NCBI GenBank assembly: GCA_963575745.1
Contig: CAUYUJ010000004.1
Location: 372,001 to 436,000 of the forward strand
Direction: 5' to 3'
DNA length: 64,000 nt
DNA from: Prorocentrum cordatum
Lineage: Eukaryota
Shown: one piece after another, positions 1 to 64,000 of the stretch
How positions within the stretch are numbered: the stretch's first letter is position 1
Layout of the letters: each line of letters begins with the position of its first letter
Made by a program: the position numbers and the translations under genes
The notes under the pieces: model-generated
Seen by the model: the letters and a program-made list of their open reading frames with translations, nothing else
Database searches by the model: none
Told to the model about the DNA's origin: nothing

Positions 1-596
1 TAATCACTTTGCAGACCCGACGCTGGCACTTGGCCAGGTCGGGCTATGCCATTATGCTTATGCGTGGAAGAGCGAAGATTCCAATTTACACAGCCACAAT
101 TTTTTGCAGATTCAGCTTGGCACCTGGCCGAGTTAGGCACGGCTTGTAGCGGCCTCTACTTATGCCGCGCGCGAGCGCCATGGCCTCGAAACAGCAAGGC
201 GTTACCTTCTTTGGCCAAGTGCGCTTCTATGCGTCAATGTAGCTTGACACTTGCCACTGCTCGTGTCCTCCCCCTGTGATTTTGAAAGTAGATCAGCAGG
301 CTGGGATCTAGAGACAGCGAACGTCCCGCTGGTGCTTGGCGCAGGCACCGGTATTCTATGTGTTCGTGTTGTGGATAAGTTCGCCGTCGCATTGGAAGTA
401 GGATCTCTGATTTTCTGGATCATGCAATTTTCTGCATCTTACACTCCACCGACCATCCCATGGTCCGATCATTTATTTCTATTATCCGTAAGGGCTTCGC
501 CCCATGCCGCCGGCCCCTGTCTCGGATAATGGGATATGCAAAAGCTAAATCATGAGGTCTGGGCGCCGCCGTTAAGCAGTGTCGAGACCTGTTTGT

Positions 597-1135
597 TTTT
601 CGATCCTGACCCTACGGATCTGCGTCACGGATGCCACCGAATTTCAAACATGTGGCACATCCCCTATGTTTTTGGACCCTGACCCTACGGGTCCGCCGAA
701 TTTCAGAAATGTGGCAAATCCCCTATGTTTTTTGGACCCTGACACCGCCGATTCGCGTGAGGGGTGCCACAGAATTTCAGAAATGTGGCAAACTCCCTAT
801 GTTTGTGGACCCTGACCCCGCCGATTCGCGTGAGGGGTGCCACCGAATGTCAGAAATGTGGCAAATCCATTGTTAAAGACAGCAGCTGAGGGCCCCTTAA
901 ACGCGACCCGGGGGCGAGGAGCCACCCAGACTTTCGCCGACAGCCGAACGCCTTATGTACACTATGATACCAGTCCTCTACTCAAAAGCGTTCTGACAGA
1001 GCCTGCGGAATACGACATCGTTACAGTACCCCGGCAAGGCACATTACCCCGGCAAAAAAAAAACATGTGGCAAATCCCCTATGCTTTTGGACCTTGACCC
1101 CGCCGATCTGCGTGAGGGGTGACACCGAATTTCAA
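597..1135 (+). repeat. 73-bp satellite (..CAGAAATGTGGCAAATCCCCTATGTTTTTTGGACCCTGACCCCGCCGATCTGCGTGAGGGGTGCCACCGAAT..), interrupted by unique sequence at ~870-1060
   Basis: Tandem ~73-bp units. The array is cut at 1135 and resumes at 3711. Confidence 0.85.
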
Positions 1136-3710
1136 CATGATCGACCCACGAACGCGGAAAGGAATTTAGAGCTGCAACTCATGGCAACGTTTTCAAAGAC
1201 ACCGGATGGGGTGACGGGCAAATCCAATGCTGAGTGTATCGATCTTGATGTACCCTGCCGATGTACCCTGCCGAGGGCTGTGTTGTGCTGCGCCGTGCTG
1301 AACTGCGATGTGCCATGCCGCGATTGTGCTCTATATAGCATCGTGGATCAAGTCCTCCTATGCATCCGAGTCCTGGCCGAACTGATCTGGATCTTAAGCT
1401 CGAGCTGCCTGAACACATAGTAGCTGCCCCAGAGCTAGTTGACAGGGGAACATGCCAGGAGGACGCGCCGTGGACCGTCCCAAGGGACGCGCCAGGCGAC
1501 GTGCCAGGGGACGTGCCAGGGGGTCACACCGCGGGACGTGCCAAGGGGACGCGCTACGGGACGTGCTGGGGACAAGCGTTTCTCTCGAGACATCCTGCCA
1601 ACATCCAAGGAATTCCTGGAACAACAAGCGAATTAGTCGAGACATCTTCGAAAATCCTGCGCGCGGGACGTGGCACGCGCGAGACATCCTCGGAATTCCT
1701 GCGCGCGGGAAGTGAAAACAACCATTTCGCTTGAGACATCCTCTGAACTCTGGCCCCTCACGAGGCCCCCGCTCGAGACATCCCCTAATTTTGCAAAACC
1801 AGCGTTTCGCTCGAGACGTCCTCAACAATTTATGAACAACGAGCGTTTCGCTCGAGACATCCGGGCAAAATCCGAGGACATCATGGAACAACAAAAACAC
1901 AATAGTCGAGACATCTCGAAATTCCTGCGCGCGGGACGCGGCACGTGCGAGGCATCCTCGGAATTCCTGCGCACGGGACGTGAAAACAACCATTTCGCTT
2001 GAGACATCCTCTGAATTCTGGCCCCCCACGAGGCCCCCGCTCGAGACATCCCCCAATTTTGCAAAACCAGCGTTGCGCTCGAGACATCCTCAACAAGTTA
2101 AGGCATGATCCACCCACGAACCCGGAAAGGAATATAGAAATGTAAGACATGGCAATGTTTCAAAGACACCTGATTGGGCGACTGGCAAATGCAATGATGA
2201 GTGTATCGATTTTGATGTACCGTGCCGACGGCTGTGCTGTGCTGCGCCGTGCTGATTTGCGATGTGCAATGCCGCGATTGTGCTCTTTAGCGTTGAGGAT
2301 CGAGTCCTCCTTTGCATCCGAGTCCTGACCGATCTGATCTGGGTCGTAAGCTCGAGCTGTCTGAGCACGTAGTAGCTGCCCTAGAGCTAACTGGTTGGCA
2401 AGGAGACATGCTAGGAGGACGCGCCGCGGAACGTCCTAAGGGACGCGCCAGGCGACGTGCCAGGGGACGTGCCATGGGGTCACACCGCGGGACGTGCCAA
2501 GGGGACGCGCTACGGAACGTGCCAATGGACGTGCCACGGGACGTACCAGAGGACGCGACGCGCGACATGCCATGGGGACTCGCCACGGGACCCGCCACTG
2601 AACGCGCCAGGGAACGTGACAAGTTGCAATGTTGAGTGTATCGATCTTGATGTACTGTGCCGACGGCTGTGCTGTGCTGCGCCATGCTGAACTGCGATGT
2701 GCCATGCCGCGATTGTGCTCTATAGCGTTGTGGATCGAGTCCTCCTTTGCGTCCGAGTCCTGACCGAACTGATCTGGATCTTAAGCTCGAGCTGCCTGAG
2801 CACATAGTAGCTGCCCCAGAGCTAACTGACAGGGGAACATGCCAGGAGGACGCGCCGTGGACCGTCCCAAGGGACGCGCCAGGCGACGTCTCAGGGAACG
2901 TGCCATGGGAACGCACTGCGGGACGTGCCAAGGGGACGCGCTACGGAACGTGTCAATGGACGTGCCACGGGACGCGCTCCCAGGGCCACGATCCCTCGTA
3001 AATTACGCTGCGCCCGCGTTCCCAGGGCCACGATCCCTCATAAGTTACATTGCGGTCGCGCTCCCAGGGCTCCGACTCCTTGAAAATTACGCTGCGTCCG
3101 CGCTCCCAGGCCACGATCCCTCGTAAATTACGCTGCGTCCGAGCCCCCAGGGCCCCGATCCCTTGTATTCTACATTGCGCCCGCGCTCCAAGGGCTACGA
3201 TCCCTTGTAAATTACATCGCGTCCGAGCTCCCAAGGCCCTGACCCCTTGTAAATTGTTCTGCGCCCGCGCTCCGAGGGCCACGATCCCTCGCAAATTGCG
3301 CGTGGTCCGCGCTCCCAACGCCACGATCCCTCGTAGATTACGCCGCGTCCGCGCTCCCAGGGCCTCCTGGGGCATGCTGGGGCGCCCAGGTCCCTCAAGT
3401 TTTGCCAAACAAGCATTTCGCTCGAGACATCCTCGATGTTTTGGCGCGGGGGGCGCACCATCCTCGAGCGGGCACGCAAAAACTTAACATTTACATCTTA
3501 AATCCTGGAAAAGCACGCGTTTCGCTCGAGACATCCTCAACAAATTCTGAATAACAAGCGTTTCGCTCGAGACATCCTCAAAAATAATTCAGCCGGCCCT
3601 CTTCGACTTCGTCATTCATCATAAATACGTAATTCCGCCGGCCCCCTTCAAGTCAAAACCGGAGGTAAACTAACTAAAAGAGAACCCTGGGCCTAAGCTC
3701 TTTCCGGGAA
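1136..3710. mobile_element. Non-autonomous Helitron2/Helentron-like element, subfamily I
   Basis: Starts CATGATCGACCCACGAAC and ends GGGCCTAAGCTCTTTCCGGGAA. Its flanks TTCAA + AAATGTGG rebuild the satellite unit TTCAAAAATGTGG. Contains 12-bp GGGACGTGCCAN repeats, a ~39-bp repeat (2965-3365) and a second left end at 2104. Confidence 0.75.
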
Positions 3711-4020
3711 AAATGTGGCAAATGCCGTATGTTGTTGCACCCTGACCCCGCCGATCTGCGTGACGGGTGCCACAGAATTTCAGAAATGTGGCAAATCCCC
3801 TATGTTTTTGCACCCTGACCCCGCCGATTTGCGTGAGGGGTGCCACCGGATTTCAAAAATGTGGCAAATCCCGTGTATGTTTGGACCCTGACCCTGCAAA
3901 TCCTTTGTGTTTTTGGACCCTGACCCCGCCGATCTGCGTGAGGGGTGCCACCGAATTTCAAACATGTGGCAAATCCCATGTGTTTTTGGACCCTGATCCC
4001 GCCGTTTTGCGTGAGGGGTG
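3711..4020 (+). repeat. 73-bp satellite, continuation of 597-1135
   Basis: Same unit, resuming in register after the insertion. Confidence 0.85.
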
Positions 4021-4125
4021 TGAAGTTTTATCCACCCCAGAGCACACGTTCAGGGTGTGGTAAACATGCCTGTTTTGGGCCTCCCCCCCTCTCGCGGTCC
4101 ATTAAGAAGGAACAATAAGCAGCAA

Positions 4126-7100
4126 CATGATCGATCCACGAACCCGGAAAGGAATGTAGAACTGTAACACATGGCAGCGTTTTCAAAGACACCTGCTTGG
4201 GTGACGGGCAAATGCAATACTGAAGGTATCGATCTCGATGTACCCTGCCGAGGGCTGTGCTGTGCTGCGCCGTGCTGAATTGCGATGTGCCATGGCGCGA
4301 CTGTGCTCTATAGCCTCGTGGATCGAGTCCTCCTTTGCATCCGAGTCCTGACCGAACTGATCTGGATCTTAAGCTCGAGCTGCCTGAACACATAGTAGCT
4401 GCCCCAGAGCTAATGGACAGGGGGACATGCCAGGAGGACGCGCCGCGAAACGTCCCAAGGGATGCGCCAGGCGACGTGCCAAGGGACGTGCCATGGGGTC
4501 GCACCGCGGGACGTGCCAAGGGAATTGCGATGTGCCATGGCGCGATTGTGTTCTATAGCCTCGTGGATCGAGTCCTCGCGACGCGACGTGCCAGGGGGAC
4601 TCGCCAAAGGACGCCCCACGGAACGTGCCAAGGAACGTGCCAAGTTGCGCGCTCGAGACATCTAACAAGTTAAGGCATGATCGACCCACGAACCCGGGAA
4701 TGGGAATATAGGAATGTAAGGACTGGCAACGTTCAAAATACACCTGATAGGGCGGGGCGGACTGGGGGTTGCAATGCTGAGTGTATCGATCTTGATGTAC
4801 CGTGCCGAGGGCTGTGCTGTGCTGCGCCGTGCTGAATTGCGTTGTGCCATGGCGCGATTGTGCTCTATAGCCTCGTGGATCGAGTCCTCCTTTGCATCCG
4901 AGTCCTGACCGAACTGATCTGGATCTTTAGCTCGAGCTGCCTGAACACATAGTAGCTGCCCCAGAGCTAATGGACAGGGGAACATGCCAGGAGGACGCGA
5001 CGCAGAACGTCTCAAGGGACGCGCCAAGCGACGTGCCAAGGGACGTGCCATGGGGACGCACCGCGGGACGTGCCAAGGGGACGCGCTACGGAACGTGCGG
5101 GGGACAAGCGTTTCGCTCGAGACATCCTGTCAAAATCATCTGAATTCCTACGCGCGGGACGCTGCACGCGCGAGACATCCTCGGAATTCCTGCGAGCGGG
5201 ACGTGAAAACAAGCATTTCGCCTGAGACATCCTTTGAATTCTGGCCCCCCACGAGGCCACCGCTCGAGACATCCTCCAATTTTGCAAAACCAGCGTTTCG
5301 CTCGAGACATCCTCAACAAAGTATGAAAAATTACACGACACCGCGTCCAGGCCACGAATCCTTTGTTAAAAATTTACGCTTTACGTCCGCGCTTCAGGGC
5401 CACGATCCCCGTAAGGGCTCATGGCCTCCTGGGTGCTTGGATCTGGGCCCATCTGGGGCTCTTCCTGGAGCTCCTGGAGCTTCTCCTGGGCCCTCCTTGG
5501 GTCTCCTGGTGCCTCTTCTTGGAGCCTCCTGGGTCATCTGGGCCCTCTGGGCTCCTCCTGGGCCCTCCCCTGGGCTCTTCCTGGGCTCTTTGGAGCTCCT
5601 GCCTGGCCCTCCTGGGCGAAGTCAAGGTCCGAAAACCCATGGGACTTGCCACATTTCTGAAATTCGGTGCCACCCCTCACGCAGGTCGGCGGGGTCAGGA
5701 TCCGAAAACACATGGGATTTGCCACATTTCTGGAATTCCGTACCACCCCTCACGCAGATCGGCGGGGTCAGGGTCCAAAAACACAGGGGATTTTGGCCAC
5801 ATATTTCGGAGAGCTACGTCAGCGCTCCCAGGGCCACGATCCTCCGTAAGGGCTCCATGGGCCTCCTGGGTCTTCCTGGGACTCTTGGGCTCCTGGTCTC
5901 TGGAGCCTTCCTGGAGCTTTCTGGGCCCTCCTAGGGCCCCTGGTGCTCTTGGGAAGCTCCGGGGTTCCTCTGGGCGGCTGTTCAGGCTACTCCTGGGCCT
6001 CCTGGGGCTCTCTGGGCTCTCCTGGCTCCTGGGCCCTCCCGGGCGAGGTCCAGGGTCCAGTTGGAAACAATGGGGAATTATTTTATACATTTTGAAACAT
6101 TCGGTGCATCCCTCAGCAGATACCGGGGGGTCAGGGTCCAAAACGCAGGGGATTTTTATTTTGGCCACATTTTTAGAATTCCGTGCCACCCTCACGCAGA
6201 GATCCGCGGGGTCAGGGTCCAAAAACACAGGGGATTCGCAACATTTCTGAAATTCGGTGCCACCCCTCACGCAGATCCGCGGGGTCAGGGTCCAAAAACA
6301 CATGGGATTCGCCACATTTCTGAAATTCGGTGCCACCCCTCACGCAGATCCGCGGGGTCAGGGTCCCAAAACACAACGGATTTGCCACATTTCTGAAATT
6401 CAGTGCCACCCCTCACGCAGATCCGCGGGGTCAGGGTCAAAAAACACATGGGATTTCTGTTATTTCCGAATTTATGCAACTTCAAGAATCCAAAACTCCG
6501 TTCCCAGCGCCGTTCCGGAGGCCGCGGTACCTTGTTATTTATCGAGCGAACGCGTTTACCTCGTTTTGTATAGTTTAAAGTCGATGTTGGAAAAAAGTGG
6601 ACTTCACCTGTGAAATATAGAGTTTTCCTTAAAGGCAGTAAAATTCCAAGAGCACGATCTGCGTGAGGGGTGGCGAAAAATTGCCTTCGTCCTCACAATT
6701 TTAATTCGCCGGCCCCTTTCGACATCGTAATTCATCGCACAAGAAATTCGCCGGCCCCCTTCAAGTAAAAACCGGGGGTAAACCTACTAACATGATCGAC
6801 CCACGAACCCGGAAAGGAATATAGAACTGTAACACATGGCAGCGTTTTCAAGGACACCTGATTGGGTGACGGGCAAATGCAATGCTGAGTGTATCGATCT
6901 CGATGTACCCTGCCGAGGGCTGTCCTGTGCTGCACCGTGCTGAATTGCGATGTGCCATGGCGCGATTGTGCTCTATAGCATCATGGATCGAGTCCTCCTT
7001 TGCATCCGAGTCCTGACCGAACTGATCTCGATCTTAAGCTCGAGCTGCCTGAACACAGAGTAGCTGCCCCAGAGCTGATGGACAAGGGAGCATGTCAGGA

Positions 7101-9141
7101 GGACGCGCCGCGAAACGTCCCAGGGGACGCGCCAGTCAACGCGCCAGGGGACGTGCCATGGCGACGCACCGCGGGACGTGCCAAGGGGACGCGCTACGGA
7201 ACGTGCCAATGGAACGTGCCAATGGATGTGCCACGAGATGTGCCAGGGGACGCGCCACGCGACGTGCAAGGGAGACTCGCAAGGGGACGCGCCACGGAAC
7301 GTGCCAAGGAACGTGCCAAGTTGCAATGCTGAGTGTATCGATCTTGATGTACCGTGCCGAGGGCTGTGCTGTGCTGCGCCGTGCTGAATTGCGATGCGCC
7401 ATGCCTCGATTGTGCTCTATAGCCTCGTGGATCGAGTCCTTCTTTGCATCCGAGTCCTGACCGAACTGATCTGGATCTTAAGCTCGAGCTGCCTGAACAC
7501 ATAGTAGCTGCCCCAGAGCTAATGGACAGGGGAACATGCCAGGAGGACGCGCAAACGCAAGAACGTCCTCAAGCCTGGCCGCCCCTGCGACAGTGCCCAA
7601 GGGACGTGCCATGGAACCGCGGACCGCTGGGACATGCCAAGGACGCGCTAATACGGAACGTGCTGGGACCAAGCGGTGTCGCTCGAAGACAATGCCTCTG
7701 CCAAAATATCCAAGGAAATCCTGGCAAAACAACGAATTAGTCGAGACATCCCTCCCGAAATTCATATTTCCTCGCGCGGGACGCCGGCAACCCGCGCGAG
7801 ACATACTTCGGAATTGCCTGCGAGCCGGGACGTTGAAAACAACATTTTCCCTGAAAAATTTTCCTTTGAATTCCTGGCCCCCCACAGGCCCCCCACGCAC
7901 GTCCCAACGCTCATATTCTCCAGGCCACGATCCCTCGTAAGGGCTCCTGGGCCCTCCTGGGTCTTCCTTGGACCTCTTGGGCCCTCCTGGCTCTCCTGGA
8001 GCCTCCTGGAGCTTCTCCTGGGCCCTCCTTGGGCCCCCTGGTGCCTCTTGGAGCCTCCTGGGTCCTCCTGGGCCCTCCTGGGCTCTCCTGGGCCCTCCTG
8101 GGCTCTCCTGGGCTCTCCTGGAGCCTCCTAGGCCCTCCTGTGCGAAGTCAAGGTCAGAAAACACATGGGACTTGCCACATTTCTGAAATTCGGTGCCACC
8201 CCTCACGCAGGTCGGCGGGGTCAGGATCCGAAAACACAGGGGATTTGCCACATTTCTGGAATTCCGTGCCACCCCTCACGCAGAGGGATCAGGGTCCAAA
8301 GCCACATGGGATTTGACACATTTCTGAAATTCGGTGCCACCCGTCACGCAGATCCGCGGGGTCAGGGTCCAAAAACACAAGGGATTTGCCACATTTCTGG
8401 AATTCCGCGCCACCCCTCACGCAGATCGGCGGGGTCAGGGATCAAAAACGCAGGGGATTTGCCACATGTCTGGAATTCCGTGCCACCCCTCACGCAGATC
8501 CGCGGGGTCAGGGTCCAAAAACAAAGGGGATTTGACACATTTCTGAAATTCGGTGCCACCCCTCACGCAGATCCGCGGGGTCAGGGTCCAAAAACACATT
8601 GGATTTGCCACATATCTGAAATTCGGTGCCACCCCTCACGCAGATCCGCGGGGTCAGGGTCCAAAAACACAGGGGATTTGCCATATTTCTGAAATTCGGT
8701 GCCACCCCTGCGGGGTCAGGGTCAAAAAACACATGGGATTTCTGTTATTTCCGAACTTATGCAACTTCAAGAATCCAAAACTCCGTTCCCAGCGCCGTTC
8801 GGGAGGCCGCGGTACTTTGTTATTTATCGAGCGAACGCGTTTACCTAGTTTTTTATCGTTTAAAGTCGATGTCGGAAAAAAGTGGACTTTACTTGAGAAA
8901 TATCGAGGTTTCCTTAAAGGCAGTAAAATTCCAAGAGCACGATCTGCGTGAGGGGTGGCGAAAAATGGCCTTCGTCCTCACAATTTTAATTCGCCGGCCC
9001 CCTTCGACTTCGTTATTGATCGCAAAAGAAATTCGCCGGCCCCCTTCAAGTAAAAACCGGGGGTGAACCTACTAAAAGAGAACCCTGGGCTCAGGCTCTT
9101 TCCGGGAAAAGAGAACCCTGGGCCCGCGCCCTTTCCGGGAA
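4126..9141. mobile_element. Subfamily I element hosting a nested copy
   Basis: Left end CATGATCGATCCACG follows GCAGCAA. The right-end module is broken at 6790 and completed at 9109-9141. Carries the inverted 73-bp satellite (5632-5806, 6095-6455) and 10-bp GGGCYCTCCT repeats. Confidence 0.7.
6791..9108. mobile_element. Subfamily I element nested in the right-end module of 4126-9141
   Basis: Flanks CCTACTAA + AAGAGAACCC rebuild the intact CCTACTAAAAGAGAACCC. Segment ~8740-8985 is near-identical to ~6455-6700. Inverted 73-bp satellite at 8152-8740. Confidence 0.8.
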
Positions 9142-9264
9142 AAAGCATAATTGTAACAAGGAACAGTCAGCAGCAAACATGATGGACCCACGAACCCGGA
9201 AAGGGATATAGACATGTGGAGCATGGACACGTTTTCATGATACCCAACTGGGCAACACCTCACG

Positions 9265-9364
9265 NNNNNNNNNNNNNNNNNNNNNNNNNNNNNNNNNNNN
9301 NNNNNNNNNNNNNNNNNNNNNNNNNNNNNNNNNNNNNNNNNNNNNNNNNNNNNNNNNNNNNNNN
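9265..9364. other. Assembly gap (100 N)
   Basis: Run of N; continuity across it is unproven. Confidence 0.99.
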
Positions 9365-10412
9365 TGTGTTCCCGTGCTGGGGGTGTCCGTGCTGGGCCGT
9401 GGTCGTGCTGGGCGTGGTCGTGTGCTGTGCGTGGTCGTGCATGGGGGGGTCGGCTGGGTTGGTCGTCTGGGGTTGTCGTGCTGGGGTGTGGTCTTGCTGG
9501 GGTAGGGTCGTGCTGGGGTCGGGTCGTGCTGGGGTGTGGTCGTGCTGGGGTATGGTCGTGCTGTGTGGGGTCGTGCTGGGGTGGGGTCGTGCTGGGGTCT
9601 GGTCGTGCTGGGGTGTGGTCGTGCTGGGGTATGGTCGTGCTAGGGTGGGGTCGTGCATTTCGCTCGAGACATCTGCCAAAATTCCAGGAAATCGTACAAA
9701 AACAAACGAATTAGTCGAGACATCATCGAAATTCCTTCGCGCGGGGCGCTTTTCCGCGTCGCGGTCGGCTCTGCAAAACAAGCGTTTCGCTCGAGACATC
9801 CTCGGCAAACTCTGCGGAGCAAGCGTTTCGCTCGAGACATCCTCAACACACGAAAAAGTGGCCCGCACCCTGTGATTTATCGATCGGGATTTCAAAAACA
9901 AGCGTTTCGCTCGAGACATCCTCAAATTTTAATTCGCCGGCCTCCTTCGACCTCGTTATTTATCAGGGAAAAAATTCGCCGGCCTCCCTCAAGCAGGCAC
10001 CGGGGGACAGGTTTACCTACTAAAAGAGAACCCTGGGCCAAAGCCCTTTCCGGGAAAACAAAGGAATTAGTCGAGACATCATCGAAATTCCTTCGCGCGG
10101 GGCGCTTTTCCGCGTCGCGGTCGGCTCTGCAAAACAAGCGTTTCGCTCGAGACATCCTCGGCAAACTCTGCGGAGCAAGCGTTTCGCTCGAGACATCCTC
10201 AACTCTGCAAAACCAGCGTTTCGCTCGAGACATCCTCAACAAATTCTGAAAAAACAAGCGTTTCGCTCGAGACATCCTCAAATTTTAATTCGCCGGCCTC
10301 CTTCGACCTCGTTATTTATCAGGGAAAAAATTCGCCGGCCTCCCTCAAGCAGGCACCGGGGGACAGGTTTACCTACTAAAAGAGAACCCTGGGCCAAAGC
10401 CCTTTCCGGGAA
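9365..10412. mobile_element. Right portions of two nested subfamily II elements
   Basis: 15-bp GTGGTCGTGCTGGGG minisatellite (9365-9655), then two right ends (..TTTCCGGGAA at 10056 and 10412). A subfamily II left end lies at 9178, before the gap. Confidence 0.7.
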
Positions 10413-11890
10413 AAGACTACCATACAGCTCAACAAGTTCGTGGAATACGACATGACATGCTTGGTTTTACCGATCAATGTATTGAGCGCTGCCTGGAGTG
10501 CGCCTCCAAGCGTACCCAGGGGGCAGGGTCACGTCGTAAACGGTCCGACTCACCGAGGGCTTCGCGATCCAAATCGCCTAGCTCCTCCGGGTCGGTCGTG
10601 AGACCCACTAGTGCGCTCAACGCACGGTCACGATCATCCAGCCCAGCTGGATCGGTCGACAAACCTTCCACTACGACACAATCAACGACAGTCACATACG
10701 ATGACCTACCCGACGCCGAGACTCCTGGCATCGAGGACACCTCCTTTACCGAGTCCGATTATTCCGACGAGGGTATCCTCGGCCAGGACGCGGCGAGTGT
10801 ATTGATGAAGATTCTCTACCTGGCACGCCGTTGTCGTTTCGATCTTTTACATCCAGTATGTATGCTAGCCAGAGGATGACCAAATGGAATACCACGTGTG
10901 ATAAACGCCTCCATCGGCTGATATGATACATCAAAACGACGCGTACCCATTGTTTACATGGATGGATCGGCGATTCTTCTGACAAGCTATCCATCATGCT
11001 CTTCACTGACGCCTCGTTCGCCGATTGCATTACCTCCTCCAAGTCCACTACCGGCGTCTTCGCGGCGCTTGTTGGACCCAACGCGTTCTTCCCGGTCAAC
11101 GCCGTGTGCAAGAAACAAACGGTCGTATCGCACTCGTCCACAGAGTCCGAGATCGTTGCCCTTGACTCGGCACTACGACTGGAGGGACTACCACTACTCT
11201 CATTCTGGGAGGCCGTGGTGGAGGTTGCCAAGACCTGCAAAGAGAAGAATACTTGCCTGGGTTGCCTGGGACGCGCCGCCACGGCGATATGTCCAACATT
11301 GGCCGCCAAAAAGAAGAGGCGTAAGCCATCGCCTCGCAAGGCATCCCCCACACGGGGATCTTCTCCTAGCCGTAGGCAGCTACCGCTAAAGACGGAGCTA
11401 CCTGTGCCACCAAAGAGGCGCACGATATCCCATGAGGGTACCGTGTTACACGTGGAGCAAGAGCCCGCTCAGGAGAGCAGCTCTCCCAAAGTGTATCTCA
11501 TCGTCCTCGAGGATAACCAAGCCGTGATCAATATTGCCCAAAGTGACGTACACCCGCACTTCGTCATCTTCATCGTACTCATCGTATAAACTTGGATTGG
11601 ATATGTGAGACATGCCAATTTGAACATATTGAGCTCAAGTATGTAGGTACAAAAGAGCAACTTGCAGATATGATGATTAAACATGTTGAGCCGAAGAAAG
11701 CAGACCTCTGGAGGGATCTATTGGAGCACTCGCTCATATTTCCTGTTACCCCGTTACAGTGCGCTCCAAAGGATCCGAGGAGACCACTACGAGGGCCTCA
11801 GAGGCCCGATGGTATACCTCATATCGCAGAACCTCCAAAACTGGATGGATGTCCGGAGATATGTAAAATATTACTCACCGACAAAGAAAA
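10413..11890 (+). pseudogene. Ty1/copia pol remnant: RT C-terminus plus RNase H
   Basis: Motifs LMKILYLARRCRFDLLHPV, TKW..CDKRLHRLI*YI, FTDASFA..SKSTTG, KKQTVVSHSSTESEIVA, EDNQAVI, RHLHRTHRINLDWI and YVGTKEQLADMMIK. Frameshifts at ~10875 and ~11545; in-frame TGA at 10924. Confidence 0.92.
11859..11890 (+). repeat. 32-bp direct duplication, left copy (ATATGTAAAATATTACTCACCGACAAAGAAAA)
   Basis: Identical to 18886-18917. Confidence 0.95.
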
Positions 11891-13997
11891 CAGGATCGAC
11901 CCACGAACCTGGAAAGGAATATAGAAATGTAAGACATGGCAACGTTTCAAAGACACCTGATTGGGCGACGGGCAAATGCAATGCTTAGTGTATCGACCTT
12001 GATGTACCGTGCCGAGGGCTGTGCTGCGCTGTGCCGTGTTGTGGATCGAGTCCTCCCCTGCATCCGAGTCCTGACCGAACTGATCTGGATCTTAAGCTCG
12101 AGCTGCCTAAGCACATAACTAGTAGCTGCCCCAGAGTTGATTGACAAGGGAACATGCCAGGAGGACGCGCCGCAGAACGTCCCAAGGGACGCGCCAGGCG
12201 ACGTGCCAGGGGACGCGCCATGGGGTCGCACCGCGGGACGTGCCAAGGGGACGCGCTACGGAATGCGCCAATGGACGTGCCAGGGGACGTGCCAAGGGAC
12301 GCACCAAGCGAGGTGTCAGGGGACGTGCCACGGGGACGCACCGCGGGACGTGCCAAAGGGACGCGCTACGGAACGTGCCAATGGACGTGCCACGGGACAT
12401 GCCAGGGGACGCGCCGCGCGACGTGCCAGGGGGACTCGCCACAGGACGCGCCACGGAACGTGCCAAAGAACGTGCTAAGTTGCAATGCTGAATGAGTGTA
12501 TCGATCTTGATGTACCGTGCCGCGGGCTGTGCTGTGCTGCGCCGTGCTGAACTCCGATGTGCCACGTGATTGTGCTCTACCGCCGTGTGGATCGAGTCCT
12601 CCCCACGCATCCGAGTCCTGACCGAACTGATCTGGATCTTAAGCTCGAGCTGCCTGAGCACATAGTAGCTGCCCCAGAGCTAATTCACGGGAGCATGCTA
12701 GGAAGACGCGCCGCCGAAAGTTCCAAGGGGCGCGCCAGGCGACGTGCCAGGGGGCGCGCCATGGGGGCGCACCGCGGGACGTGCCAAGGGGACGCGCTAC
12801 TGAACGTGCCAATGCATTATGGACGTGCCACGGGACGTGCCAGGGGACGCGCCGCGCGACGTGCCAGGGGGACTCGCCGCAGAACGCGCCACGGAACGTG
12901 ACAAAGAACGTGCCAAGTTGCAATGCTGAGTGAGTGTACCGATCTTGATGTAATGTGCCGAGGGCTGTGCTGTGCTGCGCCGTGCTGAACTGCGATGTGC
13001 CATGCCGCGATTGTGCTCTACCGCGTTGTGGATCAAGTCCTCCGTTGCATCCGAGTCCTGACCGAACTGTTCTGGATCTTAAGCTCGAGCTGCCTGCGCA
13101 CATAGTCCACGAGGTAGCTGCCGCAGAGCTAATTGACAAGGAATTATGCCAGGAAGACGCGCCGCGGAACGTTCCAAGGGACGCGCCAGGCGACGTGCCA
13201 GGGGACGTGCCACGGGGACGCACCGCGAGACGTGCCAAGGGGACGCGCTACTGAACGTGCTGGGGACAAGCGTCGTGTTGGCGGCCTGGACACGTAAAAA
13301 CACAATGCCAGCTCGGGACAACCATGAGAGACCCCCTGGGTGGCCTGGACACGTAAAACACGTGGTTCCAGCTCGGGACAATCATGTTAGAGATCTCCCT
13401 GGGTGGCCTGAGCATGAAAGAACACGTGGTTCCAGCTCGGGACAGCCATGTTAGATACCCCTCTGCGTGACTTGGATACGCTGATTTCGCGCCCCCGCTC
13501 GAGACACCCTCGCGACGCCTTCCCTGGAGAGGCTCCCAAAGCGCACCCCCCTGTTCAGAGCAAGAAGCCATCACTTTTCCTCATAATTCGGCGTTGGGCC
13601 CGACGCCATGTTAGATGCCCCAACTCTGCAAAACCAGCGTTTCGCTCGAGACATCCTCAACAAATTCTGAAAAGCAAGCGCTTCGCTCGAGACATCCCCC
13701 AACTCTGCAAAACCAGCGTTTCGCTCGAGACATCCCCAACAAGTTATGAAACATGATGGACCCACGAACCCGGAAAGGGATATAGACATGTGGAGCATGG
13801 GCACGTTTTCACGATACCCAACGGGGCAACACCTCACGAAACATCCCACGAGACACCTCACGAAACATCCCACGAGACACCTCACGAAACATTCCGCGAG
13901 ACACCTCACGAAACATTCCAGGAGACACCCCGCGAAACATTCCACGAGACACCCCACGAAACATTCCACGACGACAGGCAACCACTCAACCAAGGCG

Positions 13998-15262
13998 GTG
14001 TGGTCGTGCTGGGGAGTGGTCGTGCTGGGGTGTGGTCGTGCTGGGGGGTGGTCGTGCTGGGGTGTGGTCGTGCTGGGGGGGTGGTCGTGCTGGGGGGTGG
14101 TTGTGCTGGGGCGTGGTCGTGCTGGGGCGTGGTCGTGCTGGGGCGTGGTCGTGCTGGGGTGTGGTCGTGCTGTGGTGAGGTCGTGCTGGGGTGTGGTCGT
14201 GCTGGGGTGTGGTCTTGCTGGGGTAGGGTCGTGCTGGGGTCGGGTCGTGCTGGGGTGTGGTCGTGCTGGGGTGTGGTCGTGCTGGGGTGGGGTCGTGCTG
14301 GGGTGGGGTCGTGCTGGGGTCTGGTCGTGCTGGGGTGTGTTCGTGCCGTGCTGGGTGGGGTCGTGCTGGGGGTGGTCGTGCTGGGGGTGGTCCGGTGGGG
14401 GTGGTCGTGCTGGGGCGTGGTCGTGCTGGGGGTGGTCGTGCTGGGGGGTGCGTGGCTGGGGGGTGTCGTGCTGGGGTGGTCGTGCTGGGGCGTGGTCGTG
14501 CTGGGGCGTGGTCGTGCTGGGGTGTGGTCGTGCTGTGGTGAGGTCGTGCTGGGTGTGTGGTCGTGCTGGGGTGTGGTCGTGCTGGGGTGGGGTCGTGCTG
14601 GGGTGGGGTCGTGCTGGGGTGTGGTCGTTCTGGGGTGTGATCGTGCTGGGGTGTGGTCGTGCTAGGGTGGGGTCGTGCTGGGGTGGGGTCGTGCTGGGGT
14701 GTGGTCGTGCTGGGGAGTGGTCGTGCTGGGTGTGGTCGTGCTGGGGTGTGGTCTTGCTGGGGTGGGGCCGTGCTGGTGTGGCGTTGCTGGGTGTGGTCGT
14801 GCTGGGTGCTCGCACCCTGTGAATTTATCGATCGGTCGTGCTTGGTGTGTCGTGCTGGGGTGTGGTCGGTGCTGGGTTTGGTGGTCGTGCTGGGGTGTGG
14901 TTCGTGCTGGGGTGTGGTCGTGCTGGGAGATGGTCGTGCTGGGTGGGTCGTGCAGGGCGTGGTCGTGCTGGGGGTGGTCGTGCTGGGGGTGTGTCCGTGC
15001 TGGGGGGTGGTTCGTGCTGGGGCGTGGTCCGTGCTGGGCGTGGTCGTGCTGGGGCGTGGTCGTGCTGGGGTGTGGTTCGTGCTGTGGTGAGGTCGTGCTG
15101 GGGTGTGGTCGTGCTGGGGTGTGGTCTTGCTGGGGTAGGGTCGTGCTGGGGTCGGGTCGTGCTGGGGTGTGGTCGTGCTGGGGTATGGTCGTGCTGGGGT
15201 GGGGTCGTGCTGGGGTGGGGTCGTGCTGGGGTCTGGTCGTGCTGGGTTGTGGTCGTGCTGGG
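13998..15262 (+). repeat. G-rich 15-bp minisatellite (GTGGTCGTGCTGGGG)n; also 15840-16536 and 17027-17757
   Basis: Tandem units. Each array follows a 12-bp CACGAAACATYC/CACGAGACACCY array. Confidence 0.95.
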
Positions 15263-15263
15263 G

Positions 15264-15301
<38 letters not shown>

Positions 15302-15579
15302 ATGGTCCGTGCTAGGTGGGTCGTGCAGTTCGCATCGAGACATCCTGCCTAAATTTCCAGTAAAATCGTGCAAAAACAAAGGAATTAGTCGAGACATCAA
15401 CGAAATTCCTTCGCGCGGGGCGCTTTTCCGCGTCGCGGTCGGCTCTGCAAAACAAGCGTTTCGCTCGAGACATCCTCGGCAAACTCTGCGGAGCAAGCGT
15501 TTCGCTCGAGACATCCTCAACACACGAAAAAGTGGCCCGCACCCTGTGATTTATCGATCGGGATTTCAAAACCAAAAAA

Positions 15580-18318
15580 CATGATGGACCCACGAACCCG
15601 GAAAGGGATATAGACATGTGCAGCATGGTCACGTTTTCACGATATCCAACTGGGCGACACCTCACGAAACATCCCACGAGACACCCCGCGAAACATCCCA
15701 GGAGACACCTCACGAAACACCCCACGAGACACCTCACGAAACATTCCACGAGACACCCCGTGAAACATTCCACGAGACACCCCACGAACAGGCAACCACT
15801 CAACCAGACACCCCACGACACATTCCACGGGGGTGCGACTGGGTGTGGTCGTGCTCGGGGTGTGGTCGTGCTGGGGGGGGTGGTCTGGCAGGGGTGGGTC
15901 GTGCTGGGGGGGTGGTCGTGCTGGGGGGTGGTTGTGCTGGGGCGTGTCGTGCTGGGGCTGGTCGTGCTGGGGCGTGTCGTGCAGGGTTGTGGTCTTGCTG
16001 TGGTGAGGTCGGTGCTGGGTGTGTCGGCTGGGGTGTGGTCTTGCCTAGGTGGGGTCCGTGCTGGGTGGGGTCGTGCGGTGTGGGGTCTGCTGGGGTGTGG
16101 TCGTGCTGGGGTGTGGTCGTGCTGGGGTGTGGTCGTGCCTGGGGTGTGGTTCCCCCCCCCCCCCCCGTGCTGGGGAGTGGTCGTGCTGGGGTGTGGTCGT
16201 GCTGGGGCGTGGTCGTGCTGGGGGGTGGTCGTGCTGGGGGTGTGGTCGTGCTGGGAGGTGGTCGTGCTGGGGCGTGGTCGTGCTGGGGCGTGGTCGTGCT
16301 GGGGCGTGGTCGTGCTGGGGTGGGGTCGTGCTGGGGTGGTCGTGCTGGGGTGTGGTCGTGCTGGGGTGTGGTCTTGCTGGGGTAGGGTCGTGCTGGGGTC
16401 GGGTCGTGCTGGGGTGTGGTCGTGCTGGGGTATGGTCGTGCTGGGGTGGGGTCGTGCTGGGGTGGGGTCGTGCTGGGGTCTGGTCGTGCTGGGGTGTGGT
16501 CGTGCTGGGGTATGGTCGTGCTAGGGTGGGGTCGTGCATTTCGCTCGAGACATCCTGCCAAAATTCCAGGAAATCGTACAAAAACAAACGAATTAGTCGA
16601 GACATCATCGAAATTCCTTCGCGCGGGGCGCTTTTCCGCGTCGCGGTCGGCTCTGCAAAACAAGCGTTTCGCTCGAGACATCCTCGGCAAACTCTGCGGA
16701 GCAAGCGTTTCGCTCGAGACATCCTCAACACACGAAAAAGTGGCCCGCACCCTGTGATTTATCGATCGGGATTTCAAAAACATGATGGACCCACGAACCC
16801 GGAAAGGGATATAGACATGTGGAGCATGGACACGTTTTCACGATACCCAACTGGGCAACACCTCACGAAACATCCCACGAGACACTTCACGAAACATCCC
16901 ACGAGACACCTCACGAAACATTCCACGAGACACCTCACGAAACATTCCACGAGACACCCCGCGAAACATTCCACGAGACACCCCACGAAACATTCCACGA
17001 CGACAGGCAACCACTCAACCAAGGCGGTGTGGTCGTGCTGGGGAGTGGTCGTGCTGGGGTGTGGTCGTGCTGGGGGGTGGTCGTGCTGGGGGGTGGTCGT
17101 GCTGGGGGGGTGGTCGTGCTGGGGGGTGGTCGTGCTGGGGCGTGGTCGTGCTGGGGCGTGGTCGTGCTGGGGCGTGGTCGGTGGGGCGTGGTCGTGCTGT
17201 GGTGAGGTCGTGCTGGGGTGTGGTCGTGCTGGGGTGTGGTCTTGCTGGGGTGGGGTCGTGCTGGGGTGGGGTCCTGCTGGGGTGTGGTCGTGCTGGGGTG
17301 TGGTCGTGCTGGGGTGGGGTCGTGCTTGGGGTGGGGTCGTGCTGGGGTGTGGTCGTGCTGGGGTGTGGTCGTGCTGGGGTGTGGTCGTGCTGGGGAGTGG
17401 TCGTGCTGGGGTGTGGTCGTGCTGGGGGGTGGTCGTGCTGGGGGGTGGTCGTGCTGGGGGGGTGGTCGTGCTGGGGGTGGTCGTGCTGGGGCGTGGTCGT
17501 GCTGGGGCGTGGTCGTGCTGGGGCGTGGTCGTGCTGGGGTGTGGTCGTGCTGTGGTGAGGTCGTGCTGGGGTGTGGTCGTGCTGGGGTGTGGTCTTGCTG
17601 GGGTAGGGTCGTGCTGGGGTCGGGTCGTGCTGGGGTGTGGTCGTGCTGGGGTATGGTCGTGCTGGGGTGGGGTCGTGCTGGGGTGGGGTCGTGCTGGGGT
17701 CTGGTCGTGCTGGGGTGTGGTCGTGCTGGGGTATGGTCGTGCTAGGGTGGGGTCGTGCATTTCGCTCGAGACATCCTGCCAAAATTCCAGGAAATCGTAC
17801 AAAAACAAACGAATTAGTCGAGACATCATCGAAATTCCTTCGCGCGGGGCGCTTTTCCGCGTCGCGGTCGGCTCTGCAAAACAAGCGTTTCGCTCGAGAC
17901 ATCCTCGGCAAACTCTGCGGAGCAAGCGTTTCGCTCGAGACATCCTCAACACACGAAAAAGTGGCCCGCACCCTGTGATTTATCGATCGGGATTTCAAAA
18001 ACAAGCGTTTCGCTCGAGACATCCTCAAATTTTAATTCGCCGGCCTCCTTCGACCTCGATATTTATCAGGGAAAAAATTCGCCGGCCTCCTTCAAGTTGG
18101 CACCGGGGGATTAGGTTTACCAACTAAAAGAGAACCCTGGGCCGGCGCCCTTTCCGGGAACAAGCGTTTCGCTCGAGACATCCTCAAATTTTAATTCGCC
18201 GGCCTCCTTCGACCTCGTTATTTATCAGGGAAAAAATTCGCCGGCCTCCCTCAAGTTGGCACCGGGGGACAGGTTTACCAACTAAAAGAGAACCCTGGGC
18301 CGGCGCCCTTTCCGGGAA
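15580..18318. mobile_element. Subfamily II element, nesting level 3
   Basis: Inserted after GGGATTTCAAAACCAAAAAA; the host resumes with CAAGCGTTTCG at 18319. Confidence 0.75.
16781..18160. mobile_element. Subfamily II element, innermost uninterrupted copy (1380 bp)
   Basis: Flanks GGGATTTCAAAAA + CAAGCGTTTCG rebuild the empty site seen at ~9886-9910 and ~17989-18012. 11-bp inverted repeat CCCGGAAAGGG / CCCTTTCCGGG. Confidence 0.85.
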
Positions 18319-18885
18319 CAAGCGTTTCGCTCGAGACTTCCTCAAATTTTAATTCGCCGGCCTCCTTCGACCTCGTTATTTATCAGGGAAAAAATTCGCC
18401 GGCCTCCCTCAAGCAGGCACCGGGGGATTAGGTTTACCAACTAAAAGAGAACCCTGGGCCGGCGCCCTTTCCGGGAAAAAAACAAGCGTTTCGCTCGAGA
18501 CATCCTGTCAAAATCCTAAGAAATCTAAATTCCTGCGCGCGGGGCGCAGCACGCGCGAGACATCCTCATAATTCCTGCGCGAGGGGCGCTTTTCCGCGTC
18601 GCGGTCGGCTCGGCAAAACCAGCGTTTCGCTCGAGACATCCTCAACAAACTCTGAGACCAAGCGTTTCGCTCGAGACGTCCCCAACACTGCAAAAACCAG
18701 CATTTCGCTCGAGACATCCTCAACACATTCTGAAAAACAAGCGTTTCGCTAGGGACATCCTCAAAAATAATTCCGCCGGCCCTCTTCCCGCACGTAATTT
18801 ACCGCAGAATAATTTCGCCGGCCCTCTTCCCGTCGAAACCGGGGGGTAAACAAACTAGAAGAGAACCCTGGGCTCGAGCCCGTTC

Positions 18886-21800
18886 ATATGTAAAATATTA
18901 CTCACCGACAAAGAAAAATGGGGCGAGGTAGGATCAGAATGCGGATTCCTGTGTGTTGGACAAGCCAATCACGAGGGCGTATGTGCATGCATGTACCATA
19001 TCGGTGTTCCTGCTGCGGCTACCGATTCGCGCACACCTCGATCGAGGGCACGTTCACCGCACGGTAGACACCACCGTCATCCTCCCTCACCACCGCATGA
19101 TACAGAGAGGTCTAGGACACTTATCATCCGGTTCCGCCGCAGCTGTTTTACCACTCGAGCGGCGAAGCTCACCAGCATCTTCTTGCTCGCTGTGTGCGAG
19201 ACGCAATCAAGTGAGATCGGTTCTAACCCCGATCCCCCCATCCTCGAGATGGACCAGGCATCGCCGCTCCACCTTGACGGTTGGGCCATCGCCTACGACG
19301 CCACTTACGACCCGAACGCCAAGGACGACGACCGCGTGGGCTTCACGTACCACGCTCAGACGGGTCGTCCTCGCGGTCCCGAGGATGGCTTCACTTACGT
19401 ACATCATCTGCGCTTTGATCGAAGTGCAGAGTATGATCTACGTGTGCCCGACGAATCCACCATTGTCGAGGTTACCCGCTCCGCGTCCGCCGACGTGACG
19501 AGTTGGATCGGCAAAGTTGATGGAGGAGTCGGCGGCGACGCCAGCTACGAGTACAGTGCGACTACGGCCACGCCGTGGATGCCATTCATGAAAGCCATGT
19601 GCATGATCTCCAGCCTCTTCACGCGTAATTCTTCTGTACAAGAAAACGTTCATGGCTTACATGGTCACTTGCATGCTGTGATTCCAAACTCACACCGCAA
19701 GTGTCCACCAATGGAGCTTACGACGGTGGTATTAAAGGCGGAGTGGATGATGATGCACAACGATTGGTCAAAAGTGGGCAGTGCATTTCTTGGGCAATAT
19801 GCTGAGGACAGCGTTCAGGATACAAACTACGTGTACAAAGATGGGCTTTGTGCGCCTCACGATGTGTACAGTAATGGATTGACGACTCCCAGCTACGCAC
19901 CAAAACTTGATCGCGCTGCGATCAAACTACCCGCGCGCCCACCTGGCATGGCCAGGACATCGGATACTGCGGGACACCTCGACCACGTTGTCGAGGATAA
20001 CCTCGTCACCGACGTGAGGGCGTTTTCCGATATACACCAGACAAACACATTCCGCCGCAAGCTCAGTACGTGGTTGACCGCACGCGGAGGATTTGGAGGC
20101 ATCGGATCAGGCCCCAAGACGGTGGCAACACCATCCGATCACCTAGACCGCTGGACAATCCTCCCAGAGCATGACGAGAATCATTGGCAGCCATACGAGG
20201 AGGGCTTTGTGCTCCCCGGAGAAACGCCTACCAAGGAGGACCCTTGTCTTATTCCTGGTGCTGCTGTTGATCCGCTAGAGCTCGCACAATCAAAATGCAG
20301 CGCGTTTTGCGGTGGTCGATTGGTTTCTACCCTTCTTTCAGACAACGGGTGGCTTGCACTCGTACAGGAGGACCTGGGACTCCTTCTTCACCATGCCTTT
20401 GGACCGTCAGGTCACGCATACAAATGGACAAACCTGCGCACGGACTCCACGTGGATCATGCATCCCAGGAAAGGGTCCAAGACCGCCGCGCATGAGAAGT
20501 ACCCCAGCCACGGCGTCGACGAGCTCAACAGCTCACAGAAGCGAGATGCTCTTGCTAAGGCATCAAATGTTGGCCTCGTACCTCTATTTTTGCCGTGCCT
20601 CAACCGTGCAGAATGCATCGGCGGCGCCACCCTCGAGCATTTGTCGACCGTCATCCGCGACAACATTATGATGTGGGCATTCTCTTTTGGCAATTACAAA
20701 GAATGGTTCAAACAGAACGACGCGGCGATTGGCCAGGACTGCATTCTATTGCCAGGGGCTGGTGGCGACACCCGCTGTGGTATGGCACAGCTCCGTGAGC
20801 AGCGTACGCAGGCACAGGAGAACCGTATCGCAGCTATCCTCGCAAACCAGTCTGAGTCAACACTCGAGCAGCGCAACATGATCCTCATGATCCGCAAGGC
20901 CAGGGGTTTAACGCTGATGAACGACAATGCTTATATGAAAGAGTGGCGTATATTAAATGAGCTTATATGGGAATATCGGGCTAAAGAATTTCTTGCATTT
21001 GTGAAACAAAGACACTACTGCAGAGGCCTCGACGCCCCTGGTGGCATGGAGCGCAAACGACATTGCGTGTGCTAATCATGGTCAGACCATGTTGGACACA
21101 CGTGGCCATCAGGATCGCGCCCGTACTTCCGTGCGCGAGCTCATCAAGATGGAACGCCAGGGTGGCGTCCCGACGCTTATGCCAGTACATGTGCAAGTGG
21201 ATTTGTCACGCTTTATTGGCGTGATGCCGTACTTTCGTTGCCCCACCGTCATGGGGCCAGGCAAAGCGGCACAATGGGGCGTACACCCAAATTTCGACTA
21301 CCACACGGGCGACCTGATCAAGACGATGCAATCGCGTGGTGTCACAGTTCTTCCCTCAGACCACTGGATTGATGCGTGCGACAGAGTCGCGCCTCAGGCT
21401 TGGCATTCAAAACAGAATAATCACAATCTGGCGACGATCCCGACTCAGTTTTGTGATGCAGTATGCTACCGCAATTTCTGTGCATTGATCCAGCCATTAC
21501 CATCGCAGCTTTATCCATTCCGACCTCCTATCCTGATTCCGGTCACGGACACACAGGCCTACACCCAGGCCGCAGAGATTGTGGAGGCTCTTCAAATTCG
21601 TGAGAAGATGACCAACGAGTGGAAGAGGAATCTCAGCCTCACGACGCTGATGACTCAGACTGCAGGAGAAATTGCTCACTGTGCCTGGATGGCATCTCGC
21701 GCCAGCGGTACTTTGCCGAAATCAATGCCGTTGGCAACAAGCGATCCATGCATGACCATCCCTGGACTCGCAAAAGAGCCACCAGCACCAGATCTTAGCG

Positions 21801-24800
21801 ATCCTACAAAGGCTATTCCTGCTAACGATCCATTCGGCCATGCATGCGACGAGTTGTTCAACCATCTTCTCCTTCTGATCAACGACTACCCCGGGGCGTG
21901 GGCATCTTGGGAATCACCTGAAAAGAGAGAGCTCTTTCACCCCAAAATCGTGAAAGAAATTCAGGGTGCACACGCTGTTGCCTGGGTCGTGTACGAGCAG
22001 TTCCTGCACCAGATGACTTGGACGGCGATGGCGAATCGACCAAATCACGCATCATTGCAGAACGCAACAGATTGAACTCTCATCCTATTGGTCCTCGTAT
22101 TGACAACCAAGACACCATTACAGCATGCAAAGGTTTCTTTACACAGAACGCCTTGGATCGGCTTGCATTGGGACTCGAGGCAGACGTTCCATCTACCGTC
22201 TGGCGCGCGGCAGCTGGGACAGATCAGCAGACCGAGGACGGGCAGCCACTGCCGCCAGGCCCACTGCCTGATGCACTGCCGCCAGGCCCGCAGCCGATCC
22301 CACTACCAGAGCCGCTGCCGCCTGGCCCGCTTCCGATTGGCACGCCAGCCGACCCATCGCCACCAGACCCGCTACCGACAGCCGCGTCAGTCCCGATCCC
22401 CGATGACGACACTGACGTGGAGGCGGCGGAGCTGGAGGCAACTCCTGCCGACGACGGACCTTCTCCCGATCAGCAATCGGATACGGTATACATACTGTCG
22501 CGGCAAGACTGTTGCGAGCGTTCCTTACATGAGGACACCAGCCAGATCCCGACATTGGACAATGCGTGCGCTCCTCGTGAGTACAAGCTTCAAGCAGGTC
22601 ACGCGGATGATCATCCATACGTCCCTCCACCGTTGCGGGGCACGTCCGCGACCAATGGCATAGCTTGCTTGCAGGGCGATGAATGGACGAGCCAATTGTC
22701 ATACGACGATTGTGTGATCGCCCATGCGCCTGACATCGTTCAATCTGGTTGCTTCCCAGAGTGGAAGTGGATATCGCTCCCGCCGTGCGACGGGGTGCGC
22801 TACGGACCTGAGCTGATCGAGGAATGGCTTGGCGACCCTGTTTGGATGAGCAAAGACATCACGACGATGCTACGTCATGAGATCCACTACAAAAAGTTCC
22901 ATATTAATCAGCACACTTGGAAGATGCCCAGCAACTGGAAATAATTTCAGGATATGGTCCAGTGGAAGTTTCAAGAGCGCGCACTCCACAATGGACCATC
23001 CACCGAGGCGGCCATGGCACACTTCAAAAAGGACGGTGAGCCAGACGGATATACGGACTGGACTAATTACTACCCGATCTTCGTCATTCGTGCATTCCAG
23101 AAGCACATTGACCCGCAGAAGAACCGGCTCGAGATATATGCCAAACCAGTCCCCGACGCGGGCGATCCCAGCTGCTTCGACTGGAACAGCGTTATCGCTA
23201 TCAAATGCGTCGGAGGTCTCAGTTGCGTCAATCCACTCTCCAAACCGTGGAATATGGGCTGGGAGAGCTTACAATGGACAGACGTGAAGTACCTCCACCA
23301 CGGCACGACACTTCGTGCCTGGCGAAGCATCCTCAAGTCAGGGAGTATTCCAGGCTGTATTGATCCGTCTTCTCAGAGAGACAAACACTTCCGAGGATCA
23401 CCACGCGCGGAGGCATTCTTCAGTTCCAGCACCTACGTAGACAACGCTCAAAAGAATCCTCACATCTCGGTACAATCGTACAAGTTCAAGCACTACAAGA
23501 ACGAGGTAGAGCTGGTAATCAACATGGAGATTGCCACAAAGGCTGGATGCAGATTTTGGCTGGGAGGGAGCACAAGGTGCTACTATGACTGAGGACGTGG
23601 TCCCAGCCGCCGCAGTAATCGCCATTCGCCGTCTCACACCACGCAGTGAGCATGGCAGGCAGATATGGCCAGAGGGCACTACTTGGGTTCACCCGCCACT
23701 GGCTGCGAGACAACCATTGAGCAAATACGAGATTTGCGCTGTTCCTCCTGGGACAGACACAATCGATGACCCTCCTGGGATTGCCCCAACTGGCGTGGCC
23801 TACGACACGGCTCAGCAGACACAGACACAGTCCGCCTCAGCATCATCGGCCCAGCGGCCAATCGCCCCTCAGCTGGGGGCGACCCCCGCTGGCCACACAT
23901 CTGACGCCGACGCTTTAGATGAGACGATGGTCCGTGCTATAGTCAACAGTTGTGGGCACAACACACAGGATAAATAATGGTTGATAGCTATACCACATTG
24001 CAGAGAGGCCCTGCGACCCATCACATCAAATATTACACAGAAAGATTGGGGTCGAAGGCCTATCTTCAATGATGTTTGCATGGGGGACTTCGTTATCGTC
24101 AAAAATTGTGGCTCTACCAATTGCTACCACTATGACAATGACTTCCCCAAGGGCGACTACAATGCGAAGGTGCGCATGAACAAGGGCCATATTTATGGAC
24201 CAATCATCTATGTCGGAGTCTCCGAGAAATTCTTTGCGGTACAAATACCTATTCTCAACTACGGTTTACGATGGGTAAACATATGGTACTGCGACAAAAA
24301 CATGCCCCTCATGGGCGTTGTCTTCGCTTTGCCAGTACGTGCCGGCATCGACTCGAGCCACATGAATGTTGCACTTGAGGGCCCCTCTTCATGCAGCGAC
24401 CAGATCTATAAGTATAAAGAATCACGTGATCTACCATATCTTGGAATGCCGAGCATTTACAAACCACGTATCCCACGTGCGCCGACCAGACGCCCCGCTC
24501 CTCGGACACCCGATCCCGACGAGCTGGTGGCAATACCTGCCGAGGCTCCCACAGCAGACGACGAGGGATCCCGACAAGAGGCAGGCCAATCCAAAGAGCC
24601 TCTGGTAATTGTCATTGTGGATATATCGACTATACCACTCACAGATGAGGAGAAAGCAGCCAATGATACCATGAAGGCGGATTGGTCGGCAGAAATTCAC
24701 GCTGATGAGGACATCGGCTCGAGCATCATTGATCATATTATGGACCCGCCAGAGGATTTCCTCAACCACCCCGACTATGAGCCAGAGGATGGTACAATAT

Positions 24801-26968
24801 GGATCTTGCAATCCTACGACCACCGCATATACCGCTGGACGTCGGAGATGTTGGTGGACTCACCAATGATAAAGGTAAAGCAAATTATTGAAGTACACAC
24901 TGGCAGGACCAACATCGCGGTGGACAAGGTAGAGTCATACTTACGATTTGAGATACAATTTTGACCAAAAACTGACGTATACCAAATGGATTACAATCGT
25001 ACCCACAAATGGGCACGCGACAAACCGATTTGCAGTGCAAATTGTTTCTTTAAAAAGATGGTACACTACCTGGGTCCGGGAGTCATCGAGGAGTCGACCA
25101 CAGGCATCTTCCATTGGAATTCCAAAGTGTACCAAATCATATTGTTGGACAGCATCAAGGAGCTACGTGATTTCACAAATGGTGCTATCTATCAGAACCA
25201 GCCTGCCCTCAATACGTTGCGTGATCTCTTCGCAAATTGCATCCAGACACACGGCAACCCAGGCTTCCCCGCATGGAGGGAGCCGGTGGAGACACCTGCC
25301 GCGCCTGACCAGGACGACCCAGGCGCCGAGCAGGATATCCCCAGGGACCCAGGCAGCGTTGCTTCCGCAGCACCTGACCAAGAAACCATGGTACAGATCA
25401 TAGCCGATAAAAAGAAGATTGACCGCAAGGCGGGCGACAATGAGGCCATCTTGCAGGCAGAGGCTACCCGCATCCGTACGGACAACATACACCATGGTGC
25501 TACTGATATTGCGGACACAGACACCTCCGGGTACGCAGGACTACCGGGGGAAAGACTGTCTAGGATCGAGATCGAGGGGGCCGGCCGATCGATCGCCTCA
25601 CGCCCGACCGCTGAGATCAATCGTTATGCCATGGACCAAGTGGGCCGTGTTCTCGCCAGCGGCCTTGACACCCGCTGGGGATCTCGCGAGCACCTTGCGA
25701 TCTCTGGGGCCCCTGAAGAGATCCAGCATGATATAGCGCGATGTCGGACTTGCGATTGTCTTCTATCTCTCGGAATCGTCACAGGTGACGGTACAATTTG
25801 TGACATCTGCTGGCAGTACACTGTCGCTGTAGGTGCTACCGGCAAAGGTGGCGCCGCCGAGAGCGACCTTGCATACCTCCAGAAGTTGACCCACTGGATC
25901 AAGACGACCCTCTCCCGGGACGACATCACAAGGTATATGACAGATGGAGCGCATGTCCAGATGATGGGCAAGCGCTCCATAGCTGGTCAGGAAAAGGATA
26001 CCTTGAGGAGATTCGCGAAGAAAGCTGCGGAGAGGTATCAGAAGTGGGTCGACGCAGGCTCCCCTCCTGCACACATGTGCAGGCTGATGGGTGAGACTGA
26101 GGACGACAGACCTCTATGCCACCCCTTCGCCAATCTCGTTCAGCGTTTCCTGAGCGATGTGCGGTTCCACCGCCAAATGACAGCCGCTCGCGCTGAGACT
26201 GGCAAAAAGGCCTTCACCGTCGAAGACATGCGTGATGCTCGTGATATTCACGATCACAGCGTCAGGCAGGGCTTTGCTGGTCGGAGGAAGTGGTGGTTGA
26301 ACGCAGGTAGACTCGATAGAGGCACTAGGCAAGAGCGTGGACTTATCACAATTGCCCTTCCCCGCGGGGATGGCACTTGCGAGAAAGTCGCGCAGCGGAA
26401 GCTTGCCGCACTAGCCTCCATCGAACTTGCCGTGGGTTCTGCAAATCAAAGGGGGGTGCGTTCAGGGATTAGAGCCGATCCGATCGATCCTGATACACAC
26501 TCTTCACATTCACATGGCGCCATGGAGCCGCGGCAGCCGCGGCGCCCGCCGCCGCCGCGCCCTGCTCCTGGCGACGCTGCTGGATCCCGCGCCTCTGGCG
26601 CGCAGGATGACACGCCCGCTGGGCCGCGCGGTGCCGCCGCGCAGCGGCAGAGCAGCGATGCCAGCCGCAGACCAACAACGCCCCCTCGTGCCAAGAGGGC
26701 GCGCAGGACAGAGGACTACGCGACGCGGTGGCGCAAGAACCTAGAGGGGAGCCAGTGGGGCCCCAGATGCTGGGGCTACTATGCCAAATGCTGGATATAC
26801 ATCGCGGACAACAATGATGAGTTCGTGTACGTCCGCGACTTGCTGCACAACGATAGGTTTCGCCACTGGGCCCCCAGGGCGCCCTGGGAGACTTTCGCGA
26901 CGAGCTGCGTCGCGGAGGATGGCCGCAGGGCGTGGGGCCAGAGATTCTACGCGAGAGGCAACACGTAG
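18886..26968 (+). pseudogene. ~2,700-codon C-terminal extension of the copia pol ORF, decayed
   Basis: Seven abutting + ORFs (18991-21075, 21041-22075, 22018-22944, 22954-23592, 23531-23977, 23981-24964, 24986-26968). They are joined by three in-frame stops (22942, 23975, 24962) and three frameshifts. In frame with RNase H across the duplication. Confidence 0.75.
22846..23640 (+). pseudogene. Tpt1/KptA RNA 2'-phosphotransferase-like domain
   Basis: Motifs in Tpt1 order: SKDITTMLRH, PDGY, KNRLEI, IKCVGGLS (cf. IRAxQGHS), YLHHGTTLRAWRSILKSG, RAEAFFS, LVINMEIATKAGCRFW and GATMTEDVVPAAAV. Confidence 0.72.
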
Positions 26969-27727
26969 TCTAGTCGGCCGCAAGGCCCACCGCTCGATTG
27001 GCATGAACTTCATATTTATGCAAGTTCGCCTCGAGCGGTGAATAACAATATAATCTTAGGCCACTTCACTATTCAAGAAAAGTGGCCATACTTATACATG
27101 TGAAACCCAAGGCAGCCTCCTCAGGGACAACGCCGATGGGGAGTAACAAATTGCAGAATTTGTTTACGCAGCTTTTCGTGTTTGTCAACACGTCTTTACG
27201 CATGGCCATGCACTTTTTGCTGTGAGATTTAGACGTGCTTCTTAACGCGATCGTGTTCATCAACACGACTTCATAATGCGTTTTTTTTTGTTTTTGCATT
27301 ACATTGCGTTGAGAATGATATGATGCCCAGCTCTCGCTGGAGAGCCGGTGGCAACACCTGCCGCGCTCAGGCGCGGCAGCTTTTGATGTTGCTTTAATTT
27401 GATCCGATCCTCTTGCTCCGCCCACCCGTGTCTCATTCTTCTCCGCCCTCGAGTGCCGAAGCGTTTTTTTTGGGGGCGCGCCGAGGGGGCACCAAAGTAT
27501 GCTTGGCGAAGAAACAGGGGCCCTGGGTGTTCCTTCTTACCTTTTCTTGCCTATTCGTGACAGCCTTGTGCTGCGTTTGCTTTTGCACACCGCTGTCGCG
27601 ATTGGGGCGCAGCTTAAGCGATGCAGATTTCAAGCTCAGCTGCCCTGCAGACCCGAGGATTCGAGGAGTAAAAGGGTGACGGGTTCTTTTCTCCTGTTCC
27701 CGAGTCCTGCCCTCGCGGACGGGATTC

Positions 27728-27835
27728 GGGACGGGGGGCGTGAATAGAACCCGTATAATACCCTCATATATACTCCTTATCCTCACCTCTCCAGCGCCTG
27801 GCCGTTTGGGCTCAGCTATTGGACTAGATCGATCA
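27728..27835 (+). mobile_element. Polypurine-tract-like run plus candidate short 3' LTR (TG at 27741)
   Basis: GGGACGGGGGGCG is directly followed by TGAATAG. The end could be ..GATCA (27835) or ..ATCCA (27868). No 5' LTR in the window to confirm it. Confidence 0.45.
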
Positions 27836-27939
27836 GACCTTTGATCGTGCAGGAGGAAAAGATATCCATCTTGCCCTCCTTTCCTCTACCAGCGGATCAG
27901 GGGTTCTGTACCTTTGTGCTCTAACCCCATACACAACGT

Positions 27940-28140
27940 CCGCCCGCCAGCGGGGGAGGGGTCAAAGAGAAGGGGTGCCCCTTCGACTCGGTTGCGACAT
28001 TGCCAAATTTTGCTTTCGCTGACAAGCTTGCGGAGAAGGGCGCAAAGAAAGGGGGCGACGGAGGCGACGGCTGACGGAGACGACGAATCGAACATACAAT
28101 ACCCTCACGCACGCTGACAGAGTTGAACAGTTGGTGGATT
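27940..28140 (+). repeat. Dispersed ~200-bp repeat, homologous to 39570-39750
   Basis: Shared GGG.TCAAAG.GAAGGGG...CCCTTCGACTC and a ..CACGCYGACAG..GGYGGATT end. Confidence 0.6.
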
Positions 28141-29679
28141 CGATCTAATCCTCTTCTTCTACCTGGGAGGAGCGGGAAGCGACGAGGGAAAGGGCGGAGG
28201 AGCACTCTGGCGACATCGGCCATCTGTCCCGCGGGGGGCACCAGAAATGTTGTTTGAATTGAGGCGCGAACGGATGCCGCTGGTGGAACCTCCACACCGG
28301 AAGCCGTTGTTGTGTTTCCTTTTTGTGCTGTCGTCCCCTGCGGAAGCGAGGCTCCGACTTGACGTGTTTTTTATGGCACCTTTCATGTCCAACACACGGT
28401 TCGAAGACTTCATGCCCCCCATCAGCTCCGAAGCCGTTGTTCGAGATCCTTGCTTCTCAAAGTAACCACGGTTTAGCTTCAACTCGGCCGAAGCACTATG
28501 TTGATTCCTGCTTGGAAGTTCTAGTTTCTCACATTCCTTCACACGTCTCCCCGTCCATCCGAAACTTCCTCCTCTTCATCTTCATTTTCCTCCGCAGCCT
28601 CCCTACCGCAGGACCATGGCCAACATGGTCTCTTTCGTTTCCAAGAATTCGGATCAGCGCTGGGGCCAGAAGACCCCGGTGGCAGCCTGGGGGGTGGGTG
28701 TGCATGGACGTCAGGCAGGGAGGCCTGGGGGCGCTCTCTTTTCGGTCAAGGAGGGGGGGAAGGGAGGACGAGGATAGGTTTTCTGAGGTTCTTGCAATTT
28801 GGGGATTTCCCCATTCCCTCAGAGGCTAGTGGGCAGTGGGAATCTCTGGACAGCACGGCTGGCGCACTCGTGGCCGAAAGGTTTTCGAACGTCTTTTTTG
28901 GCACACTGGCGGCCTTGTCAGGCTGGCGCAGGCTGCCCACGCTCGGCCACCGCTCGGCCTGCAGCACCGAAGCTGCACCAACGAGGGTGGTTCTCGGACC
29001 CCCTCGTCGGGCGGGGCCAGGACCAGGATAAATCGATGCAGAGCGTTCTGGAACGCGCACGGCGCGTCCTGGAGCGCTCTGGAACGGCCGCGGCGCCCGA
29101 TGCACCCGAAGATCCCGGCGAACACCTTGCCTCGATCGCGCCTTCCGCGGTCAGGACGCCGTCCATGATGCCCGATGTAAGCGCGTCCTGGTGCGAAAAG
29201 CAACGCGTGCCCACCTGTGCGCACCAGCAATTGCGCGTGCTGCTGAGCCCGATCGCTTGGAGTTCCGCGCCCTGCACCTGCTCCCGCTGCGTGGCCGGCC
29301 GCTGCACACCTGCGCACAGTTCCTGACTTGGCGCCACGCGGCCTGCTGGGCTCCAACCGCATCTCGCGCCGCTCCCGCGGGGCCGCTGCACGCCACGTCG
29401 GCAAGCGCGCCTCAGCCAGAGATACCCGATGTATTCCAGTCTGATTCCGTCACGGTCCTGGCTTCGTCTTGCCTCTGCCTTGTCCGGCGGCCGCCTTCTT
29501 GGCTCCAGGGTGGGGCGCGGACAGCGGCTGAGCAGGGGGCGGTCAAGGGGAGGCCACAGCTGCGGCGCAGTGGGCGGCGCTGGCTGGGCACGGCGCGGCG
29601 GCGAGGGCTGTCGCCGCCCAGTCCCCGTAGGGGGCCGCTCACGCGCCTGCAACTCCTCCGTCCCATCCTCCGTCTTTTC

Positions 29680-29689
29680 CTGCTGCTGC

Positions 29690-29720
<31 letters not shown>

Positions 29721-30284
29721 CCTCCTCCTCCTCCTCATCGAAATGTCCTCTCCTCCTCTCCTCTCCTCCTCCTCCTCCTCCTCCTCCTCCTCCTCCTCTT
29801 CCTCCTCCTCCTCCTCCTCCTCTCCTCCTCCTCCTCCTGCTCCTCCTCTCTCTCCTGCTCTCTCCTGCTCTCTCCTCCTCTCCTCCTCCTCCTCCTCCTC
29901 CTCCTCCTCCTCCTCCTCCTCCTGCTTCTCCTCCTGCTCTTCCTCCTCCCTCCTCCTCCTCCTCCTCTTCCTCCTCCTCCTCCTTCTCTTCTCGTCTCCT
30001 CCTCCCCCTCCTCCTCTCCCCATTCCCCGAACCGTCCCCTCCTCCTCCTCATCCTCCTCCTCCTCCTGCTCCTCATCCTTCTCCTCCTGCTCGTCGTCCT
30101 CCTCCTCCTCCTCCTCCTCCTCCTCCTTGTCTTCCTCCTTCTTCTCCTCCTCGTTCTCCTTCCTCCTCATCATCATCATCAGTAGCAGCAACATCATCAT
30201 CAGCATCAGCAGCATCATCATCATCAGCATCAGCAGCATCATCATCATCATCACCATCATCAGCATCATCGTTATCACCATCAC

Positions 30285-30323
<39 letters not shown>

Positions 30324-30330
30324 GATCATG

Positions 30331-30373
<43 letters not shown>

Positions 30374-30455
30374 CCATCCTCATCCTCATCCTCATCCTCA
30401 TCCTCATCCTCATCCTCATCCTCATCCATTCCCTCCTCCTGCCCCTCCTCTTGCT
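29680..30455. repeat. (CTG)/(CTC)/(ATC) trinucleotide microsatellite block
   Basis: Direct observation. Confidence 0.95.
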
Positions 30456-30754
30456 CCAATAATTGCGGAGGGGCCCGTGTAGAGCTCCAGCCCGCGTTAG
30501 CGAGATGGCATGCTGCAGCCAGAAAGGCACGCTGCAGCCAGGTAATGGCTGGTCACTAAACCCGCCGCTTGCCGATTGACTTGCGTACCTACGTTGTGAC
30601 TGTTCTGTAAAGGCCCCCAGGGGTAGCACGTGTTGCCTTCCCAGACCCCCCTCCGTAACATTAACTTTTGGAAACCGGCCACAAGCGTGAGCCTTTGCAG
30701 CTTCCACAGGACAGTATAAGGAGTAAAGGCATCGACGTGCACGCAGGGCGAGTG

Positions 30755-31610
30755 CATTGTACACGGGCGCTGTGGTGCACGGATGCATTGTGGCGTACGC
30801 GTGCGTTGCGGTGCACATGACTGCTGTGGTGTCCACAGGCATTGCGGTGTTCACAGCAGGCGTTGTAATGCACGCAGGCGCTGTGGTGTACACAGGCGCT
30901 GTGGTGCACACGGCTGCTGTGGTGTACACAGGCATTGTGGTGTATGCAGGCGTTACGGTGCAGCAGAAGGATATCAGAGGCGCAGGGGCAGGACGATGAG
31001 GAGGTGGAGGAGGAGGAGGAGGAGGAGGAGGATGCGGAGGGGAAGTAGGAGGTGGGAAGGGGGAGGGAGCAAGATATCAGCATATTCACAGCCTCGTGGC
31101 CCCACAGGGGGCGGGCCTGCCATCCCGTGTCCAAAGAATATGCATGCCATGTTGTCCAGGTGGGCTAGCGGGTGCGTGGTGACGCGCGGCTTATTTGTCC
31201 CAGGGTTTTCGGCCAGCAGGGCATTCAAGTACGAGGCTTGCGCCATTCCGCCATGCGGTCGCCCCTGGCGCACTGGGGCTCACAAGCGCAACTTGGTGCT
31301 CGCAAGCTACTAATGTGCCCGCTGGCACGTTTGGCGTTGTGGTGTGCACGCAGACGTTCTGGTGCACGGAGGCACTGTGGTGTGCACAAGCATTTTGGTG
31401 CACGCAGGCACTGTGGTGTACACAGGCACTGTTGCGCACGCGGCTGCTGCAGTGTACACAGGCACTGTGGCGCGCACAGGCGACGTGGTGCTGTGGTGCA
31501 CGCGACTGCTGTGGTGTACGGCGACACTGTGTTGTACACAGGCGGCGCTGTGTTGCACGCAAGCACTGGGCAGTGTCGTGTACACAGGGGCTGGTGCACA
31601 CAGGCGATTG
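30755..31610 (+). repeat. 18-bp minisatellite (GCTGTGGTGTACACAGGC) in two blocks, 30755-30965 and 31340-31610
   Basis: Degenerate tandem units. Confidence 0.8.
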
Positions 31611-32279
31611 ATGTGCTGGTGGCGCGAACCCACCCTGGCGGGTGCACGCCGCGGCCTCCGTTGTCGTTATTTGTTTGACCGCGCCCCCCTCCCGCCCCCA
31701 GGGTAACACGCGCTACCCCCGACGGCAAAAACAGTCACGTTCTCTTTCTCTTGCTCCTCTTACTCCTCCTGCCTCTGCTGCTGCTGCTGCTCTTCATCGA
31801 TTTTTTCATGGCCCGGGGGCGTCCTTGAGTGATCCTAGGCGGAGTCCCAAAAACAGATTCGTCATCTTCTTCCTCATCATGCTCCTCATCCTCATTCTCG
31901 TCCTGATCCTTCTCTTACTTCTGCTGCTCATCACTCTTCTCATCTTCATGTGTCCCCCCCTCCTGCTCCCACTCGCCCCTTTCGCCTCATCAGGTGGTGA
32001 TCCTGCTTATGGGGCTCATCTCTGTTCTCCAGGCGCGCCCCTGGGCTCAGCCTCCGTCGACAGCGGCGGAGGGCGCCCGTCCCACGGTGGCAGAGAGGCT
32101 GACTCGTACCCCATACAGCGACCCCCTCCTCGTCGTCCTCGCCCTCTATTTGTGTTCCTGCTTCTCGTGCCCCTCCTTTCCCTTCTTCTAGTCCTTTGAT
32201 TCCTCGTCCCTCCTCCCTCCCCTGCAACCCCTTCTTCCTCCTCAGGGAGAGGGATTGGATGGATGAGAGCCCTGTGGAG

Positions 32280-32331
32280 GACGATGAGGCGGAGAAGGAG
32301 GAAACGGATGATCATGATGCTGATGATATTG

Positions 32332-32368
<37 letters not shown>

Positions 32369-32374
32369 CTATGG

Positions 32375-32457
<83 letters not shown>

Positions 32458-32660
32458 TTGTTGGTGGTGGTGGTGATGATGATGTTGATGTTGCTGAGTG
32501 TGTTGCTGTTGTTGGTGATGATGGTGGCGATGATGCTGATGATAATTTTGGTGATGCTGATGCTGATGCTGATGCTGATGCTGATGGTGATGGTGATGGT
32601 GATGGTGATGCTGATGGTGCGGCTGATGATGATGGCGATGATGCGGATGCGGGTGTGGAT
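32280..32660. repeat. (GAT)n microsatellite
   Basis: Direct observation. Confidence 0.95.
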
Positions 32661-33173
32661 GCTGGGAGACTTTCGCCTCGTGTCTTAGTGCACGCGCCCT
32701 GCCTCCTTCACGCATCCCTGCAGCCTTCTGGGGACAAGCAGATGCACCGGGGCCCCCGTGCGCGCGCTGCCGCACGCGTCGCGCGGGCCATCGAGGGCCC
32801 GCCCGCGGGCGGAGCGCCGAGGGCCTGCCCCGCGGGGTGAGGGCCGCGGCGGCCCCGCGCTCGAGGAGCGAACGCGGATGGCAGGATCCTCGGCGAGGAT
32901 GCCGGCCGCGGTGCGAGCGCGCCCTGCCGCCGCGCCGCGCCGCGGGCGCAGCCGTGGCCGTGGCGGCCGCGGGCGCGGGCGAGGTCGAGGGGCTGGCGCT
33001 GCCAGCCCGTCGCGGCAGCGCAGCCGCCGAGGCCGCTCGAGTGCTGGCCGCGGAGCGGGTGGCCGCAGGCTCGAGCCCACACCCAAGCGTACGCTTCAGC
33101 GTGATGCTGGCGCTGTCGGTGGCGGTCCCCGGGCGGAGCCAGCGCCCGTGCGCCCGCTCCAGGAGAGCGAGGC

Positions 33174-33367
33174 TTCAGTCGGGCCTGTCCCCTTACACGG
33201 GGATCTTCGACGAACAACAGAATAAATACCCCAAACATAATAGAAAAATAATCCAAACATAGTATGGGGACTATTTTTTGAGTATTGTCCGACCTTTTTG
33301 GGGCATTGTTTGGATATTTTCAATTTGTCGTCGAAAATCACCCTGTTGGGGGACGCGCCCGATTTAA
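33174..33367. mobile_element. MITE with ~40-bp imperfect TIRs and an 8-bp TSD (hAT/P-type)
   Basis: TTCAGTCGGGCCTGTCCCC..TTCGACGA pairs with TCGTCGAA..GGGGACGCGCCCGATTTAA. Flanks AGCGAGGC (33166-33173) and AACGAGGC (33368-33375). AT-rich core. Confidence 0.75.
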
Positions 33368-34983
33368 AACGAGGCCGAGAGTTCCAGGACCGCCCCAGGG
33401 CCCGCGCGAGGCTGCGCCGCGCGGCGCCAGGCTTCGGGCGCGCGCGGGGAGCTGCAGCCGAGGGCGCGGGCGCACGCTGCCCGCCAGGTACCTCTCTCAC
33501 TGTCCCTGCTGCCGCATCCATTCTTCACAATCACTTGAACGGACTCATCAAGGTCCGTCCGATCCCGCCTGAAAGGGTCGCCGAGGTGTTTCCCACGGCG
33601 CGGTGGGCAGTAGAGCGGCTCGGATCAGGAACGCGTCCGCCTGCGGCCGCGCGCGAGGAGGAGACTGACGAGGACAGCCTTTCACCGACTCCTCGGAAGA
33701 GCAAGGGAGGAGGAGGCGGCCGCCATCGCCGTTCGCCCTCGGGGGGCCCCCACTCGAAGCTGGCCGAGCGGATTCGGGGGCGCGAGGGCCGGCGGGCCGG
33801 CGAGAAGTCGTCGCGGCGACTCGCTCCGAGAAGTCAAGAAAGAAGGACAGAAGGGGGATCAGTAGCAGTGGTGCGAGCCCGTCTTACGGCAGTTCGCCAG
33901 GTGGCCGCCCGCGGTCGGGCCCCGCCCGCCCGACCCTCTCCGCGCGACCGTGCCGAGCGTCGGTTGGGGAAGAGGCCGGGCGACATCGCCGAGCGCGCTC
34001 TCCGCAAGATGGCTATGCGCATGGGGAAGCGCGGGATCGAGTCTGGAAACGACTCGCGGCCCATCGCGTGCACGTGCTTGACCAGCGCGTTTCCCCCGAG
34101 CACGAAGGGCGCCGTCTCGCCTCGGAGCGACCCAGAGATGAGGGGGGCGGCGTCTGCTGGCGACGCGGCTCGCGCGACCGACGCGCTGATCCGGCAGCGC
34201 GAAGCCATCGAGCAGGCCCGCGACGATGGTGGCTGGAAGGCGGCGCGCCATTTGAGCGCGGCCCTTGGTGGCCGAGCCTCGGTCATGGAGGACTGCGAGT
34301 GCGACGAACTGCGCCGGGGCGAGGAGTGCGAGGTGCGGGCAAGGGGGATCGCGCAGCAGGCGGCGAAGGGAGGAGCCAATCACCGCCAGGCGCACTCAGC
34401 GGCTGCTGGGCCCCCAGAGCGGCCGCCGAGGCCAGCGCCGATCGACGCTGCGGGGAAGGGCCGGGGCGACCGCGGCCGTGGATCGCGAGCCCGCAGCCCG
34501 GCCACCCTTCGCGGAGCGGGCGAAGTCGAAGCAGACAGTCTGGGGGGCACTGCGAGGCGCGGCCCATCGGCGAGGGTCCACTTCGCCGACGACGAGGACG
34601 CGCGGGCCCGCTTCAACCCTGGCTGCCCCGCGGAAGAGGGGCGCGAGGGCGCCGTCGCCTTCGACCGGGGGCGGCCGCGGACGCGCGCGGGGGCGCGAAC
34701 CCGCGGCCCGCTACTCCGACCGCCCTCGGGGCCCAGGCCACCCTCCGCCAGGGCCCAAGGAAGCCTCCGAAGACAAGAAGGTCAAGGGCAAGGGCAAGGG
34801 CGACGATCGCGGCACAAGCAAGGGCAACGACACGGACTCGAGAGGCAAGGGCGTCGCCCCAAGGAGCGACCCCAGGCGCTTCTGGGAGGCCCGCCGCGAC
34901 GAGCGGAAGGGCAAGGGCAAGGCCAGGAAGCGAGACCCCCGAGCTCAGGGGGGGTCCAGGCCAGGGAGGCGGAGACCGGCTGA
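33368..34983 (+). pseudogene. Decayed gag-like ORF, possibly from a tyrosine-recombinase (DIRS-like) retroelement
   Basis: GDAARATDALIRQREAIEQARDDGGWKAARHL segment and KGKGK-rich tail resemble dinoflagellate element ORF1s from memory. No RT or recombinase seen. Confidence 0.35.
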
Positions 34984-35639
34984 ACTGGAGGGCGCGCGGT
35001 GGTTCCGCTCTGGCTGGCTTGCCCACGACGTGCGCTGGCGCCGTGGGGACTTCCTCTTGGCCGCCGATGCTCGCAGGTGCTCGGGCCAAGGTCCGCCCAT
35101 TCCGGGATTGCGAATGCCGGATGCACTGGCTTGCGGCGTCGCCGGGCGCGGGCTCGGTCAAGCCCTTCGCTCTCCACGCCTGGGGCCCTCGCTCGCAGCG
35201 CCGCCGCGGGTGGGTCGGGGGGGGCGCGGCGCTAGACTCCCGCCTCGCGTCTTGGTGCGCTCCCCCCCCCCCCCCCCCTACTCGCGTTCCTGCAGCCTTC
35301 TGGGGCCGCTGCCCACCCCGCAACTGGCGGCGCTGCGGCCATCCGCGGGCAGGAGGAGCGCGACCACATCCGCCGAGGAGAGACCGTTCAGGCCGAGGAG
35401 TTGCGCCGCCGCGGCAAGGCTCGATGGCGCCCGCCCCACCTAAGGAGCTGCCCGCGGCTTCGGCTGCGAGGGGGGGCGGAGGCCCGCGGGCTGGCGCGCT
35501 GCCGTCGCTCGCCTTCCACTGCGGCGAGCCGAGGGCGAGGCGGGCGGCAGCGCCCTGCTGGGCCCCGCCCGCCAGCGCGCAGGCGCCCGCCGCGGCGACG
35601 CGAAAGAACGTGCGCGCACCGCGGCGAGGGGAGGTGGGC

Positions 35640-38070
35640 ATTGGGGGGGGGGGCGCCGCCGCCACAATTGCCGCCGCTCCAACCTCGCGGTGCACCGCGC
35701 GGTGGCGGCGGTGGTGGCGGGGGGGAGGGGGGCGCCGCAGTGCTGGCAGGTGCCCGCCGCCGCCCCGACCTCGTCGCGGCGCCCCCGAGAGGCGGGGCGC
35801 TTCGCGAGGCTGGCACTCGCCGCCGCCCCAACCTCGCGGCGGCCCCCAGCGCGCCAGGAATAATTTAAATTGCGGGCCTGGCCCCCGCCGGCCCTCGCCG
35901 CAGCCCCACCTCGCGGCGCCCCCTGCGCGGCGGCGGGGCTGCGCCGCGAGGCTGGCCCCCGCCGCCGCCCCGACCTCGCGACGCCCCCCGCGCGGCGGGG
36001 TTCGCGGCAAGGCTGGCTCCCGCCGCCCGCCGCGCCAGTGACACTGCTAGGCCGGTCTCCGCCGCTGCCCCAACCTCGCGCCCCCGCCCGCCGCGGCGGG
36101 GGCAGCTGCCGCCGCCCCGCCCCAACCAGCGGGGGGTGCCGCGAGGTCGACCCCGCCGCCGCCCCAACCTCGCGGGGCCCCCCGTCGCGCCAGGGACCTT
36201 GCGAGGCGGGCCTCCGCCGCTGCTCCAACCTCGCGCCCCCGCCCGCCGCGGCGGGTGCTACCGCCGCCGCCCCAGCCGGCGGAGGGCGCCGCGTGGCCGG
36301 CCCCGCCGCCGCCCCGACCTCGCGGGGCCCCGCGCGATTGGAGCGGGGGGCACCGCGGGGCTGGCGGGGGCCCGCCGCCGCCCCAACCTCGCGGCGCCCC
36401 CGAGAGGCGCAGCGCCCCGCGAGGCTGGCCCTCGCCGCCGCCCCAACCTCGCGGCGGCCCTCGGCGCCAGGAAGAATTGAAGTTGCGGGGCTGGCCCCTG
36501 CCGGCCCCCGCCGCCGCCCCACCTCGCGGCGCCCCCTGCGCGGCGGGCGGGCGGCGCCGCCGCGCCAGGGACATTGCGAGGCCGGCCTCCGCCGCTGCCC
36601 CAACCTCGCGGCCCCGCCCGCCGCGGCGGGGGCTACCGCCGCCGCCCCAACCGGCGGGGAGCGAGGTCGACACCGCCGCCGCCCCAACCTCGCGGGGCCC
36701 CCCGCCGCGCCGGGGCGCGCCGCGAGGTCGGTCCCCGCCGCCGCCCCGACCTCAGAGTGCCACCCGCTGCGCTGGCGCGTGCGCGAGGCTGGCTCCTGCC
36801 TGCTGCCGCCCCAACCTCGCGTTGCCCCCCGCGCGGCGCGGGCGGGGGGGGGCGCCAGGCTCGCCCCCGCTGCCGCCCCACCTCGCGGCGCGCGGCGGGG
36901 GTGGCTGGCCCTTACCGCCGCCCCGACCTCAGACAACAGAGCACGCCCCGCGCGGCGCGGGGTGCCGCGAGGATGGTCTCCGCCGCCGCCCCAATCTCAC
37001 GGCGCCCCACTCGCCGGGGAGCGCCGTGGAACTGCCCCCCGCCGCCGCCCCGACTTCGCGGTGCCCCCCGAGGTGCGAGGGGCCCCGCGCGGCTGGTCCC
37101 CGCCCCAACCTCACGGCGCACCCCCGCGCAGCGGAGGCTACCGTGAGGCTGGCCCCCGCCGCCGCCCCAACCTCGCGGCGCCGCCCGCCGGGCCAGGGAG
37201 CGCCGCGAGGCTGGCCCCCGCTGCGATCCCAACCTCACGGCACCTTCTCTGAGCGGCGACCGCAAGGCTGGCCCAGCCACCGCCCCGACCTCGCCGTGCC
37301 CCCCGCCGCGCGGCGGGAGGGGCCGCGAGGTTGGCCCCCGCCGCCGCCCCAACCTCGCGGTATCCCCCGCGCGCCGCGGGGCGCCGCGAGGCTTGAATTG
37401 CCCCCGCCGCCGCCCCAGCCCCACGGTGCCTCCTGCTGCGCAGGCCCCCGCTGCCGCCCCAACCTCGCGGCGCATTCCGGGCGCCCGAGGGCGCCGCGAG
37501 GCCGCCCCCCCTTGCTGCGGCGGGGGAGCTTCACGGCGCCCCCCGCCGCGGGGGAGAGCGCCGCGAGGTTGGGGCGGCGGCGGGGAGCGCCGTGGGCCTG
37601 TCTCCTGCGCGCCGCCCCCCCGACCCCACGCCGCCCCACGCCGCGCCGGGGGAACCGCGAGGCTGGCCCCCACCGCCGCCCCAACCTCGCGCTACTTCCC
37701 GCGCGCCCGAAGGCGCCGCGAGGTTGGCCCCCGACCTCGCGGCGACCCCCGCCGCGCCAGGGGCGCCGTGAGGCTGGCCCCCGCCGCCGCCCCAACCTCG
37801 TCGCGCCCCCCCGCTGCGCTGGCGGGCACCACGAGGCTGGCCCTAGCCGCCGCCACCAGGCTGGCCCCCGCCGCCGCCCCAACCTCACGGTGCTCCCGCG
37901 CGGCGGGGGGTGCCGTGAGGCTGGCCCCCAGCGCCGCCGTCCCAGCCTCGCGGCGCCCCGCCGCCGCGCCTGGGGGGGCCGCGAGGCTGGCCCCCGCCGC
38001 CGCCCCAACCTCACGGTGTCCTCTGCGCGGCGGGGGCATCGTGAGGTTGGCCCCCATCGCCGTCCGCCCG
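35640..38070 (+). repeat. GC-rich ~55-60-bp minisatellite with an internal inverted repeat
   Basis: Unit GCCGCGAGGCTGGCCCCCGCCGCCGCCCCAACCTCGCGGCGCCCCC. Confidence 0.85.
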
Positions 38071-38443
38071 GTTCTGCCTTCGGCCGCGCCAGGGCCGCCC
38101 CCCGGCGTCACCGACGCGGGCGCGGCCGCCGCCCGGGCGCGGCCGGGCCCCGCCTCGGTGCCGCCGAGCCAGGCCAGGGGGGAGCAGGAGCGGGAGGGCC
38201 GTGCCCTCGAGCGTTCAACCACGGCGAGGGCTGCATCCACTTGATGGCTCTGGTCAGAACTCACCGCAGGGACGGGATACAAGCCCGCGATGCCCGAGAA
38301 CGGCCCGTGGAGGCCGATCTCGACGGCCCCTGGGGGTCGATCTCGGGCGTCGGGGCTTCGAACAGCTACCCTGGCGAACATATGCGCTCGCGCCGAGGAT
38401 GGGGTCGAGACCTCGGGGGCCCGCGTCCTGAAACAATTGCGAA

Positions 38444-38735
38444 TGGTAGGAATAGCTAGGAATGGGTAGGAATAGCCAGGAATGGGTAGGAATAGCTAGG
38501 GCTAGGTAGGGATACGAGAGCTAGGGATGGGGGGAATACATAGGAATAGCTCGGAGTTGGTAGGAATAGCTAGGAATAAGCAGGAGTCGCGAGGAAGAGG
38601 TAGCAATGGGTAGGAAAAGCAAGGAATAGGTAGGAGCAGCCAGGACAAGCTATGAATAGGTCGGAATAGGTAGGAATAGCTATGCATAAATATGGATTGC
38701 CAGGGGTAGCTTGGAATATTAGGAATGAGTAGCTC
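38444..38735 (+). repeat. 10-bp minisatellite (TAGGAATAGC)n
   Basis: Degenerate tandem decamers. Confidence 0.85.
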
Positions 38736-39099
38736 GGAATCCGCCGACCTCCGCTTGCCGGGGGTGAAAGAGCGCGCGAGATGATTTCGCTGACCTTCGT
38801 GGCCCCGATGTAGCTTCTCGCTGCCCTTCCTGGCCCCTTTGCAGCTCTCAATGGCGCCCTTTCAGTTTAAGGCTGCGCCAATTACACGTGGCAGGGAAGA
38901 AAGATATCCCCTCTAAAGGGGGCGCGGTCGAAGGCGAAGAGGGCGTGTATCCAGGGTTTGGGAAACACATGTTGATTGGCACGCACGCGTATAAGAGCGA
39001 ACATAATACATTGATGGTTGATGATGCTGATTCTTATTGGAGAGGCCTGACGGCCGGTGCCGCCGACCCTGATCGAAAGGGCTAGGAGTGGGGGGAGGA

Positions 39100-39824
39100 A
39101 GCGGATGATGATGATGAGGAGGAGGAGGAGAAGGAGGAGGAGGAGCAGGAGGAGGAGGAGGAGGAGGAGGAGGAGGAGGAAAGGGAGGAGGAGGAGGAGG
39201 AGGAGGAGGAGGAAGTGCATCCTTTGTGTGCCCGTTCGAAGAAAGTGCGCCCCGGGAGTGTGATATTCTGACTTGGGACGTGCTCCCGGAAGAGGAAGAA
39301 GTGCATCTCGGGCGTGCCCGCTCGAGGAAAATGCGCCCTAGGGGGGTGGTATTTTGACTCGGGGCCCGCTCCCGGGACGCCTCTGCGAGGAGGAGGAGGA
39401 GGAGGAGGAGGAGGAGGAGAAGGAGGAGAGGAGCAGGAGGAGGAGGAGGAGGAGGAAAAGGAGGAGGAGGAGGACCAGGAGGAGGAGGAAGTGCATCCCG
39501 TGCGTGCCCGCTCGAGGAAAGTGCGCCCCGGCGGGCGTCGTATCTGCCCCGGCCCCCCCCCCCCCCTCCCTCCCTCCCCCTGCGGGGAAGGGATCAAAGG
39601 GAAGGGGCTTCCCTTCGACTCCACTACGACGTCGTTTAATTTCGCTTTGGATAGCGCGCTTGAGGACCTGGGAGGGGGAGAACGGAGACGACGGATACGA
39701 CGACTCGAACGGAGAAGCCTCTCACACACGCCGACAGGGTCGGCGGATTATACTTAGTGGTAGTATGATTGTGATGGTGATGTTGATTGCGATGGTGGTG
39801 ATGGTGATGGTGGTGGTGTGAAGC

Positions 39825-39864
<40 letters not shown>

Positions 39865-39865
39865 C

Positions 39866-39918
<53 letters not shown>

Positions 39919-40170
39919 AATGATAATGATGATGATGATGATGATGATGATGATAATGAGGCAGCATCATCAGACGGTGCTGGTGTTGATGGTGAAGATG
40001 TTTTTGATCATGCTGATGCTGATGATAATGACGATGATGATGATGGTGATGATGATGGTGATGATGATGGTGATGGTGATGATGATGACGATGATGGTGG
40101 TGGTTGTGGTGATGAGTATGATGATGTTGGTGGTGCTGATGAGGGTGATGACGATGACGATGACGATGAC

Positions 40171-40214
<44 letters not shown>

Positions 40215-40246
40215 CGATGACGATGACGATTATGATGATGATGATC

Positions 40247-40298
<52 letters not shown>

Positions 40299-40460
40299 GG
40301 ATGAGGATGAGGATGATGATGAGGATGATGATGCTGCTGATGATGATAATGATGCTGATGCTGATGCTGATACTGATGATGATAATGATGATGATGAGGA
40401 GGAGGAGGAGGCGGAGGAGGAGGAGGAGGATGAGGAGGAGGAGGAGGACGAGGAGGAGAA
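39100..40460. repeat. (GAG)n and (GAT)n microsatellite blocks flanking the 39570-39750 repeat
   Basis: Direct observation. Confidence 0.9.
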
Positions 40461-40505
40461 GAAAAAGGCGGATCATGCTTATCGGACTTACCCCCGTCCT
40501 CCAAG

Positions 40506-40706
40506 GTGTGCTACCAGGCCTTCGTCATGAGCCAGATCCACGAGGTGGAGGAGCCGGAGCAGCTCCAAGACGCCTGCGAGGCCAGTTTCGGAGGCGAAGT
40601 GTCCTACCAGTGCCTCGAGCAGCGCGTCTACCAGGGCTGGCAGGAGGACGCCCGGCTCGAGGAGCAGGAGGAGATTCTGCAGAGCACCCAGATGACCGGC
40701 CACGAG
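40506..40706 (+). CDS. Probable host-gene exon (VCYQAFVMSQ..QMTGHE), product unknown
   Basis: 67 codons with strong G/C third-position bias, acceptor CCAAG|G, donor GAG|GA, phase 0. Confidence 0.65.
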
Positions 40707-42043
40707 GATCGGGCGACGAGAAGTGTGCACACACACACACACCGACCTTGGCCACGCCCATCCTGGACCCAGGCCGGTGTAAATGCTTTCCTGGCCGAGA
40801 CAGGACGGCCTATGCACCGTCCTTGGGCTCAGGATGAGCTTGGCGGATCGGTGCATGTGCATCGTGCCCTTCCCTTCTGGAGGACCACCACAAGGCCCAC
40901 GTGGAGCGCGTCGTCACCGCGGTCGCCGAGCTGGCGGCCGCGAAGGGGCCAGATATCCTGTGGGAGGAGCACAGGAGCGCCATCCACGCCGCGATCGAGG
41001 CGTCGGGGACGCCAACGATAGCCCTGGCCAGGCCGAACCCTGGGAACGGGACTCGTGTGCACGCCCTCCTGGCCTGGCCAAGAGGGCGTGCACACCCGTC
41101 CCCAGAGATCCGAGGATACGATTTTTGCCAATCCCAGGGTTTTTCCAGGATTTCGGCCTCCAGGGCCCGGCATCGGGCCTGGGGACCATCAAAAGTGGAT
41201 CCGGGACGAAAAGCCACCCACGGGGAAGCGGTCGGGACCTTTACGGGGTAGCGGATTGAGAAGATTATATAGGGGGATGTTTGGGTCCCTGGCCCAGGAC
41301 GGGCCTGGCGAGACTCGGTGCTGGTGTATACGTAGTCGGCGTCCTCCTCAGGTGAAGCACAATGCGCTCCCAGATGGCGAGAGGGAGAATGCCAAGGATC
41401 GGTGGCCTGCTCTGAGAGCTGCCGCCGCTGTAGGCTGGCGACCGCCGATCCACGGCAGCGCGTTGTTGCGTGCGGCCAGCCCTTCGCGCGGCACGGCACC
41501 ACCCCGGGCCAGCGGCCCCTGGTATGCACGGTTCAGAACTTCTGCTCAGCTTGCAGCACCGCCGTTTTTTGCCCACCACGCTTCGGCGCGACGCGCTGGC
41601 CACGCCTCCTTTCCTGGCCCCCCCCTGCCCCGCGGAGCGGAGCGTCACGCCATCAGCTTGCAAGGCAGAGCGTGTCGCGGGTGCCGCCGCCGCGACACGC
41701 TGAGCAACCGTTCATGACCGTACAGGCGCCCTGGATTAGCAGGTCTACCTGCCAAGTCAAGGGTACCCTTGCTTGGCATCGCTCGGACGTGTGCATTTTT
41801 CTTTCGGCGAGGAGCATCGAGGAGCATCCTTGATCATTTGGCGGAAAAACCAAGCACGAAACTGAACAAAAACACAGGGAACGGACGTCCGAGCGATGGC
41901 GAGCTTGTGCCCTGTGTCTCGCGACCCATGCCTCCTACGTTCCTGCGGCAGCGTGGCACTCGGAAGGGTCTCGTGTCCTCTCGCGTGTCCTGTCCGGTCA
42001 AGGCCGACTGCAGCGGCGGCAGCGAAAGCCGGGCCCGCCACAG

Positions 42044-42181
42044 GAGATCCACTCTGTCCACGGCGACCGCCTCCTCGACGCCTCGCTGCAGGCCGTGCAC
42101 GCCAAGGAGGCCGGCGACAGCATCGAGGACATCAAGCAGCGGCTGCTCGACTACCAGCTCGAGCACGAGCGGCACCGGCAG
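42044..42181 (+). CDS. Probable host-gene exon (EIHSVHGDRL..EHERHRQ), product unknown
   Basis: 46 codons with strong GC3 bias, acceptor CACAG|G, donor CAG|GC, phase 0, compatible with the previous exon. Confidence 0.65.
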
Positions 42182-42292
42182 GCTCTCGGGCGGCGAGGGT
42201 CGTGCCATCCGCGAGGGCCGGGCGTCGCAGGCTTTTTCAACCGGGCGCTCTTCCCCGGCTTCGGGACCCCGGGACCCCGACGGATTCTATGC

Positions 42293-42375
42293 TTAAGTCG
42301 GGCCTGTCCCCCTACAGGGGGATTTTCGACGACAAATAAGAAATACCCTAAAAATAATAATACAAAAATGCGTAT
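42293..42375 (+). mobile_element. Solo left end of the 33174-33367 MITE family
   Basis: TTAAGTCGGGCCTGTCCCCCTACAGGGGGATTTTCGACGACAAAT followed by an AT-rich stretch. Confidence 0.65.
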
Positions 42376-42459
42376 ATTATCCCAGCAAAGCAACCTAACA
42401 GCCATGTGTATGAGCACATATGGAAACATTCTTCTTTAGATTCATGTTCGGATTTGAGT

Positions 42460-42852
42460 GGAAGCGAAACGCTGCGATCAATAGTGGACGTGTCTGCAAA
42501 GGAGGCACTACTATCAACGAGACAGCACATTCTTTTTGTGCTCATTCCAAACGAGACGCTGCTATGCAGGGGTGTAGGTGCAAACGAGACGCTGCTATCA
42601 ATGGTTTCCGCCCCAAACGAGACACGAGTATCAATGGATTTAATTTCGAACGAGACACTACTACTTACTACTACGGATGCGTCTGGAAACGAGACGCTGC
42701 TATCAATAGTGGATGTCTTTGCACAGGAGGCACTGCTATCAACGAGACAGCACATCGTTTTTGTGTTCATTCCAAACGAGACGCTGCTATCAATGGATGT
42801 AAGTCCAAACGAGACACTGCTATCAATGGATTCAGCCTCAAACGAAACGTGC
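42460..42852. repeat. Array of AACGAGACGCTGCTATCAAT motifs (~33-36-bp spacing, ~225-bp higher-order duplication)
   Basis: About 11 motif copies; 42477-42564 resembles 42702-42789. Confidence 0.85.
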
Positions 42853-42998
42853 TGAGGAGCACCGTATCTCACTATCCACGGCTGCGCACGAGTGCAGGTT
42901 GAGAAGCACCACGCGAATGCAGGCTGAGAAGAACCACGCGAATGCAGACGGCCAGGCTGAACAGCACTGCCACAAAACAGGCTGCATCTCAGGGCTCC

Positions 42999-43600
42999 TC
43001 AAGCTCGCGCAGGCCAGCCCAGCGCCTGTCGGGCTTTCGCGCAGGCGATTTTTGTCGTGGCAATCTTGTCTGCGAAGAATTCGTCGAAGGCCTTCGCGAT
43101 CTGTTCTGGGGGGCCTGACTCGATGATGCTCCGGTCAGGCAAGCCGTGGCTCAAGAGCTGGCCGAAGCTCTGGGGACGCGACAGGCTGACGTAGTAGGCC
43201 AGCCAAATGGACTGTTTCTTGGGTCCTGGCGGAAGCGTCCAGTGCACGATGAAGCCTGGGTCCGCCGTCTTGCCCTGCACGCCATGCAGAGTGCCCTGCT
43301 TCTTGGGCAGCACGGTCAACTGTGTCCTGGAGACCGCGATGGCCGGGCCATCCGCCGTTGCTTTGAACTTCCAGGGGCGGGCCTGCGGGGTAATCGCGAG
43401 CACTCCGCGCAGGTCAGGGCCGGCAGGCTGAGAAGCACTGCCAGCAGTCACCGGCGCGGCCTTCAAGAAGAGCTCATCGCTGTCATCGATCTTGACATAG
43501 ACGGCCTTGGGCATGTAGCGAAGTACCGCAACACCATCCGAGACAACGGGCGCGCGACCCTCCACCGGAGGCTCCAGAGCGTGCTGCTTTACGCCTACCA
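42999..43600 (-). pseudogene. PIF1-family helicase, C-terminal half (motifs V and VI)
   Basis: RTQLTVLP..TLHGVQGKT (motif V) and YYVSLSR (motif VI). Confidence 0.85.
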
Positions 43601-43906
43601 TCATATTATCGCTACCCGCTAGGTTCTGTAGGTCTGCGACTTCCAAGAACACCCTCCACAAATCCTCTCCGCCCACCTTGTCACATGCCCCCAAACAATC
43701 ATCAACGCAAGGTCGTGCGTTTTGAAAAATTACTTATGGTTGCAACGTTCCTTCATTAAGAAGCCCCCCTCTCCTGTCTTGGCCCTGCATTCGGAAACCC
43801 CGTTCCATTCACCCCCCCGCCTTTCGTTCACGCGTTCTGAGGCCAGGACGCCAGTGTACGGGGCGGGGATTTACGCGCCCACAACGAGGGAGAGACTGTA
43901 GAGAGC

Positions 43907-44241
<335 letters not shown>

Positions 44242-44301
44242 AGAAAACAAGTTTCGGCAGCAGAGGCGAGTAGCTTGCCCTTGATATCCTCCTCACCCTC
44301 C

Positions 44302-44323
44302 TCCGCCGCCGTTTTGGCTCAAA
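44302..44323 (+). other. Relict dinoflagellate spliced leader
   Basis: TCCGCCGCCGTTTTGGCTCAAA matches DCCGTAGCCATTTTGGCTCAAG at 18/22, ~90 nt upstream of ATG 44416. Confidence 0.7.
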
Positions 44324-44415
44324 CGTGCTCTCGGCGCGCGTTTCGCGTCGCCAGCGTTCTGCGGACGACGGAGTTCGTCTCGACGACGCGTAGCCTCGAC
44401 CATCCGCTGCGACGG

Positions 44416-47400
44416 ATGGCGGCGCAGGGGCCGCCCGCGGCGGGCATCGGCGGCGCGGCCGTCGGCCTGCAGCGCAGGCGGGGCGACGCGAGAGTCGCGC
44501 AGGACGCCGCGAGGGAGGCGAAGCGGCGGCGGCGAGAGGCGCGAGAGGCAGAGGAGCAGCGCGCTCGTGCCGCGCCCGCGCCGCCTGCGGTCGCTGGAGA
44601 CCTGCGCAGCCGCCCCGCGCCTCTCACCGGCCACCCGCTGCTGGCGCGCATCGGCGGTCTCAGTTCCGATCCTGGGGCGCAGCGTTTTCGAGATGTCTTG
44701 CCTCGGCCGTCAGATGTTGCGACTCCATTGTACGACCCTGCTTCTCGGCCGCTGGCCTTCGCCACGGCCGCTCTGCAGCGCGAGAGAACTGGAGCGTCGT
44801 TGGAGACCTTTTACAAGCATTTTGTACATTTGAATAGCCTGGTCTGGCTTTACGACCGTCTTTACCGTAAGATGTTGGTTGAATCGTGTTGTCGGTCATC
44901 AGTCGCCAAGGCGCTCCGCGTGATCGACGATGTGGCTTGTGACGAGACGCCCCTCCGCGTGCGCCAAGTTGATCGGCCCGGGGGTCTCGTCGCCCCTCCC
45001 GGCACTGCGGAGTTCTCCTTGCCTGACTCCTTCCTGAAACTGCTCCCGTCTTCGCAGACGTCGGCGCCAACGAAGATTCTGCAAGCGCAGCGTCATTGGG
45101 GCATCTTGATCAGCAAGGAGGTTCGTGGTGTCACCAAATATATCATATTTTATGGGCGAACGTTGTGCCATCTCCGGGCGACGTCGCGTTATGCGCCAGG
45201 CGCGGTGCTGCGGTGTTTGGCAGAATCCGATTCGATGGGTTTAGCAGATCTTCTCTTTGAGTCCGGAACCCGACTGGTTTCGATCGATCGTCATTTCTCG
45301 AACCTGGCCGCGGAGAGGCGCACGCGGACACGGCTTTTCGGCAGAGCGCCATCGACGAGGTCACTTGCCGTACCGCGTCGGCAGCGCATGCTTCAAGGCA
45401 TGAGGATTCAATCAACGTTTCTTTTCGAGGATTGCATTTCGTTCATGATAAATTCGACGTGGGTGTTTGAAATTATTTCGGTCCTGCTTGGGACTCTACT
45501 TGAGGAAGAATATTGTGGTTAGGGGGGGGGGGGGGGGGTCAATTTGCGCGGCGTCGAGGCCCGTCGGCATCTTATCTTGAAATGGTTTACCCCGTCAAGC
45601 GGGCGCGAATGGATTGTCGGGGTTATTTTGGAAGCACTCGCCGCGTGCGACTGGGATGTAAGGCCTCGGCGGACGAGATCGTGATCTTTATGCAGCCCGG
45701 CGTCGAATGCGACAAGGAGGTGCTCAAAGAGATGGCCATTGCTGGGATCTGCCACGCTTTTTCAAACCGTCCTCCCAAGATGTTCACGAGGAGCAAATGG
45801 ATGGGGGCGGAGGAAGCACCTTGTGCAGTTGCGTTGATGGTTCTGTTCGGTGGTTGTTTGATCCTTGTATACGAGAACTTTTGTGCAATAATGAATGGTA
45901 GACCGTCGTCGGATAATGCCCCAATTGGTGCTGGCGTGATCCCAGGTGGTGACGGCGGCGGCGGCTGTGCACTCGTTGCTTTCAATGCCGATTGAGCTGC
46001 TGCTGGAGGCGACGGTCAGTCTTCTGGAAGCGCCTATCTTTGGGCAGAAGAAAATGCAGCCCGTAGAACACGAGTGTTGGATTGTCTGCACCGTAAGGGC
46101 GCATCGCCCTGCAGCCACTTAGTATGCTTGCGGATGATTCTGTCAGTGGTGCAGGGGATGCAGCGTCAGGAGTTGTGCATGGGCTCTGCGCGGTGGAACC
46201 AGCGCGAAGATGCTCGGGCAGCTCGCGAAGCGGTTCGGCAAGACCCTGATCGAGACCGAGACAGACGTTTTCTTCAACGTGATTTCTCGGTGTTAGTGCA
46301 CGCCCGAATGGACATCGAGAGTAGAGCTTTTCGACAGTTGCGTATCTTGTTCTTCAACAGGGGTGTATGGATTATCTTGAGGGAGGCTGACTTGGCGAAT
46401 AATATGAAAACGCAGTGCTTCAAGAGCATGTCCCGCCTGGGCGCGCTCACCGAGAAGCTCATGGCACCCGCTCATGCTGCGCCTCCTTTCAGCCTCTTCT
46501 TGTCCATTGACCAGTCGACTTTGGCAAAAGCCTTAAAGGAGAGGCCCGCTTGCCTCCTGGACCGCTGGAGTTATCATTTCATGCAAGAGAATGGTCTAGA
46601 GGCCGAGTCTAGTCGAATGAAGTTGGCTCTGCACCTCGCACTCCTCACGATGAACACTGACCATCTCGAGGTGGAGCAGTCCCACATCAGGCGGTGTACT
46701 ACCAAGCGGGCGCAGTGCCGACAGGAGGACACCAATGGCCTCAGCGGGAAGTGGCTCGCGAACCAGGTGAGACTGGACCCCTGTGGCCTCAGCGGGCCCG
46801 CCGCAGCTTCGGCGCGCCGATCGGGGGCGAGGCCCATCGCGTGGCGCCGCCGAGGAGCAGGGCCAGGATGCCCCTGGGCCTGGTGGAGGCGCCTGACGAG
46901 CATTCGCGAGGCGCATGGGGATGGCCGACCTGTCGCGCGTCGGGGAGCTGTACCGCGCGGCGAAGGCCGCGGTCGGCGACGAGGTGATGGCCCAGTGCAT
47001 CGAGGAGGGCAGGCGAGCTACACTGCTTCGGCGGCAGCGCGGCACTACTGCCAACTCCTTCGGCCCGACCAGGCGGGATTTGCAGCGCGCCGCGCTGGAG
47101 CACGCGCTGGCCGCTAGAGTTGGCCCCGACCAGCCCGACCCGAGCAGCGGGAAGGACGTGCTGGACAAGTTCGCCCAGGACGCGAGGACGCACTGGAAGC
47201 CGGCAGATGAAGCTGCGTCCGAGGTCCGAGCACTGAAGAGCCAGTGGGGCCGCACGTTGGCGGCGGCTCGGAAAGCTGACGACGGCGCGATACAGAAGTT
47301 CACAGCTGCGAAGTCAGATCAGTGGGGAGATGAATTCGTATCAGCAGTGCCCCAGATGCGCGGTTCGCCTACTGTGTCTTCTTTGCTGGCCGTGCCCGCG

Positions 47401-49640
47401 CCTGTCGCTGGGGCGTTTGCGCTCCACGGTGGCGCCAAGAGGCCAGCGCGCGACGCCGATGGCCTGGTCCAGTATTGCCGCGACATTGGCGCGAAGCACC
47501 ACAACTTGATGGGCTCGCTCGAGGCCGCTTGGGCCCACGTGCACCGCAACATCGATGCAGATGATGACAGAGACACCGATGACGAGCCAGATGAGGTAAA
47601 AGAGACACCTTGTTTTCTTGCTGGAATGTGTTTGTGCGGTGCCAGCGGCAAACGTCTAACTCGTCTACGGAATTCAATTCTCAGATGCATGAAGCTTGCC
47701 TTCCCCAAGCTGCTGGACACCGCTCGGCGCAACTTGCTGGTCGGTGGCTCGATCTCCCTGAAGTTCGCGAGGGCCCGCGCGGATGATCGGGCGGCGGAGC
47801 CGGCTGAGTTTTGGGGCGACGACGATCTAGATGTTGTATTTCCACGTTTCCCATGTGTCATTGGCTCCGTACTTCCCCATGCTGCAGCGCGCGGCGGAGG
47901 TCGAGCCCCGGGGGGCCGTCGCGGCGAGGCCCGACGGCGACGAGGTGGTGCTCAAGGCGCGCGGGTTAGCAGTTAATGGCATCCTCCTCATCGCGTGTCT
48001 CTCCTCCTCCCTGCTCTTCTCTCCTCCTCCATGCTCCTCCGTCCTCCTCCTTCCCTCCCTCCCTCGACTGAGAAATTGATGCCAGCTGTTCGTTTCCTCC
48101 TGCCCTCCTCTCCCACCACCGCCCCCCCCCCCCTTCGCCCTCTCGCTCGCGCCGCCCCCCCCCCCCCCACCCTCCGCCACCCCCTCGCAATCCTTCTTTC
48201 GCAGCTCTTCCTCTGGAGCCCTCGCCGCCTCCACGCCCCTGCCCGTTCCGCCCAGCCAGGCGTCTGCGGAGTGGTCGCGCGCGTGGAAGCTCGCGGCGGC
48301 CGACGCGGACCTCCGCGTGGAGGTGCTGCAGCTGCGGGGGCACGCGAGGCCGCTCGCGAGCTTCGTGCCTGGGCTGGTGCTCGCCCTGCGCTGGCCCGAC
48401 CAGCGCAGGGCCGCGTGGCCGCCGCCTCCTGGCGCAGGTCGCGGCCGAGGGCGCGGCCGAGGGCGCGGCCGGGGGCGGCCTGCTGCTGGCGGTGGGCGGG
48501 GCCGCGGGGCCGCGCGCGGCCGCGGCGCCGCGCGTGGTCGGGCTCGCGGTCGAGGTGCTGCGCTTGAGGATGCCGATCCTCGCGCTGCTGGAGGCGCCGA
48601 GCCGCTTCTGGCCCTCGAGGATGGCGACTCGCCTTCAGAGGTCGACGAGGGCGTCGGCAACGCCAGCGACGCCAGCGACGTCGACGAGAAGTCTGACGAC
48701 GAGCTGTTCGAGGAGGGCCACGAGGACAGGCCCGACGGCGAGAACGGTGACGAGGCGCGAATTCGAACGAAGATTCAAGAGGAAGGACGGGGTGGGGGAG
48801 TAGAGAGTAGGGGGGGATGTGGAGGCTGTGGATGGCGAGGAGGGGATGGGCGGGGGAGGCGAGGGCAGGCCCCTCGACCCCCCCTTGCCTTCCCTCTTTA
48901 CGTCCTCATCCTCCTCGCCATCGCCTCTGTTCATGTCTTTCAGGCTTCGCTCCCCTGCCCCCTACCCCCATGCTCCCTGGCACCCCTCTCTTAGCTCTCA
49001 CCCCTGCCGCCGCGCCGCCGCCTCCCGCGCCCCCGAGGCTGGCGGCGGCGAGGAGGCCCTCCAGGAGGGCGCCTTCGGGGCGGACATTTCGGAGTTCGGG
49101 GGCGGCCCCGACGGCTCCGACGACCCCGGCGGCCCCGGCGGCCCTGGACCTGCGGCGCCAGAGGCGCCACCTGTGCCTCCCGAGCCGCCCCCCCCCCCCC
49201 CTCCCACCCCCCCCCCGCCTCTTCCCCCATCCAGACTTGGGCCCGGGAGATCGCCAGATCACATTTTTTGCGGGCCCTCCAGTAAACGGCAACTTGCATA
49301 ACATCACGCGGTATAAATCTTTTGATTTCGAAGCCACGTGTAGGTTTCGCCCTATGTGTCGCAGGACACGCAAAAGCACCGTAATCGATGCGCGTCATCT
49401 TCTTAGGAAGCCTTGGCAGGGTCGACCCTGCGGACACCTGTTAGCTTGGATTCAAGCTGGTCAGGATCTCGAACCTAGCCAGCATGAAGATCCGTATGCC
49501 TTCGGCGTTATCGGAGCCCTCCCCCGCGGCGTAGCTCCCCGCCTGGCCATCATCCCCCCCCTCAGTCCCTGACTGGTCGCGAAACAGTCGCCGTTTCCTG
49601 GCTTCCAGGGGGGGCGTTCGGGCACGCAAAGGCGGGGTGG
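44416..49640 (+). pseudogene. Decayed DDE-transposase-like gene (hAT/P/Mutator-type), frameshifted, probably with introns
   Basis: Abutting ORFs with CDETP, IDRHFSNLAAER, TRSKW and NTDHLEVEQSHIRR in DD..RW..E order. C-terminal C..C..QGRPCGHLLAW motif. Confidence 0.45.
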
Positions 49641-49699
49641 GTGGGGGGTGGGGTGGGGGCGGGGGGGGCACGAGCGCGCGTAGGCACGCGTGAGGCGGG

Positions 49700-49960
49700 C
49701 GACGCGACGACGACGACGACGACGACTACCACGACGACCACGACGAAGACGACGACGACGACGGCGACGGCGACGTCGAAGACGACGAGGACGACAATGA
49801 CGACGGCGACGTCAACGAAGACGACGACAGGAGTACACCGATGAGGGACGACGACGACGACGTCAACGAAGGCGACGTCAACGAAGACGACGTCAACGAA
49901 GACGACGTCAACGACGACGACGACGTCAACGAAGACAACGTCAACGAAGACCACGACAAC
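49700..49960. repeat. (GAC)n microsatellite and 15-bp GACGTCAACGAAGAC repeats
   Basis: Direct observation. Confidence 0.9.
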
Positions 49961-50429
49961 GGCGGGCCTCCCTCGCAGCTTGGCATCGCCCCAAGGGTTG
50001 GCGGACTACGTCCCTCCTTTTGGCGATCGCAGAAAGGCTCGGGACGAGTTGAAGCTCGGATGGGATGCGGCGCTGGAGCTGCTCGCGAAGGAGAGGCCCC
50101 AGCGGGCGGACTGTGCGCCCCTCGAGCCAGACTCGGAGCCTGAGCGTGCCTAAAGGCGTCTCGCCTTCGGCACCGGCATCGGTTTCGTGGCCCTGGCCGT
50201 CGTGGCAATCCCTTGTCATTGACACGTGTGCTGTCTTGCTACGCGTCCCGCTCCTCTCTACTTCCAGTGCCAGTGCCATCCTCTCGGCCGCCCCCCCCCC
50301 CCCCCCTCTCGCACCCTGTCCCCGCGCTCCTCCGCCCGCCAACCCAAAAGGAACTAGGGCCGCAATGAAATAAACAGGACCCCATCCCCCAACATACGTT
50401 CGTAGGACCGCCCCAAAACGTAAATTGGA

Positions 50430-50525
50430 TCCGGTTCAAACGGTCCGTTTCAAACGGTCCGCGGTCCGTCTCAAACGGCCCATGGTCCGTTTCAGCACCA
50501 GGGTCCATTTCAAACGGTCCATGGT
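50430..50525 (+). repeat. Short GGTCCGTTTCAAAC tandem repeat
   Basis: About five degenerate copies. Confidence 0.7.
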
Positions 50526-51202
50526 CTGGTCTAGCACAATTAAGACCCCCAGAAAAGTAAAGAGGAACACGCCAAAGAGGAAATAGTGCCATCCCAAGGG
50601 GTGGACGGGGGGGGAGTTTCCCGACAGGAAAGGCTTCTCCATATGTGTCGTCCTAGGTTGACGCGTGCGCCGAGGGCAGCTGGGCCTTTCCCAATGCACG
50701 CCGCGCTTCGCGAGACAGCCGCCTGCCCCAATCAATTACATACCCGTGAGCTTGCCCATATCAATTACATGCGCATGACTGTACGAACTGGCGCGAATCA
50801 ATTAATCCAACTGTATGGGTTGCAATCCTTCGCGGCGTGTGGACGGGAAGTCTAGATTTATATGCAATTTGTTTGCCACGAGTCGAGACGCGGCCCCAAG
50901 TGCCCGATGCCGCGACTTACGCTGAACAAGCAACGCAGGCGAATTGAAACCATGAGTCGTTTGTGATGCGAATGCCACTCCGCCTGTAGGTACACATGCA
51001 AAAGTCCAGCGCCATTTGTTTTGAGAAAAGTCGCTAGTTTTCCAGAGAAAAGTATACGTTTTCGCTTTTAGCCGCGTGTATTCCTATGGCTTCAACTTGA
51101 TATAGGACGAGTTAGGGGCATCAGTAAGCTGCCCCCCCTCCCCTTGGGCTCCAGGAGTGTTCGTGTTCGTACACGTCCCTTCGACACATGCACAGTTGTG
51201 CG

Positions 51203-51500
51203 GCTTAGGCGTAGGGGGCGTGCTGTTAGGGCTGAGGGCGTAGGGCTGAGGGCGTAGGCCGGAGGGCGTAGGGCTTTCGGCGTAGGCTTTAGCGCGTAGG
51301 CTGTTAGGGCTAAGGGCTTTGGGCATAGGGCTCAGGGCGCAGGGCTTAGGCGTAGGCCCCAGGGCGTAGGGCTTAGGGCGCGCGGGCTCAGGGCGTAGGC
51401 CAGAGGGCGCAGGGCTGAGGCGTAGACCTGAGGGCGCAGGCCTTGGGGCGCACGGCTGAGAGCGTAGGGCTTAGAACCAGGTAGGGTTTAGGCCGCAGGC
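51203..51500 (+). repeat. Degenerate 7-bp (CGTAGGG/CTTAGGG)n telomere-like array, followed by a poly-G tract
   Basis: Alternating heptamers; a short inverted copy at 53548-53580. Confidence 0.7.
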
Positions 51501-53182
51501 CTCCCAAGGAGGGCGGTGGCGGGGGGGGAGGGGGGAGGGGGGGGGGGGGGGGGCGGGGAGGGGGGGAGGAAGGGGAGGAGAGGGGGGAGAGGGGGGAGGG
51601 GGAGGGGGGGGAGGGGGGGGGGGGGGAGAGGGGGAGGGGGGGGGGGGGGAGGGTAGGGGGCCCGATGGGCACGCGCACCATCGGGGCCGCGTCGGTGCAC
51701 AGGCAGGTTGGGTACATGCACCAACCCGCCTTTTCCAATTTATGCCAAATACAATTCTTGTATATTTTTGATGATCTGGGATGATTGTTTGATGATTTTT
51801 TTTATGTACCCTACCTGCCTTTCGTTCTGAAACGCGAGCAGGGTACAGTGCCCAACCTGACTTTGGCAGTGCCCAGGCCCTTTGGGTGCCGTGACGATGT
51901 TGTCTTGCTCCAGCAGTGAGGACCTTCGGACTCGCGACCATCGCGCCCCGACCTTGTTCTGCGCGCCAGCGGGTTAGCCCCGACCATTTTTTGATGATGT
52001 GTGGATGATTTTTGGATGATCTTCTGATGATCCGTAGCGGCAGCCCTGGCCACCCAGATGATGTTCTGGTGATTTGTTGATGCTAGTTTTATGATTTTTT
52101 GGATGGTATTTTGATGATAGTTTGCTGATCTGTTGATGGATGGCCCTGAGGTACAACATCCACCCCAAAAACGCCCTCGCGCGCGTGCCCTAAGTACCCC
52201 CCCCCCTCCCCGCCTCCTCCCCTTGGCACTTCTGCATTGGGCTTATTTTTTTGCGACAATAACTTGTGCGCGCGCCCCGTTAGGCCTGCGCGGCTTCCTG
52301 GGGCGCGCTTCAACCGTCGTTGCAAACAAATAATTTGCGAAATGCGTTTCTGTTGGAAGCGACCGCGCCTGCGCAGTTGGCGGCGGGGCGCAGCGCCATC
52401 CGCCCTCAGGCGGAATTAAATATGCGAGGCGCCTTCGCATCGCGGGATTTCGCTTCCAAAACAAAGCCTGCGCTCAAAAATGCTGGCCTGCCTGGGCGCC
52501 CGCGCCGTCCGCGCGAGGCGACGCCGCGGTATCGAGGGCGTGTCAGGGTAGTGCGGGCGCGACGATGGGTCTCTAGATGAAGCCCTGCGCCGCGACCGCG
52601 CGCGGATTGCGACGTCGTCCAACAAGGTGGCGGCGTGGCCGCAACAAAGACGCGTCACGTGCCTGGCCTCCCTCTTGGGAGGGGTGGATTTCGATATCTC
52701 AACCTCGCCCCGCGGGGCTCACGCAGGGCCCCCCGCGCATCCTTGCCACGTACATTTTTCTGAACATGGGAACAGCACGGGGCAAGTGCGTCTTTCCCGT
52801 GGGAAGGCGCACCGCGCGCCTGAGGGTCTCGCGTCTGGCAGAGGGTGGGTCTGGCATCTGGCAGACGGTTTCGCATCTGGCATAGGGCGCTGTTATCATT
52901 GAAGTTGAAGGTGATGCCAAGCTTCGCGTCGGTTGCCAGAGGGCCCCAATCTTTGTTGTGCGCGATAGACTTACGCACTTACGCCCTCGGCGGCCACAAG
53001 TTCTGATCAATTGCCAGCGCCTGCATTCCCCAGGCGCGCTTGTCACGCTGCCCTTCCCCTCAGACTCACGTTCCTGTGGCTGTCGGTTTCGAGGTCTATT
53101 CACCTTCCTGTGGCTGTCGGTTCCTCAGGCTGCCAACAGACGCAGGTCTCGCGCGCGGCCCCCTTGGGCGCTGCGCGGCGCG

Positions 53183-56100
53183 ATGGCGGGAGGGGCCCCT
53201 GGCAGGCCTTCTTCGGCGAAGGCGCGGGAGCCCCAGCAGGGCGGCCGCGGTCGTGGACGTGGCGGAGGCCGTGGCCGCCCCCGCGCCGCAGCGGCCGCCG
53301 CTGGCGGGCTCGTCGAGTGCGGGCTTTGCGGCTCCAGCGAGCGGGACACGGGGCAACGTTCGTGCATCCATGTAGATTCGCACAGCACATGCCGTATGGT
53401 AAACGTATTGTGTTTGGTACCATGTTTTCACTACCGGTTAAAACATACGTACGTTGTTCTTGCCTTGATGGGTTCTGGAGTCCGAACCACCACCAAACAA
53501 ACGATGTACGTTGCCGGAACAGTCGTTGCTTCCCGTCTTGGACCCCTTCACCCTACCCCTACGCCCTACACCCTACCCCATGCGCCCCCCCTACACCCGT
53601 GCGAATGTTTGTATTTCGCGCTTGGCCCTCCCAGAGGGACCCTGTGTTAACGTGTTGAGGTTTGCGATGTTGCTTACATGCAGGCGGCCTCAGGGCTGCC
53701 TCAGGGGCGCGTGGGCCCCGCGGGAGAAGCGCAGATGTCTTGATCAGTTCGCGCCTGGGCCCACGAAATGCCTTGGGGGAGGGGGGGTTCGACGAGGGAA
53801 GGGGCCCCGCGATTCCCTTTCGAGCCTCGGGCCCAGGAGATTTACAGATTTCCAGGACCTGCACAGATTACTGCCACGCCCTCTACAGGACTGCCACATT
53901 TACGGCAAGGCCGCGCAGGACACGAGCTTGCAGAAGTACCTCGGCGAGAACGTGACATCGTGCGCGAGGTGCTTGGAGTTCGTGAAGCACCACTGCCCAG
54001 GCCTGACCGTCGCTACGCTGGCGCAGGTTGCGACCGACAACGAGGACCTTGGCTTGTGCGCGCAGGGGTGCCTCTTCGACAAGATGGACGTCGCGTTGCA
54101 GATGCCGCACCTGAAGGCGCCCCTCCAGACAGGATTCGGCCACGAGCTGTACGTCAAAGCTACTGCGCTGAACGCGCACCAGGTGCAGACCGAGTTCTCC
54201 AAGAGTCCGAAAGCTCTCGGCGTGAAGCCGTACCTCGTGCCCGCTCGTGGCCAGATGGCCATCGTGTATCCAGTAGAGCGCACGGCTGAGTTCAAGGTAA
54301 AGTACCCTACGTTGAAGATATTCGCGTGCTTTCGCACGCAGACGGAAGAGGAACAAAAAGCCCCTGTGGTGCCAGGCAGCGGTTCAGGGGCCAGATCCCC
54401 CTCATCCACATGGGCATCGCGAGTGAGGAGGCTGCCCAAGATGACACCGCCGACGTCCTCACTGCCATCACGGTGCACATCCCGACGGTCGACGACCTCC
54501 ACGCGCGCGTCGAGAGGCTGAAGGCGAAGGCGAGCGCGCGGATGAAACCCACGCCACGCGAGGGGTCCACCAGTGAAGACTTGATAGAACTTGCCTTGGG
54601 AGGCTCCGACTGCTCCGACCCCAACGGCACGGTCTACGTCTGCGGCGGCGGCGAAGACGAGGACCCCGAGCGGACCCCAGGCGCAGTGGGCAGCTGCGGC
54701 GTCTCGTGCGCCGCGAGCGTGGCTGGCTCGGAGGCGTCGGCATCAGTCCACGCGCCCATGCCCTCGCAGCTGAAGAGGGGCATAAGTTCTACCAGCCTCG
54801 GATGCGCCTTTGGGCCAGAGACCCGGAACAATAAATTTAAGGGCTTGATGGGCGCACCCCTGAAGATCGAGAATGAGCACAGGGTTGGGGCGCCTCAGTA
54901 CTGGATCACCGAGCTCAACCTTCACATGCTCTTCGACGGCGCCAAGCTGGGGAAGCAGGAGGCGCAAGCCAAGCTTCTGTTGCCGAAGCTCCCCCCTTCT
55001 GAGCGGAACGGCCTGCGCGTCCACATGGATCTCGTGGAGCACGCGAAGAAGATGAACAACGTGCATACCTTGAGTGACCAGGAGCTCCGAGATGCTTGGC
55101 AGCCATTTGCTAAGTTGGGAATGCTTCCCACGCCGGAGCTCGCACTCAGTCTGGTACAGCGCCGCGTGGACTACTTATGGAAGGAGCTCCATGTTGCGAG
55201 TAGAGTTGAGAAGGTCGAGGGCTTGTGCAAGCAGTTGCTGGAGTGTCTGGGGATCTGGTCAGACCAGTCGGGTGCCCGCTTCGACGTATTCGACCCCAAG
55301 CTGATAATCACAGGCGGCACGGACGCCGAGATAGCGGACTTCTTTGTGAAACGCGTCTTCGCGACAGGCATCGGGCATTGGATCAGCCAGGGAGCGGCGA
55401 TGGAGACGCACGTGCAGGAGTTCGCCCTCGTTGCTGGCACGGTGTGGTCCGACCTTCCCGAGGACGCAGACTTGGGTCACGATTGCGCCTTGGTCTTGCT
55501 GGACGCGCGTGCGGCGATGAGGATCACCAGGAGCTTCTTAGTCGCAGTCATTGACGACAACACTGACATCGAGATCTTTCAGGAGTACCCTCGCTTTGAG
55601 CAGGAGGCGTTGCGCACCGCGGGCTACGCCGCGCCGGCGCAGGCTCTCGGTCAAGCTTTGAATGCTACCTCTGGCTTGTATTGGAGGCAGCAGTTCGAAC
55701 GGCTGAAGGCTGATTCCGACAAGATCCGAGAGTTGGGGTCCAGCATCGCCGACGCGATCAGCAAGGTCACGAAGCAGCCCGCCCAGGTTTCCCAGGCCAC
55801 CATCAAGGAGCTCAGAGGCGTGTGCGAGAATTTCCCTTACTGGGAGCAGCAGGTGAACGACCAGATCTGCATCAAGCTGCGCGCTGGCCCCATCAAGAAG
55901 GTTTCGTGGGTGGCCGAAGAGCTGCTGAACAAGAAGAGGAAGCTCGAGCAGAAGGGCTCCTGCACGGAGGAAGACGAGAGGACCGTTCTGATGCATGGCA
56001 TGAAGGAGCTCCTCAGGCACGTGGCCACAATCGACCCGCTCAGCGAGGAGATCGCTCGGTGGGCCTCCAGGCTCACCGACGCCTTGCAGGACATGGACAG

Positions 56101-57110
56101 ACAAGGGCGTGAAGATGGGGATGGTATCCGAGGCCATCTTGGCTTGGACGCCCACGATGGCAGAGCATGCCCATCGGCTGCGCGGCGCCATCGGGGCTTG
56201 CAAGCCAAACACCGTGTCGGGGAAGGTCGAGAACAATGCTTACAAGTTGTTGCAGAGCATTGCGAACGATTTGGGGCAGAAGGCTAGCTTCGGCAATGGC
56301 ACCGACGCTCGCATCTACGACGCGGTCGAGATGCTCGCAGAGATTTCCCCGATGGACTTCAAGCGCGACACCGAGGCGTTCAGCGCCTAGCTGAAGTCGG
56401 CCTGTAGGCTCGAGTGCGTAACGGAATCCGTGAGGGCGAAAGTGCCAGACAGCCAGGGCAACCACAACGACTTGGACAAGCTGGCGAGGGAGTTGAGCCA
56501 GGCCCTTCAGCGCGTGCCGGAGAAGAACATGCCCAGCGGCCTGGTGGCGAAGTTCTCCACGACCCTCAACGAACGCGAGGAGAGCACGCGTAAGACGGCG
56601 AAGGAGTTGGTCATGGAGATCGGCGAGCAGGTGAGGGGCCATTTCTACGACGGGGTGCAGACGAAAAGCCAGAAGCTCCACGCCGAGATCGACCAGGACG
56701 CCTGGGCAAAGGCCTGGGTTACCGGCACGGCTGGCGTTGAGGAGCTGGCGCTTCTGCTCGAAGTGGGGGCCCACGAACGCAACTCTTCGCAGGCCGAGCA
56801 CTGGGGTGACATGGCGGACAGCCTCCAGTCGGAGTTCGCGACGCTCTTGCAGACGACGGTGGACTTCGAGCTTGCACCGAAGGCTGATATCGAGACGACG
56901 CTCCCTGAGTTGATCCGCACTGCCCGCGTGCTGCACCTCGAGCACAGCCTCATCGGCCACTTCACCAACGAGGCGACGAAGCGTGACAAGATCTTGCTGC
57001 GGGCCAAGATGAGGGACATCCAGGGCTGCCTCAAGGAGTGGTCGTTGACGCCAGAGGACTTCCCCACGGCGCTGATCGCGCGCTACCGCGCGGGCCTGCG
57101 CATGACGTAA
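53183..57110 (+). pseudogene. Large decayed gene of unknown function, likely element-associated
   Basis: Exon 1 53183-53344 (GRG-rich, CGLC), GA donor, acceptor CTACAG|G at 53889 in phase 0. High GC3 bias. Frameshifts ~54380 and ~56110; in-frame TAG at 56388. Confidence 0.6.
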
Positions 57111-58137
57111 GCTAACGGAGTCAGCCGCCTCCGCCTGCACCCAGCGCCGAGCCGAAGTGGAGGGGTGGTTCAAGGGCCTCTGGAGTGGCTTCTAAAGCAA
57201 CCCCAGAGCCCCTGGAGTTTTTTTATCCACTCCAGGGCCTCTGGATTCTTAACTTGTTTTCGGGATCTTGGAGATTCAGTTTCCATTTGCGTTCCAGGGC
57301 CTCGGGAGAAACAAGGAAAGAACATGATATAACATGTGTTACTCCTCTGCTGTAGTTCGCGCTTTTGTTGAGTGAGGCCGCACTTCGTGCGGCAGCCGGA
57401 TGCTCGTGTGGGATGGGTCAGGGGGCTCAAGTATGTCTCCCATTCTCCCCTCCTTACCGTCGTTCCTCGCATGATCTCCCCATTTCCCCCGCAACTCTGC
57501 CCAGCCTTCGTGTTCGATTTTGGCCGCCCCCGACCCAGTCCCCATCCTAGTGCCGCTTGGAGAGTTCGAGAAGTGCTTCGGATGAAGGCTGGAGCACTCG
57601 AAGTTCGCAGCTCTCTTCGACGCTCGTGGCGCCAGCACTCCACGCTCTGCTCTGGGCGAAGACGATGCCTATCCCCCCGCTCTCCCCCCCCCTCCGCCCC
57701 CCCTCCCCCCCCCCCCCCCCCCCGCCCTCCGCAAAGTGGGCCCAAGACGGCTCCAAGATGGCACCAAGAGGCCCGCGGAAGTCTCGAGGCGGCCCCAATC
57801 TTCCTCCCCCCCCTCCTCCTCCTCCTACTCCCACTCCTCCTACTCCCCTCTCCCGCCTCCCCCCCCGCCTCTGCCCCCCCCCCACTTCCCTCCTCTTCTT
57901 CCTCCTAGATGGCGCCGAGAAGGTTTCGCGAGGTCATCGCCAGGGCTCGATTTGAACAGCACTCAAAATGATCTTCTCCTATGCTTCAAGATGGCCCCAA
58001 GACGGCTCCGAGTTAGCGCCGAGAGAGCCCGAGATGGGCCCGAAACGGCTGGCCTCAAGGAATTATACAGTTTGTTGGGGGCCGAGGCGGCGAGCGCACC
58101 AATCGTTGAGCCATGCGCCGTGCGTTGGCAGGCAGCC

Positions 58138-58415
58138 CGAACATCTTCAAGGGAAGCGCTTCCGAAGAGAGGGGCGAGGATGCTAGGCTCCAAGCCTTCA
58201 TCGGAGCGATAGCCATTGGCGATCTGGTGAAGTCCACGTTGGGCCCAAGGGGCGTGGACAAGATTGTGGTGCCAATGCTCGGGGGGGGGGGGTCCCAAGG
58301 AAATGCGACTGTGACGAATGACGGCGCAACCATCTTGAAATCTTGGTGGATCGATATCCCTGCAGCGAAGATTTTGGTGGACATATCTAAGACCCAGGGC
58401 GCAGAGTGCGGGGGG
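58138..58415 (+). pseudogene. CCT2: T-complex protein 1 subunit beta N-terminal fragment
   Basis: [67 protein letters not shown]; several conserved residues substituted. Confidence 0.88.
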
Positions 58416-58889
58416 AGGGATGTGTAGGAGGAGGACGCGCGGGGAAGAGCCTCCTCCTCCTCTTCCTACTCCCCCCCCTCCTCCTCCCTCCCCCGCCTCA
58501 CCCCCGCCCGCCCCCGCCCCCCTCCTCCCTCTTCCTTCCTCCCCTTCCTCCTCCTCTTCCTCCCTCCTCCTCCTCCTCCTCCTCCTCCTCCCCCTCCCCC
58601 CTCTCTTCCTCGCCCCTCCGCGCTTGCTTGCTTGCTCTCTCCGCCGCCCCCGCCGCCCCCGCCGCCGCCCTCGACGAAGCAGGCGCGCCCCGCCCGCGCC
58701 GCCTCCCGCAAGAGGGGGGGGGGGGGGGGGGCGGGGAGGGAGCGGGGGCGGGCAGAGAGGAAAGGCAAGGGGGAGGGCGAGAGAGGGGAGGGAGAGGGCG
58801 AGGGCGAGGGGGCGGAGCACGAGGACGAGGGGGCGGAGAAGGACGGGAGGAAGGAGGAGGAAGGAGGACGGAGGAACGAGGGGATGATT

Positions 58890-59500
58890 TGTGTAGCGGA
58901 AGCAATTTTGGCGACACGTTGGGCCCTGGAAGGGCCGTGTTGCAAGATGCGCATAAGCGCGAATCGCGTTTTCCACGTTGTGAGTGCCCGTCATAGGCGC
59001 GCGGTGCGAGCTTGTCAGACCCCTCCCAACAAAAACACATCAGCCGTTCGTGTTCCCCCCTTCTCCACTACCCCTCCCCTCCCCCGCCCCTGTTGCAATG
59101 TCGCTCAGTTGGCGGGCGCGCCGATGTTGCGGCCGCCCCAAGAGACAACCCCCAGGGTCTCGGACTGCCCACCACTTACGCGTCGTCATTGCGTGGTAGC
59201 GTCGCGTTACATGGAACGTTATGCCATAGGTGGCTGCGAGCGCCGCCCCAATAGCACAAAACGCAGACGCATGTCGAGGCGTGCATGGTCGCGAAACAGA
59301 ACGCGGTGGAACCGCCAGACCTTGCGGCGCTCGGAAGGGCGCAACTCACCGCATTTGCTGGGAACGCCACGTCAGTGGCCACACATCTGCGGCGGCTCCC
59401 GTCTCGCTCACATCCTAAAGCTTGGCCGTGCAATCGTAGAAACATGTTAGCCCTGCCGCGATATGGCTTGACGCAGGCCGATAATCGATCCCTCGTTGCG
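58890..59500 (-). pseudogene. Possible highly decayed copia RNase H fragment
   Basis: SQRG..VWPLTWRSQQMR*VAP resembles the SQxG..WxSxKxxRV motif; broken frames. Confidence 0.3.
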
Positions 59501-59693
59501 ATGATGCGAGTAAGCCCAACACGCAACAATGGTTTGCGGCTGGGTGATCAGGGCCATTCGAGAAAATGCGATTTGCATTTGTTGCTGAAGTTTCGACGAT
59601 TAAGCAGAACACATGAACAAATGGCCGCGGAGGATTTTCTGACGATCCTCGGCGGTCTGCGCCCCGTGGAGACCAAGCGGGCCATCGAGAATA

Positions 59694-62204
59694 TAAGCCT
59701 GCCACCTTGCCCGGCGCGCCGCGGACATACTTAGGCGGCAAGACGGACTCCGTCAGGATGACCTCCATGCCGAGGAAGAGCGGCAACAGCCCCGGCATTT
59801 TTCCAGTAGCGCCGATGTTGGGCCCCGCGCGCATCTCGTCGAAGTCAGGCTTCGCGAGGCGCGCAGCTGGTCTGTCGAGCGCCGTTTCGTAGAAGAGCAG
59901 CTGGCCAGCATCGCGCGCGTCAAGCTTGGCCTGCGCATGCATGGTGTAAGAGACGACGCGCCACTCATATTCCGACTCGTACCAGCCTCGGGCTGCACGC
60001 AACCAGTGGCCCCACTGGGGTTGCTGAGCGGCTTCGCCGGTGCTGGCAGCCGGCTGACCAGCACCGCTGGAGCTAACGATCTCTGTTTTGGGGGTCGCTT
60101 GCCAGCTCTCGTCAGAGATCTTTTTGCCGCCTGGAGTCCTCATGGCGTGAAGGACCTCGACCTGCAGCGGGTCTGTGAAGCGCTGCATCTGCGCGAAGTC
60201 GACGACGAACTCGAAGTCGGCGAGCAACTTCCGAGCCTGTTGGTGCTCGTAGGACTGGCCCGTGTGAGGCGCCAGCAGGGAGGCGCTGGCGGGGATCGGC
60301 GGTAACTGGTAGAAGTCCCCGCAGAGGATCTTCGCCGCCATGCGCCCCCACGTCTCCTGCGGGAGCATGTACTTGGTAGAATCGTGGTTGTACCGCAGCG
60401 CCCTGCCGTAGGTCGCGCGCAGTGCATCCGCATGCAGCAAGGGCCCCGGCACAGCACCCAGCTCATCGATCACGTCGACGCCGAGTGTGCCTGTGAGGCG
60501 GTCGAGCTTTTTCTGCGTCTGCGAGGTCAAGCGCGGCCTGGCGGTCTGCAGGGAGTCCGACATGAGGATGCCGTTGGAGGAGCGCAGCGTCCTCCCGCGC
60601 GGGCCGAGGTTGCGGGCCGCTTGGTTGGACTGTGCTTTGGCAAGGTAGCCGTGCACACCGAAGTAGGTGATGGCCATAGGCTCCACCACTCTGGAGAGGG
60701 CGCGTGTCTTGCCGACGCCGCCTCCTCCGAGCCAGATTGCTCTGTGGTTGCCCGTCGCGGACACCGCGGGGAGCAGATGCGCTGTCTCGTCTGGCCTGCC
60801 GTCAAAACGTTTCTGCAGGGACAGCGCGAACAACGCCGCCGCGTCAATCTGCGCCTCCGTGCACTCTGCATCAGTGACCAGCTTCCACGCAACAGCCGCG
60901 GGGCCCTGCATGGCCAAGAGCTGCGGCACGAGCTCCGGCTGCGCGTCCTCAGCAGCAGGCTGAGGGGCACCACTGGGTTGCCAGTCGCCCCCAACATCGG
61001 GCAAGGTCTCTCCATCCGGACTCGCTTGCTTCTTCTGGAGCGCAATGCTCTGCCGCTGTAGGGCCAGCATGTCAAAGAAGCTGTCGTCCAGCCGCGTGCC
61101 CAGATGCTCCCGCGCGCCGCTGCTGGCTGGCTGCGCAAAGCTCGCCTGCAGCATGCCGCCGTGCGCTCGGTCCAGGTTCTTCAGCTGCTTATCCGCGTAG
61201 CTGAGGCGGCTCTTCTGGCTCAAGCGCTGCAGTTGGTGTTGCTGCAGAGCCAGCTCGGTTGCTCTGGTGTGGTCCCGCAGCGGAAACATGGAGATCTCGG
61301 TAATTTCGGCGTCCTCAACTTCCTCCTCTACGTCGCTGCCACCGCCTCCGCCCGCGTCAACGAGCTCCAGCGGGGCCCGGCCCTTGGGTTCTTCGGCGTC
61401 GCTCGCGGAGTCCTCCTCCGCCTCCAGGTGCGCAGCCGCTGCCGGCCGCGGCTTAACCCGCGCCTCCGCCGCGGGGTCCACGTGCGCCAGCACGTCTCGC
61501 GCCACGTGCGCGCAGAACTCCGCCAAGGTGCACTGCCCCTCGTGCCGTCGGCAGCGGTGGTGACTGAAGGCGAGGACGCGCCGGGCCGCCTCCACAGGCG
61601 TGCGCCGCGCCAGCTGGGCTCTTGCGAAGTTCGCTAGGCTGAGGAGCACCAGCTCGCCCTCCTCGAGGTTCGCCCGGGGTTCTTTCAGCTCGGAGAAGAG
61701 GGTCGCGTCCGCGAGCGCGAGCCTCTTGCGGGCCAGGCGGCGCCTGGAGTCCGCGCGCGCCGCCAGCGCGTGGATCTCCGCGCGCCGAAGTCGCCGCGCC
61801 CGCTCGAACGAGTGTGGGCGCACGGCAGGGCAGTCGCAATTCTTCAACATATGGCTGTATTGGGTAACGCTGCCACAAGTGAGGGGACCCTCGCACGCCA
61901 AAGGCGTGAAGAGGAGGGCCTTGAAGAGCGAGTTCTGCTCTGGGTCCTGTGCCCAGGTCGGGCACTGGAAACCGTCGATGGCGGGGGCGTCCATCCGCGT
62001 CAATTGGACCTCCTGCACGTACCGCGGAGCCATGACGCAATGGTTCTCGAAGACGAAGAATCTCGGCCCAGAAGCTTTCACCCGGCTCGGCTTCAGGACT
62101 CGGCGGACGTACATCTTGTAGATGTAGTGCGGCATGGTCTGCAGGCGAGGGCCCTTGTGGGTGTAGTCGTCGGCCGCGTTCGCGCTGGCGGCGCGCGCCT
62201 GCAT
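59694..62204 (-). pseudogene. Helitron-type PIF1 helicase, N-terminal part plus upstream linker
   Basis: Walker A LGGGGVGKT, Ia AQSNQAARNLGPRGRTL, Walker B VIDELG, III CGDFYQLPPI, IV QMQRFTDP and LPLFLGMEVILTES. No HUH Rep motifs visible in the window. Confidence 0.88.
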
Positions 62205-62714
62205 ATCCTCGCACTCCGCACCGTGAAAGACTCAGGCTGAGGAGTAGCGCGAGCAGGCGCGGCCGCAGACGCGCCTCGGCCCCTCCCCGCGTGCTGAGAA
62301 GCGCCGCGGGAGGCCGAAGATGGGGGCGAGTTTCGCGGCGAGGCGAAGGCCATCGCAATGTAGACTGCGCAGGACAGGCACCTTGTGGCGAGGGGCATTG
62401 GAATGTCGGAGGCACGTTCTGGACCAAGGACGGCAATCAGAGGCAGAAGGGGAAATTGGATTGCATTAAGAGTGCGGGGGGCTTCGAACGCCGCAGCAAT
62501 AGCGCTAAGAACGCAAGGGCGGCAAGCAAAAGGTAGCCCGGGAATGGGGGCCTGGGAACTCGATGAACACAAAGTTTCCTACAGCTGGCTCCGGGCATTC
62601 ACAATGCATCCCGGGAATGGAGTTCTGGGAACTATGTGGCCCGGGAATGGAGTTCTGGGAACTCGACGAACACGAAGTGGCCTACAGTTGGATCTGGGCA
62701 TGAAAAAAAGGGGC

Positions 62715-62715
62715 C

Positions 62716-62746
<31 letters not shown>

Positions 62747-62795
62747 GACTACTACTACTACCATTACTACTACTACGACCACTACTACTACTAGA

Positions 62796-62842
<47 letters not shown>

Positions 62843-62891
62843 GACTACTACTACTACTACGACTACTACTACGACTACTACGACTACTACG

Positions 62892-62971
<80 letters not shown>

Positions 62972-62975
62972 CACT
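62715..62975. repeat. (ACT)n microsatellite
   Basis: Direct observation. Confidence 0.97.
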
Positions 62976-63559
62976 GCTAAAATTCCCCAAGGGGGTCGTC
63001 GGAGACGCCAGAGGCGTTGAAGTCCGAGGAGGAGAGGAGAAGGAAAGGACAGAGAGGGAGGACTCGGAGGCCCCTGGAGGGGGGGAATTGCCCATCCGAG
63101 GGAACGGTGCCCCCCCCCCTCCCCGTCGCGAAAACGAGGCACCAGCCGTGGCAACGACCCCCCCCCCTATCCCCCCCCGCGACCTGAGTAGACCACCCAA
63201 GCCAGCGGGGAGCGTCATAGGGGGCGGGGTTCTGACGCCGATGAAAGAAGAAGGAGGAGAGCGGGAGGCAAGGAACAGGCAGACGAAAGCCCTTTAAGGC
63301 TTTACCCGGCGTGTGGGCATGCCCTTTTTGGCTGTTGCGGGGGCAAGCCCGCGCGGTCGCCCGCAGGCGACAGGGCGCCCTGGCCCTCTTCGTGAGCGCG
63401 CAGGCGCGTGGCGTACTTCATGCGCATGATTGCCCGCTGAAGCGCCCCGCGGCACGACAGCGACGGTAAAGGGGCAAATTCGGCGACGCTGGGAGCCCCT
63501 AATGCGACGAGGAAGCTACAGATGCATCTTCTGTGACACTGGAGCCCCGCAGGACAAGT

Positions 63560-64000
63560 CAGCTCAGCCTGCCTCAGCCTCAGCCTGCATCAGCCTCGTC
63601 TCAGCCTCAGCCTGCGTCAGTCTCAGCCTGCTGCGCTCCCGCATACCCCTTCGGCCTCAGCCTGCCTCAGCCTCAGCCTGCATCAGCCTCAGCCTCAGCC
63701 TCAGCCTGCCTCAGCCTCAGCCTGCTGCGCCCCCGCATACTCCTGCGGCCTCAGCCTGCATCAGCCTCAGCCTGCATCAGCTTCAGTCTCAGCCTCAGCC
63801 TCACAGCCTGCCTCAGCCTCAGCCGTACCTCCGATGGCGCCGAGGTGGCTCCCGTGCGTTCCTGCACCACGGAACGCACCTCCGATGGCGCCAAGGTGGC
63901 TCCCGTGCGTACCTGCGCGCACGGAGCGCGTCTCCGATGGCGCTGAGGTGGTTCCCGTGCGTACCTGCACGCACGGAACGCACCTCCGATGGCGCCGAGG
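63560..64000 (+). repeat. (CCTCAG)n hexamer array, then a ~52-bp tandem repeat (ACCTCCGATGGCGCCGAGGTGGCTCCCGTGCG..) running off the window
   Basis: Direct observation. Confidence 0.9.

What the first reader, a model, noticed from the sequence alone, without database searches (positions are those of the whole stretch)
10413..27835. Removing a 7-kb insertion fuses copia RNase H in frame to a ~2,700-aa cargo ORF: a giant copia
Seen: an exact 32-bp duplication (11859-11890 = 18886-18917) brackets the repeat stack. Excising it gives ..QLADMMIK..DGCPEICKILLTDKEKWGEVGSECGFLCVGQANHEGVCACMYHIG.., running straight into the 694-aa ORF. Six more ORFs follow with only single stops or frameshifts, then ~770 bp of UTR, a G-rich tract and TG. 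Known: copia pol normally ends shortly after RNase H. Inference: this is one polyprotein with a very long multi-domain tail, invisible in the ORF track.
Basis: partly seen in the sequence, partly recalled or inferred. Interest (0 to 1): 0.82.

Follow-up and report, generated by a model that had tools for sequence, protein, structure and literature searches.

The report
Copia retrotransposon with 2,600-residue extra tail
A dead, broken copy of a high-copy copia-type retrotransposon whose pol gene, unlike ordinary copia, runs on in frame into about 2,600 further codons of conserved protein of unknown function, which would make it an unusually large-coding member of a well-known class of mobile DNA.

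Summary
An exact, unique 32-bp direct repeat (11859-11890 = 18886-18917) flanks about 7 kb of satellite-rich repeats. Both copies are read in the same codon phase by the ORFs on either side.

Other copies lack the insertion. Four contigs of run X1, and the protein fragments P0040 and P0088, join the pol side directly to the right side. The split falls inside pol's C-terminal Cys motif. More distant copia relatives stop just after that motif. This lineage runs on through an ~80-residue linker into ~2,570 codons, ending at a stop (26966) whose preceding C-terminal residues match another copy (P0121).

Five of the six tail lesions in the window (three stops, three frameshifts) are continuous in other copies. 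Listed indels among copies keep the frame inside the ORF, and the two listed downstream of it do not. Contig depth is repeat-like up to about 28.19 kb and jumps at about 27.74 kb, as an LTR would.

The window copy is 5'-truncated at ~10414, with no gag, protease, integrase or RT core. No 5' LTR or PBS could be checked.

The tail has no family match above threshold, only a sub-threshold Tpt1/KptA-like stretch. A separately expressed downstream ORF starting at ATG 19249 is not excluded.

The parts
8951..10414 (.). Repeat stack A. It is the same repeat family as the 7-kb block, holds an N gap at 9265-9364, and abuts the 5' truncation point of the copia piece.
   Evidence: 9894-10058 = 10250-10414 exactly. 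9673-9972 is 100% identical to 17776-18075.
10415..11890 (+). Copia pol fragment: end of RT/linker, RNase H and the start of the pol C-terminal tail. Lesions: frameshifts near 10870 and 11545, and TGA at 10924.
   Evidence: tblastn of the copia relative P0102 (1250 aa) places only its residues 878-1207 at 10424-11738. P0001 matches with E=4e-79 at 62% identity, and RVT_2-bearing P0005 with E=2e-23.
11859..11890 (+). Left copy of the exact 32-bp direct repeat.
11891..18885 (.). About 7 kb of inserted repeat stack: four units, each starting with AAACA(T/G)GAT(G/C)GACCCACGAACC (at 11888, 13749, 15577, 16778), plus 16-bp satellite arrays and other repeats.
   Evidence: Absent from other copies.
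18886..18917 (+). Right copy of the exact 32-bp direct repeat.
18940..19005 (+). Pol C-terminal Cys motif (ECGFLCVGQANHEGVCACMYHIG). In more distant relatives the protein ends here.
   Evidence: P0003 ends ..CCTDCGFVINGDQCPCNWG. P0005, P0101 and P0102 end ..CDSCGFIVSGGQCACSW. P0040, P0029, P0037, P0049 and P0088 carry the motif and run on.
19006..19248 (+). Basic, Arg/Ser/Pro/His-rich linker of 81 codons, open in frame, with no Met.
   Evidence: It is open in P0029, P0037, P0049, P0055 and P0088. The indels listed here among copies are +1/-1 paired within 4 nt, and -3.
19249..21036 (+). Tail part T1, starting at ATG 19249 (MDQASPL..). Conserved, with no known family.
   Evidence: 73 relatives at E<=1e-3. 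P0022 (749 aa) is 39% identical over query residues 137-726. No Pfam match.
21038..22072 (+). Tail part T2, reached through a window frameshift near 21037.
   Evidence: P0022, P0068, P0046, P0074 and P0081 are continuous across the shift.
21922..22941 (+). Tail part T3. The frameshift from T2 lies somewhere in 21925-22072 and is not bridged by any fetched protein. It contains a Pro-rich variable stretch at 22393-22466 and ends at TAA 22942.
   Evidence: Loose ends appear on both sides of 22393-22466 in X1 and X2. P0104 reads S at the stop.
22963..23635 (+). Tpt1/KptA-like stretch (sub-threshold), crossing the window frameshift near 23562.
   Evidence: PF01885 scores E=3.5e-4 and 21.1 bits against a cut-off of 26. 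hhalign to E. coli KptA gives P=0.0012 and probability 19%. The MAFFT alignment is collinear. P0105, P0106, P0114 and P0131 are continuous across the shift. A 4-nt deletion at 23562 is seen in 4 X1 contigs.
23636..26968 (+). Tail parts T5-T7, with window stops TAA 23975 and TGA 24962. The natural stop is TAG 26966.
   Evidence: P0114 and P0127 read K/E at 23975. P0111 reads G at 24962. P0121 ends ..YARGNA where the window ends ..YARGNT. 29 relatives were found.
26969..27740 (+). Non-coding 3' region ending in the G-rich tract 27721-27740 (a polypurine-tract candidate).
   Evidence: The single-nt indel listed in this stretch is at 27380.
27741..28193 (+). LTR-like high-copy segment starting with TG. 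The likely end is near 27929-27935 (..CATACACA). Repeat depth is gone by 28194.
   Evidence: Depth is 241 at 27633, 7996 at 27755 and 7857 at 27840. The bin mean is 2010 for 27835-28193 and 0 for 28194-28552. The end position is inferred. A start near 27480-27500 is not excluded, since depth at 27499 is 2749.

Best explanation
The window holds one dead copy of a high-copy Ty1/copia-lineage LTR retrotransposon. In this lineage the pol reading frame does not stop after RNase H and its short C-terminal Cys motif. It continues through an ~80-residue basic linker into ~2,570 further codons (about 2,680 codons past the junction). It ends at a stop (26966) whose preceding C-terminal residues are shared by another copy. 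After that come ~770 nt of non-coding sequence, a G-rich tract, and a TG-initiated LTR-like segment.

This copy has several lesions:
- It is cut off at its 5' side at ~10414, inside the end of RT.
- It is split by a ~7-kb satellite-rich insertion flanked by a 32-bp duplication of the target.
- It carries five frameshifts and four in-frame stops.

**Shown:**
- the duplication and the in-frame fusion;
- uninterrupted junctions in other copies;
- continuity of the tail at 5 of 6 lesions;
- conservation of the tail as protein;
- repeat depth that ends near 28.19 kb.

**Inferred:**
- The tail is made as part of the Gag-Pol polyprotein, more than 3,900 residues in all, and is perhaps released by the element's protease.
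- The segment from 27741 on is the 3' LTR.
- A full element is about 13-15 kb.

The tail's function is not established. Its only lead is a divergent Tpt1/KptA-like (NAD-dependent RNA 2'-phosphotransferase / ADP-ribosyltransferase fold) stretch, probably without the canonical catalytic Arg-His.
For: **Junction.**
- The 32-bp repeat is exact, unique and in phase.
- Four X1 contigs carry CCAAAACTGGATGGATGTCCAGAA just before 18886, matching window 11835-11858 at 22 of 24 positions.
- P0040 reads PPKLDGCREVCKILLTEKEKWGEVGSEC.. across the junction. P0088 residues 1-76 map to 11670-11891 and residues 67-139 to 18889-19131.

**Copia identity.**
- Of 21 hits to the RNase H ORF, 2 carry PF07727 in the precomputed annotation.
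- P0102 residues 878-1207 map collinearly to 10424-11738.

**Extension specific to this lineage.**
- P0003, P0005, P0101 and P0102 end at the Cys motif.
- P0029, P0037, P0049, P0055 and P0088 run on in frame. P0088 is only 35-44% identical and has W where the window has the Met.

**The tail is coding and single-frame.**
- P0022 is 39% identical over about 600 residues and continues into the next window ORF.
- Other copies read a residue at all three window stops and are continuous at two of the three frameshifts.
- Of the 12 indels listed out of 71, the 10 inside the ORF are +1/-1 pairs, multiples of 3, or the -4 that undoes the window's shift. The 2 downstream of the ORF are single -1.

**Repeat unit.** Depth is in the hundreds to thousands from 18860 to 28193, with no LTR-like peak between pol and the tail. 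It jumps about 7-fold or more by 27755 and is zero after 28193.
Against: - No full-length copy was seen. The window has no gag, protease, integrase or RT core, and no 5' LTR or PBS to match.
- LTR limits rest only on summed contig depth. No second copy of the segment exists in the window.
- An ATG at 19249 opens the conserved part, and P0022, P0027, P0039 and P0075 begin with M at that place. This fits a separate ORF. The ORF callers behind these fragments seem to force an M start, so it is ambiguous.
- The T2-to-T3 frameshift is not bridged by any fetched protein.
- All bridging fragments are short (244 aa or less). It is not known whether the EukProt-labelled ones derive from RNA or DNA.
- The tail has no family match above threshold, and both structure predictions were poor.
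Confidence: 0.7

Rival explanations
1. Same element, different expression. The tail is a separate sense additional ORF between pol and the 3' LTR, as in env-like ORFs of Sireviruses. It would be translated from ATG 19249, for instance from a spliced or internally initiated RNA. The open linker frame would then be incidental, or the pol stop would have been lost only in a sub-lineage.
For: The Met at 19249 aligns with the first residue of P0022 (39% identity), P0027, P0039 and P0075. More distant relatives end pol at the Cys motif. Sense additional ORFs in that position are a known class (PMC7264820, abstract and passages read).
Against: There is no stop between the Cys motif and the ATG in the window, P0029, P0037, P0049, P0055 or P0088. 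P0088 has W in place of the Met, and P0055 lacks that stretch yet stays in frame. The indels listed in the linker keep the frame. Many fragments start with M where the window has L or I (P0029, P0110). That suggests forced M starts, so the shared M is weak evidence.
Confidence: 0.2
2. The ~7-kb block is not a biological insertion at this locus. It would be an assembly or scaffolding artefact, a repeat contig placed between two contigs that overlap by 32 bp. The locus would then really be uninterrupted.
For: 32 bp is an unusual length for a target-site duplication and is close to common k-mer overlaps (own knowledge). The window is scaffolded, with an N run at 9265-9364. The block and stack A share 100%-identical stretches.
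Against: There is no N run at either edge of the block. No other isolated duplicate of that kind occurs in the window. The block starts exactly at the conserved 5' start of a repeat unit that recurs four more times. No read-level test of the two edges was possible, because the single read-laying run began at 18860 and lists no evidence either way.
Confidence: 0.15
3. Chance neighbourhood. A copia fragment happens to lie next to an unrelated gene or another mobile element, and the in-frame reading is coincidence.
For: The tail has no retroelement domain. P0022's 2265-nt contig shows no pol.
Against: The same pol-to-tail junction recurs in four X1 contigs, in P0040, and in the divergent P0088 lineage. 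The pol Cys motif lies on the tail side of the split. Contig depth is continuous from the junction to the LTR-like segment.
Confidence: 0.03

Closest known systems
Canonical Ty1/copia (Pseudoviridae) LTR retrotransposons
   Same: The RT-linker and RNase H piece is homologous to RVT_2-bearing polyproteins. It has a copia-type C-terminal pol region with a Cys motif shared with relatives. A G-rich tract followed by TG and a high-copy terminal segment is present.
   Different: Pol runs on for about 2,680 more codons instead of stopping. Relatives P0003, P0005, P0101 and P0102 stop at the Cys motif. The 5' half of the element was not seen.
LTR retrotransposons with sense additional ORFs between pol and the 3' LTR (Sirevirus env-like ORFs; plant aORF-3S; captured ORFs in bdelloid rotifer elements)
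   Same: Extra coding sequence in sense lies between RNase H and the 3' LTR and is present in many copies (PMC7264820, abstract and passages; PMC5408684, search listing and abstract only).
   Different: Here the extra part is in frame with pol with no stop. It is about 2,570-2,680 codons long, far longer than such ORFs as I recall them. It has no transmembrane-like segment: 0 windows of 19 residues reach mean hydropathy 1.6.
Chromoviruses (Ty3/gypsy with a chromodomain fused to the integrase C-terminus)
   Same: They are a precedent for an extra domain fused in frame to the end of pol (own knowledge; not tested here).
   Different: They belong to a different superfamily. The addition is a single small domain of known function, not a multi-kilobase orphan region.
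Tpt1/KptA RNA 2'-phosphotransferase family (PF01885)
   Same: The weak similarity is collinear over 22963-23635, including IAI(K/R)CVGG~IRAVQGHS, LHHGTT~LYHGTA and GCRFWLGAQG..MTE~GLPFWQAENGVWLT.
   Different: The score is below Pfam's cut-off (21.1 against 26 bits). The MAFFT alignment puts H-N under KptA's R-H. The fold was not confirmed (pLDDT 33.7). The stretch is embedded in a retrotransposon polyprotein.

Membership tests
Ty1/copia LTR retrotransposon | RNase H and RT-RNase H linker homologous to copia polyproteins | tested here: met
   One search gave 21 hits, the best E=4e-79. P0005 and P0013 carry PF07727. In one search, P0102 residues 878-1207 map collinearly to 10424-11738.
Ty1/copia LTR retrotransposon | RVT_2 reverse transcriptase core in the element | tested here: inconclusive
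   The window copy is truncated. Only the last part of the RT region remains (P0102 residues 878-966), and there is no Pfam hit in the window. P0017, of the same lineage, extends further into RT.
Ty1/copia LTR retrotransposon | Domain order gag-protease-integrase-RT-RNase H | not testable with these tools
   The 5' part is absent from the window. No genome is held, and metagenome scans were empty.
Ty1/copia LTR retrotransposon | Two direct LTRs (TG..CA), with a PBS after the 5' LTR and a PPT before the 3' LTR | tested here: inconclusive
   Only a 3' candidate was found: a G-rich tract at 27721-27740, TG at 27741, a depth jump at about 27.74 kb and a depth end by 28.19 kb. There is no second copy in the window.
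Sense additional ORF / env-like ORF of LTR retrotransposons | Extra sense coding region between pol and the 3' LTR, present in many copies | tested here: met
Sense additional ORF / env-like ORF of LTR retrotransposons | Separate ORF, with a pol stop upstream and its own start | tested here: inconclusive
   No stop lies between pol and ATG 19249 in the window or in five other copies. The Met is shared with P0022, P0027, P0039 and P0075.
Sense additional ORF / env-like ORF of LTR retrotransposons | Transmembrane segment(s), as in env-like proteins | tested here: not met
   A Kyte-Doolittle scan with 19-residue windows found 0 windows at 1.6 or more in all seven tail ORFs.
Tpt1/KptA (PF01885) | Pfam score at or above the gathering cut-off (26 bits) | tested here: not met
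   21.1 bits and E=3.5e-4 on P0108. 13.6-14.2 bits on the window ORF, P0105 and P0106.
Tpt1/KptA (PF01885) | Collinear alignment to a bona fide member, including the HGT motif | tested here: inconclusive
   hhalign to E. coli KptA gave probability 19% and P=0.0012 over 64 columns. MAFFT was collinear over the whole domain.
Tpt1/KptA (PF01885) | Catalytic Arg-His dyad and two further Arg (residue set recalled from the literature, not taken from a call) | tested here: inconclusive
   MAFFT puts ALHNGP under KptA VLRHKP. The IRAVQGHS Arg is K in the window but R in P0103 and P0104. The fourth Arg could not be placed.
Tpt1/KptA (PF01885) | Two-lobed Tpt1 fold | tested here: inconclusive
   The AlphaFold2 model had mean pLDDT 33.7 and was unusable. 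No PDB sequence hit was found.

The most novel reading that the evidence does not exclude
The ~2,570-residue tail is a functional, multi-domain enzymatic module that this copia lineage acquired and fused to pol. It would include a Tpt1/KptA-derived, NAD-dependent domain that modifies nucleic-acid ends. The module would be made as part of a polyprotein of more than 3,900 residues. It would give the element a replication or host-evasion step that no described LTR retrotransposon has.
Probability: 0.15. Interest if true: 0.85.

Novelty: new variant of a known kind. Interest (0 to 1): 0.6.

Why it matters
Ty1/copia elements are regarded as compact, with pol ending just after RNase H. Additional ORFs in LTR elements are usually short, separate, and of env-like or unknown role.

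Here a high-copy copia lineage shows about 8 kb of extra, conserved coding sequence in frame with pol. That would roughly triple the coding capacity of a copia element. The added protein has no recognisable family match above threshold, so it is a large block of orphan protein sequence that has been kept in frame across diverged copies.

It matters in three ways:
- It is a concrete case for asking how retrotransposons gain new protein modules.
- It would let one test whether such a module acts in reverse transcription, RNA handling or host defence evasion.
- It is a practical warning for annotation. ORF tracks and LTR finders tuned to 5-10 kb elements would miss or split elements like this.

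Tried and rejected
- **Whole genome.** None is held, so no genome-wide copy census or 5' LTR search was possible.
- **Six-frame Pfam scan of 1-12 kb.** It failed because of stop codons. I replaced it with ORF-wise scans and tblastn with copia relatives.
- **Metagenome scans.** The 16-sequence alignment A2 was not accepted as a query. The two-sequence alignment A3 matched 395 pattern stretches, but none was a relative. The LTR-start DNA pattern gave 0 matches.
- **Viral contigs.** A3 matched 83 pattern stretches with no relative. The last tail ORF matched no pattern.
- **ESM Atlas.** No usable hit for the 667-aa ORF or for P0022.
- **PDB sequence searches.** P0105, P0022, P0109, the 356-aa ORF and profile A5 gave nothing below E=0.09, and nothing meaningful.
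- **AlphaFold2.** The Tpt1-like stretch had mean pLDDT 33.7. T1 had 47.1, with only a C-terminal helical part (about residues 460-595) confident. I ran no fold search because the models were too poor.
- **Alignment A7.** This alignment of 69 fragments was visibly misaligned, with identities of 8-20% for fragments reported at 60-70%. I dropped it and used A2 instead.
- **RNA evidence.** No RNA holder was listed among the sequencing runs.
- **Earlier findings of this scan.** Nothing by place, sequence or words.
- **Paralogues.** No copy of the tail or of the LTR-like segment exists elsewhere in the window.
- **Literature.**
  - No paper held 'retrotransposon' + 'Tpt1' + 'polyprotein'.
  - The search for copia + retrotransposon + Pyramimonas gave one unrelated paper.
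  - The listings of the searches showed no title or abstract describing a copia with a multi-kilobase in-frame tail.
  - One search was rejected for a term's syntax.
- **Codon positions of best-supported substitutions.** I considered using them as a test of selection. I rejected this because those rows are changes private to the decaying window copy.

Full report
**Observation**

The 32-mer at 11859-11890 recurs exactly at 18886-18917 and nowhere else in the window. Its flanks are unlike each other. Among 139 two-copy exact repeats of 24 nt or more, it is the only isolated pair outside the satellite and repeat families.

The repeat begins at codon position 1 in both ORF 11547..11924 and ORF 18859..21075. 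The two copies lie 7027 nt apart.

The intervening ~7 kb is a stack of repeats: four units that share a defined 5' start, 16-bp satellite arrays, and other minisatellites.

Downstream, seven + strand ORFs follow each other. They are separated by three in-frame stops (TAA 22942, TAA 23975, TGA 24962) and three frameshifts (near 21037, within 21925-22072, near 23562). The frame closes at TAG 26966. The coding path has 3 stops in about 2,683 codons, against 33-106 in the six fixed reading frames of the same stretch.

**What the left side is**

Pfam finds nothing in the three ORFs of 10289-11924. A search with ORF 10927..11589 found 21 longer proteins. The best was P0001 (E=4e-79, 62% identity). 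Two of the 21 (P0005, P0013) carry PF07727, the copia-type reverse transcriptase family.

tblastn of the 1250-residue relative P0102 places only its residues 878-1207 on the window, at 10424-11738. It runs through three frames, with shifts near 10870 and 11545, and there is a TGA at 10924. No gag, protease, integrase or RT core is found anywhere in the window.

The copy is thus cut off at ~10414. That is exactly where another stack of the same repeat family ends. P0017, a fragment of the same lineage, continues upstream into RT where the window has the repeat stack.

**Does the insertion really split pol?**

Yes. The more distant relatives P0003, P0005, P0101 and P0102 all end with a Cys motif (..C..CGF…C.C.W) about 45 residues after the ADLMTK motif. 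The window has that motif (ECGFLCVGQANHEGVCACMYHIG) at 18940-19005, just right of the right-hand repeat.

Uninterrupted copies exist.
- **DNA.** Four contigs of run X1 that match from 18886 onward carry, just before it, CCAAAACTGGATGGATGTCCAGAA. This equals window 11835-11858 at 22 of 24 positions.
- **Protein.** P0040 (82 aa) reads straight across the junction. P0088 (244 aa) maps with residues 1-76 to 11670-11891 and with residues 67-139 to 18889-19131.

**Does the frame really run on?**

In the relatives named above the protein stops at the Cys motif. In this lineage it does not. The window, P0029, P0037, P0049, P0055 and P0088 are all open beyond it.

P0088 is only 35-44% identical, yet it keeps recognisable linker residues (RSR.L..R, TTR..L, IGS). 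It enters the first residues of the conserved part with W where the window has Met.

Only 12 of the 71 indels among copies are listed. In the linker these are a +1/-1 pair four bases apart and a -3, so all keep the frame.

**Is the tail one gene in other copies?**

A search of 1.84 billion representatives with the 738-residue ORF gave 73 hits at E<=1e-3, 47 at <=1e-10 and 13 at <=1e-30. Only one of the 73 is longer than 333 residues. That one, P0022 (749 aa, on a 2265-nt contig), is 39% identical over query residues 137-726. It continues in a single frame into the window's next ORF.

The window's lesions compare with other copies as follows:

| Window lesion | State in other copies |
|---|---|
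| Frameshift near 21037 | Continuous in five proteins (P0022, P0068, P0046, P0074, P0081) |
| Frameshift within 21925-22072 | No bridging evidence. No search was made with 21419-22866, and no fetched protein covers it |
| TAA 22942 | P0104 reads S |
| Frameshift near 23562 | Continuous in P0105, P0106, P0114 and P0131. Four X1 contigs lack 4 nt there |
| TAA 23975 | P0114 reads K and P0127 reads E |
| TGA 24962 | P0111 reads G |
| Natural end, TAG 26966 (not a lesion) | P0121 ends ..YARGNA where the window ends ..YARGNT |

Inside the ORF, the 10 listed indels are compensating pairs, multiples of three, or the frame-restoring -4. The two listed downstream of the ORF (27380, 27840) are single-base.

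**Is the tail part of the same mobile unit?**

On 18860-29600, 5245 contigs of X1 and 697 contigs of X2 (a marine metagenome) were laid at 80% likeness or more. Summed depth is in the hundreds to thousands in every bin up to 28193. It is zero in 28194-28552.

There is no LTR-like depth peak between pol and the tail. Depth is 241 at 27633 but 7996 at 27755 and 7857 at 27840. This fits an LTR that starts at the TG at 27741, right after the G-rich tract 27721-27740.

The bin mean of 2010 for 27835-28193 suggests that the high-copy part ends near 27930, where ..CATACACA offers a CA end. This is inference. A start nearer 27480-27500 (depth 2749 at 27499) cannot be excluded. No second copy of the segment exists in the window, so the LTR is not proven.

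**What the tail is**

None of the seven ORFs, nor P0022, has a Pfam match above threshold. There are no PDB sequence matches, no ESM Atlas neighbours, and no relatives in viral or JGI metagenome contigs. No transmembrane-like segment was found.

The one lead is 22963-23635.
- **Pfam.** Read through the TAA as X, it matches PF01885 (Tpt1/KptA RNA 2'-phosphotransferase) at E=3.5e-4 and 21.1 bits. The cut-off is 26 bits.
- **hhalign.** Against E. coli KptA it gives P=0.0012 and probability 19%.
- **MAFFT.** The alignment is collinear, including IAI(K/R)CVGG under IRAVQGHS and LHHGTT under LYHGTA. It puts H-N under KptA's R-H.

The AlphaFold2 model of this stretch was unusable (pLDDT 33.7). The T1 model was confident only for a C-terminal helical part. 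I rate real homology to the Tpt1/KptA fold at roughly even odds, and canonical activity as doubtful.

**Most likely mechanism**

The family is a copia lineage in which pol's stop after the Cys motif has been replaced by a linker and a large captured or evolved coding region. The polyprotein would therefore exceed about 3,900 residues: 1,250 or more for the incomplete relative P0102, plus 81, plus about 2,572. This figure is inference.

The copy in the window is a relic. It is 5'-truncated, split by a repeat-stack insertion with a 32-bp target duplication, and carries nine point lesions.

The rivals are set out in the report sections:
- a separately expressed ORF starting at ATG 19249;
- an assembly artefact that accounts for the 7-kb block only;
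- chance adjacency, which is close to excluded.

**Comparison with what is known**

Sense additional ORFs between pol and the 3' LTR are a known class (PMC7264820, abstract and passages read; PMC5408684, listing and abstract only). In-frame C-terminal additions to pol are known from chromoviruses (own knowledge).

None of my six accepted literature searches listed a copia with a multi-kilobase in-frame tail. None listed a retrotransposon with a Tpt1-like domain either. These searches cover only the held library.

I therefore call it a new variant of a known kind.

**Provenance**

The nearest fragments carry the EukProt label EP00959 Pyramimonas sp. CCMP1952, as given by the source. Whether they derive from RNA or DNA is not known to me.

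Noticed in passing
window 9175, 11888, 13749, 15577, 16778 (unit starts); 8951-10414 and 11891-18885 overall: A composite repeat with a sharply defined 5' start (AAACATGATGGACCCACGAACCCGGAAAGGGATATAGACATG..) but variable upstream context. Each unit carries arrays of a 16-bp satellite (GTCGTGCTGGGGTGTG) and 41-nt repeats. Long exact internal duplicates (16338-16782 = 17559-18003; 9894-10058 = 10250-10414) point to very recent duplication or conversion. The family was not identified, and its two right-hand edges (10414, 18885) end at different points of the terminal motif.
   Followed up: partly
window 4000-5130, 6970-7600, 12119-13300: The same 12-bp-type minisatellite (GGGACGTGCCA-like, translating to runs such as GTCQG/RAKGR) occurs in three places. 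The repeat-rich region therefore extends well upstream of the finding.
   Followed up: no
window 34001-38000: Extremely GC-rich stretch (GC 0.76-0.84 in 2-kb windows) with long open frames on both strands of low complexity.
   Followed up: no
window 59418-62231 (-): A 938-residue open frame with a weak PIF1-like helicase match (PF05970, E=0.0066, below cut-off). It is possibly another mobile element, Helitron-like. Other long open frames without any Pfam match lie at 44176-47114 (+) and 53469-56284 (+).
   Followed up: partly
window 22393-22466: A Pro-rich stretch of the tail where contigs of both runs break away on both sides with shared alternative sequence. This suggests a hypervariable or replaced segment between subfamilies. 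The 21732-22090 bin just upstream has the lowest depth in the tail.
   Followed up: no
protein P0007 (relative found): Another copia relative runs on for roughly 280 residues after the RNase H ADLMTK motif, with sequence unlike the tail studied here. C-terminal pol extensions may be more widespread in this copia clade.
   Followed up: no
window 8071-8782 and 5600-6400: A 73-bp tandem repeat that stays open in several frames (GATPHADPRGQGPKT.. type translations). It is probably non-coding satellite.
   Followed up: no
window 27543-27644: In the 3' non-coding region, one X1 contig replaces 100 nt with 39 other letters, and depth there drops to 241 between two high-depth stretches. This looks like a subfamily-specific segment just upstream of the LTR-like part.
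   Followed up: no

Follow-up and report, generated by a model that had tools for sequence, protein, structure and literature searches.

Organization of the locus

The DNA analysed here is a 64,000-nucleotide stretch of Prorocentrum cordatum, referred to below as the window. On its plus strand lies an 8.1 kb run of broken open reading frames (bp 18886 to 26968), which makes up a long ORF of at least approximately 2,700 codons and carries within it a divergent, decayed Tpt1/KptA-like domain (bp 22846 to 23635, plus strand), recognised by Pfam, hhalign, a fold search and motif conservation. The part preceding the domain (bp 18886 to 22845, plus strand) was without a recognisable domain as judged by Pfam and phmmer against PDB sequences, and contains frame changes at approximately bp 21005 to 21075 and bp 21922 to 22075 and a proline-rich linker at approximately bp 22200 to 22400. 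The part following it (bp 23636 to 26968, plus strand) was also without a recognisable domain by translation and by domain and motif scans, and is interrupted by in-frame stops at bp 23975 to 23977 and bp 24962 to 24964 before the ORF ends at bp 26966 to 26968; a W..PPL motif directly after the Tpt1-like domain is conserved. Searches of the other ORFs of the element with Pfam, PHROGs, NCBIfam and PDB phmmer returned nothing, and no relatives of ORF 18859-21072 were found in the size range of 405 to 1292 aa. A simple motif scan of these other ORFs gave a CxxC..CxxC at bp 25742 as its only find.

The 8.1 kb ORF run is a high-copy, dispersed repeat with diverged copies. In a first comparison with contigs (run X1), 4256 contig records matched bp 18859 to 26968 at 80% identity or more: 422 at 99% or more, 903 at 95 to 99%, 1610 at 90 to 95%, and 1321 below 90%. 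Run X2 added 598 records on the same interval at 80% identity or more, and 30 of 30 bins of the interval were covered by contigs, many of them diverged. No other copies were found within the 64-kb window, and no tRNA genes were found there; ribozymes and other RNA families were absent at the gathering score from the whole window and at E ≤ 1 from bp 9000 to 29500. A check for expression gave no RNA data set listed as containing the stretch.

Translation of the domain gave MSKDITTMLRH in a plus-strand frame (R at bp 22873 to 22875, H at bp 22876 to 22878), followed in the same frame by PDGY, QKNRL (K at bp 23119, R at bp 23125 to 23127), AIKCVGGLS (bp 23197 to 23223), LHHGT (bp 23293 to 23307), PRAEAFFS (R at bp 23404 to 23406) and LVINMEIATKAGCRFW. 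These motifs are divided between an enlarged N lobe, with SK..LRH and K.R, and an NAD+ lobe with HHGT, R.EAF.S and G..MTE..VP. The N lobe is interrupted by an in-frame TAA (bp 22942 to 22944, plus strand), where translation of relative P0004 gives a sense residue. Translation and contig comparison also revealed a frameshift at bp 23562 to 23566 (plus strand), consisting of 4 extra bases relative to other copies, and past this site the domain reading moves +1 and continues with AQGATMTEDVVPAAAVIAIRRL up to approximately bp 23635. The 4 bases were absent at bp 23562 in four contigs of run X1 and two of run X2, and relatives P0005, P0006 and P0026 are uninterrupted through WLGAQG.IMTE at the frameshift site. 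The window domain also deviates from every covering contig (from nearly all of them at bp 23159) at conserved residues, for example at bp 23204, 23128, 23159 and 23345; at bp 23204 the window copy has K, whereas R is found in 10 of 11 family members. This copy of the Tpt1-like domain is dead.

Resemblance to Tpt1/KptA enzymes

Tpt1/KptA enzymes use NAD+ and a tetrad, Arg-His-Arg-Arg, to remove the 2'-phosphate at tRNA splice junctions, and can ADP-ribosylate 5'-phosphate ends of nucleic acids. The window read-through matched Pfam family PF01885 (PTS_2-RNA) with 19.9 bits (E 8e-4), which is below the gathering cut-off of 26 bits, and the ORF alone, without read-through, scored 14.2 bits. PF01885 was matched at E ≤ 1 by 8 of the 31 family members, with a best E of 7.9e-5, and any other Pfam family was matched by a single member at most. 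Using hhalign, the family alignment was compared with nine bacterial Tpt1 sequences (E. coli KptA and eight bacterial PF01885 loci), giving a probability of 92.9% and an E of 3.8e-7 over 101 columns of the NAD+ lobe, from AIRcVGGhS (opposite IRAxQGHS) to GAIMTE..VP (opposite GVWLT..VPP); a trimmed alignment gave 92.1% and 6.3e-7. The second-best local alignment paired SKDITTMLRH with SKFLSFVLRH and was colinear, at an E of 0.17 to 0.24 that is not significant alone. The NCBIfam equivalog gave only a 22-residue match to the domain (E 0.099), phmmer of the window read-through against PDB sequences gave no relevant match, and hmmsearch of PDB sequences with the family profile gave nothing at E ≤ 10.

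For the fold, an AlphaFold model was built of relative P0011, which is missing the first approximately 60 residues of the N lobe, using family sequences only. This model had a pLDDT of 65.3, ranging from 57 to 91 over blocks of the NAD+ lobe, and a pTM of 0.63. All 17 of its 17 Foldseek matches at E ≤ 1e-3 were Tpt1/TRPT1/KptA structures, the best being 7yw2 (1.2e-5). VIA-align of the model with 7yw2_A (mouse TRPT1) gave a Z of 11.7, with 138 aligned residues and an rmsd of 3.9 across model residues 25 to 204, and further Tpt1 matches were obtained with 9ld3_A (Z 10.6) and 7yw4_A (Z 9.3). The two-lobe fold, an N-terminal winged-helix RNA lobe with a C-terminal ADP-ribosyltransferase-like NAD+ lobe, was recovered on the P0011 model; the AlphaFold model of the window read-through was too poor for a judgement (pLDDT 54), and its Foldseek rows were led by Tpt1 but were not significant (E 0.6 to 10).

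The next-best VIA-align matches of the P0011 model were other ADP-ribosyltransferases (Z ≤ 7.3). Its NAD+ lobe aligned with scabin (Z 7.3), DarT (Z 7.0), and mosquitocidal toxin and pierisin (Z 6.2 to 6.3), which could suggest that the domain belongs to another clade of these enzymes (DarT-, scabin- or pierisin-like), modifies DNA or protein, and is not a Tpt1 relative. This is very improbable, as the Tpt1 structures scored 2 to 4 Z units higher, the 7yw2 match spans both lobes, the significant Foldseek matches were Tpt1 without exception, sequence profiles led to PF01885 only, and SK..LRH and K.R are motifs of the Tpt1 RNA lobe (PMC6333775). The PF01885 matches within the family, the hhalign result and the Tpt1-first fold search together place the resemblance to Tpt1 beyond chance. 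By sequence comparison, bp 22846 to 23635 is a genuine, though highly divergent, homologue of Tpt1/KptA, and the predicted fold of the domain is of the Tpt1 type.

With the Arg-His-Arg-Arg tetrad and two-lobe layout of Tpt1 taken as described in PMC6333775, the window copy retains candidates for all four tetrad residues at colinear positions. Among the relatives covering each column, the candidates were R in 6 of 6, H in 6 of 6, the Arg of K.R in 7 of 9 and the Arg of R.EAF in 19 of 21, this fourth Arg being replaced by H or L in the other two. The second H of HHGT was kept in 16 of 20 covering relatives, with R instead in 4. The fourth Arg was placed by hhalign in a gapped stretch, and its equal spacing, R-x-x-(A/V)-(F/H)-(Y/L)-S, was read by eye. 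The initial annotation, made from the same DNA, had listed these motifs, the in-frame TAA and the frameshift, and had proposed a Tpt1/KptA-like domain with all four tetrad candidates retained. Translation placed each motif and break where it had been reported, and Pfam and structure prediction recovered the Tpt1 match, the former below its cut-off and the latter by way of relative P0011.

Retention of the domain and the element that carries it

No intact full-length relative of the domain was found, 29 of the 30 relatives being fragments of 59 to 189 aa and one having 547 aa. The five nearest proteins, which are fragments, carry the label of a green alga, Pyramimonas sp., and not that of a dinoflagellate. 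No relatives were found in viral contigs, or in metagenome contigs with a family alignment or with ORF 24965-26965, and a search for proteins of more than 377 aa with the domain found none. The domain might be a passenger, part of a Tpt1 gene captured from the host or a foreign source that decays fast and has no role in the life cycle of the element, as could be suggested by the fragmentary or broken state of all copies seen, the drift of the sequence below the Pfam cut-off, and the loss of candidate catalytic residues in some relatives (4 of 20 lack the second H of HHGT, and 2 of 21 lack the fourth Arg). However, relatives that are 33 to 45% identical to the window keep SK..LRH, K.R, GGHS, HHGT, R.EAF.S and G..MTE..VP in order, and the similarity extends beyond the domain into conserved flanks on both sides, upstream in P0017 and downstream, as W.YPPLE, in P0005, P0011, P0026 and P0034. 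Ordered motifs and conserved flanks are the pattern expected if the domain had long been kept under constraint as part of a single larger protein, and we consider a passenger quite improbable.

Upstream of the long ORF, a putative Ty1/copia Pol remnant covering the RT-RNase H interval (..AASVLMKILYLARRCRFDLL..) was read from motifs only at bp 10417 to 10876 (plus strand). It is followed by a putative copia-type RNase H remnant with the Pol tail (bp 10927 to 11858, plus strand), recognised by an ordered motif chain of DASFA (bp 11008), KSTTG (bp 11041), KKQ (bp 11110), SSTESE (bp 11134), DNQAVI (bp 11512) and ADMMIK (bp 11664), which we take to be copia RNase H motifs, and containing one frameshift at approximately bp 11547 to 11586. 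This six-motif chain (bp 11008 to 11680), whose motifs were picked after the sequence had been seen, occurred once in the six-frame translation of the window and in none of 100 block shuffles. We know of no Pfam model of the copia-type RNase H domain. For the RNase H reading, PDB phmmer returned nothing relevant and hhalign against 30 bacterial RNase HI sequences returned nothing. A degenerate RNase H motif scan of viral contigs gave 10 loci, none reading like a retroelement protein in the match frame, and tblastn of the window's three Pol-like ORFs against viral contigs gave no match below an E of 1.7. The view that the copia claim is simply wrong was rejected in the light of the upstream ORFs (bp 10417 to 11921). 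By their motifs, these ORFs putatively resemble the C-terminal connection and RNase H of Ty1/copia Pol.

In this copy only, as determined by repeat analysis and contig comparison, the element is interrupted by approximately 7 kb of satellite or tandem-repeat DNA (bp 11891 to 18885), consisting of 16-nt units inside higher-order units of approximately 1.2 kb, plus 159-nt units. At the left edge of this insertion, a stretch of 32 nt (bp 11859 to 11890, plus strand) is 100% identical to bp 18886 to 18917 and is in frame with ORF 11547-11921 (..PEICKILLTDKE); bp 11859 and bp 18886 share codon phase with their ORFs. With the satellite discounted, the frame from ADMMIK (bp 11664) is stop-free through bp 11890 and then over bp 18918 to 21072, approximately 790 codons. 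Four X1 records match window bp 11836 to 11858 with 2 mismatches upstream of bp 18886, so that other copies are contiguous at the junction. The 5' side of the Pol remnant is truncated at approximately bp 10417 by satellite, bp 9365 to 10416 being the same satellite as bp 14989 to 18885; the element lacks its 5' end, and the window does not include the primer binding site of the family.

Pfam detected no RT, integrase, protease, gag or RNase H in 7 ORFs or in 77 high-entropy window ORFs, and no Pfam retroelement domain was found in six frames of bp 17002 to 29003 or in 87 plus-strand ORFs of bp 1 to 12100. There was no LTR or TIR pair in the window, and no direct repeat pairs the sequence after bp 26968 with any other part of it. 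Because satellite truncates this copy at approximately bp 10417, the lack of gag, protease, integrase and RT (RVT_2) in the order PR-IN-RT-RH is shown for this copy and not for the family. These negative results, the heavy rearrangement of the region by satellites, and the existence of KptA domains inside the polyproteins of a few RNA viruses (PMC9503650) would fit an 8.1 kb ORF from another class of repeat (a transposon not yet classified, an endogenous viral polyprotein that had been amplified, or a host gene family that had expanded), brought beside a copia remnant by nested insertion or rearrangement. We regard this as unlikely, since the stop-free frame runs on from ADMMIK, the four X1 records bridge the junction, and there was neither an RdRp, helicase, protease or capsid family by Pfam nor a relative in viral contigs. 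The initial annotation had placed the domain inside a copia polyprotein, and this claim held in part: the RNase H-like motif chain, the shared frame and the contiguity of other copies speak for it, whereas the absence of RT, integrase, protease and gag and of an LTR pair speaks against it. The copia identity of the element, drawn from these motifs, is partly supported. Since the remainder of the long ORF is without a recognisable domain, the element class is putative.

Proposed role and comparison with known systems

We consider it fairly probable that the locus holds a dead, very divergent Tpt1/KptA domain that was a module of the long ORF of a high-copy dispersed repeat, probably of a prasinophyte green alga, that this ORF most likely ran on from a Ty1/copia-like Pol at its RNase H end, and that its ancestors were probably NAD+-active. 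The long ORF would have been joined to the RNase H end as a C-terminal extension or as an extra ORF reached by read-through, and in this copy Pol is truncated 5' and the element is split by the insertion of 7 kb of satellite. In ancestors that were active, the domain would probably have used NAD+ and acted on nucleic-acid phosphate in the manner of Tpt1 enzymes, possibly by removing internal or terminal 2'-phosphates or by ADP-ribosylating 5'-phosphates. The most attractive specific role would be to make cleaved or ligated RNA fit for reverse transcription, for example a half-tRNA primer at its 3' end or a template at a junction that bears a 2'-phosphate. Copia lineages such as Drosophila copia are described as primed by half-tRNAs (PMC10275265), which would offer a possible substrate for an end-healing enzyme. 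We infer both catalytic competence and a substrate for the domain, our best guess being NAD+-dependent handling of phosphate groups on the RNA or primer of the element. In a more specific scenario, which is speculative and rather unlikely, a prasinophyte-algal copia-like lineage would encode a Tpt1-type NAD+ enzyme in a giant Pol extension and use it to rid the cleaved half-tRNA primer or ligated template of 2'-phosphates, or of phosphates of cyclic-end origin, for reverse transcription. If true, it would be the first case of a retroelement encoding an enzyme for RNA end healing or ADP-ribosylation.

Tpt1/KptA enzymes are familiar as housekeeping or repair proteins that stand alone and, rarely, as modules of a few viruses. 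The window family shares with cellular Tpt1/TRPT1/KptA the colinear motifs SK..LRH, K.R, IR..GGHS, HGT, R..(V/A)(H/F)(L/Y)S and G(V/A).(L/M)T..VP, and the two-lobe fold of these proteins is the best structural match of the predicted model. It differs from them in an N lobe that is approximately 50 residues longer and in an insertion of approximately 25 residues after the fourth Arg. Whereas cellular Tpt1 is a stand-alone protein of approximately 180 to 230 aa, the window domain lies within an ORF of several thousand residues that belongs to a high-copy repeat. KptA domains have been described in the polyproteins of Beihai picorna-like virus as well as of Botrylloides leachii nidovirus, which are positive-strand RNA viruses, and a KptA-Nudix fusion in Bodo saltans virus (PMC9503650). 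By that description, the likeness lies in a Tpt1/KptA module carried within the large polyprotein of a selfish replicator that has an RNA stage of its genome; those viruses, however, are exogenous and from animals or kinetoplastids, whereas here the module lies in a genomic repeat in which no RdRp, helicase or Nudix was detected.

Among retrotransposons, SIRE-type Ty1/copia elements are described as having an extra ORF downstream of Pol that is heterogeneous and of unknown function (PMC6317226), and share with the window element, on its putative copia reading, a coding region that follows Pol beyond RNase H. No Tpt1 is mentioned for these extra ORFs in the relevant passages of PMC6317226, and the extension found here differs in being approximately 8 kb long and apparently in frame with Pol. 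Orchid Ty3/gypsy elements are reported to have gained a functional m6A RNA demethylase domain, such acquisitions being rare (PMC9289625). They likewise combine an LTR retrotransposon with an extra enzyme domain for RNA chemistry, but the superfamily, enzyme and host are different, and the demethylase was shown to be functional whereas a function of the Tpt1-like domain is putative. AACRNL, a selfish gene of teleosts that bears an ADP-ribosyltransferase (PMC12957317), is another case of a domain of this superfamily employed by a genomic parasite. As described there, its enzyme is unlike the present one in being diphtheria-toxin-like and protein-modifying and in being spread by neighbouring hAT elements; it is no Tpt1 and belongs to no retroelement protein.

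A literature search found no paper joining Tpt1/KptA to a retrotransposon. The analysis also brings to light, in a high-copy algal repeat, a coding extension that is unusually long (approximately 8 kb) and not otherwise recognisable. As extra enzyme domains are rare in LTR retrotransposons, a working Tpt1 module would imply a replication step that needs phosphate removal or capping, and if the module works, primer or template handling in retroelement replication would become a testable question.

Reading frame, homology and predicted fold

On the plus strand, the frame open from 21922 reads ...GDPVWMSKDITTMLRHEIHYKKF... and ends at a TAA (22942-22944), past which the same frame (22945-23592) contains PDGY, QKNRLEIY, AIKCVGGLS, YLHHGTT, PRAEAFFSSS and LVINMEIATKAGCRFWLG. 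The +1 frame then takes over (...AQGATMTEDVVPAAAVIAIRRL). Translation confirmed the motif series, in-frame TAA and frameshift on which the initial annotation had based a Tpt1/KptA-like domain, and every coordinate was exact (R at 22873, K-N-R at 23119-23127, LHHGT at 23293, R at 23404). The frameshift consists of 4 extra bases in the window, absent at 23562 in four contigs of X1 and two of X2 (both public sequencing runs), and WLGAQG.IMTE is unbroken in the protein relatives P0005, P0006 and P0026.

Single-sequence Pfam scores for the Tpt1-like stretch (22846-23635) are specific, though weak: PF01885 matched the ORF alone with an E of 0.047, and a read-through with X at the stop with an E of 8e-4 (19.9 bits, under the 26-bit cut-off). 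Searched exhaustively with phmmer, 1.84 billion representatives yielded 30 relatives at E<=1e-3, 16 of them at <=1e-10. All were fragments of 59-189 aa except P0011 (547 aa), and no canonical Tpt1 was recognised among the sequences inspected. Of the 31 family members scanned individually, 8 matched PF01885 (best E 7.9e-5), and no other family was matched by more than one. Using hhalign, the family was aligned to a reference set of E. coli kptA and eight bacterial PF01885 loci with a probability of 92.9% (E 3.8e-7); the 101 aligned columns start at AIRcVGGhS / IRAxQGHS and end at the C-terminal GAIMTE..VP / GVWLT..VPP. The second-ranked local alignment, SKDITTMLRH with SKFLSFVLRH, was colinear and by itself not significant (E 0.17-0.24).

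The AlphaFold model of the window read-through was poor (pLDDT 54), but one made from family sequences alone for residues 1-228 of P0011 could be used (pLDDT 65.3, pTM 0.63; 57-91 in the NAD+-lobe blocks). All 17 Foldseek matches of this model in the PDB at E<=1e-3 were Tpt1/TRPT1/KptA, led by mouse TRPT1 (7yw2, E 1.2e-5), with other ADP-ribosyltransferases appearing only from E 0.087. VIA-align 2 against 48,161 representative chains also placed 7yw2_A first (Z 11.7; 138 residues aligned across both lobes at rmsd 3.9), followed by TkoKptA (Z 10.6) and yeast Tpt1 (Z 9.3), with scabin (7.3) and DarT (7.0) below the Tpt1 structures. The Tpt1-like reading is thus well supported by PF01885 matches, hhalign, Foldseek and VIA-align, and the domain is very probably a genuine, very divergent Tpt1/KptA homologue.

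A dispersed repeat and its decayed copy

The domain is embedded in a run of plus-strand ORFs at 18859-21075, 21005-22075, 21922-22944, 22945-23592, 23519-23977, 23978-24964 and 24965-26968, which looks like a single ORF of about 2,700 codons that three frameshifts and three stops have disrupted. No other domain was found in it by Pfam on the ORFs, by Pfam on six frames of 17002-29003 (stops as X), or with NCBIfam, PHROGs and PDB sequences. Conservation continues upstream of the domain, where P0017 matches ..YGPEL..EWLGD.., and downstream, where W.YPPLE is common to P0005, P0011, P0026 and P0034.

Mapping of the public runs onto 18859-26968 at >=80% identity gave 4256 contig records from X1 (422 at >=99%, 903 at 95-99%, 1610 at 90-95% and 1321 at <90%) and a further 598 from X2, a marine metagenome. 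The listed pieces were about 170-550 nt each, and mapped contigs covered 30 of 30 bins. By an arithmetic estimate X1 holds about 100 different variants at each position, and the region is therefore very probably a high-copy dispersed repeat. The five proteins nearest to the stretch (60-92% identity) are all source-labelled Pyramimonas sp., which argues against the dinoflagellate origin first assumed; judged from these labels, the host is probably a prasinophyte green alga.

Candidates for all four residues of the Arg-His-Arg-Arg tetrad are present in the window copy, as originally proposed, and are kept across diverged copies. Counting only members covering each column, the R and the H of LRH are each conserved in 6/6, the R of K.R in 7/9, the R of R.EAF.S in 19/21 and the second H of HHGT in 16/20. 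The window has lost the R of AIRC to K (R in 10/11 members and in true Tpt1) and the H of GGHS to L (H in 5/10 members, kept by true Tpt1). It differs from every covering contig at 23128, 23204 and 23345 and from nearly all at 23159, and at all four places the other copies are closer to the family residue. The window copy therefore decayed after insertion, and is itself dead.

Probable link to a copia-like Pol

The satellite block at 11891-18885 splits the element in the window copy only. Mapped contigs of other copies extend upstream of 18886 with the sequence that the window has at 11836-11858, and the 32 nt of element sequence at 11859-11890 recur without a mismatch at 18886-18917, each copy keeping the codon phase of its ORF (..PEICKILLTDKE..). 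Upstream of the block, ORFs at 10289-10876, 10927-11586 and 11547-11921 contain ..ILYLARRCRFDL.., then DASFA, KSTTG, KKQ, SSTESE, DNQAVI and ADMMIK, and resemble the end of a Ty1/copia Pol; we take the order and spacing of these motifs to be those of copia RNase H. The ordered chain occurred once in the window's six frames and in 0 of 100 block-shuffled windows, for motifs picked post hoc. Pfam, PDB phmmer, hhalign and tblastn did not confirm a copia RNase H family in these ORFs; no Pfam model of that domain is known.

No stop interrupts the frame between ADMMIK (11664) and 11890, nor between 18918 and 21072, about 790 codons in all; the domain therefore most likely belongs to a copia-like Pol, as a C-terminal extension of it or an extra ORF reached by read-through. 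In the window copy, satellite DNA at about 10417 has removed the RT, integrase, gag and 5' LTR of that Pol. The copia setting claimed initially is thus likely from the motif chain and frame continuity, but Pfam families for RT, integrase, protease, gag and RNase H had no match among 84 ORFs spread over the window, in six frames around the stretch (17002-29003) or in 87 plus-strand ORFs of 1-12100. The search for LTR or TIR pairs within the window was negative.

The Pol-like remnant (10289-11586) carries two long Ser/Arg/Pro/Lys-rich insertions, at about 10470-10640 and 11230-11480, where copia Pol proteins are presumably compact. Just upstream, a 100 N assembly gap (9265-9364) lies within satellite DNA. 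Satellite occupies 9365-10416 and 11891-18885, with a 16-nt unit (approximately GGTCGTGCTGGGGTGT) arrayed inside higher-order repeats of about 1.2 kb, copies of which are 98% identical at 15363, 16571 and 17792; 159-nt units lie at 17997-18480. Directly downstream of the element region comes low-complexity sequence rich in CTC/CTG-type trinucleotides, about 0.9 kb long (29600-30470). At 34001-38000 G+C is extreme (0.76-0.84 per 2 kb window), and both strands have long open frames in several phases. A 938-aa minus-strand frame (59418-62231) has a weak PIF1-like helicase match (E 0.0066, 16.5 bits, under cut-off) and may be a Helitron-type or Pif1-type gene. Long plus-strand frames at 54290-56284, 44176-45519 and 45996-47973, protein-like in composition and with no Pfam family, may be other unclassified repeats or genes.

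Possible function and known relatives

Tpt1 enzymes remove internal 2'-phosphates. Like them, the ancestral domain would have been NAD+-binding, with a nucleic-acid phosphate as its target. It may about equally well have or lack a working role in the element. A subset of Tpt1 enzymes removes terminal 2' or 3' phosphates (PMC6573784), 5'-phosphate ends are ADP-ribosylated (PMC6582358; PMC10415124), Drosophila copia is primed by a 5' tRNAiMet half (PMC10275265), and half-tRNA primer binding sites occur in some plant copia lineages (PMC6317226). The domain could make a cleaved tRNA half fit to prime from its 3' end, could remove from template RNA a 2'-phosphate of plant-type ligation that would otherwise block reverse transcription, or could cap ends. 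A specific role in primer or template healing is speculative and unlikely. No ribozyme or tRNA gene was found in the window, and the primer binding site of the element family is not in it.

The nearest known cases are cellular Tpt1/TRPT1/KptA, some viral proteins and two kinds of LTR element. As a rare module, KptA occurs in the polyproteins of a nidovirus and a picorna-like virus, and Bodo saltans virus encodes a KptA-Nudix fusion (PMC9503650). The LTR elements are SIRE-type copia elements, which have additional ORFs on the 3' side (PMC6317226), and gypsy elements of orchids that have acquired a domain for RNA demethylation (PMC9289625). A full-text literature search found no paper that ties Tpt1/KptA to copia or any retrotransposon. 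We regard as new the genomic setting of this known enzyme family, together with the divergent clade that it adds to the family.
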